A stretch of DNA of 64,000 bases from contig JBIOXV010000005.1 of NCBI GenBank assembly GCA_044869805.1, forward strand, positions 64,034-128,033. Reading direction: 5' to 3'. The notes under the pieces were generated by a model. It ran no database searches, was not told where the DNA came from, and was given only the letters and a program-made list of their open reading frames with translations. The DNA comes from Thermoanaerobaculia bacterium (lineage in GTDB: Bacteria > Acidobacteriota > Thermoanaerobaculia > Multivoradales > SZUA-115). Position numbers and translations under genes: made by a program. How positions within the stretch are numbered: the stretch's first letter is position 1; each line of letters begins with the position of its first letter. This document shows positions 1-64,000 of this stretch, piece after piece.

Positions 1-1
1 C

Positions 2-151
2 GCCACCGGCATCCTGGGGCTCGACAAGCTGCTCGCCAGCTTCGCGCCCTCGGGCCTCGAGGCCGGCCACTACACCCTGCGCGTGGGCTTGACCGACCCG
101 GTCACCGGCCGCTCGTTCTCCAACTCGATCCCCTTCAGCGTCCCCAACTGA
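2..151 (+). CDS. 3' end of an upstream VWFA-related protein (partial, C-terminal 49 aa)
   Basis: Frame-2 translation ...GHYTLRVGLTDPVTGRSFSNSIPFSVPN* ends at a TGA at 149-151. The C-terminus is paralogous to the C-terminus of the next gene (GRYRLEVVVTDQGTGRSGSSSAEVTVAD). Confidence 0.5.
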   Translation, partial: ATGILGLDKLLASFAPSGLEAGHYTLRVGLTDPVTGRSFSNSIPFSVPN

Positions 152-311
152 GGCCCGGCCGACCCCGTTCGAGGACGCGGCAAGGGCCGCGCGCCGGCCT
201 TCCCGCTGGCTCGACTCTTGCTCGCGATTCGACTCTTCCCGAGCCCGGATCGCGCACGGCAGGGCTCTCGGGCCCTGATACAGTGACCGTCGAACGTGAA
301 GGAGGCCGACC

Positions 312-2495
312 GTGAAGCCGCAGACCCTGAAACCGAGCTGGAACTGGACCCTGCTCATCGCCCTCGCGCTGCTCCTGGTGCCGGTCGCCCGAGGGCAGAA
401 GAACTTCACCGAGACGGCGTCCGTGGTGGTCATCGAGGTCCCGGTCAACGTCACCGTCGGCGGTGAGCCGGTGCGTGGCCTGACGATCGAGAACTTCGAG
501 GTGCTGGACGGCCGCAAGCCGCAGCCCATCGTCGGCTTCGAGATCGTCGACCTGGGGGTCTCGCAAGCGGCCGGGGGCGGCGCCGCCCCCGGGCGCGCGC
601 TCCCCACCTCCAGCCGGCGCCACTTCCTGCTCTTCTTCGATCTCTCCTTCTCCGACCCCGGAGCCATTCTCCGGGCCCGTGACGCGGCAAAGGAGATGGT
701 CTCCTCCAACCTGCGGCCCGAGGACCTGGCCGGGGTCGTCTCCTACGCCGCCAACACCGGCCTCGCCGTGATCCTGAACTTCACCTCCGATCGCACCCAG
801 CTCCAGCTCGCCCTCGACACCCTCGGCGCGCCCAACCTGACAGCCACCAACGACCCTCTGGGCCTGATGATCGGCGCCCCGGGCGTGGGCGGGGTCGGAG
901 GGGCGGCCGGTCGGGGGGCTCGCCAGGAGTCCGCGGTGGCGGTCGAGACCTACGTCACCGACCTCTCCAAGATGATCAACCGCTCGGACCGGGACGAGAT
1001 GCAGGCCAAGGTCACCTCGATGACCCGGCAGCTCGGCGACCTCGGCCGCATGCTCGACGGCGTCGAAGGGCGCAAGTACGTCGTCTACCTCTCCGAGGGC
1101 TTTGACGATCAGCTCCTGGTCGGCGGCGGCGGCAGCGTTCGCTCGGGCGGTGGGGGCGGTGGGGGCAGCGGAGCCGGCGATCCCGACATCGCCACCTCCG
1201 CGGCTTCCTCGGCGAGCGACGACATCGCCTTCGGCAACATCGCCGGCGTGTCGACCGACGAGATGTTCGGCAGCGGCAAAGTGCAGAATGCCCTGCAGGC
1301 CGCTCTGCAGGCCTTCAAGCAGGCCAACTGCACCATCCACGCGGTCGACATCGGGGGTCTGCGGGCCGGCGGCAGCATCCGCGGCCAGATCTCGGGATCC
1401 AACGCGCTGTCGAGCATGGCGAGCGAGACCGGCGGCGAGGTGTTCCGAAACTTCAACGACCTGTCGCAGGCCATGGACCTGCTGCTGCAGAAGACCAGCG
1501 TCACCTACATCCTCGCCGTGCAGCCGGAGGACCTCAAGCGCGACGGCAAGTACCACGGACTCAAGGTGCGCTTGCGGAACGCGCCCAAGGGCGCCGAAGT
1601 CCAGGCGCGCCCCGGCTTCTACGCGCCGCTGCCGCTCACCCAGCAGAGCCGGATGGAGCGCAACCTGCGCGCCGCCGACGACCTCTTCGGCGCCGAGGGC
1701 GGCGCGCTGCAGACGGCGGTGGTGGCGGCGCCCTTCCGCGCCCCGGAAGGCAAGGCCTACGTGCCGGTGCTGATCGAGGCCAACGGCAAGTCGCTGATCG
1801 CGGGGGTCAAGGGCCCCATGCTGCCGCTCGAGATCTACACCTACGCCCTCGACCCCGCGGGCGCGGTGCACGACTTCTTCGCCCAGACCCTGGGGGTGGA
1901 CTTGAAGCAGGCGAGCGCCCTGCTCCAGCAGACCGGGCTCAAGTACTACGGCCACCTCGACCTCGACCCCGGCGAGTACTCGGTGCGCGTGCTGGTGCGC
2001 AACCTGGAGACCGGGATCTCGTCGCTGCGGGTGGTGCCGGTCACCGTGCCGGACTACGCCAAGGGCGAGGTCAGCCTCGCGCCGCCCGCCTTCCCCGAGC
2101 CGTTGGGCAAGTGGCTGATGGTGCGCGAGGCCCCCGAGCGCCAGCGCAACGTGCCCTTCCCCTTCATGCTCAGGGACCAGCCGTTCCTGCCCTCGGCGTC
2201 GCCGGCGTGGCCGGCCCAGGGAGAGACGCAGATTCCGGTGGCCGCCTTCAACCTCGGCCAGGGGCCGCTGGGCGCCGACGTCAAGCTGCGCTCCGCCGAG
2301 GGCGCGGAGCAGAAGGGCCTGCAAGTGGCCAAGATCGAGCGCGTGCCGGGCGCCATCCCGGGCTCGGAGACGCTGCTCGTCGGTCTCAAATACTCCGGCC
2401 TGGCGCCCGGCCGCTACCGGCTGGAGGTCGTGGTCACCGACCAGGGCACCGGCCGCAGCGGCTCGAGCTCGGCGGAGGTGACCGTCGCCGACTAG
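312..2495 (+). CDS. Secreted von Willebrand factor type A (VWA) domain protein, Acidobacterial VWFA-related family
   Basis: GTG start preceded by GGAGG. N-terminal signal peptide. VWA/MIDAS-like block (HFLLFFDLSFSD...). 727 aa with a long C-terminal extension. The opposite-strand 848-aa ORF is an antisense artefact. Confidence 0.8.
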   Translation: MKPQTLKPSWNWTLLIALALLLVPVARGQKNFTETASVVVIEVPVNVTVGGEPVRGLTIENFEVLDGRKPQPIVGFEIVDLGVSQAAGGGAAPGRALPTSSRRHFLLFFDLSFSDPGAILRARDAAKEMVSSNLRPEDLAGVVSYAANTGLAVILNFTSDRTQLQLALDTLGAPNLTATNDPLGLMIGAPGVGGVGGAAGRGARQESAVAVETYVTDLSKMINRSDRDEMQAKVTSMTRQLGDLGRMLDGVEGRKYVVYLSEGFDDQLLVGGGGSVRSGGGGGGGSGAGDPDIATSAASSASDDIAFGNIAGVSTDEMFGSGKVQNALQAALQAFKQANCTIHAVDIGGLRAGGSIRGQISGSNALSSMASETGGEVFRNFNDLSQAMDLLLQKTSVTYILAVQPEDLKRDGKYHGLKVRLRNAPKGAEVQARPGFYAPLPLTQQSRMERNLRAADDLFGAEGGALQTAVVAAPFRAPEGKAYVPVLIEANGKSLIAGVKGPMLPLEIYTYALDPAGAVHDFFAQTLGVDLKQASALLQQTGLKYYGHLDLDPGEYSVRVLVRNLETGISSLRVVPVTVPDYAKGEVSLAPPAFPEPLGKWLMVREAPERQRNVPFPFMLRDQPFLPSASPAWPAQGETQIPVAAFNLGQGPLGADVKLRSAEGAEQKGLQVAKIERVPGAIPGSETLLVGLKYSGLAPGRYRLEVVVTDQGTGRSGSSSAEVTVAD

Positions 2496-2505
2496 CACTA
2501 GCTCC

Positions 2506-3675
2506 ATGCCGGCACTGGTGCGTTTGAAGGCCGGTCGGGACAAGGCCGCCCGCCGTGGCCACCCCTGGATCTTCTCCGGCGCCGTCGCCTCCGCGGAGGG
2601 CGGCGAGCAGCCGGTCGCGCGCGTGCTCGGTGCCGGCGGCGAGGACCTGGGGCTCGGCTTCTTCCAGCCTGCGTCTCGCATCCCGGTGCGCCTCGTCGGC
2701 CACGGCTTCCCGGACCTCGATCGCGCCTTCTTCGCCGCCCGCCTGGCCGAGGCCGCGGCGCTGCGCGCCTCGCTGCTGCCGCCGGAAACCTCCGGCTACC
2801 GCGTGCTCAATGCCGAGGGCGACGGCGTGCCCGGCTGGACCGTCGACCGCTTCGGGGACGCGCTGGTCAGCCAGATCACGGCCGGCGGCCTGGAGCGCCT
2901 GCGCCACGAGGCCTACGCAGCGCTGGGCGCCGCTTTCCCCGGCCTCGCCATTCTTCAGCGCAACCGTTTGCGAGCCCGCCGCCAGGAGGGCCTGCCCGAG
3001 GTGGACGAGGCGGTGGCCGGTCAGCCGCCCGAGGTGGCGGGCTTCACCGAGCACGGCCTGGCCTTCACCGCCGCGCTCGCGGGTGGGCAGAAGACCGGTT
3101 TCTACTGCGACCAGCGCGAGAACCGCCGTCTGGCCGAGCGGCTGGCCGGCGGACGCGCGGTGCTCGACCTCTTCGCGCATACCGGTGCGTTTGCAGCCTA
3201 TGCTCTGCGCGGCGGCGCCCGCACGGTGGTGGCCGTGGAATCGGCACCGCGCCTGACGGCGGTCGCCTCGCACCACCTCGCGGCCAACGGCCTCGATGCC
3301 GGCCGGCTCGAGTGGGTGGAGGCCGACGTCTTCGCCGACCTCCGGCAGCGTGGCGACCGCTACGACCTGGTGGTCTGCGACCCGCCGCCCCTGGTGCCAC
3401 GCAAGAGCGACCTCGACCGCGGCAGCCGCGCCTACAAGGATTTGAACCGCCTGGCCCTGGGCCGCGTGGCGCCCGGCGGGTTCCTCCTGACCTTCACCTG
3501 CAGCGGCGCGGTCGACGCCCGCCTGTTTCGCCAGATCCTCTTCGCCGCCGCGGACGAGGCGCGCGCACGCGTCTCGCTCCTCGCTCCGCTCGCCGCCGCG
3601 CCCGACCATCCGATCGACGTGCGCCATCCGGAAGGGGAGTACCTCAAAGGCTGGCTCTGCATCCGCCTGGCGTAG
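2506..3675 (+). CDS. rlmI: 23S rRNA (cytosine1962-C5)-methyltransferase RlmI-like (PUA + class I SAM MTase)
   Basis: The KTGFYCDQRENR motif, the DLFAHTGAF SAM-binding motif and the DPPP catalytic motif are typical of RlmI/RlmK. Confidence 0.8.
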   Translation: MPALVRLKAGRDKAARRGHPWIFSGAVASAEGGEQPVARVLGAGGEDLGLGFFQPASRIPVRLVGHGFPDLDRAFFAARLAEAAALRASLLPPETSGYRVLNAEGDGVPGWTVDRFGDALVSQITAGGLERLRHEAYAALGAAFPGLAILQRNRLRARRQEGLPEVDEAVAGQPPEVAGFTEHGLAFTAALAGGQKTGFYCDQRENRRLAERLAGGRAVLDLFAHTGAFAAYALRGGARTVVAVESAPRLTAVASHHLAANGLDAGRLEWVEADVFADLRQRGDRYDLVVCDPPPLVPRKSDLDRGSRAYKDLNRLALGRVAPGGFLLTFTCSGAVDARLFRQILFAAADEARARVSLLAPLAAAPDHPIDVRHPEGEYLKGWLCIRLA

Positions 3676-3715
3676 ACGGTGCGCCGGCGTCCGCTCGCGG
3701 CCACGGCGCCGTCCT

Positions 3716-3743
3716 GCCGAGGCCACAGATCTCGGCCTTTTTG
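3716..3743 (+). terminator. Rho-independent terminator after rlmI
   Basis: GCCGAG-gccacagat-CTCGGC stem-loop followed by CTTTTTG, 41 nt after the rlmI stop. Confidence 0.6.
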
Positions 3744-3767
3744 CGCGTCCCTGTATGCAGCGCGGCG

Positions 3768-3783
3768 TGGCATCGGCGTTGCA
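3768..3783 (+). promoter_or_regulatory. Candidate sigma-54 (-24/-12) promoter upstream of the TPR-CRTAC1-TPR cassette
   Basis: TGGCAT-cggcg-TTGCA matches TGGCAC-N5-TTGCW with one mismatch. It lies about 130 nt upstream of the TPR gene start. An 8-bp stem-loop (CTCGAGGG...CCCTCGAG, 3836-3865) sits in the putative leader. Confidence 0.35.
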
Positions 3784-3913
3784 AAACCCTCCGTTGCCTA
3801 CGAGCCGATTCCTCTGATCGCACCCACCCCAACGGCTCGAGGGAGTGCCTGCGTGCCCCCTCGAGCTCCCGCCTCGCCAACCCGCACGGAACGCATCGAG
3901 TGAGCCGAGTATC

Positions 3914-5563
3914 ATGCGTTTGATGCGCGCCCTGGCGTTCGCAATGCTCTGTTGCTTCGCGATCGCCGCCCAGCGGTCGCCCGCTGCGACCGCGGACCCT
4001 CCGGCGTCTGCCTCCGCATCGCCCTCGCCTTCGCAGCAGGCCTTCGAGCAGGCGCTCGCCGAGGTCCGCGCCGGCAGGCCGCAGTCCGCGCTCGCCATCC
4101 TCGAGCCCCTGCGCGGCCAGGCGTCGACCGAGCCCCCGGTGCTGGCCTTGCTCGGCGCGGTGTACCTCGAGTCGGGCCGGCCGCAAGATGCGCTGGCGGT
4201 CCTCGAGCCGCTGGCCAGCTCCCAGGCGGCCGATCCCGCCGTGCTCTACAACGCGGCACGGGCGGCGAAGGCGAGCGGGCAGGAGGAGAAAGCTCTGGCA
4301 TGGCTGGCGCGCTCGGCGGCCCTGGCGCCGGTCTCCCCCGCGGCACGCGAGCTGGGCCTCGCGCACGGCCGGGAGGGACAGTGGGAGGACGCCTATCGGC
4401 TGCTGCGGCCATGGGCCAAGGCGGTGGCGGGCGACGTCGAGGGCCGCCAGGCCGCGGCCTTTGCGGCGGTGAGGCTGGGCCGGCCGGCCGAGGCGCGGGA
4501 CCTCCTCGCCGGCCTGCCGCCCGACCCACCGCCGCGCCGGGTGCTGGAAGCCGAGATCTGTTTCGCGGAAGGAGACCCGAACGCCGCGCTCGCCGCCCTG
4601 GAGCCACTGCTCAGAGTGCCGCCGCCGGGCCTCGCTCGCGAGGTACGGCGCCTCGCCGCCGACGCGAACCTGTCCACGGGCCGCGCTGCCGAAGCCGTGG
4701 CGCAGCTCGCCGGGCACACCGGGGGCGATGCCGCGCTCGCGCTGCTCCTCGCCCAGGCCCAGTTCCAGACCGGCGAGGTGGAAGCGGCGCTCGCGACGCT
4801 CGAGCCCTTCGTGCCTCGCGACGCCTCCCACGCCGGCGCCGGGCCGAGCCTCGACCTCGAGTACGGCCGCATGCTGGTGGCCGCCGGCCGCGCCACGGAA
4901 GCCATCGACATCGTGCGCCGCGGCCTCGCCCGCCTACCCGAGGACCGGCAGGGCTGGCAAACGCTCGCCCAGGCGCTGCTGGCGGCCGGCCGCCGCGACG
5001 AGGGCCAGCAGGCGCTGGAGCGCTTTCGCGCGCTCGCCGCCGCCGAGGCCTCGGCTGCCGAGCGCAAGCGCGAGCTCGAGGCCACGGCCCGCGATGCCAC
5101 CGCCGCCGGCCTCGAACGCGCCATGGCGGCGCTCGCCGCCGGCCGGCCGGAGGACGCGCTGGCCCTGGCGCGGCGCGAGGCTTCGCTGGTCGCCGACGAC
5201 CCGCGGCCGCCGCTCGTCGCCGGCCACGTGCTGTTGACTCTGGGGCGCTACCAGGAAGCGCTCGCCGCCACCGAAGCTTCCCTGCGCCTCGCTCCCGACC
5301 AACCGGATGCGCTCTACCAGCACGGTGTCGCGGCTCTGGGGTCGGGCGACGTGGCGCGGGCCGAGAGCGACCTGCGGCGGGCGCTGGAGCTCGCGCCCGG
5401 GCACCTCGCGGCGCTGAACGATCTCGCCGTGCTGCTGCTCGGGACCGGCCGGAAGGAGGAGGCCGGCGGGCTCCTCGAGCGCGCCCTCGCGCTCAAGCCG
5501 GACGACCCGCGCGCGCGGCAGAGCCTGGAGAAGCTGAGAACGAGCCCCCCAGGAAGCAGATGA
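3914..5563 (+). CDS. Secreted TPR-repeat protein
   Basis: Start at MRLMRALAFAMLCCFAIAA (signal peptide). The 5' extension shown in the track is unlikely. Repeated TPR-like A/L-rich helices. Paralog of 7361..8986. Confidence 0.75.
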   Translation: MRLMRALAFAMLCCFAIAAQRSPAATADPPASASASPSPSQQAFEQALAEVRAGRPQSALAILEPLRGQASTEPPVLALLGAVYLESGRPQDALAVLEPLASSQAADPAVLYNAARAAKASGQEEKALAWLARSAALAPVSPAARELGLAHGREGQWEDAYRLLRPWAKAVAGDVEGRQAAAFAAVRLGRPAEARDLLAGLPPDPPPRRVLEAEICFAEGDPNAALAALEPLLRVPPPGLAREVRRLAADANLSTGRAAEAVAQLAGHTGGDAALALLLAQAQFQTGEVEAALATLEPFVPRDASHAGAGPSLDLEYGRMLVAAGRATEAIDIVRRGLARLPEDRQGWQTLAQALLAAGRRDEGQQALERFRALAAAEASAAERKRELEATARDATAAGLERAMAALAAGRPEDALALARREASLVADDPRPPLVAGHVLLTLGRYQEALAATEASLRLAPDQPDALYQHGVAALGSGDVARAESDLRRALELAPGHLAALNDLAVLLLGTGRKEEAGGLLERALALKPDDPRARQSLEKLRTSPPGSR

Positions 5564-5576
5564 ACACGGGAAGCAG

Positions 5577-7289
5577 ATGAACAGATTTGCTGCGCGACGG
5601 CCTCTTCACCAGCTCCTGCGCACCATGCATCGCGTCTCGACACCGATGCTCCTCGCTTGGTTCGCCTTCCTCGCCGGGGCCCAGGAGCCGTCGGCAATCC
5701 GCTTCCGTGAGGTGGCGAACGCCTGGGGCCTCGACTTCCGGCACCACCACGGCGGCTCCGGCCAGTACTTCATGGTCGAGACCATGGGCGGCGGCGTGAT
5801 CCTCTTCGACTACGACGGCGATGGCGACGCCGACGCCTTCTTCGTCGACAGCGGCGCGCTGCCCGGCTATCAGGGCGAGCCCGCCCGCTCGCGCCTGCTG
5901 CGCAACGACGGCGGGGGCCGCTTCGTCGACGTCACCGGTGACTCCGGCCTCGCGCTCAAGAGCTATGGCATGGGCGGCTCCGCCGGCGACGTCGACGGCG
6001 ACGCCGATCTCGACCTCTACGTCACCGCCTTCGGCAAGAACCAGCTCTTCGTGAACCAGGGCGATGGGCGGTTCACCGACGCCGGCGCCGGCTCGGGCGC
6101 CGACCTCGACTCGTGGAGCGCCTCGGCGGCGTTGGCCGACGTGGACCACGACGCCGACCTCGACCTCTTCGTGACCACCTACGTCGACTTCCGGCTCGAC
6201 AACCACAAGTTCTGCGGCGACCGCGAGCGCGGCATCCAGAGCTACTGCTCGCCGGAGGTCTACCAGGGCCTGCCCGAGCGCTTCTTCCGCAACCGCGGCG
6301 ACGGCACCTTCGAGGACGCGACCGCGGCGGCGGGCCTCGGCGGCGCGCTCGGCAACGGCCTGGGCGTGGTGGCCGCCGACCTGACCGAGGACGGCTGGCC
6401 CGACGTCTACGTGGCCAACGACGCCTCACCCAACTTCCTGTTCAAGAACCGCGGCGACGGCAGCTTCGAGGACATTTCGCTCGCCTCGGGCACCGCCTTC
6501 GGCGACCGCGGGCGGCCGGAGGGAGGCATGGGGGTGGCGGTGGCCGACTACGACGCCGACCTGCTGCCCGACATCGTGGTCACCAACTCGGAGCTCGAAA
6601 CCAACTCGCTGTTCAAGAACCTGGGCGGCGAGCTGTTCCGCGACAGCCGCTACGTGGCGCGGATCGCCGAGCCGTCGCTGATGGAGGTGGCCTTCGGCGT
6701 CGCCTTCGCCGATCTCGACAACGACGGCGACCCCGACCTTGCGATCGCCAACGGCCACATCCTCGACAACGCAGAGTTGTTCGCTGCCCGCAACACCTAC
6801 AAGCAACGCAACCAGGTGTTCGAGAACCTGGGCGGTGGCAAGTTCCGCGAGCTCCTGGACACCGGCGTCGACGTGGTGCGGGCGAGCCGTGGCCTGGCGG
6901 TGGGCGACCTCGACGCCGACGGCACGCTCGACCTCGTGATCGTCAACTGCAACGACGTCGCCGAGGCCTACCAGAACGCGACGGCGGGCGGCCATTGGCT
7001 GGCGGTCGAGCTCGCCGGCACGGCGAGCAACCGCTCGGGGCTGGGCGCCACGATCGAAGTGAGAGCCGGCGCCAGCCGGCAGGTGCAGGAGGTGCAGAGC
7101 GCCTCCTCGTACCTGTCGCAGAACGAGGCGGCGCTGCACTTCGGCCTCGGCCCGGCGACAGCGATCAACGAGCTCATCGTGCGCTGGCCGAGCGGCAGGC
7201 GCCAGCGGTTCCTCGGCCTCGCCGCCGACCGGCGGTTGCGGATCGCGGAAGGCGAGCCGACGCCGGCGCCCGCCGCCAGAGCGCAGTAG
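5577..7289 (+). CDS. CRTAC1-family protein (FG-GAP/VCBS repeats + ASPIC/UnbV C-terminal domain)
   Basis: Signal peptide. Repeated DxDGDGxxD calcium-binding FG-GAP motifs (DYDGDGDAD, DVDGDADLD, DLDNDGDPD). C-terminal ASPIC/UnbV-like segment (GTASNRSGLGATIEV...SYLSQNE). Confidence 0.85.
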   Translation: MNRFAARRPLHQLLRTMHRVSTPMLLAWFAFLAGAQEPSAIRFREVANAWGLDFRHHHGGSGQYFMVETMGGGVILFDYDGDGDADAFFVDSGALPGYQGEPARSRLLRNDGGGRFVDVTGDSGLALKSYGMGGSAGDVDGDADLDLYVTAFGKNQLFVNQGDGRFTDAGAGSGADLDSWSASAALADVDHDADLDLFVTTYVDFRLDNHKFCGDRERGIQSYCSPEVYQGLPERFFRNRGDGTFEDATAAAGLGGALGNGLGVVAADLTEDGWPDVYVANDASPNFLFKNRGDGSFEDISLASGTAFGDRGRPEGGMGVAVADYDADLLPDIVVTNSELETNSLFKNLGGELFRDSRYVARIAEPSLMEVAFGVAFADLDNDGDPDLAIANGHILDNAELFAARNTYKQRNQVFENLGGGKFRELLDTGVDVVRASRGLAVGDLDADGTLDLVIVNCNDVAEAYQNATAGGHWLAVELAGTASNRSGLGATIEVRAGASRQVQEVQSASSYLSQNEAALHFGLGPATAINELIVRWPSGRRQRFLGLAADRRLRIAEGEPTPAPAARAQ

Positions 7290-7360
7290 CTCGCCGCTTT
7301 CGCCAGGCTGGCCCGCGCCCCGCGGCAGGGGGCACGAGAGATGCAAGCTAGAATCCCCCC

Positions 7361-8986
7361 ATGAGCCGACTCCCCGTCCACCTCTTCCTGGCGCTCGCAA
7401 CCCTCGCCTCGCTGCCGCCCGCGGCGGCGCAGGCACCTGCCCCCGCTCCCTCGGCCTCGCAACCGACCACGATCTTCGACCGCGCCGTGCGCGAGATGGA
7501 AGAGGGCCGCCCGCAAGCGGCGATCGCGCTGCTCGAGCCGCTGCGCCGCGACCCCAAGGCCCCGGGGCCGGCCCTCGCGCTGCTCGGCATCCTCTACCTC
7601 GAAACCGGCGACCCGGCGCTGGCGCTCGCCGTGCTCGAGCCGCTCGCCGCGGCCGAGAAGCCCGACCCGGCAGTGCTCTTCCACACCGCCCGCGCCGCGG
7701 CGGCTGCCGGCCAGCAGGACAAGGTCGAGCCGCTGCTCGAGCGCTCGGTGGCGATCTCGCCGCAGTCGCCGGCGGCGCGGGAGCTGGGGCTGCTGCGGCT
7801 ACGCCAGGGCCGGCTCGGCGACGCGCTCGCCCATCTCGGACCCTGGACCGAGTCGCAGCCGAACGACGTCGAGGCACGACTTGCCGCGGCGCAGGCTGCG
7901 GTGCGCATCGGCAACGCCCAAGCGGCTTCGGCGCTGATCGCGGGCCTGCCCCCGGAGGCCCCGGCCGCTCGCTTGCTCAGGGGCGAGCTCGCCCTGGCAC
8001 AGGGCGACGCGGCGGCGGCGCTCGAAGCCGTGAAGCCGCTACTCGAGAAGGACGAGGGCGGCCTGTCGAGCGACGCGCGGGGCATCGCGGCCGAAGCCCA
8101 TCTGCAGCAGAATGACCCTGCCGCGGCGGCGCGGGTGCTCGCCGGCAAGGTGGGTCAAGACCCGCAGCTCTCGCTGCTCTCGGCTCGCGCGCTCCGCCTG
8201 ACCGGAAAGCTCGGCGAGTCGGCGGCGGTGCTCAAGCCGTTCGCCGAGGAGGTGCTCGCCGCCCCCAACCCGCACCGTGTCTCGCCCTTCGCCAGCGCCA
8301 TCCTGCTCGACTACGGCCGCGTCATGGTGGCCTCCGGCCGCTCCCGCGAAGGGGCGGCCGCGCTCGAGCGCGCCGTGGCCTTGAACCCCGCGAGCCTTCA
8401 GGCCTGGCAGACCCTGGCCGAAGCCCAGACCAGCCTCGGCGAGACCCAGAAAGCCAACGCCGCCAAAGAGCGGGCGGCGCAGCTCATCGCGGCGCAGGAG
8501 CAGGCGCTCGCCGCCTCGCAGGCCGCGAGCCCGGGCGGCGCCGACCTGGCGCCGGTGATGGAGGCGCTCGCCACCGGCGAGCCCGACAAGGCGCTCGATC
8601 TTGCCCGCCAGCAGGCGCTGCGCGTGCCCGGCGACCCACGCCCGCGGATGATCGCGGTGCGCATCCTGGTGTCGTTCAACCGCCTCGACGAGGCGCTGCA
8701 GACCACCGAGGCGCTGGTGGCCCAGTTCCCCGGCAACGCCGACGCGGTCTACCAGCGCGGCGCGCTGCGCATGAACCGTGGCGACAGCTCCGGCGCCGAG
8801 CAGGATCTGCGCAAGGCGATCTCCCTCTCGCCCGATCACCCGGCGGCGATGAACGACCTCGCCGTGCTGCTGATGACCAGGAGACAGTTCCCCGAAGCGA
8901 AGAAGCTGCTCGAGCGGGTCCTCGAGCTCAACCCGCAGGACGCGCTGGCCGCCCAGAACCTGAAGCGCCTGGAAGAGAGCTCGTAG
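7361..8986 (+). CDS. Secreted TPR-repeat protein (paralog of 3914..5563)
   Basis: Signal peptide MSRLPVHLFLALATLASLPPAAAQA. Collinear similarity to the first TPR gene (AIALLEPLR..., PAARELGL..., AGLPPE...). Confidence 0.8.
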   Translation: MSRLPVHLFLALATLASLPPAAAQAPAPAPSASQPTTIFDRAVREMEEGRPQAAIALLEPLRRDPKAPGPALALLGILYLETGDPALALAVLEPLAAAEKPDPAVLFHTARAAAAAGQQDKVEPLLERSVAISPQSPAARELGLLRLRQGRLGDALAHLGPWTESQPNDVEARLAAAQAAVRIGNAQAASALIAGLPPEAPAARLLRGELALAQGDAAAALEAVKPLLEKDEGGLSSDARGIAAEAHLQQNDPAAAARVLAGKVGQDPQLSLLSARALRLTGKLGESAAVLKPFAEEVLAAPNPHRVSPFASAILLDYGRVMVASGRSREGAAALERAVALNPASLQAWQTLAEAQTSLGETQKANAAKERAAQLIAAQEQALAASQAASPGGADLAPVMEALATGEPDKALDLARQQALRVPGDPRPRMIAVRILVSFNRLDEALQTTEALVAQFPGNADAVYQRGALRMNRGDSSGAEQDLRKAISLSPDHPAAMNDLAVLLMTRRQFPEAKKLLERVLELNPQDALAAQNLKRLEESS

Positions 8987-8998
8987 GAGAAGCTGCGC

Positions 8999-9274
8999 AT
9001 GACGACCATCCGTAACACTGGCCGCAAACCGGTCCGCGTACCGCTGCCGCTGGGCAAGTCCCTCTTTCTCGGCCCCGGCAAGAGCGGGCAGATCACCGAT
9101 CACGCCGTCGACCATCCGGGAGTGCAGAAGCTGCTCGCGGCGGGTGAGATCGAGGTCTCCACCGAGGCCCAGCACGGGCAGCGGCCCGAGGGCACCGGCG
9201 GCGGTGGCCACCCGGCCACCCACGGGCACGTGCCCACCACGCAGGCACCGCGCCGCGGCGATCGTGGCGGCTGA
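8999..9274 (+). CDS. Small hypothetical protein (91 aa)
   Basis: Good SD (AGGAGAAG) 7 nt upstream of the ATG. Structured N-terminal 50 aa, then a low-complexity tail. No family recognised. Confidence 0.35.
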   Translation: MTTIRNTGRKPVRVPLPLGKSLFLGPGKSGQITDHAVDHPGVQKLLAAGEIEVSTEAQHGQRPEGTGGGGHPATHGHVPTTQAPRRGDRGG

Positions 9275-9338
9275 GGCGGAAGCCGAGCCCGCACCCACGG
9301 CCGGGCACTAGACTAGGGCGCACTCCTTCGGAGGTGCC

Positions 9339-10088
9339 ATGCTCGGGGCCGCCTTTGTCTACCTCGGCCTCACCCTGCTCTTCGTCGGCGGCGTGTCGAT
9401 CTTGAAGCCGCTGCGCTTGCTGGCCATCCGCAGCCGGCTCCACGGCGCTCTCGTCGCAACCTCGGGGCTCGCCGCCCTGCTGGTGGGCATCGTCCTGCCC
9501 GCGCCCGCGATCCGGGTGAGCGAGCCGCGCCATAGGCTGGACGAGATCATCCCCGAGTACCAGTTCTCGGAGCACCACTCGCTGGTGGTCCAGGCGCCGC
9601 CGTCTCGCGTCGCAGCCGCCACCCGGGAAGTCACCGCTCGCGAGATCCGCCTTTTCCGCTTCTTGACCTGGCTGCGGGCCCCACGCCTCGGCGAGAGAAG
9701 AGAGTCGATCCTCAATCCGTCGCCCGATCGACCGATCCTAGAAGTCGCCCTCTCCTCGGGCTTCGTGCCGCTCGCCGAGGTGGAGGATCGTGAGATCGTC
9801 TTCGGGACCCTGGTGATCGCTCCCCCCGGCTTCCGGCGGGACAGCATCGCCACCACCGGGGACTTCGCCATACTCCGCGATCCCGGCTACGCCAAGGCGG
9901 TGATGAACTTCCACTACGCCGCTCGTGGCGACGGCTCGACCCTGCTCGAGACCGAGACCCGCGTCTTCGCCACCTCGGCCGACGCCCGCCGCCGCTTCGC
10001 CCCGTACTGGCGGCTCATCTACCCCGGCAGCTCGCTGATCCGCCGGATGTGGCTTGAGGCGATCCGCAAGCGGGCAGTGATCGGCTGA
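9339..10088 (+). CDS. Hypothetical membrane-anchored protein
   Basis: GGAGG 5 nt upstream of the ATG. Two N-terminal TM helices, then a soluble domain of about 170 aa. No confident family. Confidence 0.55.
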   Translation: MLGAAFVYLGLTLLFVGGVSILKPLRLLAIRSRLHGALVATSGLAALLVGIVLPAPAIRVSEPRHRLDEIIPEYQFSEHHSLVVQAPPSRVAAATREVTAREIRLFRFLTWLRAPRLGERRESILNPSPDRPILEVALSSGFVPLAEVEDREIVFGTLVIAPPGFRRDSIATTGDFAILRDPGYAKAVMNFHYAARGDGSTLLETETRVFATSADARRRFAPYWRLIYPGSSLIRRMWLEAIRKRAVIG

Positions 10089-10250
10089 TCCTCGGGCTGC
10101 AAGGGACTGGCGACTCCATCCATCTTTTTCTAACAGGCCATGGACCTGGTCATATACCGGCAACTCTCCTGTCGGAAGGCTCTGATTGATGTCCGTCTAA
10201 GGGACTTGGATTGAGTCGAGCACTGGCCCGACGGACCAAAGGAGAGCCGG

Positions 10251-10931
10251 ATGAGAACCGAACGAAGAGTCTCGGCGGCGGGTGTCGCGCTAACGCTGAT
10301 CCTCTCGATGCTGGCAGCCTCTGAGGTTGGCGCAGAGGTCACGCTGACCCCGCGACAGGACGAAATCAAAGACAGCGAAGACAGCGCGCAGGACGCCGCT
10401 TCCCCCGAGGAACTCGCCCAAAAGGAGGCCGCTCTGAACAGCTTCCTCGGCTTCGACTGGAGCGCTGGGATCGCGGTCACTGGCGACTTCACCAGCGAGC
10501 GCCGGATCGACGACGCTGAGCTGGTGAATGGCGTAGTGCGGGTCAAGGACGAGTCTCGATATCTGCCCCGCATCATGCTCGAAGCACACTACCTCTTCCG
10601 CTCCTGGGGAGATCAAAAGATCGACCGAGCCCTGCGAGCCGACGGCAAGACGTACTTCGTCACCAAGGGGCATGGGCCCTTCGTAGCGATTCAGTCGAGC
10701 GACAAGCAGGCCCTCGATTCTTTCGCCGCGGGCTACCTCTTCGGCTGGCGTCCAGACTCTACCAAGGAATGGTCATTCGTCATGGGGGCCGGAGCGGTTC
10801 TCGATCCCAACGTTCAGATCCTCGGTGACGGGATCCAGGCCAACCAGGCGCTCCCCGAAGGAGAGACGGCGATCCGGTACAAGAAAGTGGACCGCTGGGG
10901 CTGGATGCTGATGTTCTCGTTCAAGCTCTGA
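10251..10931 (+). CDS. Secreted hypothetical protein, lower GC than the surroundings
   Basis: AAGGAGAG RBS. Signal peptide (LTLILSMLAASEVGAEV). C-terminus ends in aromatic-rich ...MLMFSFKL. GC is about 58% against a roughly 70% background. Confidence 0.6.
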   Translation: MRTERRVSAAGVALTLILSMLAASEVGAEVTLTPRQDEIKDSEDSAQDAASPEELAQKEAALNSFLGFDWSAGIAVTGDFTSERRIDDAELVNGVVRVKDESRYLPRIMLEAHYLFRSWGDQKIDRALRADGKTYFVTKGHGPFVAIQSSDKQALDSFAAGYLFGWRPDSTKEWSFVMGAGAVLDPNVQILGDGIQANQALPEGETAIRYKKVDRWGWMLMFSFKL

Positions 10932-11009
10932 GGCCGGGCGCCATCTGCTGCCGTCGGCCCTTGCCTCCTTACGAGCGGGGCGATACTCTCTCCGCCGTAA
11001 GGAGGAATC

Positions 11010-11306
11010 ATGGCGGTCAGCACTCTCACCTCCAAAGGTCAGCTCACCGTCCCACGAGAGGTCCGGGAACGGCTTGGGGTTTCGCAAGGCGACCGGATCA
11101 CTTTCCGCTTCGACGAGCATGGACGGCTGTTCCTGGAGCCGGAGAAGACCAGCGAGGGCCCGAGGATCTCTGGTCTGCTCCGACATCTGGCTCCCAGTCG
11201 CGCCGTGACCGTCGAGGAGATGGACGAGGGCATCGCCGAGTACGTGTCTCTCAAGGCCGAGGCGATTCGCACGAAGGGACGCTTCGATCCCGAGACGGAC
11301 GTTTGA
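11010..11306 (+). CDS. vapB: Type II antitoxin, AbrB/MazE/SpoVT family (VapB-like)
   Basis: N-terminal swapped-hairpin motif MAVSTLTSKGQLTVPREVRERLGV. Overlaps the downstream PIN gene start by 1 nt. Confidence 0.8.
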   Translation: MAVSTLTSKGQLTVPREVRERLGVSQGDRITFRFDEHGRLFLEPEKTSEGPRISGLLRHLAPSRAVTVEEMDEGIAEYVSLKAEAIRTKGRFDPETDV

Positions 11307-11704
11307 TGATCGCCGTCGACACCAACGTCCTGCTGCGCCTTCTGATCCATGACGACGCCCGCCAGAAGGAGACTGTCGATCGCTTGCTGCAAGCTGCGCG
11401 GGAGCAGGGTGAGGTTTGCTTGGTGAGCAACCCGGTCCTCTGCGAGATCGAATGGGTCTTGACGAGGACCTATCGCGCAAAGCGCAGGGACTGCGCGGTC
11501 GCGTTCCAAGGGTTGCTCGAAGATCCCTTCTTCGTCTTCGAGGATCGCAGTGCCGTCGGCCGGGCGCTGGTCCTCTTTCAAGAAGGCAGAGCCAGCTTTG
11601 CGGACTACCTGATCGGCGAGATCGGACAGACACAGGAAGCGCGGACGACTCTTACGTTCGATCGCGACCTGGCTGGTCATCCGGGGTTCACGGTACTCGG
11701 TTGA
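11306..11704 (+). CDS. vapC: PIN-domain ribonuclease toxin VapC
   Basis: MIAVDTNVLLRLL... with the acidic PIN residues (D5, E, D near the C-terminus). The ATG at 11306 overlaps the vapB stop (TGATG). Confidence 0.8.
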   Translation: MIAVDTNVLLRLLIHDDARQKETVDRLLQAAREQGEVCLVSNPVLCEIEWVLTRTYRAKRRDCAVAFQGLLEDPFFVFEDRSAVGRALVLFQEGRASFADYLIGEIGQTQEARTTLTFDRDLAGHPGFTVLG

Positions 11705-11757
11705 CCGCTGCGCCATCTCTCAACCCTCACCCAAACTCCGATGCCCAGGAGACTTCC

Positions 11758-13500
11758 ATGCCTCGAGCCCCTCGGCCCCCCGCTTTACTGTTCCTCGCTC
11801 TGCTCCTCGGCACGGTGATGCCAGCCGGCGCTGAAGGGCCAGCGGACCTCCGCTTCAGCGTCACCTACGACGCCGCGCTCTCCTCGGCGCCGCTCGACGG
11901 GCGGCTGCTGTTGCTGATCGCGAAGCAAGCCGAGCCCGAGCCGCGGCTGCAAGTGGCGGCGGGAGTGCGCGCGATCGAGGTGCTGGGGATCGACGTCGAC
12001 GGCTGGAAGGCGGGCGAAGCCGCGGTGATCGACGGAGGCGTGTTCGGCTACCCCGTGGCGAGCCTCGCGGACCTGCCGGCCGGGGACTACTCCGTGCAGG
12101 CGGTGCTCCACCGCTACGAGACCTTCCGCCGCGCCGACGGCCACGCGGTGAAGCTGCCCATGGACCGCGGCGAGGGCCAGCACTGGAACCTGGCACCGGG
12201 CAACCTGCTTTCGCAGCCGATGCCCGTCAAGCTCGACCCGGCGAAGGGCGGCAACGTCGCCGTGAAGCTCTCCTCCGCGATCCCGCCGATCGAGCCGCCT
12301 AAGGACACCAAGTATGTCCGCCACCTGAAGATCCAGAGCAAGCTGCTCTCCGACTTCTGGGGCCGGCCCATGCACCTGGGCGCGCACGTGCTGGTGCCGG
12401 AGGGCTTCGACGATCACCCGGAGGCGCGCTACCCGCTGATCGTCTTCCACGGCCACTTCCCGGAGGACTTCGGCGGCTTCCGCGAGGAGCCGCCCGACCC
12501 CAACCTGGAGCCGGACTACAGTGAGCGCTTCGGAATCCACGGCTACAACCGCATCCAGCAGCAGGAGGCTCATGCCTTCTTCAAGCAGTGGACAAGCCCC
12601 GGCTTTCCGCGTCTGCTGATCGTCGAGATCCAGCACGCCAACCCCTACTACGACGACTCTTACGCCGTGAACTCGGCCAACCTCGGGCCCTACGGTGACG
12701 CCATCAACCACGAGCTGATCCCGGAGATCGAGCGCCGCTTCCGGGGCCTCGGCGAGGGCTGGGCGCGCTTCACCTACGGCGGCTCGACCGGCGGCTGGGA
12801 GGCGCTGGCGACGCAGGTCTTCTACCCCGAGATGTACAACGGCTGCTTCGCCGCCTGCCCCGACCCGATCGATTTCCGCGCCTATACGCAGGTCAACGTC
12901 TACGAGGACGACAACGCCTACTACCGCCGCGGCCCCTTCGCCACCGTCAAGCGCCCCGGCCACCGCAACTACCTGGGCCAGGTGGACGTCACGCTCGAGG
13001 ACTACAACCACCTGGAGCTGGTGCTGGGCGAGAAGAGCCGCTCCGGCGACCAGTTCGACATCTGGGAGGCGGTGTACTCGCCGGTCGGGCCGGACGGCTA
13101 CCCGAAACGCATCTGGGACAAGCGCACCGGCGTGATCGACAAGGAGGTCGCGGCCCACTGGCGCGAGCACTACGACCTGCGCCACATCCTGGAACGCGAC
13201 TGGGCCAAGCTGGGGCCGAAGCTCACGGGCAAGATCCACGTCTACTGCGGCGACATGGACAACTACTACCTCAACAACGCCGTCTACCTGATGGAGGACT
13301 TCCTGGAGAAAACCACCGAGCCGTACTACGGCGGCGAGGTGGACTACGGCGACCGCGCCGAGCACTGCTGGAACGGCGATCACGCGAACCCCAACTACCT
13401 CTCCCGGCTGCGCTACAACACCCTGTACGTGCCGAAGATCCTGAAGCGCATCGAACAGAGCGCGCCGGCGGGCGCGGACCTCAAGAGCTGGAGGTACTGA
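11758..13500 (+). CDS. Secreted alpha/beta-hydrolase esterase (enterochelin-esterase-like / putative esterase family)
   Basis: Start chosen at MPRAPRPPALLFLALLLG (signal peptide), in frame within the longer track ORF. Esterase-family core FHGHFPEDFGG ... YGGSTGGWEALATQVFYPEMYNGCFAACPD. Confidence 0.75.
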   Translation: MPRAPRPPALLFLALLLGTVMPAGAEGPADLRFSVTYDAALSSAPLDGRLLLLIAKQAEPEPRLQVAAGVRAIEVLGIDVDGWKAGEAAVIDGGVFGYPVASLADLPAGDYSVQAVLHRYETFRRADGHAVKLPMDRGEGQHWNLAPGNLLSQPMPVKLDPAKGGNVAVKLSSAIPPIEPPKDTKYVRHLKIQSKLLSDFWGRPMHLGAHVLVPEGFDDHPEARYPLIVFHGHFPEDFGGFREEPPDPNLEPDYSERFGIHGYNRIQQQEAHAFFKQWTSPGFPRLLIVEIQHANPYYDDSYAVNSANLGPYGDAINHELIPEIERRFRGLGEGWARFTYGGSTGGWEALATQVFYPEMYNGCFAACPDPIDFRAYTQVNVYEDDNAYYRRGPFATVKRPGHRNYLGQVDVTLEDYNHLELVLGEKSRSGDQFDIWEAVYSPVGPDGYPKRIWDKRTGVIDKEVAAHWREHYDLRHILERDWAKLGPKLTGKIHVYCGDMDNYYLNNAVYLMEDFLEKTTEPYYGGEVDYGDRAEHCWNGDHANPNYLSRLRYNTLYVPKILKRIEQSAPAGADLKSWRY

Positions 13501-13501
13501 A

Positions 13502-13530
13502 AGACGGCCGGCACAGGTCCGGCCGTCTTC
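13502..13530. terminator. Bidirectional stem-loop terminator between convergent genes
   Basis: AGACGGCCGG-cacaggt-CCGGCCGTCT 10-bp perfect stem immediately after the esterase stop and 75 nt after the convergent gene. Confidence 0.5.
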
Positions 13531-13604
13531 CTCCGACGAGGGCAAGCGCAAAGCAGCCAGTCGGATCGAAGGGTCACGCCGTGAAATACCCTTGACAGCA
13601 GCAG

Positions 13605-14339
13605 CTAGAGAGCCAACACTGCCGCCGACAGATCCACCACCCACGCTCCCGGCACGCGGGCCTCGACCACCAGGCGCGCGAGGTTGAGCCATCGCGGGCA
13701 GCGGTCGAGGATGGCGCTGTCGGCGGTAGCGACGACCGCCGGCGAGGCGGCGAGCTCGCGGTCCGGGCTCACCGCCAGCTCCACCTGCCACGGCCAGCCG
13801 CGGGCCTCGGCCGTGGCCTCGATCAGCGCCTTGAGGCGCCCGCTGTTCGAGATCGGCCGGTCGAGCAGCCAGGAGACGCCGGCGGGGCCCAGCCCGGCGA
13901 GATAGCCGCCGATCTCCTCGAGGCCGGGCAGGGTCTGGCTCACGCGGCGGTAGTGGCCCGAGATCGAGGCCATGTCGCGCATCGTGCCGTCGCGGCCCAG
14001 CAGCACCACGCCGCCGCCGAGCGCCACCTCCACGGTGACCAGCAGGTTGTAGCCGTCGACGGCGAGCTCCTGGCCGGCCAGGGCCTCGGGTCCGACCCGC
14101 CGCTGCTCGCGCCGGGCACGATCCTCGTCGCTCGCCGCCACGCGTTGCAGGGCGATGCGCTGGCGGGCCCGCAGCGCGTGGCGGTCACCGACCAGGGTGA
14201 GGGCCGCCGCCTTCGAGTAACCGCGCGATAGCAGCCAGCACAGCTCCTCGGCCGCCGCGCGCAAGGTGGGGAGATGCTGCGGCGCAAACTCCTCGGCGTC
14301 CTTGGGGTGGGCGCCGCGGTTGGTGCGGCGGTCGGGCAT
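13605..14339 (-). CDS. Hypothetical protein, DUF434/DUF5616-like
   Basis: 244-aa ORF with coherent codon usage. Weak recollection of DUF434-type motifs (DGYNLLVTVEVALGGG...LGRDGTMRDMA). The overlapping + strand ORFs are artefacts. Confidence 0.45.
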   Translation of the reverse strand: MPDRRTNRGAHPKDAEEFAPQHLPTLRAAAEELCWLLSRGYSKAAALTLVGDRHALRARQRIALQRVAASDEDRARREQRRVGPEALAGQELAVDGYNLLVTVEVALGGGVVLLGRDGTMRDMASISGHYRRVSQTLPGLEEIGGYLAGLGPAGVSWLLDRPISNSGRLKALIEATAEARGWPWQVELAVSPDRELAASPAVVATADSAILDRCPRWLNLARLVVEARVPGAWVVDLSAAVLAL

Positions 14340-14470
14340 GGAGCCATCATCCCATGCCGCTCAGGGCGGCCTCGCCCAACTCTCCCCGTTGCAACCCGCA
14401 CCCGGTTTCGCCGTATCCTCAAGGCCATGGGAGCCGCCTCGCGCGGCGTCCGCCGCCCCTTGCCCCGACC

Positions 14471-16672
14471 ATGAGCCTGCGCAGCAAGCTGATCCTCGCC
14501 TTCCTCCTGCTCTCGGTGGTGCCGCTCTCGGCGCTGGTCCTCTACTCCTACCTCAACTCGACCGCGACTCTGCGGCGCGTCGCGTTCGAGGAGTCGACCG
14601 AGCTCGCCTCGGAGATGAAGGAGCGGATGAGCCTGGTAAAGGACGATCTCGCCCGCCGTGTGCGCCGCCTCGGGCGGCTGCCGCTGGGAGAGCTCGCGGC
14701 CCACGATGGCGGCGGGGACGGGCGCCGCGCCCTGCTCGCCGAGGTCGAGGCCGCCTTCGGCGAGGTCGCCCCCTTCGTCGAAGCCCTGGAGTTCGTGCCT
14801 CGGGAGGCGCCCGAAGCGCCGTCTTCGCTCGCGATGCCCCCGCCCCCGGCCGCCGCTCCCGTGGCCCCGGTCCCCCCCGCTCCCCGCGCGCCGCGGCCGC
14901 CCCGCACCCCGCGCGTGGCCGGGGCAGCGGCGGTGACGCCGCTGCCCGAGGTCGGGGTGGAGCACGCCGAGAGGGCGATGAGCCACCTGGTGATCCGGCT
15001 CGACTCGCCGGCCCGGACCGCGGGCGACGCGGAGCGCCGAGAGCTCGCGGCCGAGAAGGCGGAGAGGGTGCTGCTCCAGGACCTGATCGCCGCCCAGACG
15101 GACGCGGCCCTGAAGCTCGCCGGCAGGAGCCTCGAAGCATCGCTTCTCGCCGCGGCCCCGGTGGCGGGTGCCGCTCTCTCGCATTCCCTCGAGGCCGGCT
15201 TGCCGACCGTCGAGCCCGCGACGGGCCTCGATCCCGAGGCGCGCCGCGCCCTGGCCCAGAGGGCGGCCGAGTCGAAGAAGCTCCTCGGCCGCGACTTCAA
15301 CTGCCCGGTCGAGGCGAGCGGCAAGGCGATCGGCGCGCTCGAAGCGCGGGTGAGCGCCAAGCAGGTCCTGCACGCGGTGCTCGCCCTGTCGCGCCGCGAC
15401 CGCGGCGAGATCCCCTTCGCCCTCGACCCCGACGGTGCCGTCTACACCGCCAATCCCGCCGACCGTGCGACCCTCGAGCAGCTCCCGGTGCGCGGCGACC
15501 AGATGGGCAAGGTCAAGGCCGACGGCTGGGTGATGGTCAAGGTCAAAGACGCCGACTCCGGCCTGGTCTACGGCATCGCCAGCCCGCTGCAGCAGTCCCT
15601 GGTCGAGCTGCGCCGCACCGCGGCCCGCAACTTCGTGCTCGGCCTCGGCCTGATCGGCTTCGCGCTGGTGGGGATCGCGCCGCTGTCGCGCCGCATCACC
15701 CGCGAGCTCTCCGAGCTCGCCGAGGGCGCCCGCGCGCTCGCCTCCGGCAACCTCTCGGCGCGGGTGCCGGTGCGCACCAAGGACGAGGTGGGCCAGCTCG
15801 CCGCCAGCTTCAACCGCATGGCCGCCGACCTGGCCGAGCACCAGCGGCAGCTCATCGAGCAGCAGCGGCTGGCCCAGGAGCGGGAGATCGAGCGCCTGCT
15901 GCTCGCCACCGAGAACGAACGCAAGACCTGCGAGCTGGAAGAGGCGCGGCGCTTCCAGCTCTCGCTGCTGCCCAAGAAGCTGCCCGAGCACCCGCGCCTC
16001 GACCTCGCCGTCTTCATGCGCACGGCGACCGAGGTGGGCGGCGACTACTACGACTTCCTGCTCGGCGAGGGCGGCGCGCTGACCCTCGCGGTGGGCGACG
16101 CCACCGGCCACGGCGCCACTGCCGGCACGCTGGTGACGGTGGCGAAGAGCCTGTTCGTGGCCCGCGCCGCGGACTCGCCGCTCGCCGCCTTCCTGGGCGA
16201 GGCCAACCGGGCGATCAAGAGCATGGAGCTGGGCCGCATGGCCATGGCCCTGGCGCTCGCCAGGGTGGACGGCGGCCGCCTCACCCTGGCCGCCGCCGGC
16301 ATGCCGCCGGCGTTGGTCTACCGGGCGGCGACCGGCGCGGTCGACGAGCTCGCCGTGGAGGGCCTGCCCCTGGGCTCGCTCGCCGAGTGCACCTACCGCG
16401 AGGTGGAGACGGCGCTCGCGCCCGGCGACGCGGTGCTGCTGATGAGCGACGGCTTCCCCGAGCTCAGGGACGGGGCCGGCGAGCCGCTGGGGTACGCCCG
16501 CGCGCAGGCGATTTTCGCCGCCTCTGCGACGAAAGCCCCGGCCGACCTCATCGCCGACCTCGAGCACGCCGTCAGCAAGCGCAAGTCCGGCGCCCCGCCC
16601 GACGACGACGTGACCTTCGTGGCGATCAAAGTGCGCGGCTTCGGTATGCCATCGCCCCGGCAGCCGGCATGA
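14471..16672 (+). CDS. HAMP-domain PP2C-type serine phosphatase (SpoIIE/RsbU family)
   Basis: Start at MSLRSKLILAFLLLSVVPLSALVLYSY (TM). Second TM, then HAMP (LAEGARALASGNLSARVPVRTKDEVGQLAASFNRMAADL), a coiled coil, and a PP2C/SpoIIE core (EVGGDYYDF...GDATGHG...). Confidence 0.8.
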   Translation: MSLRSKLILAFLLLSVVPLSALVLYSYLNSTATLRRVAFEESTELASEMKERMSLVKDDLARRVRRLGRLPLGELAAHDGGGDGRRALLAEVEAAFGEVAPFVEALEFVPREAPEAPSSLAMPPPPAAAPVAPVPPAPRAPRPPRTPRVAGAAAVTPLPEVGVEHAERAMSHLVIRLDSPARTAGDAERRELAAEKAERVLLQDLIAAQTDAALKLAGRSLEASLLAAAPVAGAALSHSLEAGLPTVEPATGLDPEARRALAQRAAESKKLLGRDFNCPVEASGKAIGALEARVSAKQVLHAVLALSRRDRGEIPFALDPDGAVYTANPADRATLEQLPVRGDQMGKVKADGWVMVKVKDADSGLVYGIASPLQQSLVELRRTAARNFVLGLGLIGFALVGIAPLSRRITRELSELAEGARALASGNLSARVPVRTKDEVGQLAASFNRMAADLAEHQRQLIEQQRLAQEREIERLLLATENERKTCELEEARRFQLSLLPKKLPEHPRLDLAVFMRTATEVGGDYYDFLLGEGGALTLAVGDATGHGATAGTLVTVAKSLFVARAADSPLAAFLGEANRAIKSMELGRMAMALALARVDGGRLTLAAAGMPPALVYRAATGAVDELAVEGLPLGSLAECTYREVETALAPGDAVLLMSDGFPELRDGAGEPLGYARAQAIFAASATKAPADLIADLEHAVSKRKSGAPPDDDVTFVAIKVRGFGMPSPRQPA

Positions 16673-16696
16673 CGAACGCCGCAGACCCCCAGAAGG

Positions 16697-17656
16697 TCAT
16701 GGTGCCTTCTCTGTCTGCATCTCTCGATTCGGAGTTGGCCTGACTCTCCGGTGCAGCTTGATTCCGAGATCGATCAGCACGAAAGCGACGATGAGCGCCA
16801 TCAAGGACTTGGCCGTTCGATCGCCGCTCGGAGCGATGAGCACCGGACCATCCACGACGGTCCACACCATCACTGCGCAGGTGACCAGGCCCAGCCCCAT
16901 CTCGATGCGCCGCATCATGGCCGACCAGCGACCGTACACGATCACGGTGATGAACAAGGGGATATTGAGCAGGATGAGCGCAAGCAGGAAGGGAGCTTGG
17001 CGCTGGAGAAAGGTATCGGTGTAAGTGAGCGCCTCGTAAGCCGCAGGCGCCGCTCCACCGCCGAAAAGGACATCCAGCAACCTGCGCGGATCGAGGAGCA
17101 CGAACAGCCCGCACAGGATGCCGACGAGCCCCATCACCATGGCTGCGCGGCCCCCATGAATACGATCGCCCGCACGCGGCTTCCACTCTGAGGTCGGCGG
17201 CCATCGGCGGCGGGCCCACGAGGCCGCACCAAAGCCCACGACCAGCATACCCGGCCACCACAGGGAGGGGATCACCGTGGTTCCCCACCACTGGCCAAGG
17301 GCTCGGAGAAAGCCCCATCCGGAATCGATGGGTTGCCGCAGGCTCACCAACAGCCCCAGGAACCAGAGGATCGCCAGGCCGATGACAGCCGCTCGCAGAA
17401 AGGTGTGCCCGTCCGCTGGGTCGACGATGGTCAACGCCGGGCGATAGCGCGCGGCCACGTCCTCGGGCCGGCCGAAGGCGCGCAGGTACTCGGTCGCCAT
17501 GGCTGCATCGACGCCGCGCCCGGCGGCTTCGGCTTTGGCCTGCAACTCTTCGTTGATCAGTGCACGCAGCTCGAACGCCACGTCGTTGCGTTGCTTGCGT
17601 GGCAACTGCACGGCCACGTCGGTGACGTAGGACTCGATCACTTCATTCGCGTTCAT
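16697..17656 (-). CDS. DUF1700-like polytopic membrane protein (PadR-associated)
   Basis: N-terminal helical segment MNANEVIESYVTDVAVQLPRKQRNDVAFELRALINEEL, as in DUF1700/HAAS proteins. Multiple TM helices. Overlaps the upstream PadR gene by 14 nt. Confidence 0.55.
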   Translation of the reverse strand: MNANEVIESYVTDVAVQLPRKQRNDVAFELRALINEELQAKAEAAGRGVDAAMATEYLRAFGRPEDVAARYRPALTIVDPADGHTFLRAAVIGLAILWFLGLLVSLRQPIDSGWGFLRALGQWWGTTVIPSLWWPGMLVVGFGAASWARRRWPPTSEWKPRAGDRIHGGRAAMVMGLVGILCGLFVLLDPRRLLDVLFGGGAAPAAYEALTYTDTFLQRQAPFLLALILLNIPLFITVIVYGRWSAMMRRIEMGLGLVTCAVMVWTVVDGPVLIAPSGDRTAKSLMALIVAFVLIDLGIKLHRRVRPTPNREMQTEKAP

Positions 17657-17993
17657 TGTCGGCCTCTTTCAACAGTCGACCCATTGCGTCGTTCAAACCC
17701 TGCCATGACAAGGTGAGCTTCTCGAGCAACTCGCGGCCGTCCGCATTCAGCGAGTAGTAACGCCGTGGTGGCCCGTCCTCGATCTTCCACTCGCTCTTCA
17801 GCAAGCCTTGCGTTTCCAGGCGGCGCAGCAACGGATACAGGGTGCCCTCTTCGATGGGCATTCCCTGGTCCGCCAATGCCTGCCGCAGCTCATACCCGTA
17901 GCGCGGAGCGCGCAGTTGCGAGAGCGTGGCCAACACCACCACCCCGCGCCGTAGCTCGAGCTCCAGTTTTCCGAAGGCGTCCGCGTCACCCAT
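17643..17993 (-). CDS. PadR-family transcriptional regulator
   Basis: Winged-helix motif YGYELRQAL...GTLYPLLRRLETQGLL...RRYYSLN. Start taken at M13 (MGDADAF...) so that the upstream palindrome falls in the promoter. Confidence 0.7.
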   Translation of the reverse strand: MGDADAFGKLELELRRGVVVLATLSQLRAPRYGYELRQALADQGMPIEEGTLYPLLRRLETQGLLKSEWKIEDGPPRRYYSLNADGRELLEKLTLSWQGLNDAMGRLLKEADNERE

Positions 17994-18004
17994 GTCGCGC
18001 ACAG

Positions 18005-18023
18005 TACTATGCGCCGCATAGTA
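18005..18023. promoter_or_regulatory. Perfect 19-nt palindrome TACTATGCG-c-CGCATAGTA, candidate PadR autoregulatory operator
   Basis: Seen directly in the sequence, 12-30 nt upstream of the proposed PadR start. PadR-type operators are short inverted repeats. Confidence 0.4.
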
Positions 18024-18148
18024 TGTCAACCATGCTCTCCCCGTGGCTGGCGTCTCCCGCGCAGCCGGGGCCTTTCGCTGCCTTGGCGAGCTCTGTCTAA
18101 GTGCTAGAAAATAAGTCAGCTACAGGCAGTTCCATCCGACGACCGCGC

Positions 18149-19204
18149 TCAGCGATCCGCCTCCCGATGGGCCACGACCTCCTCCGTAGAGAGCCGGGGC
18201 TCCGCCGCTCGCCTGCGATCGCGGATACCAGGAAGCAGCTTCTCGCTCAGCGGGCGCGCACCAGGTTTCGCCAGGCGCGGATCCTCCCGCGTGCACAGGT
18301 AGACGCCCGCCAGCACCACGACGCCGCCCGCGACCCAGGCCGGCCCGGGCACGCGACCGAACCACAGCCACTCGAAGGCCACGGTGAGCGGCGCGTTGAG
18401 GAACACGAACGCCGCCGCGGTGGTGGCGGGCAGCCGCTTCAGGGCCTCGTACCACAGCCAGAAGGCGAGCACGGTGCAGGCCAGGGCGAGGAACAGCGCC
18501 GCCCCGTAGCGCTCGCCGCCCCAGGCGGCGAGCTTGGCGTGGAAGCCGCGGTCGAAGGCGGCGAGCGGCAGCGTCGGCAGGCTGGCGATCCCCAGCACGA
18601 GGAAATTCAGGTGCAAGGGCGAGAAGCGCCCGACCAGCGGCTTCGACAGCACGGTGTAGAAGGCCCAGGAGACCGGCGCGCCGAGCAGCACCAGGGCGTC
18701 ACGCAGGTAGGCGGGCTCGACCTTGCGCCCCGCGCCGTAGACCACCACCGTGTAGAGGCCGGCGCAGGCGAGCGCGATGCCCGCCGCCTTGCGCCAGGTC
18801 GGCCGCTCGAGGCCCACCAGCGCCGCGAGCACGAAGGTGAGCACCGGGTTGAGCACCGTGAACAGCGAGCCGGTGCCGGCCGGCACGCGGTGGTGCCCGA
18901 CCGCGAAGGCGAGGTTGTAGCCCCACACCGCGAGCAGGCCGAGCAGCACGGTGAGCGGCGCGTGGTGAGCGAGGATGTGCCGCGCCTCGCGCCGCGCCGC
19001 GCGGTGGCAAGCGAACCACAGCAGGCAGAAGACGGCCACCGGCGCGAAGCGGGCCTCGACGAATTCGAGCGGCCCCAGGCGCTCGGCCGAAGGCACGCCC
19101 TCGCCCACCAGCGCCCGCACGGCGATGAACGAGTTGGCCCAGATGACGAAGACGACGAGCAGGATGAGGAAGGCGGGTCGCATGGCGGCCGGGAGCCTAT
19201 CCAA
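18149..19204 (-). CDS. DMT-superfamily (EamA-type) transporter
   Basis: Ten predicted TM helices in two EamA-like halves. The true start may be M8 (MRPAFLILLVV). Confidence 0.75.
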   Translation of the reverse strand: MDRLPAAMRPAFLILLVVFVIWANSFIAVRALVGEGVPSAERLGPLEFVEARFAPVAVFCLLWFACHRAARREARHILAHHAPLTVLLGLLAVWGYNLAFAVGHHRVPAGTGSLFTVLNPVLTFVLAALVGLERPTWRKAAGIALACAGLYTVVVYGAGRKVEPAYLRDALVLLGAPVSWAFYTVLSKPLVGRFSPLHLNFLVLGIASLPTLPLAAFDRGFHAKLAAWGGERYGAALFLALACTVLAFWLWYEALKRLPATTAAAFVFLNAPLTVAFEWLWFGRVPGPAWVAGGVVVLAGVYLCTREDPRLAKPGARPLSEKLLPGIRDRRRAAEPRLSTEEVVAHREADR

Positions 19205-19252
19205 ATCGCTGCGAGGAGGCCGGGCGCTGCGCGCAGCCCCCTCCCAGCGATC

Positions 19253-19990
19253 TCACCGTACGCTGGCGAGCGGCAAAGCCGGTGCTGGAGGCGCGGTGAC
19301 CACGATGGTGTCCGCCATGTGGTCGTGGATGCAGCGGCGGTCGTCGCGGAAGAGGAAGAGCGAGTCCACCAGCCAGAAGACCGGTCCCACCAGCGGGATC
19401 ACCTGCAGGCCGGTGGGGAGAAGGAAGCGCAGGCCGACCAGCCGCCCCAGCGAGGCGGTCTCGCCGCTGGCGCGCACGATGCGGATGCCGACCGCTCGCT
19501 TGCCGAGCGTCTGGCCGCTCCTGGCGAGCAGCCGGAGCTGGACGAGGGCCAACGCCACCAGCCCCAGGAGCCCGAGCAGGATGAAGATCGCGCCTCGGCT
19601 GCTCACCTCTCGCTCACCGGCGCTCGTCACCGGCAGGAGCACGGCGAGGTAGGGGATCAGGAAGGCAAAGTTGTCGAGCAGCTTGGCCCCCAGCCGGGTC
19701 CCGCGCTCGGCCAGCTCGAGCTCACCGACCGACACCGGCGCCTGCCCCACGGCGGCGGTCGGAGGAGCATAAGGATTGAAGCGCGCACCGGAGCCTCCGA
19801 GGTCGGCCCGGATTTCCTCCGCGCCACGATAGGGGCTCTCCGGCGGTCTGCGAAAACGGGAGAACACGATGCCGCAGGCCAGGCACTCGTCGCTGTCCGG
19901 CGGCCGCGTGTAACCGCACTTTGGACACTTGTCGCCGGGCGCGGTCTCCACCTCGAGGTCCGGGGAAATGCCGCTCGAGGGTTGGATCAT
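19253..19990 (-). CDS. RDD-family membrane protein with N-terminal zinc ribbon
   Basis: CPKCGY...CLACG zinc ribbon, then an RDD-type core (GQTLGKRAVGIRIV) with TM helices. Confidence 0.7.
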   Translation of the reverse strand: MIQPSSGISPDLEVETAPGDKCPKCGYTRPPDSDECLACGIVFSRFRRPPESPYRGAEEIRADLGGSGARFNPYAPPTAAVGQAPVSVGELELAERGTRLGAKLLDNFAFLIPYLAVLLPVTSAGEREVSSRGAIFILLGLLGLVALALVQLRLLARSGQTLGKRAVGIRIVRASGETASLGRLVGLRFLLPTGLQVIPLVGPVFWLVDSLFLFRDDRRCIHDHMADTIVVTAPPAPALPLASVR

Positions 19991-20025
19991 GGCTCGTCCT
20001 CCGCGAGGGTTCTACTCATCAGACG

Positions 20026-21372
20026 CTAGAGTAGGCCGCAACGTTTAATCTCCAGGTAGCGGTTGACCATGGCGACCGGCAGCTTCTCGGGCTCGACGTC
20101 CAGGGTGAGGACGCCCAGGCCGCGCACCTGCTCGTGGGCGCGCTCGCGGGCCGCCAGGTACTGCCGGCAGGCGGCCACGAAGAGGGCGTCCTCGAGCTTT
20201 CCGATCGGCCCCGCCGCCGCGGCCGCGAGCGCCGACTCGCGCAGGCTGGCGAGCAGCACCAGGTGGCGCTGCGAGAGGAGCTTCAGGGCCGGCAGCAGCT
20301 CGCTCGCGTCCTCGTCGCGCAGGTTGGAGACCACCACTACCAGGGCGCGGCGGCGCTCGAGCGTCGCCAGCCGCACCGCCGCGGCCGCGTAGTCGGGCGG
20401 CTCCGCCGAGGTCTGGAGGTCGTAGACCGCGGCCAGCAGCCGCGCGATGGCCGCCGGCCCTTTGGCGGGCGGCACCCACCGCGGCTCGCCGCTGAAGGTG
20501 GCGAGGCCCACGGCGTCGCCGTAGCGCGTGGCGGCGTAGGCCAGCAGCAGCACGGCGTTGAGCGCGTGGTCGAAGTGGGCGAGGTCACCCTCGCGGGCGC
20601 GCATCCGGCGCCCGCAGTCGACCATGAACACCACCCGCTGGTCGGTCTCGTCGTGGAAGTCGCGGGTGATCGGCTTGCCGCGCCGCGAGGTCGCCTTCCA
20701 GTCGATCTGGCGCAGCGAGTCGCCCTGCCGGAAGTCGCGCAGCTCGCGGAACTCGCGGCCCTCGCCGCGGCGCTCGCGGTGGCGGATGCCCATCCGCGCC
20801 AGCCGGTCGTCGACCGCCAGGTGGGCGTAGCCGAGCAGGGGCCGGAAGTTGGGCAGCACCCGCACCACCTGCGCGGCCCCCGCCCACCTGCGGCGCCGCC
20901 ACAGGCCGAGGGGCGAGGCGAGCAGCAGCTCGGTGGCGCCGAAGGCGGCGTCGCCGCGCTCGAGGGGCCGCACCTGGTACTCGAGCTCGACCCATCCGCG
21001 GGCCGGCACCGCCGTCGCCCGCGGCAAGCCCTCGAGCTCGGAGGCGGGCGGGTAGTGATCGAAGACCGCGAGCGCCACCGGCCGCCGGCCGGGGTTGTCG
21101 ATCTTGAGCCGCACCCGGGTGGGCACCCCGAGGGGCACCGCCCCCGCCACCTGCCGCTCGACCCGGGGCGTGCGCGTGCGGCCCACCCACAGCGCGTCGG
21201 CGACGGCGAGCGCGGCCAGGGCGCCGCCGGCCGCCAGCCAGGCCGGCGCGAAGGGCGCGGGAGCGAACGCCGCCGCCAGCCCGGCGGCGAGCCAGACAGC
21301 GGCGCCCGCCAGGGCGCGCGGCGCAGGCGTCAGGGCCGGCCGGCCGGCCACGGCCGGCGCCACCGTGCTCAC
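20026..21372 (-). CDS. DUF58 domain protein (VWA-like, MoxR partner)
   Basis: FRELRDFRQGDSLRQIDWKATSRRGKPITRDF...VVFMVDCGRRM is the DUF58 signature. The GTG start overlaps the MoxR stop (GTGA). The Arg-rich N-terminal extension in the track is rejected. Confidence 0.8.
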   Translation of the reverse strand: MSTVAPAVAGRPALTPAPRALAGAAVWLAAGLAAAFAPAPFAPAWLAAGGALAALAVADALWVGRTRTPRVERQVAGAVPLGVPTRVRLKIDNPGRRPVALAVFDHYPPASELEGLPRATAVPARGWVELEYQVRPLERGDAAFGATELLLASPLGLWRRRRWAGAAQVVRVLPNFRPLLGYAHLAVDDRLARMGIRHRERRGEGREFRELRDFRQGDSLRQIDWKATSRRGKPITRDFHDETDQRVVFMVDCGRRMRAREGDLAHFDHALNAVLLLAYAATRYGDAVGLATFSGEPRWVPPAKGPAAIARLLAAVYDLQTSAEPPDYAAAAVRLATLERRRALVVVVSNLRDEDASELLPALKLLSQRHLVLLASLRESALAAAAAGPIGKLEDALFVAACRQYLAARERAHEQVRGLGVLTLDVEPEKLPVAMVNRYLEIKRCGLL

Positions 21373-22364
21373 TGGCGGGGCGCCTCCACCGCGGCGAGCA
21401 CGCCCTCGATCGCCCGCGCCGCGGTGTAGCCCTCGATCTCCATCTCCGGCGACACGATCACACGGTGCACGAGGGCCGCCGCCGCCAGCTCCTTGACGTC
21501 GTCGGGAACCACGAAGTCGCGGCCCGCGAGCACCGCCCGGGCACGCGCCGCGCGCACCAGGGCGATCGCCCCGCGCGGGCCGGCGCCGACCCGCAGGCCC
21601 GGCCACGAGCGGGTGGCGCGGGCGATCTTCACCGCGTAGTCGACGATGCGCTCGTCCACCTGCACCCGCGCCACGAGCTGCTGGATCGCCACCACCTCGG
21701 CCGGCGTGGTCACGGTGTCGACCGCCGAGACGTCGAGGCGGTCGCCCACCCGGCCGGCCGTCACCTGCCGTACCAGGGCCACCTCGTCGCTCTCGCTCGG
21801 GTAGTCGACAGCGATCTTGAGCAGGAAGCGGTCCACCTGCGCCTCGGGCAGCGGGTAGGTACCCTCCTGCTCGATCGGGTTCTGGGTGGCGAGGGTCATG
21901 AACGGCGGCGGCAGCAGGAAAGAGCGGCCCTCGATCGACACCTGCTGCTCCTGCATCACCTCGAGCAGGGCCGCCTGGGTCTTGGCCGGCGCGCGGTTGA
22001 TCTCGTCGGCCAGCAGCAGGTGGGTGAACACCGGCCCGCGGCGGATCTTGAACTCGCCGCTCTTCATGTCGAAGAGGGTGTGGCCGGTGATATCGGCCGG
22101 CATCAGGTCGGGGGTGAACTGGATGCGCGCGAACTGCCCGCCGAAGGTCTTGGCCAGGGCCAGCACCAGGAGCGTCTTGCCCAGGCCGGGCACGCCCTCG
22201 ACCAGCACGTGGCCGGCGGCGAGGAAGGCCACCAGCACCTGCTCCAGGGCCGCCTCCTGCGCCACTACCGCCTTCGCCACCTCCTGGCGCATGCGGGTGG
22301 CGACCGCCGCCGCCTGCTCGAAGCCGAGCTCCGTGGCCGCGCCGGCCGTCGCTTCGCTGCTCAT
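21369..22364 (-). CDS. MoxR-family AAA+ ATPase
   Basis: Walker A GVPGLGKT, Walker B LLADEINRA, and the MoxR C-terminal region. Start at MSSEATAG overlaps the upstream stop (ATGA). The 720-aa track ORF is a read-through artefact. Confidence 0.85.
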   Translation of the reverse strand: MSSEATAGAATELGFEQAAAVATRMRQEVAKAVVAQEAALEQVLVAFLAAGHVLVEGVPGLGKTLLVLALAKTFGGQFARIQFTPDLMPADITGHTLFDMKSGEFKIRRGPVFTHLLLADEINRAPAKTQAALLEVMQEQQVSIEGRSFLLPPPFMTLATQNPIEQEGTYPLPEAQVDRFLLKIAVDYPSESDEVALVRQVTAGRVGDRLDVSAVDTVTTPAEVVAIQQLVARVQVDERIVDYAVKIARATRSWPGLRVGAGPRGAIALVRAARARAVLAGRDFVVPDDVKELAAAALVHRVIVSPEMEIEGYTAARAIEGVLAAVEAPRQ

Positions 22365-23524
22365 AAGGGCCTCCGTAGGCGTTCCAGGGTCTCGATCATG
22401 CGCGTGAGGTCGTGCGGCCGCCCGGGCACGGCGCCGCCGAGCGCCCAGGCCACGGTCTCGCCCGGCAGCTCGGCGAGGGCGGCCAGCTTCTCCACCTTGG
22501 CACGGCTCGGCATCCTGGCGAAGCCCGGGAAGCGCACGCCGGCGCGCTTCAAGAGCGCCTGGCGCGAGCTCTCGACCAGCGAGCCGGCCTCGCCCTGCCG
22601 CCACAGGAACTCGGCCGAGGCGCGGATGTGCTCGATCAGGCTGCGGCGGGCGCGCGACGGGACGGGCAGCAGGGGCCCGAAGCGCGCTGCCCGCCGCCAC
22701 AGCCAGAAGGCGAGCAGCACGGCGCCGGCCGCCACCGCCCGCCAGCCGTGGCGCCAGAGCAGGGCGCCGAGCGTGGGGTACTGGAGCCACCGCACCAGGC
22801 GCGCGGACACCGGCTTGCCTGCCACGGTGACCGCCGACCAGAGGAAGGCGGCGTGCTCGTATTCGCCGAGCCTGGCGTTCGAAGGCAGGCCCGGGTCGGA
22901 GAGGATCGCCACCCAGCCGCTGCCGTGCGGCTTGCGGATCAGCAGGTGACCGTCCTCCCCGCCGGGGCCGGACACGAAGTAGTCGGGGTCGGCGGCGTCC
23001 GGCGCCGGTTCCTCGTCGTACTCGGGGACCAGCAGCCGGTCCGCAGCCGCGATCGCGACCTCGAAGCTCTCGCCGGGCCTCGCCTCCAGCCGCTGCGGGC
23101 GGCCGAGGAGCTCCCAGGGCTGGTCTTCGATCGGCTCCTCGACCTGCACGACACCGAGCAGGCTCAGGAGGACGGGATCGGGCGAGGCCAGGAGATAGCC
23201 GCCCTCTTCCGCCCAGGCCAGCACCTCGACGGCCCGCTCGTGCGACAGCATCGGCCGCTCCGCCATCAGCACCAGCAGCCCGCCGGGCGGCGGCAGGGGA
23301 TCGACCTCCTCGGCCGACTCGGATGGCACTCCCATCGCGGTCAGGAAGCGCTGCGCGGCCAGCAAAGGGTCGCGGCGCGCCGCCTGCGACCAGCCCGTGC
23401 GGACGGTGCGCTCCACCGGCTCGAAGAGGAGGAAGAAGGCCGCCACCCCGAGGGCGGCCAGCAGGCCGAGTGCCGGCATCGAGGAAAGGCGCAGGCGCGC
23501 AGCGCGTCGAGGTTTCACTGCCAT
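22361..23524 (-). CDS. DUF4350 domain protein
   Basis: N-terminal TM. Its position between the DUF4129 protein and MoxR matches the conserved cluster. Confidence 0.65.
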   Translation of the reverse strand: MAVKPRRAARLRLSSMPALGLLAALGVAAFFLLFEPVERTVRTGWSQAARRDPLLAAQRFLTAMGVPSESAEEVDPLPPPGGLLVLMAERPMLSHERAVEVLAWAEEGGYLLASPDPVLLSLLGVVQVEEPIEDQPWELLGRPQRLEARPGESFEVAIAAADRLLVPEYDEEPAPDAADPDYFVSGPGGEDGHLLIRKPHGSGWVAILSDPGLPSNARLGEYEHAAFLWSAVTVAGKPVSARLVRWLQYPTLGALLWRHGWRAVAAGAVLLAFWLWRRAARFGPLLPVPSRARRSLIEHIRASAEFLWRQGEAGSLVESSRQALLKRAGVRFPGFARMPSRAKVEKLAALAELPGETVAWALGGAVPGRPHDLTRMIETLERLRRPL

Positions 23525-23531
23525 CGTTCAC

Positions 23532-25037
23532 TCATCCCGCGGCACCGGGCCCGAAGTGACGGCCGTAGCCGGCGCAGAGCGCGAGCATCTCCTCGCCGGC
23601 GAGCGGCCGGTGGGCGTAGGCCACGCCTTGCCAGGCGCGGGTCAGGCGAGCCAGCTCCTCCGACGCCCCGCGCGAGAGCTGGCGCGCCAGCCGGCGCAGG
23701 CACTCGCCCTCGGTCCAGCTCGGCTCGATCTCCAGCCGGCGGCGCACGGCGAGCGTCGCGAGCGCGCCCCGGTAGAGGAGCGACAGCGCCTCGGCCACCC
23801 GCCCGGCCTCGTAGCGCTGCCAGGCCTCGGCCGCGACGTCGGCCGGCAGCGGCTCGGGAGCCGGCGCGGCGCCGGAGGTGATCGGCGAGGGCACGGGAAG
23901 CGAGCCCTGCGCCGGGCCGCCGTCCATCAGGCCACTCCTGCGCAGCGCGTAGATGGCGAGCGCCGCGACCCCGGCCCCGGCCAGCAGCCACAGCGCGCTC
24001 TCGGCGAGCGGCCCCAGCCAATCGAGCTCGAGGCCCGGGCCGTTCGAGCGCTGCTCGTCGCTCTCGAACCGCCACTTCCAGCGCCGCACCGTGCGCTCGC
24101 GGCCGAAGTCGGGTGCTTCGAGCACGCGGTCGATCGCCTCTTTGGGCGTAGGGTCCGCCCCGGCGGCCGCGGCCGGCAAGCCGATGGCGAGGAGCAGCAG
24201 CGCGGCGGCGATTCCTTGCCGCGTCTGGGCTTGCCGCGTCTGGGCCTGCCGTGCCCTGCCCCGCCGCCCGCCGCCGGCCTCGTCCCGCAGCCGCCGCGCG
24301 AGGCGGCGGAAGGCGATCTCCACGTCCCAGCCCTCGAGGTCGGTGCGCCGGTTGAGGTAGAGCGTGAAGCCCGCCGCCACGTAGAACGGCTCGATCACGG
24401 TGAGGGAGGCAAACCCCAGGAGGCCCCAGAGCAGGTGGTAGGCGAGCGGCGCCTCACCGCCGTCGAGGTAGGTCCTGAAGAGCAGGCCCCAGTCCGGAGA
24501 CAGGCCCTCCGGCACCATGATCATGACGAAGGCGAAGAAGGCGAAGAACAGCAGCACCTGGGCCACGATGCAGGCGAAGGTCAGCAGCATCGCCTCCAGG
24601 TGCCCGGAGCGGTTGAGCACGCTCTGGCGCTGCCAGCGGGCCCGGCCGCCGAGCTCCTCGAGCAGGCGCACCGGCAGGTGGAACGAGCGGGCCGGGTCGA
24701 GGCGCTCGAGGCCCAGGTAGGCGGGCGCAACCTTGAGCCACGACCGCAGCGCGGCGCCGAGCGTGCCGCGCAGCGTGGGCTTCTCTCCGAACAGCGCCCG
24801 GCTGACCACGTGCAGGGGGATCACGTCGAGCAGCGGCCGCAGCCACCAGAGGATGGCAAAGGCCACCAGCGGCGCGCCGCGGGCGGCGAGGAGCACGCCG
24901 AGCCACAGCGGAAAGCCGACGGCGAGCCACGGTCCCCAGATCCGCCGCCCCCACGCCTGCACCAGCGTCAGGCCGAGGTCGATGGCCTCCCAGGGGCGCC
25001 GCGGGCGGATGGCGGCCGCCACCCGCTCAAGGTCCAT
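23532..25037 (-). CDS. Polytopic membrane protein with C-terminal DUF4129 domain
   Basis: Several TM helices. C-terminal DUF4129-like motif (TEGECLRRLARQ...WQGVAYAHRP). Contains an in-frame tandem 15-nt repeat (QTRQA x2). Confidence 0.65.
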   Translation of the reverse strand: MDLERVAAAIRPRRPWEAIDLGLTLVQAWGRRIWGPWLAVGFPLWLGVLLAARGAPLVAFAILWWLRPLLDVIPLHVVSRALFGEKPTLRGTLGAALRSWLKVAPAYLGLERLDPARSFHLPVRLLEELGGRARWQRQSVLNRSGHLEAMLLTFACIVAQVLLFFAFFAFVMIMVPEGLSPDWGLLFRTYLDGGEAPLAYHLLWGLLGFASLTVIEPFYVAAGFTLYLNRRTDLEGWDVEIAFRRLARRLRDEAGGGRRGRARQAQTRQAQTRQGIAAALLLLAIGLPAAAAGADPTPKEAIDRVLEAPDFGRERTVRRWKWRFESDEQRSNGPGLELDWLGPLAESALWLLAGAGVAALAIYALRRSGLMDGGPAQGSLPVPSPITSGAAPAPEPLPADVAAEAWQRYEAGRVAEALSLLYRGALATLAVRRRLEIEPSWTEGECLRRLARQLSRGASEELARLTRAWQGVAYAHRPLAGEEMLALCAGYGRHFGPGAAG

Positions 25038-26023
25038 GCCGTCTCCCGCCCAGGAGGAGATAGGCGGCCACCAGCGCCCACAGGGCCGCGCCCACGCCGT
25101 AGCGCACGCCGGGAGCCAGGGTCACGGTCGACGACCAGAAGGCCTCGATGAAGGCCGCGATCAGCAGCATGATGGTGAGTCCGTAGAGCAGCGGCACGGC
25201 GCCGTGCGCCGCCTCGAGGATCGAACGGCCGCGCGTCAGGCGCCCCGGCGCCAGCAGGGCCAGGCCGAGGCGCAGGCCGGCGGCGCCGGCGAGCACGATC
25301 GCCGTCAGCTCGAAGGCACCGTGGGCGATCACGAACGGGTAGAAGGTCTCGCCCAGGCCAGCGTTGCCCAGGTGGCCGGCTACGGCGCCGATCACCAGGC
25401 CGTTGTAGACCAGGATGAAGACGGCGCCGATGCCCGCCACCAGACCGCTGGCGAAGGTACGGAAGGCGATCGAGATGTTGTTGTAGACGTAGCCGCCGAA
25501 CATGCCGAAGTCCGTCGCCGCCGGCCGCGACTCTTGCGACTCGGGGTCGTACATTTCCTCGAAGGCGGCGGTCTGCGCCGGGCCGAGAATCGAGTAGGCG
25601 AGGTCGGGCTCGAGCCGCACGCCGACCGCGGTGGCGAGCAAGGTGCCGAGGAAGAGCGCCGCGGCGACCCCCACCAGCTTCGCCTCCCGCCGCACGTGGC
25701 GTGGGAACTCGCGGGTGATGAAGCGCCCGATCCGCTCCCAGCTCGCGCCGCGGGCGCTCGCGTAGAGCTGCTGGTGGCCGCGCAGCGCCAGCCGGTTCAG
25801 GCGCTCCTCGAGGTCGCCGCCGTAGCGGCGGGCGCGCGCCAGCGCGAGCTGGTGGCAGAGCCGGCGATAGAGCTCGGGGAGCGCCGCCGCCGCGGCCTCG
25901 CCGGAAGCGGCACCACGGGTACCGCCGGCGGCGCGGGGCCTGCTGCCCTCCAGCCGGCTGAGCAGGGCCTCCAGCCGCTGCCAGCCGCCGGCGTGCCGCT
26001 CCACGAACTGGTCGCGGTTCAAC
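25027..26023 (-). CDS. Stage II sporulation protein M-like (DUF95) membrane protein
   Basis: SpoIIM/DUF95-type TM core (FITREFPRHVRREAKL...IAFRTFASGLVAGIGAVFILVYNGLVIG...). TTG start overlapping the RDD stop (TTGA) is proposed. The longer 583-aa track ORF has an Arg-rich artefactual N-terminus. Confidence 0.6.
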
Positions 26024-26726
26024 GCCGCCCCACCAGCCAGTTGGCGGCGCCGACGAGCCGCGCCAGGCCCTCGTCGCCGCGCGCGCCGGTCAACGGTGCG
26101 GCGAGGTCGGCGAGCTCCTGCGCCCGCTCTTCCGACCAGCGGGGAAGGCGGTGTGCGAAGTCGGTGATCGCCTTCTGCTCGGCGGCGGCCAACGGCACCG
26201 GCGGCGCCCAGGCGCGGGCACCGGCGAGCGGCGCCGGCGCAGCCTCGCGCTCCCGGTGCACCACAAGGGTGCCGGCGGCATGGTCGCCGAGCCGCTTGAA
26301 GTCGCGCGAGGCGAGCATCGAGAGCAGGCCGAGCCCATAGGCGACGGGCAGGAAGTCCGCGGCGAGCAGCAGATTGCGCAGCACAGAGGCGGTCCAGGAG
26401 ACGGGCGTACCGTCGTCGTGGAGGACCACCAGCCCCAGCGCGCGCTTGCCGGGCGTCGCGCCGGCCCACAGCACCTCGAAGAGCACGGGGTAGAACCACT
26501 CGCCCAGGAAGAGGAAGAGCAGAAAGAGTCCGCGGCCCACGTTGCCGAGCACCTCGAGAGCGGTGGCGAGCAGCGCGTAGCCCACCAGCCGGATCACCAG
26601 ATCGACGCCGCTGGCGAGCAGGCGCGCAGGGAACCCGGCGACCCGCAGACCCAGCTCGACGCCCTCCGGGGTCTCGATGGCGCGGTACGTATCCAACATA
26701 TTTTTCGAAGATCGTGACTCTAGCAC
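26019..26726 (-). CDS. RDD-family membrane protein
   Basis: RDD-type motif (LVIRLVGYALLATA...). First gene of the MoxR cluster. Confidence 0.7.
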   Translation of the reverse strand: MLESRSSKNMLDTYRAIETPEGVELGLRVAGFPARLLASGVDLVIRLVGYALLATALEVLGNVGRGLFLLFLFLGEWFYPVLFEVLWAGATPGKRALGLVVLHDDGTPVSWTASVLRNLLLAADFLPVAYGLGLLSMLASRDFKRLGDHAAGTLVVHREREAAPAPLAGARAWAPPVPLAAAEQKAITDFAHRLPRWSEERAQELADLAAPLTGARGDEGLARLVGAANWLVGRR

Positions 26727-26755
26727 CCCGCGATGTCAACGCCGCTCGCGGCTCT

Positions 26756-27604
26756 ATGATTGGCGCCTCCATGAGCACCGGCGGCGTGAGCGCGATCGAG
26801 GTCCGGGACCTCCGGAAGACCTACGCGGGAGGCGTCGAGGCTGTTCGCGGCATCTCCTTCTCCGTGCGCCAGGGCGAGGTATTCGGCCTGCTGGGACCGA
26901 ACGGTGCCGGCAAGTCGACGACCATCCGCATCCTCACCACCCTCGCGCACGCGACCGCCGGCAGCGCCCGGGTCGCCGGCTTCGACGTCGGGACCCAGGG
27001 CCGCGAGGTGCGGCGGGCGATCGGCTACGTGGCCCAGACCTCCGGGGTCGACGGCCTGGCGACCGGCCGCGAGAACCTGATGCTCCAGGGCCGTCTCTTC
27101 CACCTGCCGGCGGCCGAGATCGCCGCCCGCACGCGCAAGCTCCTGGCCCTCTTTCGACTCGACGACGCGGCCGACCGTTTAGCGCAGACCTACTCCGGCG
27201 GCATGAAGCGGCGCCTCGACGTGGCCATGGGCCTGATCCACCGGCCGCAGGTGCTGTTCCTGGACGAGCCCACCACCGGGCTCGACCCCGAGAGCGCCGG
27301 CTTCTCGAGCGCCTTGGCGCTCCTCACCCGCCGCCAGGAGATCATCATCGCCGCCTCCAACTTCACGCTCACGCCGATGATCTTCTCCTCGAGCATGCTG
27401 ATGTCCCAAGACCTGATGCCGGCCTGGCTCAAGGCCGTGGCGCGCATCAACCCCGTCGAGTGGGCGGTGATCGCGGCGCGCAACGGCTACGAAGGCCGCG
27501 CTCCCGGCCAGACCGCCTTCTTCCTGCTGCTCTCGGCCGGCTTCGCGCTAGCCTGCGGCGCCTTCGCCACGCGGGCCTTCGTGCGCTACCAGCGGTCGAT
27601 GTAG
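26756..27604 (+). pseudogene. ABC-transporter remnant: ATPase N-terminal half fused in frame to the C-terminal helices of an ABC-2 permease
   Basis: Walker A GPNGAGKST, signature YSGGMKRRLDVA, and Walker B VLFLDEPTTGLDPESAG are present. The D-loop, H-loop and C-terminal domain are missing. The sequence then continues directly into a permease C-terminus (PMIFSSSMLMSQDLMPAWLKAVARINPVEWAVIAARN...). Confidence 0.55.
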
Positions 27605-27683
27605 GGCCTCCGGAGACGAGGCTACGAACGAATGTGCTAGCGTTCGTTCTTTCGCGACAGATTTCCTCCCTACGGAGGTCACG

Positions 27684-28517
27684 ATGACCGAGAAGCGCGC
27701 AGCCGGCGCCCCCGCGCCCCCACCGCGTCCGGTCGCGGCTCACGTCGAGGCCGCAATGGGGCGGCGGATCCAGGCCAAGGCCGCGGGGCAGGAGAAGACA
27801 CAGTCCGTGCAAGCCGCCGCGGCCCACGTGCAGCGCGCGATCTCGGCCGCCGCTCAGGCAAGGTTGCCGCACCAGGAAAGGGCGGCGCCGACGAGGACCC
27901 CTTCCCCCCACGTCCAGCGCGCGACCGCGCCGCCCCAGCCCAGGTTCGGCACCGCGGCGAGCGTTCAGCCAACGGCGGGCGGCTCCGCGCGATCGCTTGC
28001 GCCCCATCGCCAAGTGCAACCTCTGCCTGTCCGGTCAGCCGGAACCGTCCAGAGGGCACAAAAGCCTAGCTGGGACGAGTTCACCAACAAAGGAAGCAAA
28101 GCGCCGCCAAAGGTGGCGTCGGTGCCATCAAAACACAACCTAAACGCAAAAGACAAAGAGTATTCTCGACTGGCGCGGGATCTGCTGAAAGCTTATGCAG
28201 CAATGACTGACGCAATGATCGACGCGGCCCTAAAAGTGGAATTGAAAGAAGACGAAATGGGCAAGTACAATGCCCAGAGCACGGCCCTGGAAACGGATAG
28301 ACACAACATTGCGGAGGCTTTGGACGCCTATTTCGGCGGGGACGAGTGGGATGGGCAGAAATACGCCGTGCTGGAGGGCATCAACGTATACGGCGAGGAG
28401 TTCAATACCCTCAGGCTCCGCGCGGGCAGCCCTAACGACAGCGATTTCCTTGGCTGGAAGGCCCTCGTGAACCTGCTGAGATTGGTCAAGAGGGGGGAAG
28501 GAAAGTGGATTAGCTAG
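27684..28517 (+). CDS. Hypothetical protein with an abrupt internal GC shift
   Basis: GGAGG 5 nt upstream. The N-terminal 125 aa are an Ala/Pro/Gln-rich low-complexity region at about 72% GC. The C-terminal 150 aa (from about nt 28050) are a Lys/Asp-rich helical domain at about 50% GC. No family recognised. Confidence 0.55.
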   Translation: MTEKRAAGAPAPPPRPVAAHVEAAMGRRIQAKAAGQEKTQSVQAAAAHVQRAISAAAQARLPHQERAAPTRTPSPHVQRATAPPQPRFGTAASVQPTAGGSARSLAPHRQVQPLPVRSAGTVQRAQKPSWDEFTNKGSKAPPKVASVPSKHNLNAKDKEYSRLARDLLKAYAAMTDAMIDAALKVELKEDEMGKYNAQSTALETDRHNIAEALDAYFGGDEWDGQKYAVLEGINVYGEEFNTLRLRAGSPNDSDFLGWKALVNLLRLVKRGEGKWIS

Positions 28518-28591
28518 GGAGCGGATTGAGAGTCAGCGCCCCCACCTTTTCCCCGGCGCGCCCACAGGCTTCGTTCACGCTCTCGAGAAAC

Positions 28592-28609
28592 GGGGCTCTC
28601 GCGAGCCCC
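28592..28609. terminator. Stem-loop between convergent genes (GGGGCTC-tcgc-GAGCCCC)
   Basis: 7-bp GC stem seen in the sequence. Weak U tract on the minus side only. Confidence 0.3.
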
Positions 28610-28635
28610 ACTTCGCATGGCGGAAAGGATCAAAC

Positions 28636-29250
28636 CTAGTACAGGTCCTGGATTCCCGCGCGGTCGTCGTTGGCGAGCGACGCGGGGCCGTTGTTGCAGG
28701 CGGAGACCGAGGGATACATGGTGGCGCCGGAGACGCCGGAGTGGCCGAGGCCCAGCAGGTGGCCGACCTCGTGGGTGTGGATCGCCTCGGTGTAGAACTC
28801 GTTCGAGCAGCTCTCGCCCAGCGACGCCCAGGCGTGCTGCCGGTTGGTGACGATGTCCGCGTCGGTGATGCGGTAGGTGCCGTTCGGGCGCTGCGTGTAG
28901 AAGCCGGTGAAGGTGGCCGCCAGGCAGTTGTTGCGGCAGGCGCCGGTCGGGTCCTGGAAGTTGAGCATCGGGCGGCCGTCGCCCAGCGAGAAGCCGGAGA
29001 TCGAGCCGACGGTGGCCGACAGGCGGGTGCCGGTGCCGGCGCTGTTCCAGGCGAGGATGGCGTTGCGCGTGCGGGTGCGGCCAAGGTCGCCGTCGGTGAT
29101 CGAGGAGTTGCCGCGGCTGTCGACGACGACGTTGGGCGGGCTGTCCCAGGTGCGGCGCGGGGACAGCAGGACGTAGCCCAGCGCGCTGCCGGCCGCCAGC
29201 GTGGCGACCACCGCGAGGGCGAGAAGCGTGCGGATCTTCAGGTTGTTCAT
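28636..29250 (-). CDS. Secreted metzincin (matrixin/M10-like) zinc metalloprotease, minimal catalytic domain
   Basis: Signal peptide. HTHEVGHLLGLGHS is the HExxHxxGxxH motif. A downstream Met-turn (GATMYPS) is present. Confidence 0.8.
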   Translation of the reverse strand: MNNLKIRTLLALAVVATLAAGSALGYVLLSPRRTWDSPPNVVVDSRGNSSITDGDLGRTRTRNAILAWNSAGTGTRLSATVGSISGFSLGDGRPMLNFQDPTGACRNNCLAATFTGFYTQRPNGTYRITDADIVTNRQHAWASLGESCSNEFYTEAIHTHEVGHLLGLGHSGVSGATMYPSVSACNNGPASLANDDRAGIQDLY

Positions 29251-29271
29251 GGTCTTTTGCCCCCTCGTGGA

Positions 29272-29826
29272 TTAGTACTCGAGGCGGCCGGCGCGCCGGG
29301 CCTCAGCAAGGATCGAGTCCTTGAGGTCAGTGAGCAGCACGGTCTTCGCCGCCGGGGCCGGGCGGCCGTCCGGGAACAGCAGGCGGCCGCCGTCGTCCAC
29401 CGTGGGCACGGCCCACTCGAAGCCGGAACGGTCCATCACCAGCCGGAAGTGCCCCTGCTGGTAGCCGGCCACCTTGGCCACGCCGTCCTGCTCGCGCTCC
29501 AGGAACAACAGCACACGCTCGTTGGCGCCGAACCTGGGGAAGCCGTGCGCCTCCACGGTATAGCCGTCCACCGTGCCCCCCCAGGTCTTGACCCGGACCT
29601 GTGAGCCGGGATCGCCCAGCACCGCCTCCTCCACCTCGATCACCGCCTCCGAGACGATGACGCGCCCCTCCGCATCCCAGAACGAGTGCACCTCGAGCAC
29701 CTTGCCCTGCACGATGGCCGCCGCGTCCCGAACCAGCTCCGCGCGCGACATCGCGAGGAAGGTCGAGGCCGTGGCGGGCAAAGCCGCCAGCAGAGCCACG
29801 AGGCAGACTACCGACCAACGCTTCAT
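29272..29826 (-). CDS. Secreted hypothetical protein (184 aa) immediately upstream of the metzincin
   Basis: Start at MKRWSVVCLVALLAALPATAS (signal peptide), inside a longer artefactual track ORF. 21-nt gap to the protease gene. Confidence 0.6.
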   Translation of the reverse strand: MKRWSVVCLVALLAALPATASTFLAMSRAELVRDAAAIVQGKVLEVHSFWDAEGRVIVSEAVIEVEEAVLGDPGSQVRVKTWGGTVDGYTVEAHGFPRFGANERVLLFLEREQDGVAKVAGYQQGHFRLVMDRSGFEWAVPTVDDGGRLLFPDGRPAPAAKTVLLTDLKDSILAEARRAGRLEY

Positions 29827-29990
29827 GAACGACCTCCTTACGCCTCGATCCGAGGCGACACCAGGCCGCTGACCACCAGCGGCCCGATCAGATCCAGGAT
29901 GTGGGGGCTCGAAAGATGTCGGCCTACGAGGGGAGGTGTCCGGCCGGGGTGGAGTGTGACACCCCGGCCGGAGCAGGGGCGGCGAAATCG

Positions 29991-30593
29991 CTACGGCGTG
30001 CGGTCGATGCGCTGGCGCACCGGGTCCGGAATCACGAAGCAGCCGGCGGCGTCGCTCGAGAAGACGACGAAGGAGTCGGCCAGGAACAGGTTGACGCCGT
30101 GCTGGTAGGTGCACTCGACGTAGACGTCGAGGCCCGGGTTGAACGGCGTGCCGCCGTAGTTGTACACCCGCCCCGGAACGCTGTAGACGATCACCCCGCC
30201 CGGAGACGTGGTCACCCCGGTGTTGGGGGCGGCGTCCCATTCCTTGCCCTTGAGCTGCCAGTGATCTCCAGGCACGCAGCAGTCGGAGATGTGGAAGTCG
30301 ACGAAGGTTCCGGCGCCGCAGATGATGCGGAAGCCCTGCACTTCGGCGGGCCCGGCCGAGCGGCAGATCCACTGCTCTCTCCACTGCACCGCCGGGTCGA
30401 GAATCGGGAAGGGGATGCCGGGGAATGGGTTCGGCCCGATAGCGTCCTTGACCGCCGTCGAGAGTGCCGCGTCCACCGACGTGGCATCCTTCGCGTAGTT
30501 GGGCGAGTTCAGAGGGTCCGGCGGCGCGGCGAAGGCCGGGGTTGCGAGAGCCAGGACGAGCAGGCAGAGCAGAGCGAGAGTGCGCTTCGACAT
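29991..30593 (-). CDS. Secreted Cys-rich hypothetical protein (200 aa)
   Basis: Signal peptide MSKRTLALLCLLVLALATPAFA. Seven Cys in the mature part. No family recognised. Confidence 0.6.
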   Translation of the reverse strand: MSKRTLALLCLLVLALATPAFAAPPDPLNSPNYAKDATSVDAALSTAVKDAIGPNPFPGIPFPILDPAVQWREQWICRSAGPAEVQGFRIICGAGTFVDFHISDCCVPGDHWQLKGKEWDAAPNTGVTTSPGGVIVYSVPGRVYNYGGTPFNPGLDVYVECTYQHGVNLFLADSFVVFSSDAAGCFVIPDPVRQRIDRTP

Positions 30594-30781
30594 TGCAGGT
30601 CTCCTTTCGTGAGTTAGCCGGTCAGCAACCGGCGTTGGCCCCTATCTCTCGTAGTACCAGAGACAGAAGAAATGTAGACGAGCGGCTTTTCGCATGAGCG
30701 TTACACATATATGAAACGCAGGAGGCGACAAAAAGAGCCATAATTCGCCGACGGTGATCAGGGAAAGCGAGCTACAATCGT

Positions 30782-30793
30782 GAAAACGTTTTC
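30782..30793. promoter_or_regulatory. 12-nt palindrome GAAAACGTTTTC in the divergent MarR promoter region
   Basis: Perfect inverted repeat about 80 nt upstream of the MarR GTG start, in an AT-richer intergenic region. Confidence 0.25.
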
Positions 30794-30872
30794 CTTGAGA
30801 GCCGGGCGTATGGGCCGACCTGAAGTCCAGGTGGAGCGCTGAGCGCGCGCCCTCTCTTATTCGGAGTCCGAA

Positions 30873-31541
30873 GTGAGCCAGCCAGACTCGCAGCCGCTGA
30901 CTTCCGTTCCCGCCGTCCACTCCACGGGTGCGCGCGTGGCGGTTGGCCTGGCGAAGATCGGGATGGTCCTCCGCAGCCATGCCTGGCAGGAGGGCTTTGC
31001 GCAGGACCTCACACCCACTCAGGGCCAGGTTCTGGCTCACCTCGAGCGCCAGCCTGGCCTGACCCTCAACCAGGTCGCCGACGGGCTCGGCGTGCGCGCC
31101 TCCACGGCCTCCGAGGCCGTGGGCGTGTTGGAAAAGAAGGGGCTGGTCATCAAGCAGCGCCCGCTCGAGGACGCGCGGCGCCTCTCGCTGTCGCTCACCG
31201 AGGCCGGCAAGCGGGAGGCCGCCCGCGTCGCCACCTGGCCGGATTTTCTGGCGCAGGTGGTCGAAGGCCTCTCCGAGGAGGAGCAGGGCGTGCTGCTGCG
31301 CCTGGTGCAGCGCATGATCCGCGAGCTGCAGCTCCGGGGCGAGGTCCCGGTGAGCCGCATGTGCTCGACCTGCCGGTACTTCCGCCCCTATGTCCACGAC
31401 GACGCCCGCAACCCCCACCACTGCGCCTACGTGAACCTGCCGTTCGGCAACCCTGACCTGCGCATGGACTGCCCCGAGCAGGATCCGGCGACGGGTGCCG
31501 AGGCGGACGCCGCCTGGGAGCGCTTCGCTGGCGTCGGCTAG
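30873..31541 (+). CDS. MarR-family regulator with C-terminal Cys/His-rich extension
   Basis: MarR wHTH (LTPTQGQVLAHLERQPGLTLNQVADGLGVRASTASEAVGVLEKKGLV). C-terminal 60 aa contain C-x2-C ... HHC ... C (CSTCRYF...HHCAY...MDCPE). Confidence 0.75.
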   Translation: MSQPDSQPLTSVPAVHSTGARVAVGLAKIGMVLRSHAWQEGFAQDLTPTQGQVLAHLERQPGLTLNQVADGLGVRASTASEAVGVLEKKGLVIKQRPLEDARRLSLSLTEAGKREAARVATWPDFLAQVVEGLSEEEQGVLLRLVQRMIRELQLRGEVPVSRMCSTCRYFRPYVHDDARNPHHCAYVNLPFGNPDLRMDCPEQDPATGAEADAAWERFAGVG

Positions 31542-32941
31542 CTGGGGGCGGGCGGGCGTAGCGGCGCGAGCGCCGCTGCCAGGTCGCTGCGGATCAGCTC
31601 GAAGAAGGTGCGGCTGCCTCTGGTGTTCCAGTGCATGTCGCCGCGCGGCATGAAGAACGAGCGGCCTTCCCGCGCGTGACGCTCGGCCATCGCCGCCGTG
31701 GGATCGAAGCAGGTGATGCCGCGCTCGCGGCAAAAGCGGGCCAGCCGCCGGTTGGCAGCCATCAGATCGAAGCGCCGGGGCTCGAGCCCGTAGCCCGCGA
31801 CCGTCGCCTGCCAGTCCGCGGGCTGGAGCTGGTAGCGCTGGGCGTGGACGGCGAGGAGGAAGCGCGCCCCGTGCGCCCGGCAGCGCTCGTCGTAGGCCGC
31901 GAGCAGCGCGAACAGCAGCTCGTAGGCGCGCTCGGTCTCGGGCGGCGCCGGCTCGAGGTACATGCCGAGGCCGTTGCCGTCGAAGAGCCGCGGCCTCGCG
32001 TACTCGTTCCAGATCGAGAGGATCGGGTAGGCGGTGGCGCGGTCTCGGCGGTCGGCCGCCGCCTGGCGCACGAAGCGCAGCAGGTGGAACCGCGACTCGA
32101 GGGCCGAGGGCGGCCCGGGCGCGGGCACCGCCGGCGGGCCGGGGCCAGGGCCTGAGAGCGCCTCCGGCGGCAGCAGCGGCTGCTCGACCCTGGCGAGGCT
32201 CGCCGGCCGGTCGGCGTCCGGGTTGAGCACCAGCGCCGGCGCGGAGCCCGGCGGCTCGAGGCGATAGTGCCCGCTGGCGCCGAGGTTGAAGTAGACCTGG
32301 GCGATGTCGTTGCCCAGGGTGAGGCCGAGCATCACCACCTGCGGCTCGAAGGCGAGCCCGTGACGCTCGAGGTAGTAGAGGCCGGTCGCCGGTTCCTCGA
32401 TCGCGGCGACCAGGACTTCGGCGCCCGGGAAGCTGCCCTCGCCGCCGAGCCAGGCCTCGACCTGCGCCGGCACGGTGTCCTCCTGGCCGAGCCGGTGCCC
32501 GACGACGAAAGAGTCGCCGAGCGCGAGGATGCGCAGCACTCCAGGTGGCCGCCGGCGCGCGTACTCGCGCCGGCTCCTGAAGCCGAGCGAGTTGTGGACC
32601 CACTCGACCGGCCTCCCCAGCTCGTCGGTGACCAGGCCCGAGAAGCCGGGGGCGAGGAAGCCGGCGTCGCCGAGCTCGCCGGTGCGGAAGGCGCTCGCCT
32701 GATACGCCTCTTCGTAGCGCGAGCGGCGCTGCTCGCCGATCGCGTGCCGGCGTTCCTGAAAGCGCACCCCGAGCTCGGCGAGGCCGAGCCCGGCGGCGAG
32801 AGAGAGGAGAACGGCCGAGACTGCGTAGAGCCGGCGGCGGCGCGATGGGCGCGGCTCGAGGTCCGGCGCCGCGCCGCGGGTCTCGCTCGAGAATGCCGTG
32901 GCGTGGGTCCTCGGGAGCTCGGCGCCTGGTTTCACGTGCAT
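31538..32941 (-). CDS. Membrane-anchored SGNH/GDSL-family hydrolase
   Basis: N-terminal TM. GDS block LALGDSFVVG. C-terminal DMHWNTRG (DxxH). Confidence 0.7.
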   Translation of the reverse strand: MHVKPGAELPRTHATAFSSETRGAAPDLEPRPSRRRRLYAVSAVLLSLAAGLGLAELGVRFQERRHAIGEQRRSRYEEAYQASAFRTGELGDAGFLAPGFSGLVTDELGRPVEWVHNSLGFRSRREYARRRPPGVLRILALGDSFVVGHRLGQEDTVPAQVEAWLGGEGSFPGAEVLVAAIEEPATGLYYLERHGLAFEPQVVMLGLTLGNDIAQVYFNLGASGHYRLEPPGSAPALVLNPDADRPASLARVEQPLLPPEALSGPGPGPPAVPAPGPPSALESRFHLLRFVRQAAADRRDRATAYPILSIWNEYARPRLFDGNGLGMYLEPAPPETERAYELLFALLAAYDERCRAHGARFLLAVHAQRYQLQPADWQATVAGYGLEPRRFDLMAANRRLARFCRERGITCFDPTAAMAERHAREGRSFFMPRGDMHWNTRGSRTFFELIRSDLAAALAPLRPPAPS

Positions 32942-33000
32942 GTGCGAACGCCGGAGCTTCGGCTCCGCGCGGCGGATGATAGCAGTGCCTCCGTGGCAAG

Positions 33001-34245
<1,245 letters not shown>

Positions 34246-34320
34246 GGCGACGCGCGAGCGCACGTCGCTCCCTGCTTTGGCATCGCCCTTGCTCGTACTC
34301 CCCTGCGGGAGGAACGCTCC

Positions 34321-35169
34321 ATGAAGAACTCCAGAGACCGCCGTTTGTTCCTCGTTGCGCTCCTCGTCTCGACTCTGCTGGCGGCCGGCGGCTGCTCTCG
34401 CAGGGCCGGTGACGCGGCGAGCTCCGACCAGCAGGCGGCGCTCGATGCGCAGGCGCTAGCCCAGCGCGAAGCCGAGCTCGAGCGCCGGGAAAAAGAGATC
34501 GCCGCCAAGGAAGAGGCCGCGCGGCAGGCCGCCGCGCTCGAGGCGCGCGACCGCGAGCTCGACCGCCGCGAGCGCGAGCTCGGCGAGGCCGAGCGCATCG
34601 TCCAGACACCCAACCCGCCTCCGCCGCCGCCCGCGCCGCGCTACGCCACGGTTCCCGCCGGCACCGGCGTCGAGATCGAGTTCCTCGATGGCGTTTCGAG
34701 CCGCCTCAGCGGCCCTGGCGATCGCTTCGCGGCGCGCGTGACGCGCAATGTCGTGGTGGACGGCGAGGTCGCCATTCCTGCGGGCGCCAAGGTTCGCGGC
34801 ACGGTGACCGAGGCCGTGTCGCTCAAGAAGATCGGCGGCCGCGCGCGCCTGGGGCTCGACTTCGAGCAGCTCGTGCTGCCGTCCGGCGGCTCGGTGCCGA
34901 TCGCCGCCAACTTCGCCACGGCCGGCCGTAGCGAGACCGGGCGCGATGCGGCGACCATCGGCGGCGCCGCGGCCGGCGGCGCGGTGCTCGGCCGTGCCAC
35001 CGGGGGCAGGGACGACCGCGACCGCAACACCGTGCTGGGCGCGATCGTGGGCGCCGCCGTCGGCACCGCCGTCGCCTCCCGCACCGCGGGCAAGGAGGTC
35101 GAGATCCCGGCCGGCACGGTGATCGACATCGTGCTCGACGCCCCGGTCGAGGTGCGGTTGCGAAGATGA
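34321..35169 (+). CDS. Lipoprotein with coiled-coil and Gly-zipper-like C-terminal domain
   Basis: Lipobox LAAGGCS. E/R/A-rich coiled coil. Poly-Pro linker. C-terminal Gly/Ala-rich segment (GGAAAGGAVLGRATGG...GAIVGAAVGTAVA). Confidence 0.65.
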   Translation: MKNSRDRRLFLVALLVSTLLAAGGCSRRAGDAASSDQQAALDAQALAQREAELERREKEIAAKEEAARQAAALEARDRELDRRERELGEAERIVQTPNPPPPPPAPRYATVPAGTGVEIEFLDGVSSRLSGPGDRFAARVTRNVVVDGEVAIPAGAKVRGTVTEAVSLKKIGGRARLGLDFEQLVLPSGGSVPIAANFATAGRSETGRDAATIGGAAAGGAVLGRATGGRDDRDRNTVLGAIVGAAVGTAVASRTAGKEVEIPAGTVIDIVLDAPVEVRLRR

Positions 35170-35228
35170 GGGCAGGAAAAAACTGCTGACTACCAGGAGC
35201 GCCTACGAATCCGCCGCAGCAGGTTTCG

Positions 35229-36488
35229 TTAGGCACTCCTGGTCAGTGAGATCTCCGCCGCCAGTCCATCGGCCACCGCCAGGCCTTTCATAGTGAGCGC
35301 CAGGCGGCCCCCGGTCAGGGTGAGGAGACCCTGGCCGGCAAGCCGCGAGAAGCGCTCGCCGTTCGCCGCCTCGAGATCGAAGCCGTGGCGGCCACGGAAG
35401 GCCGCGAGGTCGATGCCTGCCGCCGTCCGCAACCCCAGCATCAGCGCTTCGAGCGCGAGCTGCTCGTGGGTGAGCGTCTCCCCTCCGGCGATGGGGCGGT
35501 TTCCGTCCTCGACCTGCTGCGTGTAGGCGCCCAGGTTGCGCTCGTTCCAGAAGCGGCGCCGGCCGTCGAAGGAGTGCGCGGAGGGACCGAGGCCGAGGTA
35601 GGCAGTGTGGTCCCAGTACTTGGCGTTGTGCCGTGAGCGATGCGCCTCGCCGGCCGCGAAGTTGGAAACCTCGTAAGCCGGGTACCCCGCGGCGGCCAGC
35701 AGCTCGTGGGTGAAGACGAAGCGCTCCGCCTGCTGGGGCTCGGGCATCTCGTGCAGCCGGCCCCGCTCCCGCTGCCGGCCGAACGGCGTTCCCTCGTTGA
35801 CCGTGAGCTGATAGCAGGACAGGTGCTCTGGCGCGAGAGCGATGGCGGTTTCCATGCTGCGCCGCCAGGCCGCGCGCTCCTGGCCCGGCAGGCCGTAGAT
35901 CAGGTCCACCGAGACGGTATCGAACCCCGCACCGAGCGCCAGCTCGACGGCCCCTCGCGCCTCGGCCGCGCTGTGCCGGCGGCCCAGGAAATGCAGCTCG
36001 GCGTCGTCGAACGACTGCACGCCGAGCGAGAGCGTGCGCACCCCCAGCCGCCGCCACGCGGCGAGCGACGCGGGTGAAACGTCCTCCGGGTTGGCTTCGA
36101 GGAAGATCCAGGCGTCCACCCGCGCGCCGAGCTTCTCGCGCGCTGCCGCCAGAACCCGCGCCAGCTCCTCCTCCGCCAGCAGCGAGGGCGTGCCGCCCCC
36201 GAAGTAGAGGGTGTCGAACGGCTGCGCCTCCCCCGCGGCCAGCTCGATCTCCGCCAGCAGCGTCTCGACGAACCTCCCCCGCCGCGCCGCGCTCCCCTTC
36301 ACCACCGCGAAGTCACAGTACGGGCAGATCGCCGAGCAGAACGGGACGTGGACGTAGAGGCCGGGGGCGGGAGCAGAAGCCTCGCTCACGACGGAGATCG
36401 TATCGAGTCGCAAGCCTCCTGGTTTGACGGTGCTGCGCGAAGAGACCAGACAGGAGCTGCCAGCCTCGATTGCCCCGTCTGTGGCCAT
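35229..36488 (-). CDS. hemW: Radical-SAM heme chaperone HemW (HemN-like oxygen-independent coproporphyrinogen oxidase family)
   Basis: CSAICPYC radical-SAM motif and YFGGGTPS. C-terminal HemN_C region. The true start may be an internal GTG about 33 codons in. Confidence 0.8.
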   Translation of the reverse strand: MATDGAIEAGSSCLVSSRSTVKPGGLRLDTISVVSEASAPAPGLYVHVPFCSAICPYCDFAVVKGSAARRGRFVETLLAEIELAAGEAQPFDTLYFGGGTPSLLAEEELARVLAAAREKLGARVDAWIFLEANPEDVSPASLAAWRRLGVRTLSLGVQSFDDAELHFLGRRHSAAEARGAVELALGAGFDTVSVDLIYGLPGQERAAWRRSMETAIALAPEHLSCYQLTVNEGTPFGRQRERGRLHEMPEPQQAERFVFTHELLAAAGYPAYEVSNFAAGEAHRSRHNAKYWDHTAYLGLGPSAHSFDGRRRFWNERNLGAYTQQVEDGNRPIAGGETLTHEQLALEALMLGLRTAAGIDLAAFRGRHGFDLEAANGERFSRLAGQGLLTLTGGRLALTMKGLAVADGLAAEISLTRSA

Positions 36489-36575
36489 GACATCGCTGTC
36501 CCTGCGCAGGCGCCCCGGCTTCGATGCCGGCCCTTCTCCTGGTAGGATTCACGGAGAATAGACGAGGTAAGGTGA

Positions 36576-36827
36576 ATGGAAATCGCACGGATCACCACCA
36601 AAGGTCAGGTCACCATCCCAAAGGCGATCCGCGAGCGGCTGCGGGCCAAGCAGGGCGACTTGCTGGTGTTCGAGCTGACGGACAAGGGTGGGGTTACCCT
36701 GCGCGCCGTAGAGCAGAAGCCGCTGGCAGAGCTCTACGGAGCCCTGGCGGCGACTCGTCCGTTTCCCGGGAAGGCAGCCGTCCGCGACGAGGTGGGCAAG
36801 AAGCTGGGTGAGCGGCGGCGGCGATGA
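36576..36827 (+). CDS. vapB: Type II antitoxin, AbrB/SpoVT family (VapB)
   Basis: MEIARITTKGQVTIPKAIRERL... 4-nt overlap with the downstream PIN gene. Confidence 0.8.
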   Translation: MEIARITTKGQVTIPKAIRERLRAKQGDLLVFELTDKGGVTLRAVEQKPLAELYGALAATRPFPGKAAVRDEVGKKLGERRRR

Positions 36828-37231
36828 ATCGGCTGTGGGTCGATGCCAATGTCCTGCTCCGCTACCTGACGGGAGAGCCTCCAGCTCAAGCGGCAAGGGC
36901 GGCGCGTCTGATGGCGCGAGCCGAGGCCGGTGACGTGAGCATCTATGTCGCCCCGCTGGTGCTGGCGGAGGTGGTGTGGGTGCTCAAGTCCTTCTACGGG
37001 CATCCCATGACGGTGATCCGGGAGACCCTCGTGCCCCTGGTCGGCGCCCCGGGGATCGAGGTGGACGACGTCGCGATCGTGGTCGAGGCCCTGGAGCTGG
37101 CCGCCGACCGCAACGTGGACTTCATCGACGCCTTCCTCGCCGTCCAGGCCGCCGCGGCCGGCGAAACCGTCTGCACCTTCGACGTCAAGGACTTCAGACG
37201 CCTTCCTGCGACCTGGGTCGCCCCAGAGTAG
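36824..37231 (+). CDS. vapC: PIN-domain toxin VapC
   Basis: MNRLWVDANVLLRYL...FIDAFL PIN motifs. Confidence 0.8.
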   Translation: MNRLWVDANVLLRYLTGEPPAQAARAARLMARAEAGDVSIYVAPLVLAEVVWVLKSFYGHPMTVIRETLVPLVGAPGIEVDDVAIVVEALELAADRNVDFIDAFLAVQAAAAGETVCTFDVKDFRRLPATWVAPE

Positions 37232-37238
37232 GCTCGCC

Positions 37239-40046
37239 CTACCAGCTCACCCTCACCCCAAATCTCACCGTGGTCGGCGGGGTTCGCAACACCGCCTTCT
37301 TGTAGCCCGGGTTGACGGGTGTAGGTGAGGAGTTGTCGGCCTCCTGGAAGCCCCAGCGCTGGTCGAGGAGGATGGCGCGTTGGGCGTCGAGGACGTTGAA
37401 GACGTCGAGCAGCAGGTTGACCTTGGCCGGGCCGATCGCGAGGGGGTAGCCCAAGTGCAGATCGCCCTCGTAGATCGCCGGCATCCTGCCCTCGCCGCCG
37501 CGCTCGGTCAAGAAGAACTCGTAGCGGCCGTAGGCGTCGGAGAAGCCGTAGCGGGTGAAGGGCGTGCCGCTCTTGTAGTAGGCGGCGGCGCCGATCGAGA
37601 GCTTGAACGGCGTCAGGTACACGCCCGAGACCTTGAACTGGTGGCGGCGGTCGTTCGACAGCGGGCCGTTGTTGGTGATGCGCGTCAGGTCGCTGCCGTT
37701 GGTGAAGAAGTCGAAGTAGTCGTAGGCGGCGGTGATGTTGGGGTCGGCGCCGATGTTGGTGAACGGCGCATAGAGGCCGTCGAAGTTGCCCTCGAGCTTG
37801 GAGTAGAGGTAGGAGGCGAGACCCTGCCAGCTCTCCGAGAACCGCTTGCTGGCCGTGAGCTCGACTCCCTTGAACTCGCGCTCCGGCTTGGGCGCCGGCA
37901 GGGTGCGCGAGTAGTCGAGGGTGAAGACGCGGCTCATGATGCCTTCGCCCGGGTTGCCGATGCAGTAGGTGCCGTCGTCGGCGCAGAGGAAGTCCTCGAT
38001 CACCTGGCCGTACTCGCGATAGATCCCCTTGACGCCGACCGCGAGGTCGGGCAGCACTTGCCGCTCGTAGCCCAGCAGCGCCTCGGTGATGTACTGGTTC
38101 TCGAGGTTGGGGTCGGAGGGCTCGGTGAAGCCGCCCAGGATCGCCGACTCGGTGCCGAAATCGGCCTCGGCCTGCGGGTCGGGCACGTTGCTGGTGGGCG
38201 AGAAGTTGATGATGCGCGGCTGGCGCTCGAAGGAGAAGGAGCGGATCACGAGGTCCATCGGCAACTGCTCGTAGAAGCGGCCATAGGAGCCGAAGACCTT
38301 GGAGCTGCCGTCGGTGGCCGGGTCCCAGATGAAGCCCAGGCGCGGCGCATAGTCGTCTTTCAAGTCGATCTGCTTGGTGCCCGCGGCGTCGAAGATCTGC
38401 TGGCGGTCCCAGCGCACGCCGAAGGAGAGCGTGAAGCTCGGCCGAATCGCCCATTTGTCCTGCAGGAAGACCGTGGTGTTCTCGTGCGACGGCGAAGCGA
38501 CGAGCTGCGAGATCGGCGCGTTGCCGATGGTGGCGCCGGGGGTCGTCCAGTAGAAGTGGCGGAAGATCGGCCGCGACGGGTTGATGGAGTTCTCGAATAC
38601 GTCCACCTGCTGGCCGCCGGACATGCGCTTGGTGACCGTGGCGTCCTGGTCCTCGAGCTCGACGCCGAGCTTGACCTCGTGGCCGGTGAAGTAGCGGGTG
38701 GCCGAAGCGCCGAAGAAGTCGCGCTCGAACTCCTTGGTCTGGATCAGGCCGAAGCCGCCGGTCTGGAAGAAGTCGGCCGCCACGTCGCGGAACTGCACCA
38801 CGTCGCCGGCGGCGGTGGCCGGGCCGACCGAGTTTTCCTCCTCGTGCCGCGCCGCCTGCGCCGAGAGCACCCAGCCGGAGCCGAAGATGCCTTCGTAGCG
38901 CACGGCATAGTCCTTGCCGCCCAGCTCCTGCTTGCCGGTGTAGGTCAGCGGCTCGCCGTTGATCGAGTGCGAGGCGTCGGAGATGGCGCCGGTGTCCTCG
39001 CGCGGGTCCTGGAAAAAGGAGCCGACCAGCGACTGGCCTTCGGTGAGCTTGTAGGTCAGCTTCAGGGCGCCTAAGTCGCGCTGGCTCTCGCCGTCCGCCA
39101 CGATGCGGTTCAGGTCGGTGAACACCTGGTTGGTGTTGGTGTTCTCGACCCGGTCGTAGGCGGCGAAGAACCACAGCCGGTCCTTGATCATGTAGCCGCC
39201 GAGGTCGAAGCCGTAGTCCTCGCGCCCGAACCCGACGGTGGTGCCGCTGGTGGCGACGATGGTCTCGGCGTCTCTCTGCACCGAGTCGCTGTCGTAGTAG
39301 GCGAACACGTCGCCGTGGAGCTCGTTGCCGCCGGACTTGGTGATGACGTTGATGATGCCGCCGGTCGACTTGCCGAACTCCGCCTCGTAGCCGCCGGTCT
39401 TGACGTCGATCGCCTCGATGAACTCGAAGTTCAGCTCCTTGCCCTGGAAGCCGTACTCGACGCCGGTGGTGTTGACGCCGTCGATGTAGAACACGTTCTC
39501 GGCGCCGGTCGAGCCGTAGACCGTGATCGTCGACTGGTTGCGGTTCTCGGGGTTGGCGTCGGAGGAGGTGCCGGGCGCGATCTGCACCAGCGAGCTGTAG
39601 TTGCGGCCGGTGGGCAGGGTCTCGATGGCCAGCGTGTCGAGGTTGGTGCCGAGAGCGGTCGAGGTGCCGTCGATCACCGGCACGACCCCGGTGACAGTGA
39701 TCTCCTCGCTCGCCGCGGCCGACAGCTCGACGTTCAAGGTGGTGTCGCGGTCGAGGGCGACGGCGACCTCTTCCCGCCGCGCGGTGGCGAAGCCCGAGAG
39801 GCTGGCGGTCAAGGTGTAGCTGCCGGGAGGCAGCAGGGTGAGGCGGTAGGTGCCGGTCGCGTCCGTGGTGGCGACGCGGGCGCCCTGCAGCGCCGGGCTG
39901 GTGGCCTCGACGGTGACGCCGGGCAGCGCGCCCTGCTGCTCGTCGGTCACCCGCCCGACGATGCCGCCCGTGGTCTGCGCGAGCACGGGTACGGTAACCA
40001 GCGCGAGCAACGGCAACACCGAGAGCGATCTGTGGACGGGCCTCAT
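37239..40046 (-). CDS. TonB-dependent outer-membrane receptor with N-terminal carboxypeptidase-regulatory-like domain (Acidobacterial Oar-like)
   Basis: Start at MRPVHRSLSVLPLLALVTVPVLAQ (ATG at 40046), inside the 1664-aa fused track ORF. CarboxypepD_reg (GIVGRVTDEQQGALPGVTV...TGTYRL), plug (ITVYGSTGAENVFYIDGVNTT), beta-barrel, and a C-terminal aromatic residue (RVSW). Confidence 0.85.
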   Translation of the reverse strand: MRPVHRSLSVLPLLALVTVPVLAQTTGGIVGRVTDEQQGALPGVTVEATSPALQGARVATTDATGTYRLTLLPPGSYTLTASLSGFATARREEVAVALDRDTTLNVELSAAASEEITVTGVVPVIDGTSTALGTNLDTLAIETLPTGRNYSSLVQIAPGTSSDANPENRNQSTITVYGSTGAENVFYIDGVNTTGVEYGFQGKELNFEFIEAIDVKTGGYEAEFGKSTGGIINVITKSGGNELHGDVFAYYDSDSVQRDAETIVATSGTTVGFGREDYGFDLGGYMIKDRLWFFAAYDRVENTNTNQVFTDLNRIVADGESQRDLGALKLTYKLTEGQSLVGSFFQDPREDTGAISDASHSINGEPLTYTGKQELGGKDYAVRYEGIFGSGWVLSAQAARHEEENSVGPATAAGDVVQFRDVAADFFQTGGFGLIQTKEFERDFFGASATRYFTGHEVKLGVELEDQDATVTKRMSGGQQVDVFENSINPSRPIFRHFYWTTPGATIGNAPISQLVASPSHENTTVFLQDKWAIRPSFTLSFGVRWDRQQIFDAAGTKQIDLKDDYAPRLGFIWDPATDGSSKVFGSYGRFYEQLPMDLVIRSFSFERQPRIINFSPTSNVPDPQAEADFGTESAILGGFTEPSDPNLENQYITEALLGYERQVLPDLAVGVKGIYREYGQVIEDFLCADDGTYCIGNPGEGIMSRVFTLDYSRTLPAPKPEREFKGVELTASKRFSESWQGLASYLYSKLEGNFDGLYAPFTNIGADPNITAAYDYFDFFTNGSDLTRITNNGPLSNDRRHQFKVSGVYLTPFKLSIGAAAYYKSGTPFTRYGFSDAYGRYEFFLTERGGEGRMPAIYEGDLHLGYPLAIGPAKVNLLLDVFNVLDAQRAILLDQRWGFQEADNSSPTPVNPGYKKAVLRTPPTTVRFGVRVSW

Positions 40047-40105
40047 CGACTCCTCCTCCCCTCGCGGGGCCGGCGATTTCACAGCTTTGTGACGCGGCAA
40101 GTCTA

Positions 40106-42121
40106 CTACGGCGAGTTGGGGATCGAAGCCAGGAACTCCCGCACCTCGGGCTGGTTTGGATCGAGCTGGAGCGAGCGCGCCAGCGCCGCGCGGGCCCCCG
40201 CCGCATCGCCCAGGCAGGCGCGCGCCAGGCCGAGCGACGCGTGGGCCATGGGGTCGTCGGGCGCCAGCGCGGCGACCTGCACGAAGTCTGCGAGCGCACC
40301 GGGGCAGTCCGGGGCCTCGAGCCGGTAGCGCCCTCGCCACAGCCGCAGCATGGCGTCGTTGGGCTGTGAGGCGAGCGCCTGGTCGAGGAGCGCCGTGCCG
40401 CGCTCGCCGGCGCCCAGCGCCCGCCAGGCGCGGGCCCGCGCCACCACGTGCTCGGCGCCCTGCGGCAGGCCGGCGGCCACCGCCGCGAGCAGCAGCCGAT
40501 CGGCGCGCTCGCGCTCCCGCCCGCCGGCAAAGAGCAGGTCGGAGAGATTCCACAGCGCCGAGGCATGGGCGGGGTCCAGGGCCAGAGCACGCTCGAAGGC
40601 CTGCGCGGCCCGCTCCCCCTCGCCCCGGCCGCGCAGGATCAGGCCCTCGTTGTTGAAGGAGCCGGGGGTGCGGCTCGCCTCCGCGGCCGGCGCCGATTCC
40701 CGCGCCGGGGCCGTCTCGCCGCTGCCGATGTAGCCCAGCGCCTCGAGGCGGGCGAGCGCGGCCTCGTCCATCTCCGGGGTGCCGCGCGGCGCCGGGCGCA
40801 ACGGCGGCCGCCAGGAGCGCCGGTAGTCGACCTCCACCGCGCCCGTCGGCTCGACCCCCGGCAACGGCGGCCCGTAGAGGCCGACGCCGGGCGGCAGGCC
40901 GGCGAGCGCGGCAAGCGTGGCGCACACCCGCTCCACCCCCGCCTCCTCGCGCGGGCCGGGCGCGATCCCCTCCCCCCACAGCAGCGACACGCCTTCCCGC
41001 CGGTGCCATTTGCCGGCGGTGGCCGCGGCGGCGCTCGCCAGCGCCCGCGGCCGGCCTTCCCGCCACTGGAAACCGTGGTCCGAGGCGATCACCAGCACGG
41101 CGCCTTTGCGCTCGGCCAGCTCCCGGTACTCGGCCAGGTAGCGGTCGATTTCGCGGAAATACTGCTCGGGCACGGCGTGGTAGCGCGCGAAGTCCTCTTC
41201 GCGGATCGTCGCCTGGCGCGGCGGCGCGAAGGGCGCGAAGAGGTGGCCCACCAGGTCGGTGCCCTGGAAGTAGACGACCGCGAGGTCGGTCTCCTCGTGC
41301 GCCAGCCAGTCGGTCGCCATGCGGTGCACTGCGCGGGTCTCGAGCAGGATGCGCCGCAGGCCGGAGACGGGATGGGCGAGGGGTTCGGGCTCGGCCAGGG
41401 CGGTCTGGAAGTCGGCATCGGTGAGCCAGGGGAGATAGCCGGCGAGGGCCGAGCGGTCGAGCTCGCGCTCGGCCGCGGCGAGCGCGTCCTTCACCCACGC
41501 CTCCCGCTGCGCCGGATAGACGGCGCCCGGCGGCGGCTCGGTGGTGCTCTGCGCGGACACCATGCGGTCCGCGACCAGGAGCCCGCGCACCGGCTCGGCC
41601 GGCCAGGTGGCCCACAGGCCGAAGACCGCGACCCTTCTGCCCGCCGCTGTCGCCATGTTCCACAGCGCGGGCACCCGGCGGTCTTCGCTGCCGATGGGCT
41701 CGCGGGCGCCGGTCGCGGGGTCGAAGCGGGTGAAGTCGAGGATGCCGTGCTCGACCGGCGAGACGCCGGTCATCATCGTCGTCCAGATCAGGGGCGAGAG
41801 CGGCGGCTCGAGCGAGGTGAGCACCCCGGCGCGGCCCTCGGCCAGCAGCGCGGCCAGGGTGGGCATCACGCCGGAGGAGGCGTAGGCGTCGAGCAGCTCC
41901 CAGTCGGCGCCGTCGAGGCCGAGGAAGATCACCGGCCGGCCCGCGACCGCGGCGCGGGCGACGGCGGGCACCGGCTCGGGTGCCGGCAGCTCGCCGTGGC
42001 GCCAGCGCCGCGACCAGGCGAAGTAGGCGAGCACCGCCAACGCCGCGACGACGAAGAGGGCGGGCAGCCACGGGCGCCGCCTGCGCCTGGGCTCGGGCGG
42101 CAAGCGGGGCTTGGTGCGCAC
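40106..42121 (-). CDS. Alkaline-phosphatase-superfamily (type I phosphodiesterase/nucleotide pyrophosphatase-like) protein with C-terminal TPR domain
   Basis: N-terminal TM. Metal-site motif IFLGLDGADWELL, then SDHGF. C-terminal TPR repeats (AAQAFERALALDPAHASALWNLSDLL...). Confidence 0.75.
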   Translation of the reverse strand: MRTKPRLPPEPRRRRRPWLPALFVVAALAVLAYFAWSRRWRHGELPAPEPVPAVARAAVAGRPVIFLGLDGADWELLDAYASSGVMPTLAALLAEGRAGVLTSLEPPLSPLIWTTMMTGVSPVEHGILDFTRFDPATGAREPIGSEDRRVPALWNMATAAGRRVAVFGLWATWPAEPVRGLLVADRMVSAQSTTEPPPGAVYPAQREAWVKDALAAAERELDRSALAGYLPWLTDADFQTALAEPEPLAHPVSGLRRILLETRAVHRMATDWLAHEETDLAVVYFQGTDLVGHLFAPFAPPRQATIREEDFARYHAVPEQYFREIDRYLAEYRELAERKGAVLVIASDHGFQWREGRPRALASAAAATAGKWHRREGVSLLWGEGIAPGPREEAGVERVCATLAALAGLPPGVGLYGPPLPGVEPTGAVEVDYRRSWRPPLRPAPRGTPEMDEAALARLEALGYIGSGETAPARESAPAAEASRTPGSFNNEGLILRGRGEGERAAQAFERALALDPAHASALWNLSDLLFAGGRERERADRLLLAAVAAGLPQGAEHVVARARAWRALGAGERGTALLDQALASQPNDAMLRLWRGRYRLEAPDCPGALADFVQVAALAPDDPMAHASLGLARACLGDAAGARAALARSLQLDPNQPEVREFLASIPNSP

Positions 42122-42222
42122 GGCCGGCGGTTATAGCACGGGGCGGCCGCCGTGCCTGCCAGCAGGTGTACACTGCCCGCGCCGGCACGGTTCGTCCCAG
42201 CCGGCGTGCGAGGGAGGGAGCG

Positions 42223-43932
42223 ATGGCGGCCACGCGAGCGGGGCTCCGGCCGGGTGAAGAGCGCGCGATCTTCTGGGCGCTCGTCGTGGCGCAGCTCGTT
42301 CCTCTCTGGCTCTACCCCCACTTCCCTTCCCAGGACGGCCCGATCCACCTCGAGATCGCGAACCTCCTGCTGCGCCTCGTCGGCGAGCACGACCCCGGCG
42401 CCGCCCACTACTTCGCGGTCAACGACGCGCTCGCACCCACCTGGCTGATCTATCTCCCGCTCGCCGGGCTGATGGCCGTGGCGCCGCCGGAGATCGCGGA
42501 GCGGCTGCTCCTCACCGCCTACGCCCTGCTGTTCGCGGTCGGGCTGCGCTACGCCCTCGAGGGAGTGCGGCCTGGTGCCGGCTTCCTGGCGGTGCTCGGC
42601 TTGCCGTTCGTCTTCAGCTACCTGCTGCACATGGGTTTTTACAGCTTCTGCTTCGCCACCGCTCTCTCCCTCCTGGTGCTCGGCTTCTGGCTCCGGAGGC
42701 GGAAACACCTGAGCGCTCGCGCTGCGGCGGTGATGGCCATTCTCCTCCTCCTCGTCTACTGGTGCCACCTGGTGCCGCTGGCGATCACCCTGCTCGCCAT
42801 CGGAACGGTCGCTGTCGCCGAGCTCTCGGTCGAGCTCCGCGCCATCCGCCAAAGTGGTGAGCCGTGGCGCCGGCGAGCCCTGGTGCTCCTCGGCCGCAGC
42901 GGTCTGCCCGTGGCGGCGTGCGTCCCGGCGGCGGCCCTGCTCGTGGGATTCATGGCGCGGCAGCGTGGCGGCGAGGTCAGGCTCGTCCCGGAGCTCGACC
43001 TGGTCAAGCACCTGGCGGTGCTCTCCTCGCTGGTCTCTTTCGACTACCGCGAGCTGGTCTTCTCGGTCGGGACTCAGGCGGTCTTCGTGGTCCTCACCTT
43101 CGCCCTCCTGGTCGACCGCTATCGCCGCTGGAGCCTGAGGCGCGACGACGCGCTGCTCCTCATGGCGGTCGCGGTGGCCCTCCTCTACTTCGCGGCCCCG
43201 GTCGCCGTGGTGGGGGGCGGGCTGGTCAACCAGCGGCTGCAGCTCTTCGTGTGCTTGCTGCTCCTCCCGTGGTTCGCGAGCGACGCCGCGCTCGAACGCT
43301 GGCGCCCGGCGATCGTCGCCGCCGGCGCCGTGCTGACCCTCGGCTTCGCGGCGGTCCACGCCTGGCAGTACCGTGGCCTGAACGACCAGCTCGAGGAGTA
43401 CCTTTCGGGCGAGCCGTCCCTCCCACCGTATTCCACCATCCTCTCGCTCTCCCTGGCGCACGCCGGCGTGGGGCCGGATGGCGGGCGCCTGTCGCGGCGA
43501 GTGGAGCCCTTCCAGCACGCCTCGGGCCTGCTGGCGACGCGACGCGGCCTGATCGACCTCGACAGCTACCAGGCCTCGACCGGCTACTACCCGGTGGTCT
43601 ACCGGCCGGAGTGCGATCCCTACGCTCACCTGGGGAGCGCCGTGGATCTCGAGGAGCTTGCGGTCCCGCGCCCGCACCTCGATGGCTACCGTGGCCTCGG
43701 CTGCTCGATCGACTACCTGCTGCTCTGGGGCCTCACCGCGAGGCGCCGGAGCGATCCCGCCGTCGGCCGGCTGCTGCAGGAGATCGAGAGCCGCTCCGAG
43801 CTGGTCTTCGTGTCTCCCCCTCGCGGCCTGCTGCGCATCTACCGCACCAGAGCCGGCGGTCGGCTCACGGTCGACCCGTCGCGCTCCGCGGAAGCAGTCC
43901 CAGCCGCGCAAGCTCGCGTGCCAGTACCGTAG
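42223..43932 (+). CDS. Polytopic membrane protein of unknown function (about 12 TM)
   Basis: Start at MAATRAGLRPGE. Hydrophobic helices throughout. Convergent 68-nt overlap with the SGNH hydrolase gene. Confidence 0.6.
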   Translation: MAATRAGLRPGEERAIFWALVVAQLVPLWLYPHFPSQDGPIHLEIANLLLRLVGEHDPGAAHYFAVNDALAPTWLIYLPLAGLMAVAPPEIAERLLLTAYALLFAVGLRYALEGVRPGAGFLAVLGLPFVFSYLLHMGFYSFCFATALSLLVLGFWLRRRKHLSARAAAVMAILLLLVYWCHLVPLAITLLAIGTVAVAELSVELRAIRQSGEPWRRRALVLLGRSGLPVAACVPAAALLVGFMARQRGGEVRLVPELDLVKHLAVLSSLVSFDYRELVFSVGTQAVFVVLTFALLVDRYRRWSLRRDDALLLMAVAVALLYFAAPVAVVGGGLVNQRLQLFVCLLLLPWFASDAALERWRPAIVAAGAVLTLGFAAVHAWQYRGLNDQLEEYLSGEPSLPPYSTILSLSLAHAGVGPDGGRLSRRVEPFQHASGLLATRRGLIDLDSYQASTGYYPVVYRPECDPYAHLGSAVDLEELAVPRPHLDGYRGLGCSIDYLLLWGLTARRRSDPAVGRLLQEIESRSELVFVSPPRGLLRIYRTRAGGRLTVDPSRSAEAVPAAQARVPVP

Positions 43933-44941
43933 CCACTCTCTGGTGCCCCTCGGTGTTCCAGTGCCGATCGCGAGGGAAGCGCAGGCGCTCGAGGCCCTCG
44001 CCGGCGAGCAGGCGGTCGAGCAGCACCGGCTCGAGGCCGCGCTCGCCCAGGAAGCGGGCGGCGGCGGCCGTCGCCTCGGCGGCGCCCGGCTCGGCGCTCT
44101 CGATCAATACCACCACCAGCCTCGCGCCCTCCCGCGCGGCGTCGGCGCGGGCACCGACCAGGCTCTCGAGGCAGCTCTCCGCCGGGCGCTCGGCGGGCCG
44201 CGGCGCCACCCCACGAAGCCTCGCCGGGAGGCGCCGGAGCGCAGGCAGAGTGAGCCGCGCGAGGTGCGAGCGGCCCTCCAGGTGGGCGGTCAGAGGCCCT
44301 GCCAGCGGCCACCCCACCTCGGCCGGGTAGAGGTTGCCGCCGACGAGGTACAGCCGGTCGCGCCAGCTCGCGGCCACCAGGTAGCCGTCGAGGTAGACGA
44401 AGCCGCTGGCGCAGCGCGGGCGATCCCAGACGGCCATCAGGCTCACCAGCACCAGGCCCGGGCGCAGCACCGGGAGCAGGCGGCGCAGGCGGCAGGCCAT
44501 CTGCTCGCTGCCGTAGCCCGGCACGCCGCCGTTGTAGACGCGAAGGCTGATCTCGGCCTCGAGCACCGCCGGGTAGGCCTGACCGGCCTCGACCCCTTCG
44601 CCGAAGGTCATCGAGTCGCCGAGGGCGAGGACCGAGGGCGCCGCGGGCGCCGAGTGCGGGTGGTCGCGCAGGCCGTGGCCGTCGATCACGACCGGCACCT
44701 CGAACTCGCCCCAGCTCGAGACCTCGCGGCCGCTGAAGCCGGGGCGCAACGCATAGCCGCACGAGGCGTCCTCCTCGACCAGGAAGCGCGGGTGGTTGCC
44801 GCCGGCGAACCAGCGCGAGCCGCGGCCCGGCGCGCCGATCCCCGCGAGGCGCAGAGCTCCTTCCGCGAGCAGCAGGGCGGCGAGAATCGAGATGGCGACG
44901 AGGGCCAGCTTGCCGCGGCGGCCGGAGCGGGGGGAGGCCAT
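43865..44941 (-). CDS. SGNH/GDSL-family hydrolase (paralog class of 31538..32941)
   Basis: N-terminal TM, LALGDSMTFG, and C-terminal DRHWNTEGH. Confidence 0.65.
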   Translation of the reverse strand: MASPRSGRRGKLALVAISILAALLLAEGALRLAGIGAPGRGSRWFAGGNHPRFLVEEDASCGYALRPGFSGREVSSWGEFEVPVVIDGHGLRDHPHSAPAAPSVLALGDSMTFGEGVEAGQAYPAVLEAEISLRVYNGGVPGYGSEQMACRLRRLLPVLRPGLVLVSLMAVWDRPRCASGFVYLDGYLVAASWRDRLYLVGGNLYPAEVGWPLAGPLTAHLEGRSHLARLTLPALRRLPARLRGVAPRPAERPAESCLESLVGARADAAREGARLVVVLIESAEPGAAEATAAAARFLGERGLEPVLLDRLLAGEGLERLRFPRDRHWNTEGHQRVATVLARELARLGLLPRSATGRP

Positions 44942-44962
44942 CCGCGCGCGACTCCGAGCGGG

Positions 44963-45394
44963 TCAGAGGAGGACGAGATGCTCAGGGCCGGCACCGAGCG
45001 CCGCCGAGCGAGGGATCGAGCCGTCGAACGTCACCAGCCTGCCGCCCCGTTCGACGGCCAGCGCCAGCAGGTAGACGTCCGTCACCTGGCGCGGCCCATG
45101 AACGCGGCTGGGATCCACGCGGCCCGGATCGAGGAAGCTCATCGAGCAGGGCCAGTAGTCGTGGTGCTCCGTACTCGTCGCGTGGCGCAGGCGGGCGACC
45201 GCCTCCGGGGTCGTAACGGGGCTCGGGTAGCGCGGCTGGCTGACCACGCGCACGAAGCCATTCTGCGTCACGGCGCAGGAGGCCCAGCCGTGGCGGATCT
45301 CAGCGGAGAGCCACTGCCTGGCCCGCAGATGGTCGACGTGATCCGCGTCGAGCAGCGCCACGAGGACATTCACGTCGAGCAGGGCTCGCATCAC
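44963..45394 (-). CDS. vapC: PIN-domain toxin VapC (Rv0624-like)
   Basis: MMRALLDVNVLVALLDADH... 4-nt overlap with the upstream antitoxin. Confidence 0.75.
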   Translation of the reverse strand: MMRALLDVNVLVALLDADHVDHLRARQWLSAEIRHGWASCAVTQNGFVRVVSQPRYPSPVTTPEAVARLRHATSTEHHDYWPCSMSFLDPGRVDPSRVHGPRQVTDVYLLALAVERGGRLVTFDGSIPRSAALGAGPEHLVLL

Positions 45395-45636
45395 TCGAGT
45401 TCTTCCTCGCGCAGCTTGTCGATCAGCTCGTTGGAGACCGCCCGGCCGCGGTTCGGCAGGGGCTCGAAGCCGAAGAAGCTCTCAGGTTTCGTGGTCGTAA
45501 CCGGAGCCTGCGAACGGCGCGTCAAGGCATCCCGAGCGACCTCCGACAGGATCTCTCCGGCACTTCGCCTTTCGCGGCGTGCCCTCTCCTTGATCGCCAG
45601 GAGCACATCATCGGCAATGTCTAAGGTGGTGCGCAC
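45391..45636 (-). CDS. vapB: VapB-family antitoxin (RHH-like, MRTTLDI type)
   Basis: MRTTLDIADDVLLAIKERARRE is typical of the PF09957 VapB antitoxin family. Confidence 0.75.
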   Translation of the reverse strand: MRTTLDIADDVLLAIKERARRERRSAGEILSEVARDALTRRSQAPVTTTKPESFFGFEPLPNRGRAVSNELIDKLREEELE

Positions 45637-45702
45637 GCATCAGATGCTAGCACATCGCTTCGCGGACTCCCGGCCACCCATCGGCCACAGAGGCGATGGC
45701 AA

Positions 45703-47376
45703 TCAGATCGCTCGCCGCCAGCGCTCGACAAGCCAGGCGCAGGCGAGGAGGGCGAGCGCGGCAGCGAGGAAGGCATAGGGCGTCGAGGTGAGCCGCGGGC
45801 CCATGGCGCCGCTCCAGTCGAGGCTCGGGCTGCCGTTGACCGCCGCGTACCAGAGGGCGACGTAGAGGCCGGTGAAGAGCTTGCCGCCGCCGGTCAAGGC
45901 TCCCGCGGCAGTGGCGAAGACGGCCACGAAAGCGAGCCCCGCCAGGCCCGCGACGCCGCGGGCCGGCGACGACAGGGTGAGGCTCGCCAGTGCCGGCAGG
46001 CCGAGCGCGAGCACGAAACCGAGCGCCGCGGCGAGCTTCCAGCCCACCCGCGAGCGCGGCATGCCCGGCTGCGAGAAGACCAGTGCGGTGGTGCCGGCCA
46101 GCTTCTCGCGCGCCGCGGCCTCGGAGAGCACCGGCGCGAGAAGCAGCAGGAACGCCGCCAAGCCCAGGCGCGGCGGCGGCACGGGCACGGCCGCCGCCAG
46201 CGCGGCGGCGAGGAGCGGCCACCGCAGCGATCCGGCGCCGTGCCAGAGGAGCCGCACCTCCGCTTCCACCGACCGCCGGAAGCTCGGAGCCACGGCAACC
46301 GGCGGCAGCGACCCGAGATCCTTGGCGGCGAACCCCGAGGCATCCGCCGCCGCGCTCTCCGCCATCCCGGCCGAGAGCCGCGGCCGGTCGCGCCAGGTCC
46401 GGCGCTTCGACTTCTCCCGGCCGCGGCGGCGCGACGGGTCGAAACGATCGAAGGCGGCGACCGCGAGCCCGAGGACTCCCAAGCTCCACAGGAAGACGAG
46501 CCCGCGCGATTGCGCAAAGCCCCCGGCCAGGCGCACGCCCGGCAGCAGCACCCGCCTCAGGGGCTCGTCGGTCTGGATCAGGCCGAGCGAGATTCCCTCG
46601 ACCACGCCGCCGGGCACAGCGTCGGTGATCCACTGCGTGAAGCCGGCGAGACCGGCGGGATCGAAGAGCGGGTAGCCCTGGCCGGGCCGGTGCTCGCTGA
46701 AGCCGCCGGAGCCGAGCACCGGGAGCATGAGGAAGACGAAGGTCCAGGCGAAGAAGAACAGCACCAGGCCGGCGCGCCGTCGCAGGCCCGGCGTAACGTC
46801 GAAGAGCACGGCGAAGGCGGCGGTGAAGGCCAGCCCGGGCACCACCAGCGCGGCGAAGGGAACGACGAAGTCCGCCAGCACGAAGGGACCGCTGCCGTGG
46901 AGCAAGAAGACCAGCACCCCGGCGGCGAGCGAGACGGCGCCGAGCGCCACCAGGTAGACGAAGTGCGCCGCGAGCTTGCCGGAGAGGTAGGCGGCCTTCG
47001 ACAGCGGCGTCGCGGCGAGGATGGCGCCGAGCCGCGTCTCCTCGTCGCGGCGCACCGAGCCCGCCACCAGGTAGAAGCCGATGAGGGTGAGAAAGAGTGC
47101 GGCGAGGACCGCCGCCGAGGCGCCGACGTAGGCCGAGTTGTGGACCCCGGTCGAGAGCTCGCCCGCGGCGCTCCCCCAGGACATCGACACCCAGCGGGAC
47201 TCCGGGTCGGGGATCCAGAGGAACGACAGCGCGAAGAGCGCGAAGGCGGCGACGACGGTGGACGGCGAACGCAGCCGCGTCTTGACCTCGGCCTCGACCT
47301 GGGCCCGCACCAGGCGCGCCAACCTCGGTGTGAAGGTGCTCGCTCCGACGGAGCTCGCTGTGGAGGAGGAGCTCAC
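45703..47376 (-). CDS. ABC-2 family exporter permease
   Basis: Multiple TM helices. 4-nt overlap with the upstream ATPase. Confidence 0.7.
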   Translation of the reverse strand: MSSSSTASSVGASTFTPRLARLVRAQVEAEVKTRLRSPSTVVAAFALFALSFLWIPDPESRWVSMSWGSAAGELSTGVHNSAYVGASAAVLAALFLTLIGFYLVAGSVRRDEETRLGAILAATPLSKAAYLSGKLAAHFVYLVALGAVSLAAGVLVFLLHGSGPFVLADFVVPFAALVVPGLAFTAAFAVLFDVTPGLRRRAGLVLFFFAWTFVFLMLPVLGSGGFSEHRPGQGYPLFDPAGLAGFTQWITDAVPGGVVEGISLGLIQTDEPLRRVLLPGVRLAGGFAQSRGLVFLWSLGVLGLAVAAFDRFDPSRRRGREKSKRRTWRDRPRLSAGMAESAAADASGFAAKDLGSLPPVAVAPSFRRSVEAEVRLLWHGAGSLRWPLLAAALAAAVPVPPPRLGLAAFLLLLAPVLSEAAAREKLAGTTALVFSQPGMPRSRVGWKLAAALGFVLALGLPALASLTLSSPARGVAGLAGLAFVAVFATAAGALTGGGKLFTGLYVALWYAAVNGSPSLDWSGAMGPRLTSTPYAFLAAALALLACAWLVERWRRAI

Positions 47377-48239
47377 GCCGCCTCGAGATTGGCCAGCAGG
47401 TAGGCGTCCTCGAGGGTGGGCTCGACGCGCGCGGCCCCGGCGAGAGCGTCGCCGCGACCGACGAAGCGCACGTGCACGCCGTCCGCGCGCCGCACCAGGC
47501 CCGAGACGGCGAGCGAGCGCTGCACCTCGGGCAGGCGCTCGGAGGGCACCACGGCGGCGTAGACCTTTCCCGCGGCCCGCGACAGCAGCTCCTCGGGCGT
47601 GGCCACGAGGAGCAGGTGGCCGCGCTTGAGCACCGCGATCTGCGACGCCACGGCCTCGACGTCGGAGACGATGTGCGTGGAGAGGATCACCAGCCGGCCG
47701 TGCGCGATCTCCGCCAGCAGGTTGCGGAACCGTACGCGCTCCTCGGGGTCGAGCCCCACGGTGGGCTCGTCCACGATCAGCAGCTTGGGCTCGCCGAGCA
47801 GGGCCTGGGCGATGCCCACCCGCTGCCGCATGCCGCCGGAGTAGCCGCCGAGGCGGCGGTCGGCCACCCCGTGCAGGTTGACCAGCTCGAGCAGCGCCAT
47901 CACGCGATCGCCCAAGGTTCGCTCGGGCAGGCCCTTGAGCCGGCCCAGGTAGGCGAGGAATTCGCGCGCCGTGAGCTTGTCGTAGACGCCGAAGTCCTGC
48001 GGCAGATAGCCCAGCGCCCGCCGCACGGCGAGAGGGTTGGCGAGCGCGTCCTCGCCGTCCCAGAGCACCGAGCCCCGCGTCGGCGTGGTCACCGTGGCGA
48101 GGATCGACATCAGGGTCGTCTTGCCGGCGCCGTTGGCCCCCAGCAGGCCCAGCACTCCGGCTCCCAGGGTCAGGGAAACATCGGAGAGCGCCGTCGTGCC
48201 CCCGGGGTAGATCTTGGTCAGCGATCGGATCTCGAGCAT
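47373..48239 (-). CDS. ABC transporter ATP-binding protein
   Basis: Walker A GANGAGKTT, signature YSGGMRQRVGIA, Walker B LLIVDEPTVGLD, H-loop STHIV. Confidence 0.85.
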   Translation of the reverse strand: MLEIRSLTKIYPGGTTALSDVSLTLGAGVLGLLGANGAGKTTLMSILATVTTPTRGSVLWDGEDALANPLAVRRALGYLPQDFGVYDKLTAREFLAYLGRLKGLPERTLGDRVMALLELVNLHGVADRRLGGYSGGMRQRVGIAQALLGEPKLLIVDEPTVGLDPEERVRFRNLLAEIAHGRLVILSTHIVSDVEAVASQIAVLKRGHLLLVATPEELLSRAAGKVYAAVVPSERLPEVQRSLAVSGLVRRADGVHVRFVGRGDALAGAARVEPTLEDAYLLANLEAA

Positions 48240-48397
48240 CGGCTTACCTCTACCCGCTGGGAACGCAGGGATTGCGCGAAGGTTCTGGAAGCGGCGGGCC
48301 GCCGCCGGCTGATGCTGCCCGCAGCCCGTCTGTGTGACAATCCCCCTCCCCGGCGGCGCCTCGCCGCCACGCAGGCCGCAACTTCTCTGGAGACACC

Positions 48398-50056
<1,659 letters not shown>

Positions 50057-50116
50057 GGCCGCCGCCCGAGGCCCTGCGGGAAGGTGCCCGCCAGCCGCTG
50101 GCGCCGTAGCCCGTGC

Positions 50117-50851
50117 TCACTCCGCCACGAAGCCCTGCTTGTGGCTGCCGTCGCAAAGCGGTTTCTTCTGCGACCGGCCGCAGCGGCAGAGGGCGCCGCG
50201 GGTGCCCGAGGCGCAGACCGAGCGGTCGGCGGCGAGGATCTTGACCGGGCCTTCGAGGACCAGGGGGCCGTTCGGCCGCAGGTGGATGCGCAGGCGCGGC
50301 GAGCCGGCGAGCGCCGGGTCGTCGCGCAGCGTGACCGCCTCCGGCAGCCCGGGCTCGACGAACTCGACCTCGGCGTGGGAGCCGTCGCAGAACGGCTTGT
50401 TGGCCGAGGCGCCGCAGCGGCAGAGGGCGACGCGGGTGTCGGTCCACAGTACCGTGGGGCCCTCGGCCGCGCCCTCCCCGCTCGCTGCCTGCCCACTCGC
50501 GCTCGGCCCGCTCACGATTGACCCACTTACAATCTCCAAATCGCCGCGCGCGTAGAACGGTCCGTCCGGGCAGAGCTCGACCACGTTCTCGGCCGGCACC
50601 GGCTCGACCTTCGTGCCGTCCGCGCGCTCGGCCCTGAGCGCGCCGGTCGGGCAGGAGAGCACGGTGGCCAGGAGCTCCGCCGCGCCCGCCGCGCCCGGCT
50701 CGACCCAGGGCGTCTCGCGCGGCCGGAACACGTCGGGCAGGCCGCGCACGCAGGAGCCGGCGTGGATGCAGCGCTTGCGCTCGTAGAGCACGGTCACGCG
50801 CTCTCCTTCATAGCGGTGGATGCGGCCGCGGCCGGGTTCGCCGGTGTTCAT
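50117..50851 (-). CDS. Fe-S protein: divergent 4Fe-4S mono-cluster-like N-domain plus two CDGSH [2Fe-2S] domains
   Basis: Two C-x-C-x(8)-C-DGSH motifs (CRCGASANKPFCDGSH, CRCGRSQKKPLCDGSH). N-terminal Cys pattern CIHAGSC...CPTGAL. Confidence 0.8.
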   Translation of the reverse strand: MNTGEPGRGRIHRYEGERVTVLYERKRCIHAGSCVRGLPDVFRPRETPWVEPGAAGAAELLATVLSCPTGALRAERADGTKVEPVPAENVVELCPDGPFYARGDLEIVSGSIVSGPSASGQAASGEGAAEGPTVLWTDTRVALCRCGASANKPFCDGSHAEVEFVEPGLPEAVTLRDDPALAGSPRLRIHLRPNGPLVLEGPVKILAADRSVCASGTRGALCRCGRSQKKPLCDGSHKQGFVAE

Positions 50852-50859
50852 CGCTGCTC

Positions 50860-51588
50860 CTACCCGATCAGCGAGCGCAGGCCGGTGAGGTCGCGGACGT
50901 GCACGCGGTGCGCGGAGTCGGTGGCGAGAAGGCCGCGCGCCTTCAAGTCGCCCATCACCTGGTTAACGCGCTCGCGCGAGGCGCCCACCAGCTCCGCTAA
51001 ATCGGTCTGGGTCAGGCGCAGGCCGATACACACGCCGGGCTCGCCGTCGACCGCCCGCCCGTGCCGCTCGGCGAAGGCGAGGAGCTGGCGCGCCAGACGG
51101 CCGGCCACGTCGAGCGTCGACAGCGATTGGATCTGGGCGTTGGCCAGGCGCAGTCGGGAGGAGAGCAGCCGCACCAGGTTGTAGGTCATGCGCGGCATGG
51201 TCGCGAGGCAGGAGTTGAAAGCCGCGCGGTCCATCGCCAGCACCGTGCACGGCTCGAGCGCCACCACCGTGGCCGAGCGGCCGGCGCTGTCGATGAGCGA
51301 CATTTCACCCACCGTGTCTCCCACTCCCAGGAACGCCAGGATCACCTGCTTGCCGTCCGCCATCTCGGCCACGATCTTGACCGTGCCCGAGTAGAGGACG
51401 TAGATCGCCTCCCCCGGCTGCTCGGCGGTGATCAGCACCGTGCCGGGGGCGAGGTGGCGGCGGCGGAAGAGCCTGGCGAGGCGCTCGAGGTCGGCGCCCG
51501 GCAGCTCGGCGAAGAGCGGGAACTCCGCCAGCAGGGAGAGGTCCACGACGGCGGAACCCGGCTCTCGCGACGCGCTGGGTGCCTGCAC
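50860..51588 (-). CDS. Crp/Fnr-family transcriptional regulator
   Basis: cNMP-binding fold and C-terminal HTH (LTQTDLAELVGASRERVNQVMGDLKARGLL). A GTG start 2 nt after the lepA stop is proposed. The track N-terminus is an artefact. Confidence 0.7.
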   Translation of the reverse strand: MQAPSASREPGSAVVDLSLLAEFPLFAELPGADLERLARLFRRRHLAPGTVLITAEQPGEAIYVLYSGTVKIVAEMADGKQVILAFLGVGDTVGEMSLIDSAGRSATVVALEPCTVLAMDRAAFNSCLATMPRMTYNLVRLLSSRLRLANAQIQSLSTLDVAGRLARQLLAFAERHGRAVDGEPGVCIGLRLTQTDLAELVGASRERVNQVMGDLKARGLLATDSAHRVHVRDLTGLRSLIG

Positions 51589-51590
51589 GC

Positions 51591-53390
<1,800 letters not shown>

Positions 53391-53592
53391 CGGTTCGTTC
53401 CTCTGACGTGGGGGCCTGCACGGGGCGCGGCGCGCCGCGCTCGGGTGGCGGATTCGAGACGCCGGGCCGCTCGGAGGCGATAGTCTATCCTGCGTCCGGG
53501 GGCCATCGCGATGCGCCCGGCCGACCCCCGACTGCACAGACCGGCTCGCCCGCCGGGCGCGGCTCGAAGCTCAACCGCCCAGGAGGTGCTCC

Positions 53593-54456
53593 ATGATGCG
53601 TGACTTCGTCGTCTCCGGCCTCGTCCTTCTCGCCCTGCCCGCGGCCGCCGCCGGGCCCCCTTCTGCCGCCGGCCCAGCGGCCGGCTACGCCGACCAGATG
53701 GCCCACCAGCACGCCGGCGACGCGCCGGTGGCGAGCCCGGCGGCCGCCGCCGAGCCCGCCTCGCCCGTGGAGTCGAGCCGCGTCACCTACGCAACGATCG
53801 ACGGCAAGGCGGTCGAAGGCTACCTGGCCAAGCCGAAGCAGGCCGCGGCCGGCGCCCCGGGGATCATCGTCATCCACGAGTGGTGGGGCCTGAACGAGAA
53901 CATCGAGTCCATGGCCCGGCGCCTCGCCGGCGAGGGCTACACGGCGCTCGCCGTGGACCTCTACGAGGGCCAGAAGGCGGCCAACCCCGAGGACGCGCGC
54001 AAGCTCACCGCCGCGGCGGGCGAGCGCAGGGAGAAGCTCGAGGACAACCTGCGCCAGGCCTACACCTACCTGGAGAAGGGCGGCGCCAGGAAGGTTGGCG
54101 TCATCGGCTGGTGCTTCGGCGGCGGCTGGTCGCTCGGCACGGCGCTCCTGCTGCCGGACAAGATCGACGCCGCGGTCGTCTACTACGGCCGCCTGGTGAC
54201 CGACTCCGAGAAGCTCGAGCCCTTGACCATGCCCGTGCTCGGCCTCTTCGGCAGCGAGGACCAGGGCATCCCCGTGGCCTCGGTGCGCGAGTTCGAGTCG
54301 GCGATGAAGGCGCTGGGCAAGAACGTCGAGATCCACGTCTACGAGGGCGCCAACCACGCCTTCGCCAACCCCTCCGGCACCCGCTACAAGGCCGACGCGG
54401 CCGAGGACGCGTGGCGGAAGACGGTCGCCTTCTTCGCCAAGCACCTGAAGGGGTAG
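53593..54456 (+). CDS. Secreted dienelactone hydrolase family protein
   Basis: AGGAGG RBS. Signal peptide. DLH fold motifs (GIIVIHEWWGL, GWCFGGG, ANHAF). Confidence 0.8.
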   Translation: MMRDFVVSGLVLLALPAAAAGPPSAAGPAAGYADQMAHQHAGDAPVASPAAAAEPASPVESSRVTYATIDGKAVEGYLAKPKQAAAGAPGIIVIHEWWGLNENIESMARRLAGEGYTALAVDLYEGQKAANPEDARKLTAAAGERREKLEDNLRQAYTYLEKGGARKVGVIGWCFGGGWSLGTALLLPDKIDAAVVYYGRLVTDSEKLEPLTMPVLGLFGSEDQGIPVASVREFESAMKALGKNVEIHVYEGANHAFANPSGTRYKADAAEDAWRKTVAFFAKHLKG

Positions 54457-54496
54457 GGCGGGCCACAGCACCCCGAGCTGCTGCATCAGCCGGAGC

Positions 54497-54871
54497 TCAG
54501 GACTTCCGGGCCGCGACCTCGGCGGCGAGCTTCTTGGGCGCTGCCAGGCGGTAGCTGGAAACCACCAGCTCCTCGACCTCCTGCCAGTCGACCTCGCCGG
54601 TGTCCAGGCGCAAGGCGACCCAGCCTCGGACCCCGATGTAGGCCGGCAGGTAGAACCGCTCCGGCTCCCGTCGCGCCAGCTCCTCGTGCTCGCCCATCGC
54701 GGTCTTGCAAGCGACCGCCACGATGCCGTCGCCGTGGTGATTGTCGAGGAAGTAGGCGAAGACTCTCTTGCGTACCCGGTAGGTGGCGTGGCTCCCCGTG
54801 CGCTCGCACGTCGCCTCGGGCAGGGCGAGGCAGATGCGCGAGATGGCGGAGAGGAGGGCGGCGGCGGCCAT
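54497..54871 (-). CDS. MmcQ/YjbR-family protein
   Basis: 124 aa with the family size and conserved pattern (SHATYRVRKRVFAYF...). Confidence 0.65.
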   Translation of the reverse strand: MAAAALLSAISRICLALPEATCERTGSHATYRVRKRVFAYFLDNHHGDGIVAVACKTAMGEHEELARREPERFYLPAYIGVRGWVALRLDTGEVDWQEVEELVVSSYRLAAPKKLAAEVAARKS

Positions 54872-54949
54872 GGGCCGTTCAGCCTATCGCGCCTCCGCGT
54901 TCGCCCAGACCGGCGCGACGACAGGTCGCTGCCAGCCTCGCACAAGGCC

Positions 54950-56266
54950 TCACGTGCGAGCCTTCTTCAACCTCACGCTGCCGCTGACCGCCGACAGCTC
55001 GAGCGCCGCGGTGGAGGTGGGGTCGGTGGCGGGGGACGCCAGGACATCGGTGGGGTCCCCTTTGGTGAGGCTGCCGGGGAAGTCGCTCTCGAGGTCGCCG
55101 TAGGTGCACTCGAGCGTGAAGGCCGGCGCCGGGGCGGCGGCCGGCCACTCGAAGTCGATCGAGCCGTAGCGCGTCTTCACCTGATGGCGGGCGGTCAGGG
55201 CGGCGCCGGCGAGGCCGGCCACCGCGACCTCGCCGCTCTCGTTGGAGATCGTCACCGCCCCGCCCACGCCGTCGACCGAGACCCCGGCGTACTGGTTGCG
55301 GATCGAGACCTCGCGCGCCGCGCCGGTGACCTTCACCGTGCCGCTGCCGCTCACCACTTCGACCGGGCCGGCGACCTCGGAGACCTCGACCGAGCCGTAC
55401 TCGCCGTCGATCTTCACCCGGCCGCCGATGCGCGCCAGCCGGATGGGGCTCGACTGCGTGCTGACCGTCACGTCGCCGGTCGCGTCCTCGATGGTCACCG
55501 CGCCGTAGGTGTCCTTCACCGAAACGGCCCCGCCGGCCTCCCGGACCTCGACCTCGCCGCTCGTCACCGCGATCTCGACCGGCCCGGTGACGCGCGACAG
55601 CACCAAGTTCCCGTACTGGTTTTCGAGCCGCGCCCCTCCCGCGAGGTTGCTGATTTCGACCGAGCCGCTGCCAGCCTCGAGGACCAGGTCGCCCTCCACG
55701 TCGGAGAGCTCCACGTCGCCGTAGCGGTTGTCGATCTCGGCACCGCCGCGCAGGTTGGCGGCCGTGAGGTCGCCCGAGGTGAGCGCCACCGCGAGCGCGC
55801 CCTCGACGCCCGTGACCGTCACGTCGCCATAGCGGTTGTCGAGATCGAGGCGGGTTCCCTTGGGCACCTCGAGCACGATCCTCAGGTCGTAGGACCGGTT
55901 GACCTCGAAGCGGAAGAAGTCCCCGTCGCCCCAGGAATCGTCCTGCACCGGGCCGGTGGGCTCGATTTCGAGGCCGTCCGCCGCCTCGCGGATGGCGACG
56001 TCGAAACGCTGGTCGATCGCCGCCATCCACTGCTTGTCGCGCGAGGCGAACTCCAGGTCGGCCGTCACCTTGACCTCGGTGCCGGTACCGGCCCGCACCG
56101 TCAGCTCGGCGGACTCGGCCCTGAGGCGCACCGGCCGGCCGCCGGCCGCGGTCTTCTCGAGGTGCCTGGTCTTGCGCTCGAGGGGGCCGGTGGGCGCCGC
56201 CAGCAGCACGAAGAGGGCGAGGCCCGAAAGCATGGCGATGATCCGGTACATAGACAGGGGCCGCAT
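54950..56266 (-). CDS. DUF4097-family beta-repeat protein (putative adhesin-like), membrane-anchored
   Basis: N-terminal TM. Many repeats of the form (NRYGDV/ENQYGNL/DTYGAV)-x-(VSLT)-x-V-x-G. Confidence 0.75.
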   Translation of the reverse strand: MRPLSMYRIIAMLSGLALFVLLAAPTGPLERKTRHLEKTAAGGRPVRLRAESAELTVRAGTGTEVKVTADLEFASRDKQWMAAIDQRFDVAIREAADGLEIEPTGPVQDDSWGDGDFFRFEVNRSYDLRIVLEVPKGTRLDLDNRYGDVTVTGVEGALAVALTSGDLTAANLRGGAEIDNRYGDVELSDVEGDLVLEAGSGSVEISNLAGGARLENQYGNLVLSRVTGPVEIAVTSGEVEVREAGGAVSVKDTYGAVTIEDATGDVTVSTQSSPIRLARIGGRVKIDGEYGSVEVSEVAGPVEVVSGSGTVKVTGAAREVSIRNQYAGVSVDGVGGAVTISNESGEVAVAGLAGAALTARHQVKTRYGSIDFEWPAAAPAPAFTLECTYGDLESDFPGSLTKGDPTDVLASPATDPTSTAALELSAVSGSVRLKKART

Positions 56267-56384
56267 GGGGTCTTCTCCTCGCCAAGCAAGACGAGAAGGG
56301 AGGGCGAATTGTTCGCGGCGGAGGCTCGGAGCCAGAGCAGGAACCGTGGCGGGTGGACCGCGCAGCAGGCTCCTGCTCGAACTC

Positions 56385-56780
56385 TCAGGCTGCGTGGCTC
56401 AGCAGGCGATCCGCCAGCGCCGCCAGCTCGGGCAGGGGCATGGGCTTGCCGAGCATGGCGTCGGCGCCCAGCCCCAGGGCCTCGGCCTCGGCCTCGGGCG
56501 AGCCGTAGGCGGTGAGCACCACGATGCGCATGCCCGGCCGCCGGCGGCGGGCGAAGGCCACCAGGTCGAGGCCCTCGGCAGGCTCGCGGGCGGAGAGGCG
56601 GAGATCGACGATCATCAGCGCGTAGGGCCGCTCGGCGATCAGCGCTTCGGCGGCCGAGCGTTCGCCGGCGGCGTCGACTGCGTACCCGCGGGCGGAAAAA
56701 AAGTCGCGCAGAGCGAAGAGGATCGTGGTCTCGTCGTCGACCACCAAGAGGCGAGGCAGGGGTGGCTCGGGGAAGACCAC
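56385..56780 (-). CDS. Single-domain response regulator (REC)
   Basis: LLVVDDE...DLRL...GADAMLGKP receiver motifs. A GTG start at 56780 is proposed because the track ATG (56810) lies inside a sigma-54 promoter. TTG at 56747 is an alternative. Confidence 0.65.
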   Translation of the reverse strand: MVFPEPPLPRLLVVDDETTILFALRDFFSARGYAVDAAGERSAAEALIAERPYALMIVDLRLSAREPAEGLDLVAFARRRRPGMRIVVLTAYGSPEAEAEALGLGADAMLGKPMPLPELAALADRLLSHAA

Positions 56781-56793
56781 GCTTCCCTGTCGC

Positions 56794-56809
56794 CGCAAGC
56801 CACGTGCCA
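56794..56809 (-). promoter_or_regulatory. Sigma-54 -24/-12 promoter (TGGCACG-tggc-TTGCG)
   Basis: Exact TGGCAC-N5-TTGC on the minus strand, 50 nt downstream of the NtrC-family activator gene and immediately upstream of the REC/DUF4097 genes. Confidence 0.55.
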
Positions 56810-56858
56810 TGGCCCAGGGCGGGCCGGGCCCGCGCTTCCCGGCCCAGCGCGTCCCGAT

Positions 56859-58217
56859 TCAGGACGGCTGTCCGGATTCTGGAAACCTGATCCCGAAACG
56901 CTTGAGCTTCTGGTACAGCGTGCTGCGCGGCACGCCGAGCCGCTCGGCGACGCGCGCCACGCGCCCACCCTCCTCCGCCAGCACGCGCTCGATCAGCCGC
57001 CGCTCCATCTGCTCGAGGGTGAGGCGGGTGTCGATCGCCTCGCCCGCGGCTACGCCCGGGGCGAAGCGCAGGTCACGGGCATCGACCACCGCGCCTTCGG
57101 CCAGCAGGATGGCCCGCTCGAGCACATTGCGCAGCTCGCGGAGGTTGCCCGGCCAGCGGTAGGCGGCGAGCGCCTTCATGGCCTCGGAGGTGAGCTCGAC
57201 CTCGCCGCGGCCGAGCTCCGGCCGCAGCCGCTCGAGCACCGTCGCCACGAGCTGCGGCAGGTCGTCCAGGCGCTCGCGCAGCGGCGGGATCACCAGCGGG
57301 ATCGCCGCCAGCCGGTAGTAGAGATCGCTGCGGAAGGTGCGCCGCTCGACGAGCAGCGAGAGGTCCCAGTGGGTGGCCGAGATCAGGCGGATGTCCACGG
57401 CCCGGTCCTTGACGTCGCCCAGCCTGCGGAACCGCTTCTCCTCCAGCACCTTGAGCAGCTTGGGCTGGACTCCGACCTCGAGGTCGCCGATCTCGTCCAG
57501 GAACACCGTGCCGCGGTGCGCGGCCTCGAGCAGGCCGGCTTTGTGGAACGCGGCGCCGGTGAAGGCGCCCTTGACGTGCCCGAAGAGCTCGCTTTCGACC
57601 AGCTCCCGTGACAGGCCGGCGCAGTTCAAGTCCACGAACGCCTCCTCCGCGCGCGGGCCGCGGGCGTGCAGCCAGGCGGCGAGCACCCCCTTGCCGGAGC
57701 CGGTCTCGCCCTGGATCAGCAGCGGGCTCTCGCTGTCCACCACCTTCGCCGCCTGGGCCCGGAGCTCCCGGATGCCGCGGCTCGAGCCCACGAACGGGTC
57801 GAGGGGCCGGCGCAGCCCCCCGGCCTTGCCCGCCATCGTCTTCTGCCGGTTGCGCTGGTTCTCGAGCGCCCGCTCGAGGATCACCTCCAGCGCCGAGAGC
57901 TCCACCGGCTTGGTCAGGAAGTGCTCGGCTCCCTCGCGGATCGCCTCGACGGCGAGGTCGATCGAGCCGTAGGCGGTGAGGATCACCACCGGCAGCCGCA
58001 GGTGGGCCTCTCGGAGGCCGGCCAGCAGCGCCAGGGCGTTGCCGTCCGGCAGGTGGTGATCGACCACCGCGGCGGCGAACGGCTGCGCCTGCAGCCGCTC
58101 CAGCGCTTCGCGCTGGGTGGCGGCCTCGGCCACCTCGAAGCCCCGGCTCTCCAGGAAGGCGCGGACGCCGAAGCGGACGGCGTCCTGGTCGTCGACGACG
58201 AGGATGCGCCCGCGCAT
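56859..58217 (-). CDS. Sigma-54-dependent response regulator (NtrC family: REC + AAA+ + Fis HTH)
   Basis: Start at MRGRILVVDD. GAFTGA loop (FGHVKGAFTGA), Walker A GETGSGKG, R-finger region. C-terminal HTH (RVAERLGVPRSTLYQKLKRFGI). Confidence 0.85.
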   Translation of the reverse strand: MRGRILVVDDQDAVRFGVRAFLESRGFEVAEAATQREALERLQAQPFAAAVVDHHLPDGNALALLAGLREAHLRLPVVILTAYGSIDLAVEAIREGAEHFLTKPVELSALEVILERALENQRNRQKTMAGKAGGLRRPLDPFVGSSRGIRELRAQAAKVVDSESPLLIQGETGSGKGVLAAWLHARGPRAEEAFVDLNCAGLSRELVESELFGHVKGAFTGAAFHKAGLLEAAHRGTVFLDEIGDLEVGVQPKLLKVLEEKRFRRLGDVKDRAVDIRLISATHWDLSLLVERRTFRSDLYYRLAAIPLVIPPLRERLDDLPQLVATVLERLRPELGRGEVELTSEAMKALAAYRWPGNLRELRNVLERAILLAEGAVVDARDLRFAPGVAAGEAIDTRLTLEQMERRLIERVLAEEGGRVARVAERLGVPRSTLYQKLKRFGIRFPESGQPS

Positions 58218-59497
58218 CAGCCGGGGGCCGCCGGCTGCGAGGCGGCGCCGCGCTCGAGGGGCAGGCGCAGCAGCAGCTCGCCACCGCCGCCGTCGCGGTT
58301 GCCGGCCTGGATGGCGCCGCCGTGCTGCTCGACGATGCGATGGACGATCGACAACCCCAGGCCGGTGCCGTCCCGGCGGCGGCTGAAGAACGGCTCGAAG
58401 ACCTTGGGCAGATCCTCGGGCCGGAAGCCGGGGCCGGAGTCGCGCACCGCGCAGACCAGGGCCGGCGGCCGCCCTTCCGGGTCCAGCCCGCCCTCGACCT
58501 CGACCACCCCCGGCGCGGGGCTGTGCTGGATGGCGTTCTCGAGCAGGTTCTGGAGCACCTGCAGGATGCGTTGGCGGTCCATCGGCACCGGCGGCAGCCC
58601 GGGGGCGAGCCGCGGCAGGATTTCCACTTGCTCGCGCCCGGCGAGCGATGAACAGTTGGCGATCGCCTCCGCCACCACGTCGGCCAGGCTCTCGGTGCCG
58701 ACCTCGAGCCGCGGCGGCTTGCCGTAGTCGAGCAACTGGTTCATCAGCCGGTTCAGGCGCGCGAGCTGGCTGCGCAGCACGTAGAGGTACTGGCCGTACT
58801 CCTCGCGGCTGCCGAAGCGGCTCTCGAAGGCGTCGAGCGCCGCCGAGATGCCGAACAGGGGATTGCGCACCTCGTGCGCCACGCCCGCCACCAGCGAGCC
58901 CATGGCCGACATCACCTCGCTCTTGCGCAGCGACTCTTGGAGTCGCACCAGGCCGGTCACCTCGCGCGCCACCACGATCACGCGGTCCTCGCCCGGCGGC
59001 CCGTCCACCGATTCCGAAACGCTGGCTGACCCCGAGACACTGGCGGACCCCGAAACGCTCGCCGATAAATCCCAGGTGGCACCGGACACCAGGTCGACGG
59101 CCGAACGGGAGCGCGACACCCGGCCGCGGCCGACCTCCGCCGCCAGGGCCTCGGCGGCCGCCCACGGCTCCCCCCGCCCCAGCTCCCCCACCGCCAGGCC
59201 GAGGAGCTCGCGGTAGGGCCGGCCGGCGAGCAGGCTCGCGGCCAGGTTCATGCGCCGCACGCGCAGCCGCCCGTCCACCACCAGCAGCACGGACTCGACG
59301 GCGTCGAAGGTGAGCTGCCACTCGCGGGCCGCGTTGGCGATCGCCTCGCGCAGCCGCTCCTGCTCGCCCACCTCCCGCTCCCGCGCCTTGAGCGCCGCGT
59401 TCTCCCGCGCCAGGCGCAGGTTGCGCCGCCGGGCGGCGAGCAGCCCGAGGCTCAAGCCCAGGGCCGAAGCCGTGGCGAGTGCCGTGGTGCGCTTCAT
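58217..59497 (-). CDS. Sensor histidine kinase (TM, PAS-like, HisKA, HATPase_c)
   Basis: H-box VAGVAHEVRNPL, N-box LLENAIQHS, G-boxes DSGPGF and GTGLGLSIV. 1-nt overlap with the RR gene. Contains an SASVSG x3 repeat. Confidence 0.8.
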   Translation of the reverse strand: MKRTTALATASALGLSLGLLAARRRNLRLARENAALKAREREVGEQERLREAIANAAREWQLTFDAVESVLLVVDGRLRVRRMNLAASLLAGRPYRELLGLAVGELGRGEPWAAAEALAAEVGRGRVSRSRSAVDLVSGATWDLSASVSGSASVSGSASVSESVDGPPGEDRVIVVAREVTGLVRLQESLRKSEVMSAMGSLVAGVAHEVRNPLFGISAALDAFESRFGSREEYGQYLYVLRSQLARLNRLMNQLLDYGKPPRLEVGTESLADVVAEAIANCSSLAGREQVEILPRLAPGLPPVPMDRQRILQVLQNLLENAIQHSPAPGVVEVEGGLDPEGRPPALVCAVRDSGPGFRPEDLPKVFEPFFSRRRDGTGLGLSIVHRIVEQHGGAIQAGNRDGGGGELLLRLPLERGAASQPAAPG

Positions 59498-59690
59498 CAG
59501 TCCTCCTAAAAGCAGACAGTGTGTCTGGATCTCAGACGACGGGACACGAAATCATTTCAACGCGTGGCCAAAGACGGTCGCAAACTGCTAACCCTCACCG
59601 CGCGGCCCCTGGTACGCCTCTTGCTGAGTCTCGGATTGTTTCTAGCTACACCTGAAGTGCGTCGGCTCGTATCACGACATTTCTCGTAGT

Positions 59691-61061
59691 ATGGATCTAC
59701 AGAATGTCGAACCCTTGGTAGGGCCGTCCGCGCAGAGCCAAGGGCGGAGGAACGCGATCTTGATCGAGAAGACCGTGCTCGACAACGGTATCCGGGTCCT
59801 CACCGAGGCGGTCCCGGGCTCGCGCTCGATCTCGATCGGCGTGCTGGTCGACGCCGGACCGGCCGACGAGCAGGGCGGTGCCCGCGGCATCGCCCACCTG
59901 GTGGAGCACCTGCTGTTCCAGGGCACGGCGAGCCGCGACGCCCTGTCGATCGCCCGTCTGATGGACGGCGCCGGCGGGCAGGTCGGGGGCTTCGTCACCC
60001 GCGACTACACCTGTTTCACCGCCCATGTGCTCGACGACTACCGCTACCACGCGCTCGACCTGCTGGGCGACGCGCTGCTCAACTCCACCTTCCCCGAGGC
60101 GGCCGTGGAGCGACAGAAGGAGGCGATCGCCTGCGAGATCGAGGCGCGACGCGACTCCCCGCCCCACTTCGCTGAGGACCTGGTCAAGCAGCTCGCCTGG
60201 AGCGGCCACCCGCTCGGCCGCCCGGTGGCCGGCACCCCGGAGGCGGTGCGCGGCCTGACGCGCGAGGACGCCATCTACTTCGTCGCCCGCCACTACACGC
60301 CGGACCGCATCCTGGTCGCCGCCGCCGGCCACCTCGAGCACGCCGACTTCGTGGCCCAGGCCCGCGACGCCTTTTGGCGCCTGCTGGGCGAGGGCGTGCC
60401 CCGCAGGCGCGAGGCCGCCGGCCACTGCGGCGGCGTGGTGGTGCAGCACGCGCCGATCGCTCAGGCCTACTTCGCGCTCTCGCTTCCGGCCTTCGCCTTC
60501 GCCGCCCCCGAGCGCTACGCGCTGCACGTGCTCGACCGCCTGCTGGGCGGAGGCATCTCCTCGCGGCTCTTCCGGCGGGTGCGGGAGGAGCGCGGGCTGG
60601 TCTACTCGATCGGCAGCTCCTACCAGGCCTACGCCCAGGGCGGCACGCTGCTGGTCGAGGGCTCGACCACGCCCGAGAACCTGCCCGCCGTGCTGCGGCT
60701 CGTCTGCGCCGAGCTGGGCAAGCTGGCGACCGGCGAGGAGCCGGTCGACGACGAGGAGCTGTCGCGCTCCGTCACCTCGCTCATCAACCAGCACCTGATC
60801 GCCGCCGAGAGCTCGGCGGCGCGCATGAGCCGCCTGGCCACCCAGGAGCTCTACCTCGGCCGGCCGCTGCCGGCCGAGGAGATCGTCTACGCCCTGTCCC
60901 AGGTCGATCGCCGGTGCCTGGCGGAGCTCGCCCAGGGCTGGCTCGCGCCGGGCCTCGAGCACGCCGCGCTCGCCGTGGTGGCCGCCGAGGATCGCCTGGA
61001 CGCCGGCGCCGACTCGCTCCGCGTCCTCCTGGCCGAGGGCTGCCCTGCTGCCGTTCTGTAA
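59691..61061 (+). CDS. M16-family (insulinase/pitrilysin-like) zinc peptidase
   Basis: Inverted zinc motif HLVEHLLFQG (HxxEH) and downstream E residues. 456 aa. Confidence 0.8.
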   Translation: MDLQNVEPLVGPSAQSQGRRNAILIEKTVLDNGIRVLTEAVPGSRSISIGVLVDAGPADEQGGARGIAHLVEHLLFQGTASRDALSIARLMDGAGGQVGGFVTRDYTCFTAHVLDDYRYHALDLLGDALLNSTFPEAAVERQKEAIACEIEARRDSPPHFAEDLVKQLAWSGHPLGRPVAGTPEAVRGLTREDAIYFVARHYTPDRILVAAAGHLEHADFVAQARDAFWRLLGEGVPRRREAAGHCGGVVVQHAPIAQAYFALSLPAFAFAAPERYALHVLDRLLGGGISSRLFRRVREERGLVYSIGSSYQAYAQGGTLLVEGSTTPENLPAVLRLVCAELGKLATGEEPVDDEELSRSVTSLINQHLIAAESSAARMSRLATQELYLGRPLPAEEIVYALSQVDRRCLAELAQGWLAPGLEHAALAVVAAEDRLDAGADSLRVLLAEGCPAAVL

Positions 61062-61081
61062 ACCTACGGAGGAAACCGCCA

Positions 61082-61237
61082 TGCCACTGGACCCTGCCAT
61101 CAAGAGGACCTGGATCGAGATCCAGAAGAGCCACAACGTGCCGGTCAACGCCATCGGCGTGCCCATCGACCCCAAGGATCAGATGACCCTGCGGGTGTGG
61201 CGCGAGGAAGGCATCGACAAGTTCATCCGCACCTGAG
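61082..61237 (+). CDS. Small ORF (51 aa), absent from the track, with a strong SD
   Basis: GGAGGA 8 nt upstream of the ATG. Genome-typical GC3-rich codons. MPLDPAIKRTWIEIQKSHNVPVNAIGVPIDPKDQMTLRVWREEGIDKFIRT. No family recognised. Confidence 0.4.
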
Positions 61238-61280
61238 CCGCACGCCGCAGCGGAGGGAGCTCAAGGAGAGAGGCGACAGC

Positions 61281-62312
61281 ATGCTGGCCGTCGATCGACA
61301 ACGGGATCTGCTGAAGAAGGGGATCGCCGCCGCCAAGCAGGGCGACAAGGCGGCGGCGCGAGAGAAGCTGCTGGAGGCGGCCGAGCTCGCGCCGCACCAG
61401 GAGCTGGCCTGGCTTTGGCTCGCCTCGGTGGGGGCCAACCGCGACGAGACCATCTCCTTCCTGGAGAAGGCGCTCGCCATCAACCCCGGCGACGAGCGCA
61501 CCCGGAGCTGGCTCGAGCGGGTGCGCGCCGGGCGCACCCAGAAACGCAAGCACTGGCGCTGCCCGTTCTGCCACGGCGAGTCGCTGGTGGAGGTCGCCAA
61601 GTGCCCGCAGTGCAAGGCGATGGTGCGTCTCGACGACCTCGACGGCCTGCTCGCCAACGCCGAGGCCGACGGCGACATCCTGCGCGCCGCCCTCGACCGG
61701 CTGGAGGCCTTGAGCGGCGACGCGGTCACCTTCGAGGTGCACCTGGCGATCGCCCTGGGCTACCTCAACCTGCGGCGTACCTACGAGGGCCTGACGCGGC
61801 TGCGCGTGGCGCGGCAGCTCAAGCCCGACGATCCCCGGCTCGCCGCGGTGATCGAGGATCTGGCCCGCCGCCAGGAGGCGAGTGCCCGCACCGCCGCCTA
61901 CCTGGCGCGGCCGCCGGCGCCGGGCCGGCCGGGACGCAAAGTGCTGGTGGTCGACGACAGCCCGACCGTGCTCAAGATCGTCGGCGTGGCGCTCGAACGC
62001 CACGGCCACGAGGTGCTGGTGGCTGGCAACGCCCTGCAGGCCCTGGCCAAGCTCGACGAGCTGGTGCCCGACCTCATCCTGCTCGACGTCTCGATGCCGC
62101 ACATGGACGGCTACCAGCTCTGCAAGCTGGTACGCGCCAACCCCAGCACCAGCGCCGTGCCGGTGGTGATGCTGTCGGGCAAGGACGGCTTCCTCGACAA
62201 GGTCCGCGGCCGTCTGGCCGGCGCCACGGACTACATCACCAAGCCGTTCGACCCCGCCCACCTGGTCAGGGCCGTCGAGCTTCACTGCCCGCGGGAGGCG
62301 CATGCCGGTTGA
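61281..62312 (+). CDS. Response regulator with N-terminal TPR-like/zinc-ribbon domain and C-terminal CheY-like receiver
   Basis: AAGGAGAG RBS. Start at MLAVDRQRDLL. CPFCHGESLVEVAKCPQCK zinc ribbon. REC motifs KVLVVDDSP...LILLDVSMP...DYITKPF. Confidence 0.75.
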   Translation: MLAVDRQRDLLKKGIAAAKQGDKAAAREKLLEAAELAPHQELAWLWLASVGANRDETISFLEKALAINPGDERTRSWLERVRAGRTQKRKHWRCPFCHGESLVEVAKCPQCKAMVRLDDLDGLLANAEADGDILRAALDRLEALSGDAVTFEVHLAIALGYLNLRRTYEGLTRLRVARQLKPDDPRLAAVIEDLARRQEASARTAAYLARPPAPGRPGRKVLVVDDSPTVLKIVGVALERHGHEVLVAGNALQALAKLDELVPDLILLDVSMPHMDGYQLCKLVRANPSTSAVPVVMLSGKDGFLDKVRGRLAGATDYITKPFDPAHLVRAVELHCPREAHAG

Positions 62313-63210
62313 CGGGGATCTGAGGGACTTCGAGATCGGGAGCGTCGTGCAGCTGCTGTGCACGGAGGGGCGCTCGGTGGGCTTGGTGGTGCGCCGCCGC
62401 GGCGAGGAGGGGGTGCTCTACCTCGAGGAGGGCGAGATCGTCCACGCCTTGCTCGGCCCGCTCGAGGGCGAGAAGGCGGTGTTCGAGCTCCTGACCTGGC
62501 AGGACGGCACCTTCCGCATCACCGACCGCGTGCGCTCGCCGGGTAGGAGCATCCACACCGGCTGGCGGCACTTGATGCTGGAGGCGGCGCGGCAGATGGA
62601 CGAGAGCCTGCGCGACCGCGCCGATGCCGCGGAGCTCTCTCTGGCAGGTTTCGCCCCCGGGCTCCCGATCGCCAACGACGAGCTCGGCTGGGAGGTCGCC
62701 GAGAGCGACGACGACCTCGAGGGCGAGCTCATGCTGCTGCTGTCGCAGCTCGAGCAGGGCATGGCGCGGCTGAGCTCCGACAAGACCAGGAAGCGGCCCC
62801 TGGCCGCGCTCGAAGGGTTGGCCGACATGCTCAACCAGGCGGTGGCCTTCGCCGAGAGCTCCGCGCACGGGAAGGCGGCGGCGGGGCTCGCCCTGAGCAC
62901 CGCGTTCTCGGCCTCCTCGGTGCTCAAGGGCGCCATCGCCCGCCATCCGATGGCGCGCCTGTTGACCGTGCAGTCGAACCGCCTCTCGGTCGCCAACGCC
63001 GCCAGCTTCTACCGCACCTGGGCCGCCGACGCGGCGGAGCGGGGGCGGGTGTTCCGCGACATCGCCCGCGCCCTGGGCCTGGCTCTCGAGACCTTCCTCG
63101 AGCTCTGTGGCCGTCGCCTGCGCTCGCCCGCCGCCGCGACCGAATGGCGCGAAAGCTACGGCGTCTTCCTCCGTGACCTGGCGGTCGCCATCGACCGCAT
63201 CCCTTTCTGA
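62302..63210 (+). CDS. PATAN/DUF4388 domain protein
   Basis: N-terminal GDLRDFEIGSVVQLLCTEGRSGLV...YLEEGEIVHA matches the DUF4388 (PATAN) core, then an alpha-helical C-terminus. 11-nt overlap with the upstream REC gene. Confidence 0.65.
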   Translation: MPVDGDLRDFEIGSVVQLLCTEGRSVGLVVRRRGEEGVLYLEEGEIVHALLGPLEGEKAVFELLTWQDGTFRITDRVRSPGRSIHTGWRHLMLEAARQMDESLRDRADAAELSLAGFAPGLPIANDELGWEVAESDDDLEGELMLLLSQLEQGMARLSSDKTRKRPLAALEGLADMLNQAVAFAESSAHGKAAAGLALSTAFSASSVLKGAIARHPMARLLTVQSNRLSVANAASFYRTWAADAAERGRVFRDIARALGLALETFLELCGRRLRSPAAATEWRESYGVFLRDLAVAIDRIPF

Positions 63211-63232
63211 TCGGTTCGTGAAGGAGATCTCG

Positions 63233-63598
63233 ATGCCCGGCCAGACGATCCTGCTAGTCGACGACAGCCCCACCGACCTGAAGCTGATGACGCAGGCGCT
63301 CTCGCCACGGGGCTACCACCTGCTGACCGCGGCGGACGGCGAGGAGGCGCTGGAGAAGGCGGCGAGCGTGCGGCCCGACCTCATCTTCCTCGACGTCGTG
63401 CTGCCGAAGAAGAACGGCTTCCAGGTCTGCCGTCAGTTGAAGACCACGCCCGACACCAAGGACATCAAGATCGTGCTGGTGACCAGCAAGACGCAGGACA
63501 GCGACCGCTTCTGGGGTTTGAAGCAGGGCGCCGACGAGTACCTGACCAAGCCGTTCTCCGACGACGAGCTGCGCGCCGCCGCGGCTCGCAACCTGTAG
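63233..63598 (+). CDS. CheY-like single-domain response regulator
   Basis: AAGGAGA RBS. ILLVDDSPTDL, LIFLDVVLP, KIVLVTSK, and EYLTKPF receiver motifs. Confidence 0.85.
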   Translation: MPGQTILLVDDSPTDLKLMTQALSPRGYHLLTAADGEEALEKAASVRPDLIFLDVVLPKKNGFQVCRQLKTTPDTKDIKIVLVTSKTQDSDRFWGLKQGADEYLTKPFSDDELRAAAARNL

Positions 63599-63620
63599 CG
63601 GAGGCCGAGGAGGAAACGCC

Positions 63621-64000
63621 ATGGACGAGCACGGCACCGGCGAGGACGGCGGCCAGGCCGACGCGCTGGCGGCGCTTCTCGGGGCGCTCGACTCCGAGGT
63701 CGCGAGCCATCCCGAGCCGCCTCGCCGGCGAACGCCCGCAACGGCGACCGGCTCGCCGGCGCCCCCGGGGGCCGAGCCGGTGCGCGAGGCTCTCGAGGAG
63801 GCCGGCACTGAGCGCTACATCGTCTTCTCTCTCGGCCGCGCCCGCTACGCGGTGCCGATCGGCGCCGTGATCGAGGTCGGCGCCGTGCCGCCCGTCACCC
63901 CGGTGCCCCACCTGCCGGCCTGGGTGCTGGGCGTCACCAACCTGCGCGGCGAGATCCTGTCGGTGGTGGACCTCGCCGGCTTCCTCGGCGCCAGCCCCGA
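63621..64000 (+). CDS. CheW-like domain protein (5' partial; runs off the window)
   Basis: GAGGAGGA RBS. RYIVFSLGRARYAVPIGAVIEV...LPAWVLGVTNLRGEILSVVDLAGFLG is a CheW-like fold. Confidence 0.7.
   Translation, partial: MDEHGTGEDGGQADALAALLGALDSEVASHPEPPRRRTPATATGSPAPPGAEPVREALEEAGTERYIVFSLGRARYAVPIGAVIEVGAVPPVTPVPHLPAWVLGVTNLRGEILSVVDLAGFLGASP

Follow-up and report, generated by a model that had tools for sequence, protein, structure and literature searches.

A sigma-54 promoter downstream of a kinase and NtrC-type activator gene pair, facing a single-domain receiver gene, in a soil bacterial lineage

The 64,000-nucleotide stretch of Thermoanaerobaculia DNA analyzed here, referred to below as the window, carries a compact group of minus-strand genes in which a histidine kinase and an NtrC-type activator are followed by a sigma-54 promoter and by genes for a small receiver and for a beta-helix protein with a membrane anchor. 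A further sigma-54-like promoter on the opposite strand points away from the kinase gene. The features are, in order of position:

54497 to 54871, minus strand: YjbR-family gene (Pfam YjbR)
54950 to 56266, minus strand: Toastrack/DUF4097-like beta-helix protein, 438 aa, with an N-terminal hydrophobic helix
56385 to 56780, minus strand: single-domain response regulator, 131 aa from GTG 56780, Response_reg its sole Pfam domain
56778 to 56784, minus strand: predicted transcription start (approximately 56784-56781) and receiver GTG (56780-56778), placed by the usual sigma-54 geometry
56794 to 56809, minus strand: promoter P1, sigma-54 -24/-12, TGGCACG-TGGC-TTGC-G, assigned by motif match and conservation
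56851 to 56865, no strand assigned: candidate enhancer site B, GTCCTGAATCGGGAC, including the activator TGA stop, centered at about -75
56859 to 58217, minus strand: NtrC-type sigma-54 activator (bEBP), 452 aa
56870 to 56884, no strand assigned: candidate enhancer site A, TTCCAGAATCCGGAC, centered at about -94 from the predicted start, within the final codons of the activator gene
58217 to 59497, minus strand: sensor histidine kinase, 426 aa, HisKA and HATPase_c by Pfam
59523 to 59537, no strand assigned: strongest candidate enhancer site, GTCTGGATCTCAGAC, the best matrix match at 20.1 bits
59610 to 59625, plus strand: promoter P2, sigma-54-like, TGGTACG-CCTC-TTGC-T, scoring 11/12
59760 to 61061, plus strand: M16 peptidase gene (Pfam Peptidase_M16 and M16_C)

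The kinase gene, whose ATG is preceded by an AGGAGG ribosome-binding site, encodes a hydrophobic N-terminal segment and then approximately 190 residues without an assigned domain ahead of the two Pfam domains. The activator is composed of Response_reg, Sigma54_activat, AAA_lid_14, and HTH_8 domains and therefore has the receiver, AAA+ module, and C-terminal Fis-type helix-turn-helix of an NtrC-type bEBP; it carries GAFTGA, at 57569, and ESELFGH. The original prediction of a minus-strand kinase and a GAFTGA-containing bEBP overlapping by 1 nt is borne out by Pfam and by the single base that the two genes share, within TGATG at 58217. The closest solved relatives of the activator are NtrC4 and NtrC1 of Aquifex, and it is the only bEBP in the 64-kb window. 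In NCBIfam, the kinase matches AtoS and ZraS best, both far under cut-off, and the activator is under every equivalog cut-off (AtoC 350 vs 714, PrsR 338 vs 502.6, NtrC 332 vs 558.6, ZraR 291 vs 760), as are its orthologues in loci L054 and L012 for the same four families. Orthologues of the kinase were found in 80 metagenome loci, with identities of 41-56%, and the locus belongs to a widespread, unnamed family of soil bacteria. The window's own clade within that family rests on four contigs, because a scan of a genome collection gave two beta-helix relatives only.

P1 reads TGGCACGTGGCTTGC at 56809-56795 on the minus strand. An exact sigma-54 promoter 50 nt past the activator and facing the receiver gene had been predicted, and it is present, 49 nt after the activator TGA (56861-56859). 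It is the sole exact match to TGGCAC-N5-TTGC in 64 kb, where 0.07 would be expected; a 12-position score that requires both GG and GC finds three window sites at 11 or above, against 0.3 expected. The sequence TGGCACGTGGCTTGCG, unique in the window, fits 11 of the 12 positions of TGGCACG-N4-TTGCW, with its GG and GC ten bases apart. The -24/-12 motif is base-for-base identical in the four orthologous contigs (L001, L003, L004, and L005) despite divergence of its flanks and a shifting reading frame relative to the receiver. L001 has an in-frame stop and a frame shift, and the spacer between activator and promoter, 50 nt in some of these contigs, is 185 nt in another. P1 is non-coding, faces a gene, and is conserved independently of the reading frame. 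A -24/-12 motif also follows the activator gene in approximately 45 distant loci found through the kinase, mostly 104-108 nt beyond the activator stop. We consider that P1 very probably switches on the small receiver and the membrane-anchored beta-helix protein. Scans of 54300-60000 for sigma-70 promoters and intrinsic terminators returned nothing; Rfam gave no match across the window at gathering thresholds and, at E<=1 over the locus, just two chance-level small RNA matches inside coding sequence. No RpoN box was found in the six-frame translation of the window.

The candidate enhancer sites A and B are GTC-N9-GAC palindromes lying 19 bp apart, center to center, over the activator's own stop codon. 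A generic inverted-repeat finder missed these short elements, and they were seen only with the orthologous regions placed side by side. When a matrix trained on distant loci only was run over the window, its top three matches in 64 kb were 59523, 56870 (site A, 15.9 bits), and 56851 (site B, 11.1 bits), at both of the promoters that flank the operon. The equivalent three sites rank top in L001, which has GTCTGAGATTCAGAC at the position equivalent to 59523-59537 (20.4 bits), and site A is kept in L001 and L003. The 59523-59537 site precedes the kinase ATG by 26-40 nt and the P2 start by approximately 105 nt, with a weak partner beside it at 59503-59517. The fourth-best match, at 18095, was set aside because no sigma-54 motif is close to it.

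Paired palindromes, 19-20 bp apart, are found at the activator stop codon in approximately 35 distant loci. The module of palindrome pair plus promoter occurs three times over in L022 and as a divergent copy in L012. Of 88 strong family sites, 74 are 60-170 nt upstream of the -24 element; this count is to some extent circular, since sites of this kind served to train the matrix. A palindrome score of 19.8 was reached by one of 30 mononucleotide shuffles; a lone site is therefore not significant, and the argument for an enhancer is one of position and conservation. Centers at -75 and -94 are among the shorter distances known for bEBPs. On these grounds, the two palindromes at the activator stop are likely to be an enhancer. 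That activator and promoter form a cognate pair, as had been proposed, is supported by the identity of P1 among orthologues together with the motif and palindromes of the distant loci.

P2 points away from the kinase gene and toward the M16 peptidase gene, and it is conserved in L001 as TGGTATGCCTCTTGCT. The peptidase, whose L001 orthologue is 83% identical, probably starts at TTG 59760; the ATG of the ORF track, 59691, is probably too far upstream, and in L001 the equivalent TTG comes two codons after an in-frame stop. A conserved stretch downstream of P2 folds no better than shuffled sequence (z = -0.5). Since P2, with the same palindrome upstream, faces the peptidase gene, the circuit is not fully self-contained: all the parts that led to that description are present, but the term overstated the case.

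The ATG that the ORF track gives for the receiver, 56810-56808, overlaps the TGG of the -24 element, as had been noticed at the outset. We rejected it as the start: L003 has GTG at this position, and in L001 and L005 it is out of frame, with an in-frame stop 20 nt before the -12 C, immediately 5' of the -24 element. Two later codons, each of which would truncate strand beta-1, were also discarded: TTG 56747, which is CTG in L003 and CTT in L001, and GTG 56744, which is not conserved (GTC in L001). By comparison of these orthologues, the receiver starts at the conserved GTG 56780, so that, of the two starts offered in the original prediction, GTG 56780 stands and TTG 56747 does not.

GTG 56780 lies 15 nt after the -12 C. 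A start codon 13-16 nt after this base is found in 8 of 9 receiver-first lineages (the spacing also holds in L003, L001/L005, L012, L013, L014, L016, and L022, and L067 departs from it), and between promoter and receiver core the distance ranges from 26 to 46 nt. Sigma-54 promoters usually initiate transcription some 11-14 nt beyond the -12 GC, and the predicted 5' UTR of the receiver message is 0-4 nt. Most receiver-first lineages have no Shine-Dalgarno sequence; L016 has AAGGAG between the -12 element and its ATG. The fixed spacing indicates that the receiver mRNA is probably leaderless or nearly so, in keeping with the earlier suggestion.

As anticipated, the gene directly after the promoter encodes a stand-alone receiver: Response_reg is its only domain, and its acidic pocket, Asp, Thr, and Lys are intact. 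In 31 orthologues these phospho-acceptor residues (DD, D, T, and K) are conserved, with VDDE, DLRL, LTAYGS, and KP invariant or almost so. The receiver most resembles the receiver domain of the activator (38% identity, E=1e-18). The receiver is present in approximately 20 of the approximately 25 family loci that extend far enough, always accompanied by secreted or surface cargo, and by this comparison it is the conserved cargo of the family. In L015 and L018, it adjoins the kinase and the activator is absent. Most distant relatives have one to three PEP-CTERM genes after the promoter, and the receiver generally comes after these, whereas in the window it comes ahead of the Toastrack/DUF4097-like gene. 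Hairpins in the PEP-CTERM leaders needed specification by hand, and RNAalifold on the leaders gave no structure.

The AlphaFold2 model of the beta-helix protein (pLDDT 91.5) has a helix at residues 6-22 followed by approximately 40 short strands. Its top Foldseek matches are 4QRK, 3JX8, 4OPW, and 3PET, and those to the solved "putative adhesin" structures have E=6e-7 (4QRK) and E=6e-4 (4OPW); TM-scores are low (0.16-0.33) because the window protein's helix is far longer. As modeled, the protein appears to have the Toastrack fold as defined in PMC11237479. Pfam PF13349 (DUF4097) did not match it even at E<=10, the only Pfam match, to GldM_2nd, was sub-threshold and spurious, the NCBIfam LiaG model (NF049997) scored 51 bits against a cut-off of 285, and a profile search of PDB sequences with the beta-helix alignment found nothing. 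Of the 51 homologues listed, 39 contain PF13349, and the homologues at 31-35% identity are among these; more distant homologues adjoin ECF sigma genes. The predicted DUF4097 beta-repeat gene is thus there as a 438-aa beta-repeat protein without a direct PF13349 match; the label derives from the PF13349-bearing homologues, the sub-threshold LiaG match, and the fold matches, and holds at the level of remote homology and fold only. The gap between the receiver and beta-helix genes is 118 nt, and from their conserved adjacency and the absence of a predicted terminator we infer that they are co-transcribed. The YjbR gene is possibly the last of the operon; in L001, L003, and L004 it comes straight after the beta-helix gene, and in L005 an HTH_3 gene separates the two.

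We propose the following mode of operation, to which, taken as a whole, we would give a probability of about 70%. An unknown signal would cause the kinase to phosphorylate the receiver domain of the activator, which would then bind the two palindromes over the last codons and stop of its own gene, at about -94 and -75. ATP hydrolysis by the activator would open the sigma-54 holoenzyme at the P1 TGGCACG-N4-TTGC, and transcription would begin at approximately 56784-56781, virtually on GTG 56780, so that the message would be leaderless or nearly so. It would encode the 131-aa receiver, then the beta-helix protein, predicted to be extracytoplasmic, and possibly YjbR. The same activator would probably drive the divergent P2 through the one strong palindrome, 59523-59537, over the kinase upstream region. 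The induced receiver would most likely accept phosphoryl groups from the kinase as well, and in this way feed back on the circuit.

The direction taken by the receiver is the point on which another reading, itself on the unlikely side, comes closest. P1 would be real, but the receiver would be an output branch, its phosphorylated form controlling a non-DNA target such as envelope or exopolysaccharide machinery. Some single-domain receivers are documented to work through protein-protein contact, as in MrrA (PMC5964349), and one activates an EPS phosphoglycosyl transferase (PMC12802240); the constant company of secreted or surface cargo fits such a role. Against this, no target candidate other than the kinase and activator is conserved family-wide, and L015 and L018 pair the receiver with the kinase alone. 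The machinery in question would be linked to the PEP-CTERM or Toastrack cargo.

In a further reading, the receiver and beta-helix genes would be transcribed mainly by read-through from the kinase-activator operon, P1 giving just a boost and translation not depending on a leaderless message. This is improbable. No terminator is predicted between activator and P1, the L016 Shine-Dalgarno sequence would exist only on a read-through transcript, and L006 has a related activator directly before a DUF4097 gene with no recognizable promoter or palindrome. The start codon, however, keeps its distance from the -12 element and not from the receiver core, the Shine-Dalgarno sequence is absent in most lineages, and L001 tolerates between activator gene and P1 the insertion of a hairpin with 37-nt arms that would impede read-through.

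Service of P1 by another sigma-54 activator encoded elsewhere, with the palindromes bound by some other regulator, is more improbable still. The window is only part of a genome, and binding to the palindromes is read from sequence; yet the palindromes keep their place at the stop codon of this activator throughout a family whose kinases are only 41-56% identical to the window's, and the same motif lies on both sides of the operon. That P1 is a functionless chance occurrence in GC-rich DNA is scarcely credible: at least one exact match arose in 7 of 100 window shuffles, but chance would not explain perfect conservation in four contigs amid diverged flanks and a shifted frame, or family-wide motifs at the equivalent position.

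The preferred reading, with the kinase, through the activator, controlling P1 and P2, describes a sound but fairly ordinary regulatory module that resembles AtoSC and PrsKR. In E. coli, the AtoS kinase gene and that of the NtrC-type activator AtoC are followed by the sigma-54 promoter of atoDAEB, upstream of which AtoC binds inverted repeats. The gene order is that of the window, and AtoS and AtoC are the best NCBIfam matches, but with scores far under the equivalog cut-offs (193 vs 646 for the kinase, 350 vs 714 for the activator). The window cargo is a receiver and a beta-helix protein in place of catabolic enzymes, the enhancer overlaps the activator stop codon, and the message is apparently leaderless. 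ZraS/ZraR with zraP illustrates a single activator serving divergent sigma-54 promoters through shared intergenic sites beside its own operon. P2 and the kinase upstream region are similar to this, whereas the sub-cut-off scores, the cargo, and the second promoter downstream of the activator are not.

In PrsK/PrsR, also an NtrC-type system, PEP-CTERM genes are preceded by a sigma-54 promoter and, upstream, by an activator motif (PMC1569441); in Aquincola, a PEP-CTERM gene is reported to be RpoN-dependent by experiment (PMC9850573). The distant relatives of the window locus likewise have PEP-CTERM genes downstream. Membership of the PrsK/PrsR group was rejected on score, however (TIGR02915 338-358, cut-off 502.6). 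PrsK is not among the 25 best kinase matches, and the PrsR motif, confined to Proteobacteria, has TTTACA where that of the window is GTC-N9-GAC. The window operon lacks a PEP-CTERM gene, consisting of the receiver and a beta-helix protein without a PEP-CTERM tail.

For the cargo, the nearest parallel is the LiaG/YvlB Toastrack (DUF4097) proteins of Bacillus subtilis, which have an N-terminal membrane anchor and an extracytoplasmic single-stranded beta-helix, adjoin an envelope-signaling two-component system, and are of unknown function (PMC9239133, PMC11237479). The window protein shares the anchor, the beta-helix, and the neighboring two-component system, and matches 4QRK and 4OPW in fold, but its PspA, PspC, LiaF, and LiaI partners are absent and its predicted control is by sigma-54, not LiaRS. 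Precedent for the proposed receiver feedback is provided by Osp, a receiver-like protein reported to exert negative feedback on the histidine kinase CckA as a direct inhibitor (PMC9430884). The window receiver has all its phospho-acceptor residues intact, and a phosphate-sink mechanism is therefore equally possible.

The regulatory design is standard, and its value accordingly lies in annotation and hypothesis generation and not in new concepts. The locus provides a clearly bounded set of activator, enhancer, and promoter for a soil lineage that is uncultured and GC-rich, together with specific predictions: the GTC-N9-GAC motif, two target promoters, the GTG 56780 start, and a leaderless, sigma-54-dependent receiver message. 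The defined signaling input that it gives to a Toastrack/DUF4097 protein may offer a way to study proteins of the LiaG/YvlB type, as their function is unknown. More widely, the family connects PEP-CTERM surface proteins with an unnamed NtrC-type system in bacteria other than Proteobacteria, for which a regulator of these genes was noted as missing by Haft et al. in 2006 (PMC1569441). Tentatively, and with rather more doubt than confidence, the family may be read as an undescribed and widespread "three-component" sigma-54 circuit with an enhancer at the activator stop codon, receiver feedback, a leaderless receiver mRNA, and exchangeable cargo. Its hosts would be soil bacteria, probably Acidobacteriota and neighbors, and it would carry either PEP-CTERM proteins, encoded behind a structured leader RNA, or a Toastrack beta-helix; the leaderless sigma-54-dependent mRNA would apply where the receiver comes first. 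If true, such a circuit would be the PEP-CTERM regulator missing outside the Proteobacteria.

The histidine kinase, the NtrC-type activator, a single-domain receiver ORF and a 438-residue beta-repeat protein are encoded in series on the minus strand of the window, which has a G+C content of 71%. The main elements of the region are as follows.

59497..58217, minus strand: histidine kinase (HisKA, HATPase_c)
58217..56859, minus strand: NtrC-type activator (Response_reg, Sigma54_activat, AAA_lid_14, HTH_8)
56884-56870: palindrome TTCCAGAATCCGGAC
56865-56851: palindrome GTCCTGAATCGGGAC, which includes the activator TGA
56809-56795, minus strand: promoter motif P1, TGGCACGTGGCTTGC, 49 nt past the activator TGA (56861-56859)
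56266..54950, minus strand: beta-repeat protein, 438 aa
59523-59537: strongest palindrome, in the intergenic region between the kinase and M16 peptidase genes, 26-40 nt upstream of the kinase ATG
59610-59625, plus strand: promoter motif P2, TGGTACGCCTCTTGCT, matching 11 of 12 positions

The original prediction described a kinase and a GAFTGA-containing activator that overlap by one base, an exact sigma-54 promoter behind them, and an ORF-track ATG lying within its -24 element. This arrangement is confirmed, as every component is present: stop and start are joined in TGATG at 58217, the activator is the only one of its type within the window, and the ATG at 56810 shares bases with the TGG of the -24 element. 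P1 is the sole exact TGGCAC-N5-TTGC in the 64 kb, where 0.07 were expected. On a 12-position -24/-12 score, three sites in the window reach at least 11 against 0.3 expected. From their adjacency, and because no terminator is predicted between them, the receiver, beta-helix and YjbR genes appear to be co-transcribed.

Close relatives of the beta-repeat protein are few, the window's own clade being represented by four contigs only: L001, from the Acidobacteriota MAG CAWDVR01 (74% identity), L003 and L004 (89%), and L005 (75%). The 16-mer TGGCACGTGGCTTGCG is the same in all four; the base in front of it is A, or G in L003. L003 has 50 nt between the activator stop and P1. L001 has 185 nt and carries there an inserted inverted repeat (6345-6442; 37-nt arms, 92% complementary, 24-nt loop), which moves the enhancer some 135 nt farther from the promoter; this repeat is absent from all other loci retrieved. 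The sequence between P1 and the receiver core has also diverged among these contigs, to the extent of a frame shift. A coding sequence or a chance match conflicts with an identical motif amid differing flanks, spacer and frame, and such conservation fits a non-coding functional element.

The arrangement extends well beyond this clade. Used as a query against metagenome contigs, the kinase found 80 loci (41-56% identity), in nearly all of which an activator (53-65% identity) lies directly downstream. Around 45 of the loci that include the activator 3' end have a -24/-12 motif on the same strand after it, typically TGGCCCA-N4-TTGCT or TGGCGCG-N4-TTGCT and most often 104-108 nt beyond the stop. 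The kinase of loci in which PEP-CTERM genes come first (759 aa; L054 4810-7089) has an N-terminal receiver-like region and PAS domains, whereas that of the window (426 aa) has one N-terminal hydrophobic segment, so that sensory input has been swapped within the family.

Side-by-side display of the activator 3' regions of distant loci revealed two conserved 15-bp palindromes of the form GTC-N9-GAC, which are taken to be candidate enhancer sites of the activator. The first, GTCCAAAGTCTAGAC, includes the TAG stop codon; the second, GTCTGAATNNNAGAC, follows it with an offset of 19-20 bp from start to start. A symmetric matrix built from 36 distinct second-site sequences, drawn from distant loci only, ranked 59523-59537 (20.1 bits), 56870-56884 (15.9 bits) and 56851-56865 (11.1 bits) as the top three sites of the window, and the same matrix found the equivalent three in L001. 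A score of 19.8 bits also arose in 1 of 30 mononucleotide shuffles; a lone site is therefore not significant, and the case is made by the placement of all three. In the metagenome locus L022 the module of palindrome pair and promoter occurs three times in series, once as the promoter after the activator gene; the further pairs (8980-9090 and 10857-10983) are each followed by a -24/-12 motif some 75-95 nt later, with genes lacking a Pfam match and a HEAT-repeat gene behind them. Another locus, L012, has a divergent copy of the module.

The strongest palindrome lies about 87 nt upstream of P2, which is kept in L001 as TGGTATG... and points at the M16 peptidase gene, the true start of which is probably TTG 59760. 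In the first ~200 nt of this intergenic region (to ~59690) the window and L001 share ~90% identity, a conservation above that of the neighboring proteins. The circuit had been described as self-contained; with P2 facing the peptidase gene, it is not fully so. Speculatively, this palindrome, lying over the kinase upstream region, could mediate autoregulation too. The ~65 nt downstream of P2 (59626-59690) are nearly identical in L001, with conservation dropping sharply just past 59690; they fold no better than shuffled sequence (z = -0.5). A promoter of the kinase gene on the opposite strand, or a leader element, might be located there. After the M16 gene, on the plus strand at 61197-63598, are encoded a TPR-receiver protein, a DUF4388 protein and another receiver. 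A DUF4388-containing ORF also lies behind the divergent module of L012, which raises the possibility that the regulon includes DUF4388 proteins.

Other motifs occur in the window. Near-consensus -24/-12 motifs lie on the plus strand at 207-222 (TGGCTCGACTCTTGCT, score 11/12) and 3768-3783 (TGGCATCGGCGTTGCA). A good sigma-54-type motif at 34278-34293 (plus strand; TGGCATCGCCCTTGCT) stands 29 nt ahead of the ATG of ORF 34321-35169, which encodes a glycine-zipper 2TM domain (Rick_17kDa_Anti); there is no GTC-N9-GAC site near it, so another activator would be required there. A palindrome at 18000-18030 (ACAGTACTATGCG/CGCATAGTATGT), just upstream of ORF 18101-20029, looks like an operator and is unrelated to the sigma-54 circuit.

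The expectation that the receiver starts downstream of the ORF-track ATG held, with GTG 56780 lying 15 nt past the C of the -12 element and equivalents at a like distance in relatives. The ATG within the -24 element does not share the receiver's reading frame in L001 and L005, both of which also have an in-frame stop 20 nt before the -12 C. The equivalent codon in L003 is GTG.

Receiver start codons and their distance past the -12 C
L003: GTG, +15
L001 and L005: GTG, +16 (also ATG at +10)
L012: GTG, +16
L013: GTG, +15
L014: ATG, +16
L016: ATG, +13
L022: ATG, +14

Only L067 deviates from this spacing. In the same loci promoter and receiver core are anything from 26 to 46 nt apart, and the start codon thus tracks the promoter rather than the protein domain. 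Past the GTG, the window and L003 differ at three positions, two synonymous and one a third-position Glu-to-Asp change, and the peptide PEPP is found again in L012. A Shine-Dalgarno sequence is missing from most loci in which the receiver comes first. Sigma-54 transcription usually starts 11-14 nt past the GC and, with the GTG at 15 nt, the most economical reading is that the receiver message would be leaderless or nearly so. No sigma-54-dependent leaderless transcript is apparent in the titles and abstracts of the papers retrieved on sigma-54 and leaderless messages.

The receiver is itself conserved cargo, with an orthologue in ~20 of the ~25 loci of sufficient length. In the majority of the distant loci, a leader of ~170 nt comes after the promoter, and behind it lie one to three PEP-CTERM genes and then the orthologous receiver. 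VDDE, DLRL, LTAYGS and KP motifs are conserved in 31 orthologues. Within the window the receiver most resembles the receiver domain of the activator (38% identity, E=1e-18); two unrelated receivers reach 30%. In L015 (5679-7303) and L018 (289-1814) an orthologous kinase is directly followed by an orthologous single-domain receiver (55-56% identity), with no activator or sigma-54 motif in the retrieved DNA. On the basis of this prevalence, kinase pairing, motif conservation and similarity, we propose that the receiver may be a second substrate of the kinase, feeding back on the circuit. Feedback on CckA by a receiver-like protein (PMC9430884) and phosphate-sink or hub receivers (PMC5964349) provide precedents. 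A serious rival is that the receiver is an output element acting through protein contacts, for which there is also precedent (PMC12802240).

The leader of the PEP-CTERM-first loci is conserved and contains GGCACGTGCCAAT. It is seen in L023, L034, L045, L053, L054 (8571-8744), L065, L072, L080, L084, L088 and others, and has no match in Rfam. One hairpin, CTCTCG..CGAGAG, differs from subgroup to subgroup; a GAGCG/CGCTC stem encloses the nearly invariant loop YGCAYTTGCCCCGC. With the hairpins specified by hand, 82% of cells pair, against 20-54% with partners slid, and double changes occur in 26 cells, against 12 in shuffles.

Assignment of the beta-repeat protein to DUF4097 stands only in part: there is no direct match to PF13349, but homologues carry it and the fold matches Toastrack structures. 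An NCBIfam LiaG match is sub-threshold, and a profile of the family found no match among PDB sequences. The AlphaFold2 model (pLDDT 91.5) consists of an N-terminal helix (residues 6-22) and a long beta-helix, for which Foldseek ranked 4QRK, 3JX8, 4OPW and 3PET highest; 4QRK and 4OPW served to define the Toastrack fold uniting DUF4097, DUF2154 and DUF2807 (PMC11237479). The hydrophobic N terminus suggests membrane anchoring, as in the studied members LiaG and YvlB, which are linked to envelope stress but are of unknown function (PMC9239133). A homologue in L006 directly follows a related activator, and remoter homologues adjoin ECF sigma-type genes.

AtoSC-atoDAEB has the same layout, in which kinase and activator genes are followed by a sigma-54 promoter and the target operon; the divergent promoter recalls ZraSR-zraP, and the PEP-CTERM cargo of the family parallels that of PrsK/PrsR (PMC1569441), although the PrsR motif contains TTTACA and the palindrome described here differs. 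As the kinase and activator also fall below every equivalog cut-off, this is an unnamed system of already known design, the minor peculiarities of which are a putative enhancer in the activator's stop codon, an apparently inducible receiver and a probably leaderless message.

Follow-up and report, generated by a model that had tools for sequence, protein, structure and literature searches.

The end of the window (the whole stretch of 64,000 nucleotides that was analysed) is occupied by the first six genes of an eight-gene operon, positions 59760–64000, which encode in order an M16 peptidase, a miniprotein of 51 aa, a TPR-like/zinc-ribbon receiver protein, a PATAN protein, a CheY and a CheW. 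The two remaining genes, for an MCP and a hybrid CheA, are located just past the window end and were read from a near-identical contig (L001, 99.86% identity over 4987 nt) and from related contigs, among them L013 with 83% nucleotide identity. The six genes are separated by 19, 44, -11, 22 and 22 nt, and neither the scans for σ70 promoters and terminators nor an Rfam search gave any match in the interior of the operon; at a permissive threshold Rfam returned a single microRNA match, at chance level. A preliminary description had listed the five genes from the miniprotein to CheW, and all of them were found, closely set on the plus strand, with the domains and the order receiver, PATAN, CheY and CheW confirmed by Pfam (the last represented by its beginning at the window end). 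The cluster had been said to start at 61082, which did not hold, as the M16 gene upstream (59760–61061) belongs to it. The start is placed at this gene, at about 59760, because an M16 gene lies directly before the miniprotein gene in 62 of 80 related loci, and because a reverse search from M16 homologues, selected by nothing but the length of their contigs, led to the same layout in three cases out of three.

The M16 gene is on the plus strand and encodes a zinc peptidase of the pitrilysin/insulinase family with 433 aa, counted from a TTG at position 59760. The longest open reading frame begins at an ATG at 59691, but this codon is not kept in L013, and the gene calls in contigs L001–L004 give 433 aa. 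The product contains both the Peptidase_M16 (PF00675, 102 bits) and the Peptidase_M16_C domain (PF05193, 109 bits), and the zinc motif is HLVEH, with HxxEH retained in all 72 full-length orthologues. With both domains and the motif present the enzyme is apparently active, its catalysis being predicted from the sequence. The NCBIfam model for PqqF gave 27.6 bits against a cut-off of 320, and the one for YfmF was likewise far below its cut-off.

A σ70-like promoter for the operon was not found in the promoter scan. There is a σ54-like -24/-12 element, TGGTACGCCTCTTGC, at positions 59610–59624 of the plus strand, which is a candidate for the operon promoter; it has one mismatch to TGGCAC-N5-TTGC with the GG and GC retained, and is conserved as TGGTATGCCTCTTGC in L013. 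Matches of this type are not enriched across the window, and the argument for a promoter is therefore one of position and conservation. Further upstream, a perfect palindrome, CAGACA-GTG-TGTCTG (59513–59527), is identical in L013, and the intergenic region that holds it is more conserved than coding DNA. The palindrome might be an upstream activator site for an NtrC-type regulator that is encoded divergently. On the minus strand are a histidine kinase gene (58217–59497) with HisKA and HATPase_c domains, and a gene for a REC-sigma54-activator-HTH regulator (56859–58217), for which Response_reg, Sigma54_activat and HTH_8 were recorded on the L001 orthologue. This divergent two-component pair (56859–59497) adjoins the σ54-like element, and its products are candidate regulators of the operon.

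The miniprotein gene extends from 61081 to 61236 on the plus strand including the stop codon, one base off the 61082–61237 given before, and encodes 51 aa belonging to a family without annotation. The ideal Shine-Dalgarno sequence that had been noted is there, a GGAGGA 7 nt before the ATG, and a similar site precedes 77 of 79 genomic copies of the gene. These copies come from genomes with a G+C content of 32–71%, and their mean pairwise identity at codon positions 1, 2 and 3 is 0.77, 0.875 and 0.43. In the databases 136 homologues were found with E-values down to 1e-24, nearly all of exactly 51 aa, and in other assemblies the gene has been called by the NCBI, JGI, ENA and Logan gene callers. 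The 51-aa ORF is thus a genuine gene, far above chance, and a spurious reading frame is ruled out by the codon-position pattern together with the conservation. An ORF of 51 codons that one annotation track has missed can accordingly be a core gene.

The miniprotein is conserved along all of its 51 residues, with no variable core, and the invariant residues are W11, Q15, P21-V-N-A-I-G26, I29, D33, T36, W40 and D46. The AlphaFold model has a pLDDT of 93.3, with predicted helices at residues 5–16, 34–42 and 45–48. There was no match in Pfam or NCBIfam, and 32 aligned members run against Pfam with E-values up to 10 gave scattered chance matches only. A profile search of the PDB gave nothing significant, the best hit (E-value 0.026) covering 23 residues of an unrelated kinase. 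When 1.84 billion representative proteins were searched exhaustively with a profile, 88 clusters came up, nearly all of them stand-alone proteins of 50–70 aa, so that no parent domain family could be made out. The same search found rare fusions, to FHA, to Smr and to an uncharacterised membrane protein. Tandem miniprotein genes, in two or three copies, are present in eight loci (L019, L020, L030, L037, L072, L073, L086 and L094). Neither the miniprotein nor the M16 peptidase has a signal peptide.

Relatives of the miniprotein were found in 192 species of Acidobacteriota, Desulfobacterota, Chloroflexota and Planctomycetota, and the small ORF, as had been asked of it, is kept at the same position across the four phyla. 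A receiver-domain gene follows it in 58 of the 80 loci. In 67 there are chemosensory genes no more than 10 kb away, and six of the other 13 are short of flanking sequence. The cluster opens with the peptidase–miniprotein pair in Acidobacteriota and Chloroflexota; in Desulfobacterota the pair is internal, between CheW and MCP. Six loci have the miniprotein in a chemosensory cluster without an adjoining M16 gene, and seven have a solitary copy outside any such cluster, so the two genes are separable. PATAN was not detected in most of the Bryobacterales-type and Planctomycetota clusters that carry the pair, and no cyanobacteria are among the 80 carrier loci listed or in the source names of the database matches. 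Clusters of this type have retained both the peptidase and the miniprotein in about 190 species, which belong to four phyla. The small ORF had been proposed as a possible small regulatory or accessory protein, and this can be extended to a conserved, putatively accessory module formed together with the M16 peptidase.

The gene after the miniprotein, CDS 61281–62312 on the plus strand, encodes 343 aa with a Response_reg domain (97.5 bits) at residues 221–332, in which the acidic pair, the phospho-acceptor Asp (LLDVSMP), the Ser and the Lys are all present. A zinc ribbon, CPFC-x10-CPQC, can be read directly from the sequence, and CxxC-x10-CxxC is found in 26 of 27 split orthologues and all 31 fused ones. 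Of the TPR, zinc ribbon and receiver that had been ascribed to the protein, the latter two stand, but TPR_2 scores 23.5 bits against a Pfam cut-off of 27, and the N-terminus is for that reason named TPR-like here. The stop codon of this gene overlaps by 11 nt the start of the PATAN gene (62302–63210, plus strand, 302 aa). The suggested HMM check confirmed PATAN (DUF4388/PatA_N, PF14332) with 75.9 bits against a cut-off of 25 at about residues 5–101, followed by a C-terminal helical bundle. The protein has no receiver domain, the receiver being on the product of the preceding gene, and it is thus not the PATAN-REC fusion of the PatA type. In Desulfobacterota relatives there is a single fused protein, PATAN-TPR-zinc ribbon-REC, with the TPR-like/zinc-ribbon part inserted between the two other domains. 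The split genes are not taken to be the outcome of a simple fission of a PatA-type regulator, since they run TPR-Zn-REC and then PATAN and the fused order is PATAN-TPR-Zn-REC.

The CheY-like single-domain response regulator (63233–63598, plus strand) has 121 aa, a Response_reg score of 96.2 bits and the residues DD, D, T and K as read from the sequence. The CheW gene begins at 63621 on the plus strand and is cut by the window end at 64000, its 5' part giving a CheW domain of 64.3 bits; in L001 the full-length protein has 211 aa, a domain score of 109 bits and an N-terminal extension of 60 residues. When relatives from the different phyla are compared with the window proteins, the miniprotein and CheY both have a median identity of 66%, the MCP signalling domain has 62% and M16 51%, and the CheW, PATAN and TPR proteins are at 32–35%. 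Few bacterial signalling systems have been charted as well as the chemosensory pathways, and the list of their accessory proteins is regarded as almost complete. The miniproteins are an unannotated family that matches CheY closely in its degree of conservation across phyla; their partner is an apparently active peptidase, and the pair is part of a widespread PATAN/Tfp-like cluster.

The MCP and CheA that had been expected beyond position 64000 were both found in the near-identical and related contigs. Contig L001 continues from CheW into an MCP of 643 aa (HAMP and MCPsignal, the latter with 136 bits) and an Hpt domain that is the start of CheA, and L013 has the MCP and a CheA of 948 aa that closes the cluster, with minus-strand genes after it. 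MCP, CheW and CheA are thus encoded together, as in Che-type chemosensory clusters, and CheB and CheR are absent from the cluster in the lineage of the window. The L013 CheA has the architecture Hpt-Hpt-dimerisation (H-kinase_dim)-HATPase_c-CheW-REC (Response_reg) with no match to P2. Where a CheA combines several Hpt domains with a receiver at the C-terminus, it is of either the Tfp or the ACF class (PMC10782961); the supplementary tables of that survey do not list the cultured carriers. The L013 protein has more than one Hpt, a C-terminal receiver and no P2, as expected for the Tfp class, but this architecture by itself is insufficient for the assignment because it is common to the ACF class. 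The earlier label type-IV-pilus-like agrees with the Pix/Pil-Chp-like gene set and the CheA architecture, but a motif scan of all frames over the 64 kb of the window gave no PilB/PilT Walker A or prepilin motif, and in the limited regions scanned a PilB/T-like motif lies near only 4 of the 80 related loci. PATAN is an output domain that binds the pilus motor proteins PilB1 and PilC (bioRxiv 10.1101/2021.06.11.447907). It is the likeness to cyanobacterial PATAN regulators that suggests a type IV pilus output, and by this analogy the chemotaxis-like signalling operon at the window end may be one of those that direct movement over surfaces by means of pili.

The cyanobacterial Tax/Pix system consists of the PatA-type regulator PixG, PixH (CheY), PixI (CheW), PixJ (MCP) and the hybrid CheA PixL. 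Like it, the present cluster has PATAN and a second CheY-like receiver at the head, followed by CheW, an MCP and a hybrid CheA whose receiver is C-terminal, and the window lineage has no CheB or CheR. Unlike in Tax/Pix, PATAN is a separate protein with a helical C-terminal domain of its own, the receiver is on the preceding TPR-like/zinc-ribbon protein, and the cluster includes an M16 peptidase and a 51-aa protein as well. The Pil-Chp system of Pseudomonas aeruginosa (PilG, PilH, PilI, PilJ, PilK, ChpA and ChpB) likewise combines two receiver proteins and a CheW with an MCP and a CheA that carries several Hpt domains and ends in a receiver, and Pfam FimL_C matches were recorded on the CheA of related loci. 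The differences are that there are just two Hpt domains in the present CheA, that the window lineage lacks CheB and CheR, and that the peptidase–miniprotein pair occurs here; Pil-Chp is not known to have a PATAN domain. The miniprotein resembles CheZ, CheX/CheC, CheD, CheS and FtgA in being a short cytosolic protein inside a chemosensory cluster and, like small accessory proteins of the CheZ type, it most often adjoins a receiver-domain gene. In contrast to all of these it is coupled to a peptidase, and it has no sequence or fold similarity to the described families.

Taken as a whole, with its inferred parts included, the reading we think probable is that the operon specifies a PatA/Tfp-like chemosensory pathway with the peptidase and miniprotein as an accessory module. 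A CheW-coupled MCP would control CheA, the Hpt domains of which may deliver phosphate not only to the receiver of CheA itself but also to CheY and the zinc-ribbon receiver protein. The output would come from the PATAN protein, in analogy to the PatA-type regulators of cyanobacteria. The miniprotein should be a folded cytosolic three-helix protein that binds a component of the pathway, the likeliest partner being the receiver protein encoded directly after it. M16-family peptidases act on substrates that fit their closed chamber, and a protease–substrate relation is suggested by adjacency, size and the intact active site; the co-translated M16 enzyme, catalytically intact by prediction, might limit or process the miniprotein, and the two would form a proteolytic reset or adaptation branch. 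In its most far-reaching form this would be a hitherto unknown control branch in at least four phyla, where the miniprotein docks on a receiver or a PATAN component and sets the output and a dedicated chambered M16 destroys it in a regulated way; the signal would then be terminated or adapted by this route, and CheB/CheR or a phosphatase of the CheZ type would not be needed. We regard this form as unlikely. If the pair does act in signalling, proteolysis of a miniprotein would be a further means, beside those already known, by which a chemosensory signal is ended or adapted.

The cluster might instead be of the ACF class and control exopolysaccharide, development or gene expression and not pilus motility, with a different target for PATAN. 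The CheA architecture is shared by both classes, the pilus gene signature is missing from the window and most related loci, PATAN was undetected in many clusters with the pair, and the window PATAN protein has a helical C-terminal domain and no receiver of its own, all of which leave room for such an output. This alternative still appears less probable than a Tfp-like pathway, as PATAN regulators at chemosensory loci have so far been tied to pilus motors, the two receivers, CheW, MCP and hybrid CheA mirror PilG/H/I/J/ChpA and PixG/H/I/J/L, and the FimL_C matches point to the same side.

Two other explanations concern the pair itself. M16 enzymes encoded beside small substrate genes are known from PqqF/PqqG with PqqA and AlbE/AlbF with the subtilosin precursor, and the present pair resembles these in that a tiny ORF, in some cases in tandem copies, adjoins the gene of an M16 protein with intact HxxEH. 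The 51-aa product could accordingly be a precursor peptide (RiPP or pheromone) matured by M16 into a ligand for the cluster MCP, as PqqA is by PqqF; the tandem genes in eight loci and the position of the pair just before the MCP in Desulfobacterota would be consistent with this. It is nevertheless very unlikely: both proteins lack a signal peptide, the clusters examined contain no exporter, radical-SAM or other modifying enzyme, the small protein shows conservation from end to end with no variable core and is confidently predicted to fold (pLDDT 93), in fusion proteins it stands as a domain beside the cytosolic FHA and Smr domains, and its partner is a signalling pathway and not a biosynthetic one. 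That the peptidase and miniprotein are housekeeping proteins that merely adjoin the chemosensory genes, with no role in the pathway, is hardly credible, even with seven solitary miniprotein copies and M16 enzymes being widespread general peptidases. The association survives two rearranged layouts and four phyla, the pair lies inside the Desulfobacterota cluster between CheW and MCP, the genes are tightly spaced and sometimes overlap, and the three M16 homologues sampled blindly were all in such clusters.

In full-text literature no account was found of an M16 peptidase or a small protein of this kind in chemosensory clusters, and the Desulfobulbus locus tags of the pair were not mentioned. If the accessory-module reading is true, it offers a handle on surface behaviour in poorly studied Acidobacteriota, Chloroflexota, Desulfobacterota and Planctomycetota. 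The pair is carried by the cultured Desulfobulbus propionicus DSM 2032, with Despr_2337 and the M16 gene upstream of it, and by Desulfonema magnum and Desulfoluna species, in which its role can be tested directly.

The genes at the 3' end of the window form a plus-strand operon that begins with an M16 peptidase gene, whose longest ORF (59691–61061) contains the Pfam domains Peptidase_M16 and Peptidase_M16_C. It is followed by a 51-codon ORF at 61081–61236, found in the ORF listing and without a match in Pfam (the miniprotein gene), by genes for a 343-aa receiver protein at 61281–62312 (Response_reg, 97.5 bits, residues 221–332), a 302-aa PATAN protein at 62302–63210 (DUF4388/PatA_N, 75.9 bits, residues 5–101) and a 121-aa CheY receiver at 63233–63598 (Response_reg, 96.2 bits), and from 63621 by a CheW gene (64.3 bits) that is truncated by the window end. 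According to the ORF listing and the raw sequence the intergenic gaps are 19, 44, -11, 22 and 22 nt, the 302-aa gene overlapping the stop of the 343-aa gene by 11 nt. The translation of the 343-aa protein contains a zinc ribbon, CPFC-x10-CPQC, and both receiver proteins have the full set of active-site residues; an NCBIfam search added no specific name to the window proteins. The Pfam matches, the zinc ribbon and the receiver residues confirm the chemosensory cluster of the preliminary description, including its PATAN protein, and only the TPR part of the proposed order TPR/zinc-ribbon-receiver, PATAN, CheY, CheW has to be reduced to TPR-like, since TPR_2 reaches 23.5 bits and its cut-off is 27.

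An MCP and a CheA had been expected past position 64000, and both were found when the same genes were located on other assemblies by exact-protein look-ups. Contig L001 (GCA_044868515.1) matches the window with 99.86% identity along 4987 nt; it encodes the full CheW (211 aa), then an MCP of 643 aa (HAMP, 44 bits; MCPsignal, 136 bits) and, where the contig ends, an Hpt domain. The 951-kb contig L013 of an Acidobacteriota MAG, with DNA 83% identical to the window, carries the complete cluster of M16, small ORF, zinc-ribbon receiver, PATAN, CheY, CheW, MCP and CheA, followed by minus-strand genes. Its CheA of 948 aa has two Hpt domains, a dimerisation domain, HATPase_c, CheW and a C-terminal receiver. 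No CheB or CheR is present in the cluster of the window's lineage. The N-terminal extension of CheW is long and variable in this cluster type, with 60 residues in the window (63621–64000), and about 520 in a Gemmataceae locus, where there are faint matches to cell-surface repeats, and about 750 in a Bryobacteraceae locus (the two loci being among L011 12478–15180 and L093 13164–15167). In another locus genes for a ParA/MipZ-like ATPase and a hemerythrin are inserted between CheY, CheW and MCP (L094 12983–15380), which recalls the ParC/ParP-type positioning of chemosensory arrays.

The small ORF, which had been noticed as missing from the gene calls and whose coordinates had been placed one base off, is a real and strongly conserved gene. 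Among 5.8 billion proteins searched there were 136 homologues, nearly all exactly 51 aa long and 64–90% identical. Their sources include Acidobacteria, Bryobacteraceae, Desulfobacteraceae, Isosphaeraceae and Desulfobulbus propionicus (Despr_2337), in each case with the annotation hypothetical, and relatives occur in 192 species in a scan of 185,579 species with one genome each. Thirteen columns, the PVNAIG motif among them, are invariant in an alignment of 32 members. Among 79 genomic copies, from genomes with 32–71% G+C, the mean pairwise identity at codon positions 1, 2 and 3 is 0.77, 0.875 and 0.43, and 77 copies are preceded by an SD-like site. AlphaFold2 predicts with confidence a compact fold (pLDDT 93.3, pTM 0.71) with helices at residues 5–16, 34–42 and 45–48, the invariant motif being located in the loop between the first two. 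Neither sequence nor fold has a similar entry in Pfam, NCBIfam or PDB, and the annotations covered give the family no name. In an exhaustive profile search the family came to 88 clusters at 50% identity, nearly all of them stand-alone miniproteins; the rare fusions, FHA-miniprotein, miniprotein-Smr and miniprotein-transmembrane segment-unknown 380-aa domain (P0178, P0134, P0187), suggest a portable interaction or binding domain.

Domain probes built from the window and the first relatives were mapped on the full set of 80 genome loci, each with 10 kb of flank on either side. The M16 peptidase gene is directly upstream of the miniprotein gene in 62 of them, a receiver-domain gene is directly downstream in 58, and 67 have chemosensory genes no more than 10 kb away, the downstream flank being shorter than 2 kb in six of the remaining 13. 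The M16-miniprotein pair heads the cluster in Acidobacteriota, Chloroflexota and Planctomycetota, in the order M16, miniprotein, TPR/Zn-REC, (PATAN), CheY, CheW, MCP, (CheR), CheA. In Desulfobacterota it is internal, the order being PATAN-TPR-Zn-REC, CheY, CheW, CheA, CheW, M16, miniprotein, (CheY), MCP. The pair thus stays with the cluster through rearrangement, indicating more than mere neighbourhood. In six loci the chemosensory cluster includes the miniprotein gene but has no M16 gene beside it, and seven loci have a solitary paralogue outside any such cluster (L033, L045, L046, L049, L069, L070, L088), most of these with a KIKPxD variant of the motif; the three Desulfobacterota copies examined (L033, L046, L070) closely follow a PAS-sigma54 activator gene, and in L070 two radical-SAM/SPASM genes are located downstream. 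Tandem copies, mutually 70–90% identical, are found mostly in Chloroflexota (L019, L020, L030, L037, L072, L073, L086, L094), two in each locus except three in L086. Several M16-less loci (L033, L045, L046, L080, L085) have runs of about 100 N, masked stretches in the genome collection, located 0.1–2.8 kb from the miniprotein gene, which probably reflect the data set.

The HxxEH zinc motif is present in 72 of 72 full-length M16 orthologues, three more being fragments cut by contig ends, and the zinc ribbon in 26 of the 27 split receiver proteins and in all 31 fused ones. The domain order is PATAN-TPR-Zn-REC in the fused form and TPR-Zn-REC followed by PATAN in the split one, and a simple fission of the fused regulator was therefore rejected as the origin of the window arrangement. 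Compared with the window proteins, cross-phylum median identity reaches 66% in the miniprotein and in CheY, 62% in the signalling domain of the MCP, 51% in M16, 45% in the kinase core of CheA and 32–35% in CheW, PATAN and the TPR/Zn region. By sequence comparison the miniprotein is thus one of the most constrained components.

Gene content, order, conservation and linkage of the system are established by these data, and from general chemosensory knowledge the MCP would, via CheW, control the hybrid CheA, which would phosphorylate CheY and the zinc-ribbon receiver protein. Enzymes of the M16 type enclose small substrates, and the miniprotein has only 51 residues; the M16 active site is intact, the two genes are translationally coupled and a receiver-domain gene is next to the miniprotein gene in nearly every case. 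The best-supported hypothesis, held tentatively and at less than even odds, is therefore that the two proteins are a protease-substrate or protease-regulated adaptor pair. That the MCP instead senses the miniprotein as a secreted or matured peptide signal is in our view highly unlikely: signal peptide, exporter and modifying enzyme are all lacking, and the protein is conserved end to end with a confidently predicted fold. That M16 and the miniprotein are a housekeeping pair, merely adjacent to the cluster, is most improbable of all: the pair is kept across both layouts, and in a reverse test all three M16 homologues (54–56% identical, chosen solely for their location on long contigs) led on to one or two copies of the miniprotein gene and to the same set of chemosensory genes.

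The PATAN domain may be the output element, as in Synechocystis such a domain binds PilB1 and PilC (Han et al., bioRxiv 10.1101/2021.06.11.447907). The system had been described as type-IV-pilus-like. Its CheA architecture is typical of the Tfp and ACF classes alike (PMC10782961), and no PilB/PilT or prepilin signature is found within the 64-kb window. A PilB/PilT-type signature is present in only four related loci, and FimL_C is part of the recorded Pfam annotation of CheA at two. An output of the ACF type rather than pili appears rather unlikely. The description as a whole is in our judgement fairly likely to be right. The pathway would work like cyanobacterial Pix/Tax and Pseudomonas Pil-Chp, to which it adds the zinc-ribbon/TPR-like module and the M16-miniprotein pair; PATAN and receiver are on separate proteins in the window, so the PATAN protein falls outside the definition of PatA-type regulators. 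The part of the literature covered does not mention the miniprotein or an M16 peptidase as a component of chemosensory clusters. The cluster itself is ordinary, and the unexpected part is the conserved peptidase-miniprotein module, which is testable in cultured carriers.

The M16 gene probably starts at TTG 59760, giving 433 aa as called in other assemblies, since ATG 59691, which opens the longest ORF, is not conserved in L013; the TTG is preceded by GGAGGA. The 260 nt that separate M16 from the divergent histidine kinase gene (59498–59759) are about 90% identical to L013, compared with 83% for coding DNA, and contain a sigma-54-like -24/-12 element, TGGTACGCCTCTTGC, at 59610–59624 and a perfect palindrome, CAGACA-GTG-TGTCTG, at 59513–59527, both also present in L013. 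The divergent pair codes for the histidine kinase and an NtrC-type regulator (REC-sigma54-activator-HTH), and sigma-54-like sites are also found upstream of some M16-less and solitary miniprotein genes (solitary: L033, L046, L069). No sigma-70-like promoter, terminator or Rfam element was detected in the operon interior. The sigma-54 consensus is matched perfectly by TGGCACGTGGCTTGC at 56795–56809 on the minus strand, immediately upstream of a minus-strand receiver-domain gene (about 56385–56810); this site may mark a second sigma-54-dependent unit. The histidine kinase gene (58217–59497, minus strand) contains six-residue repeats of SASVSG-type units at 59001–59053, the copy number of which differs by one 18-nt unit, giving 426 aa in the window and 432 aa in L001.
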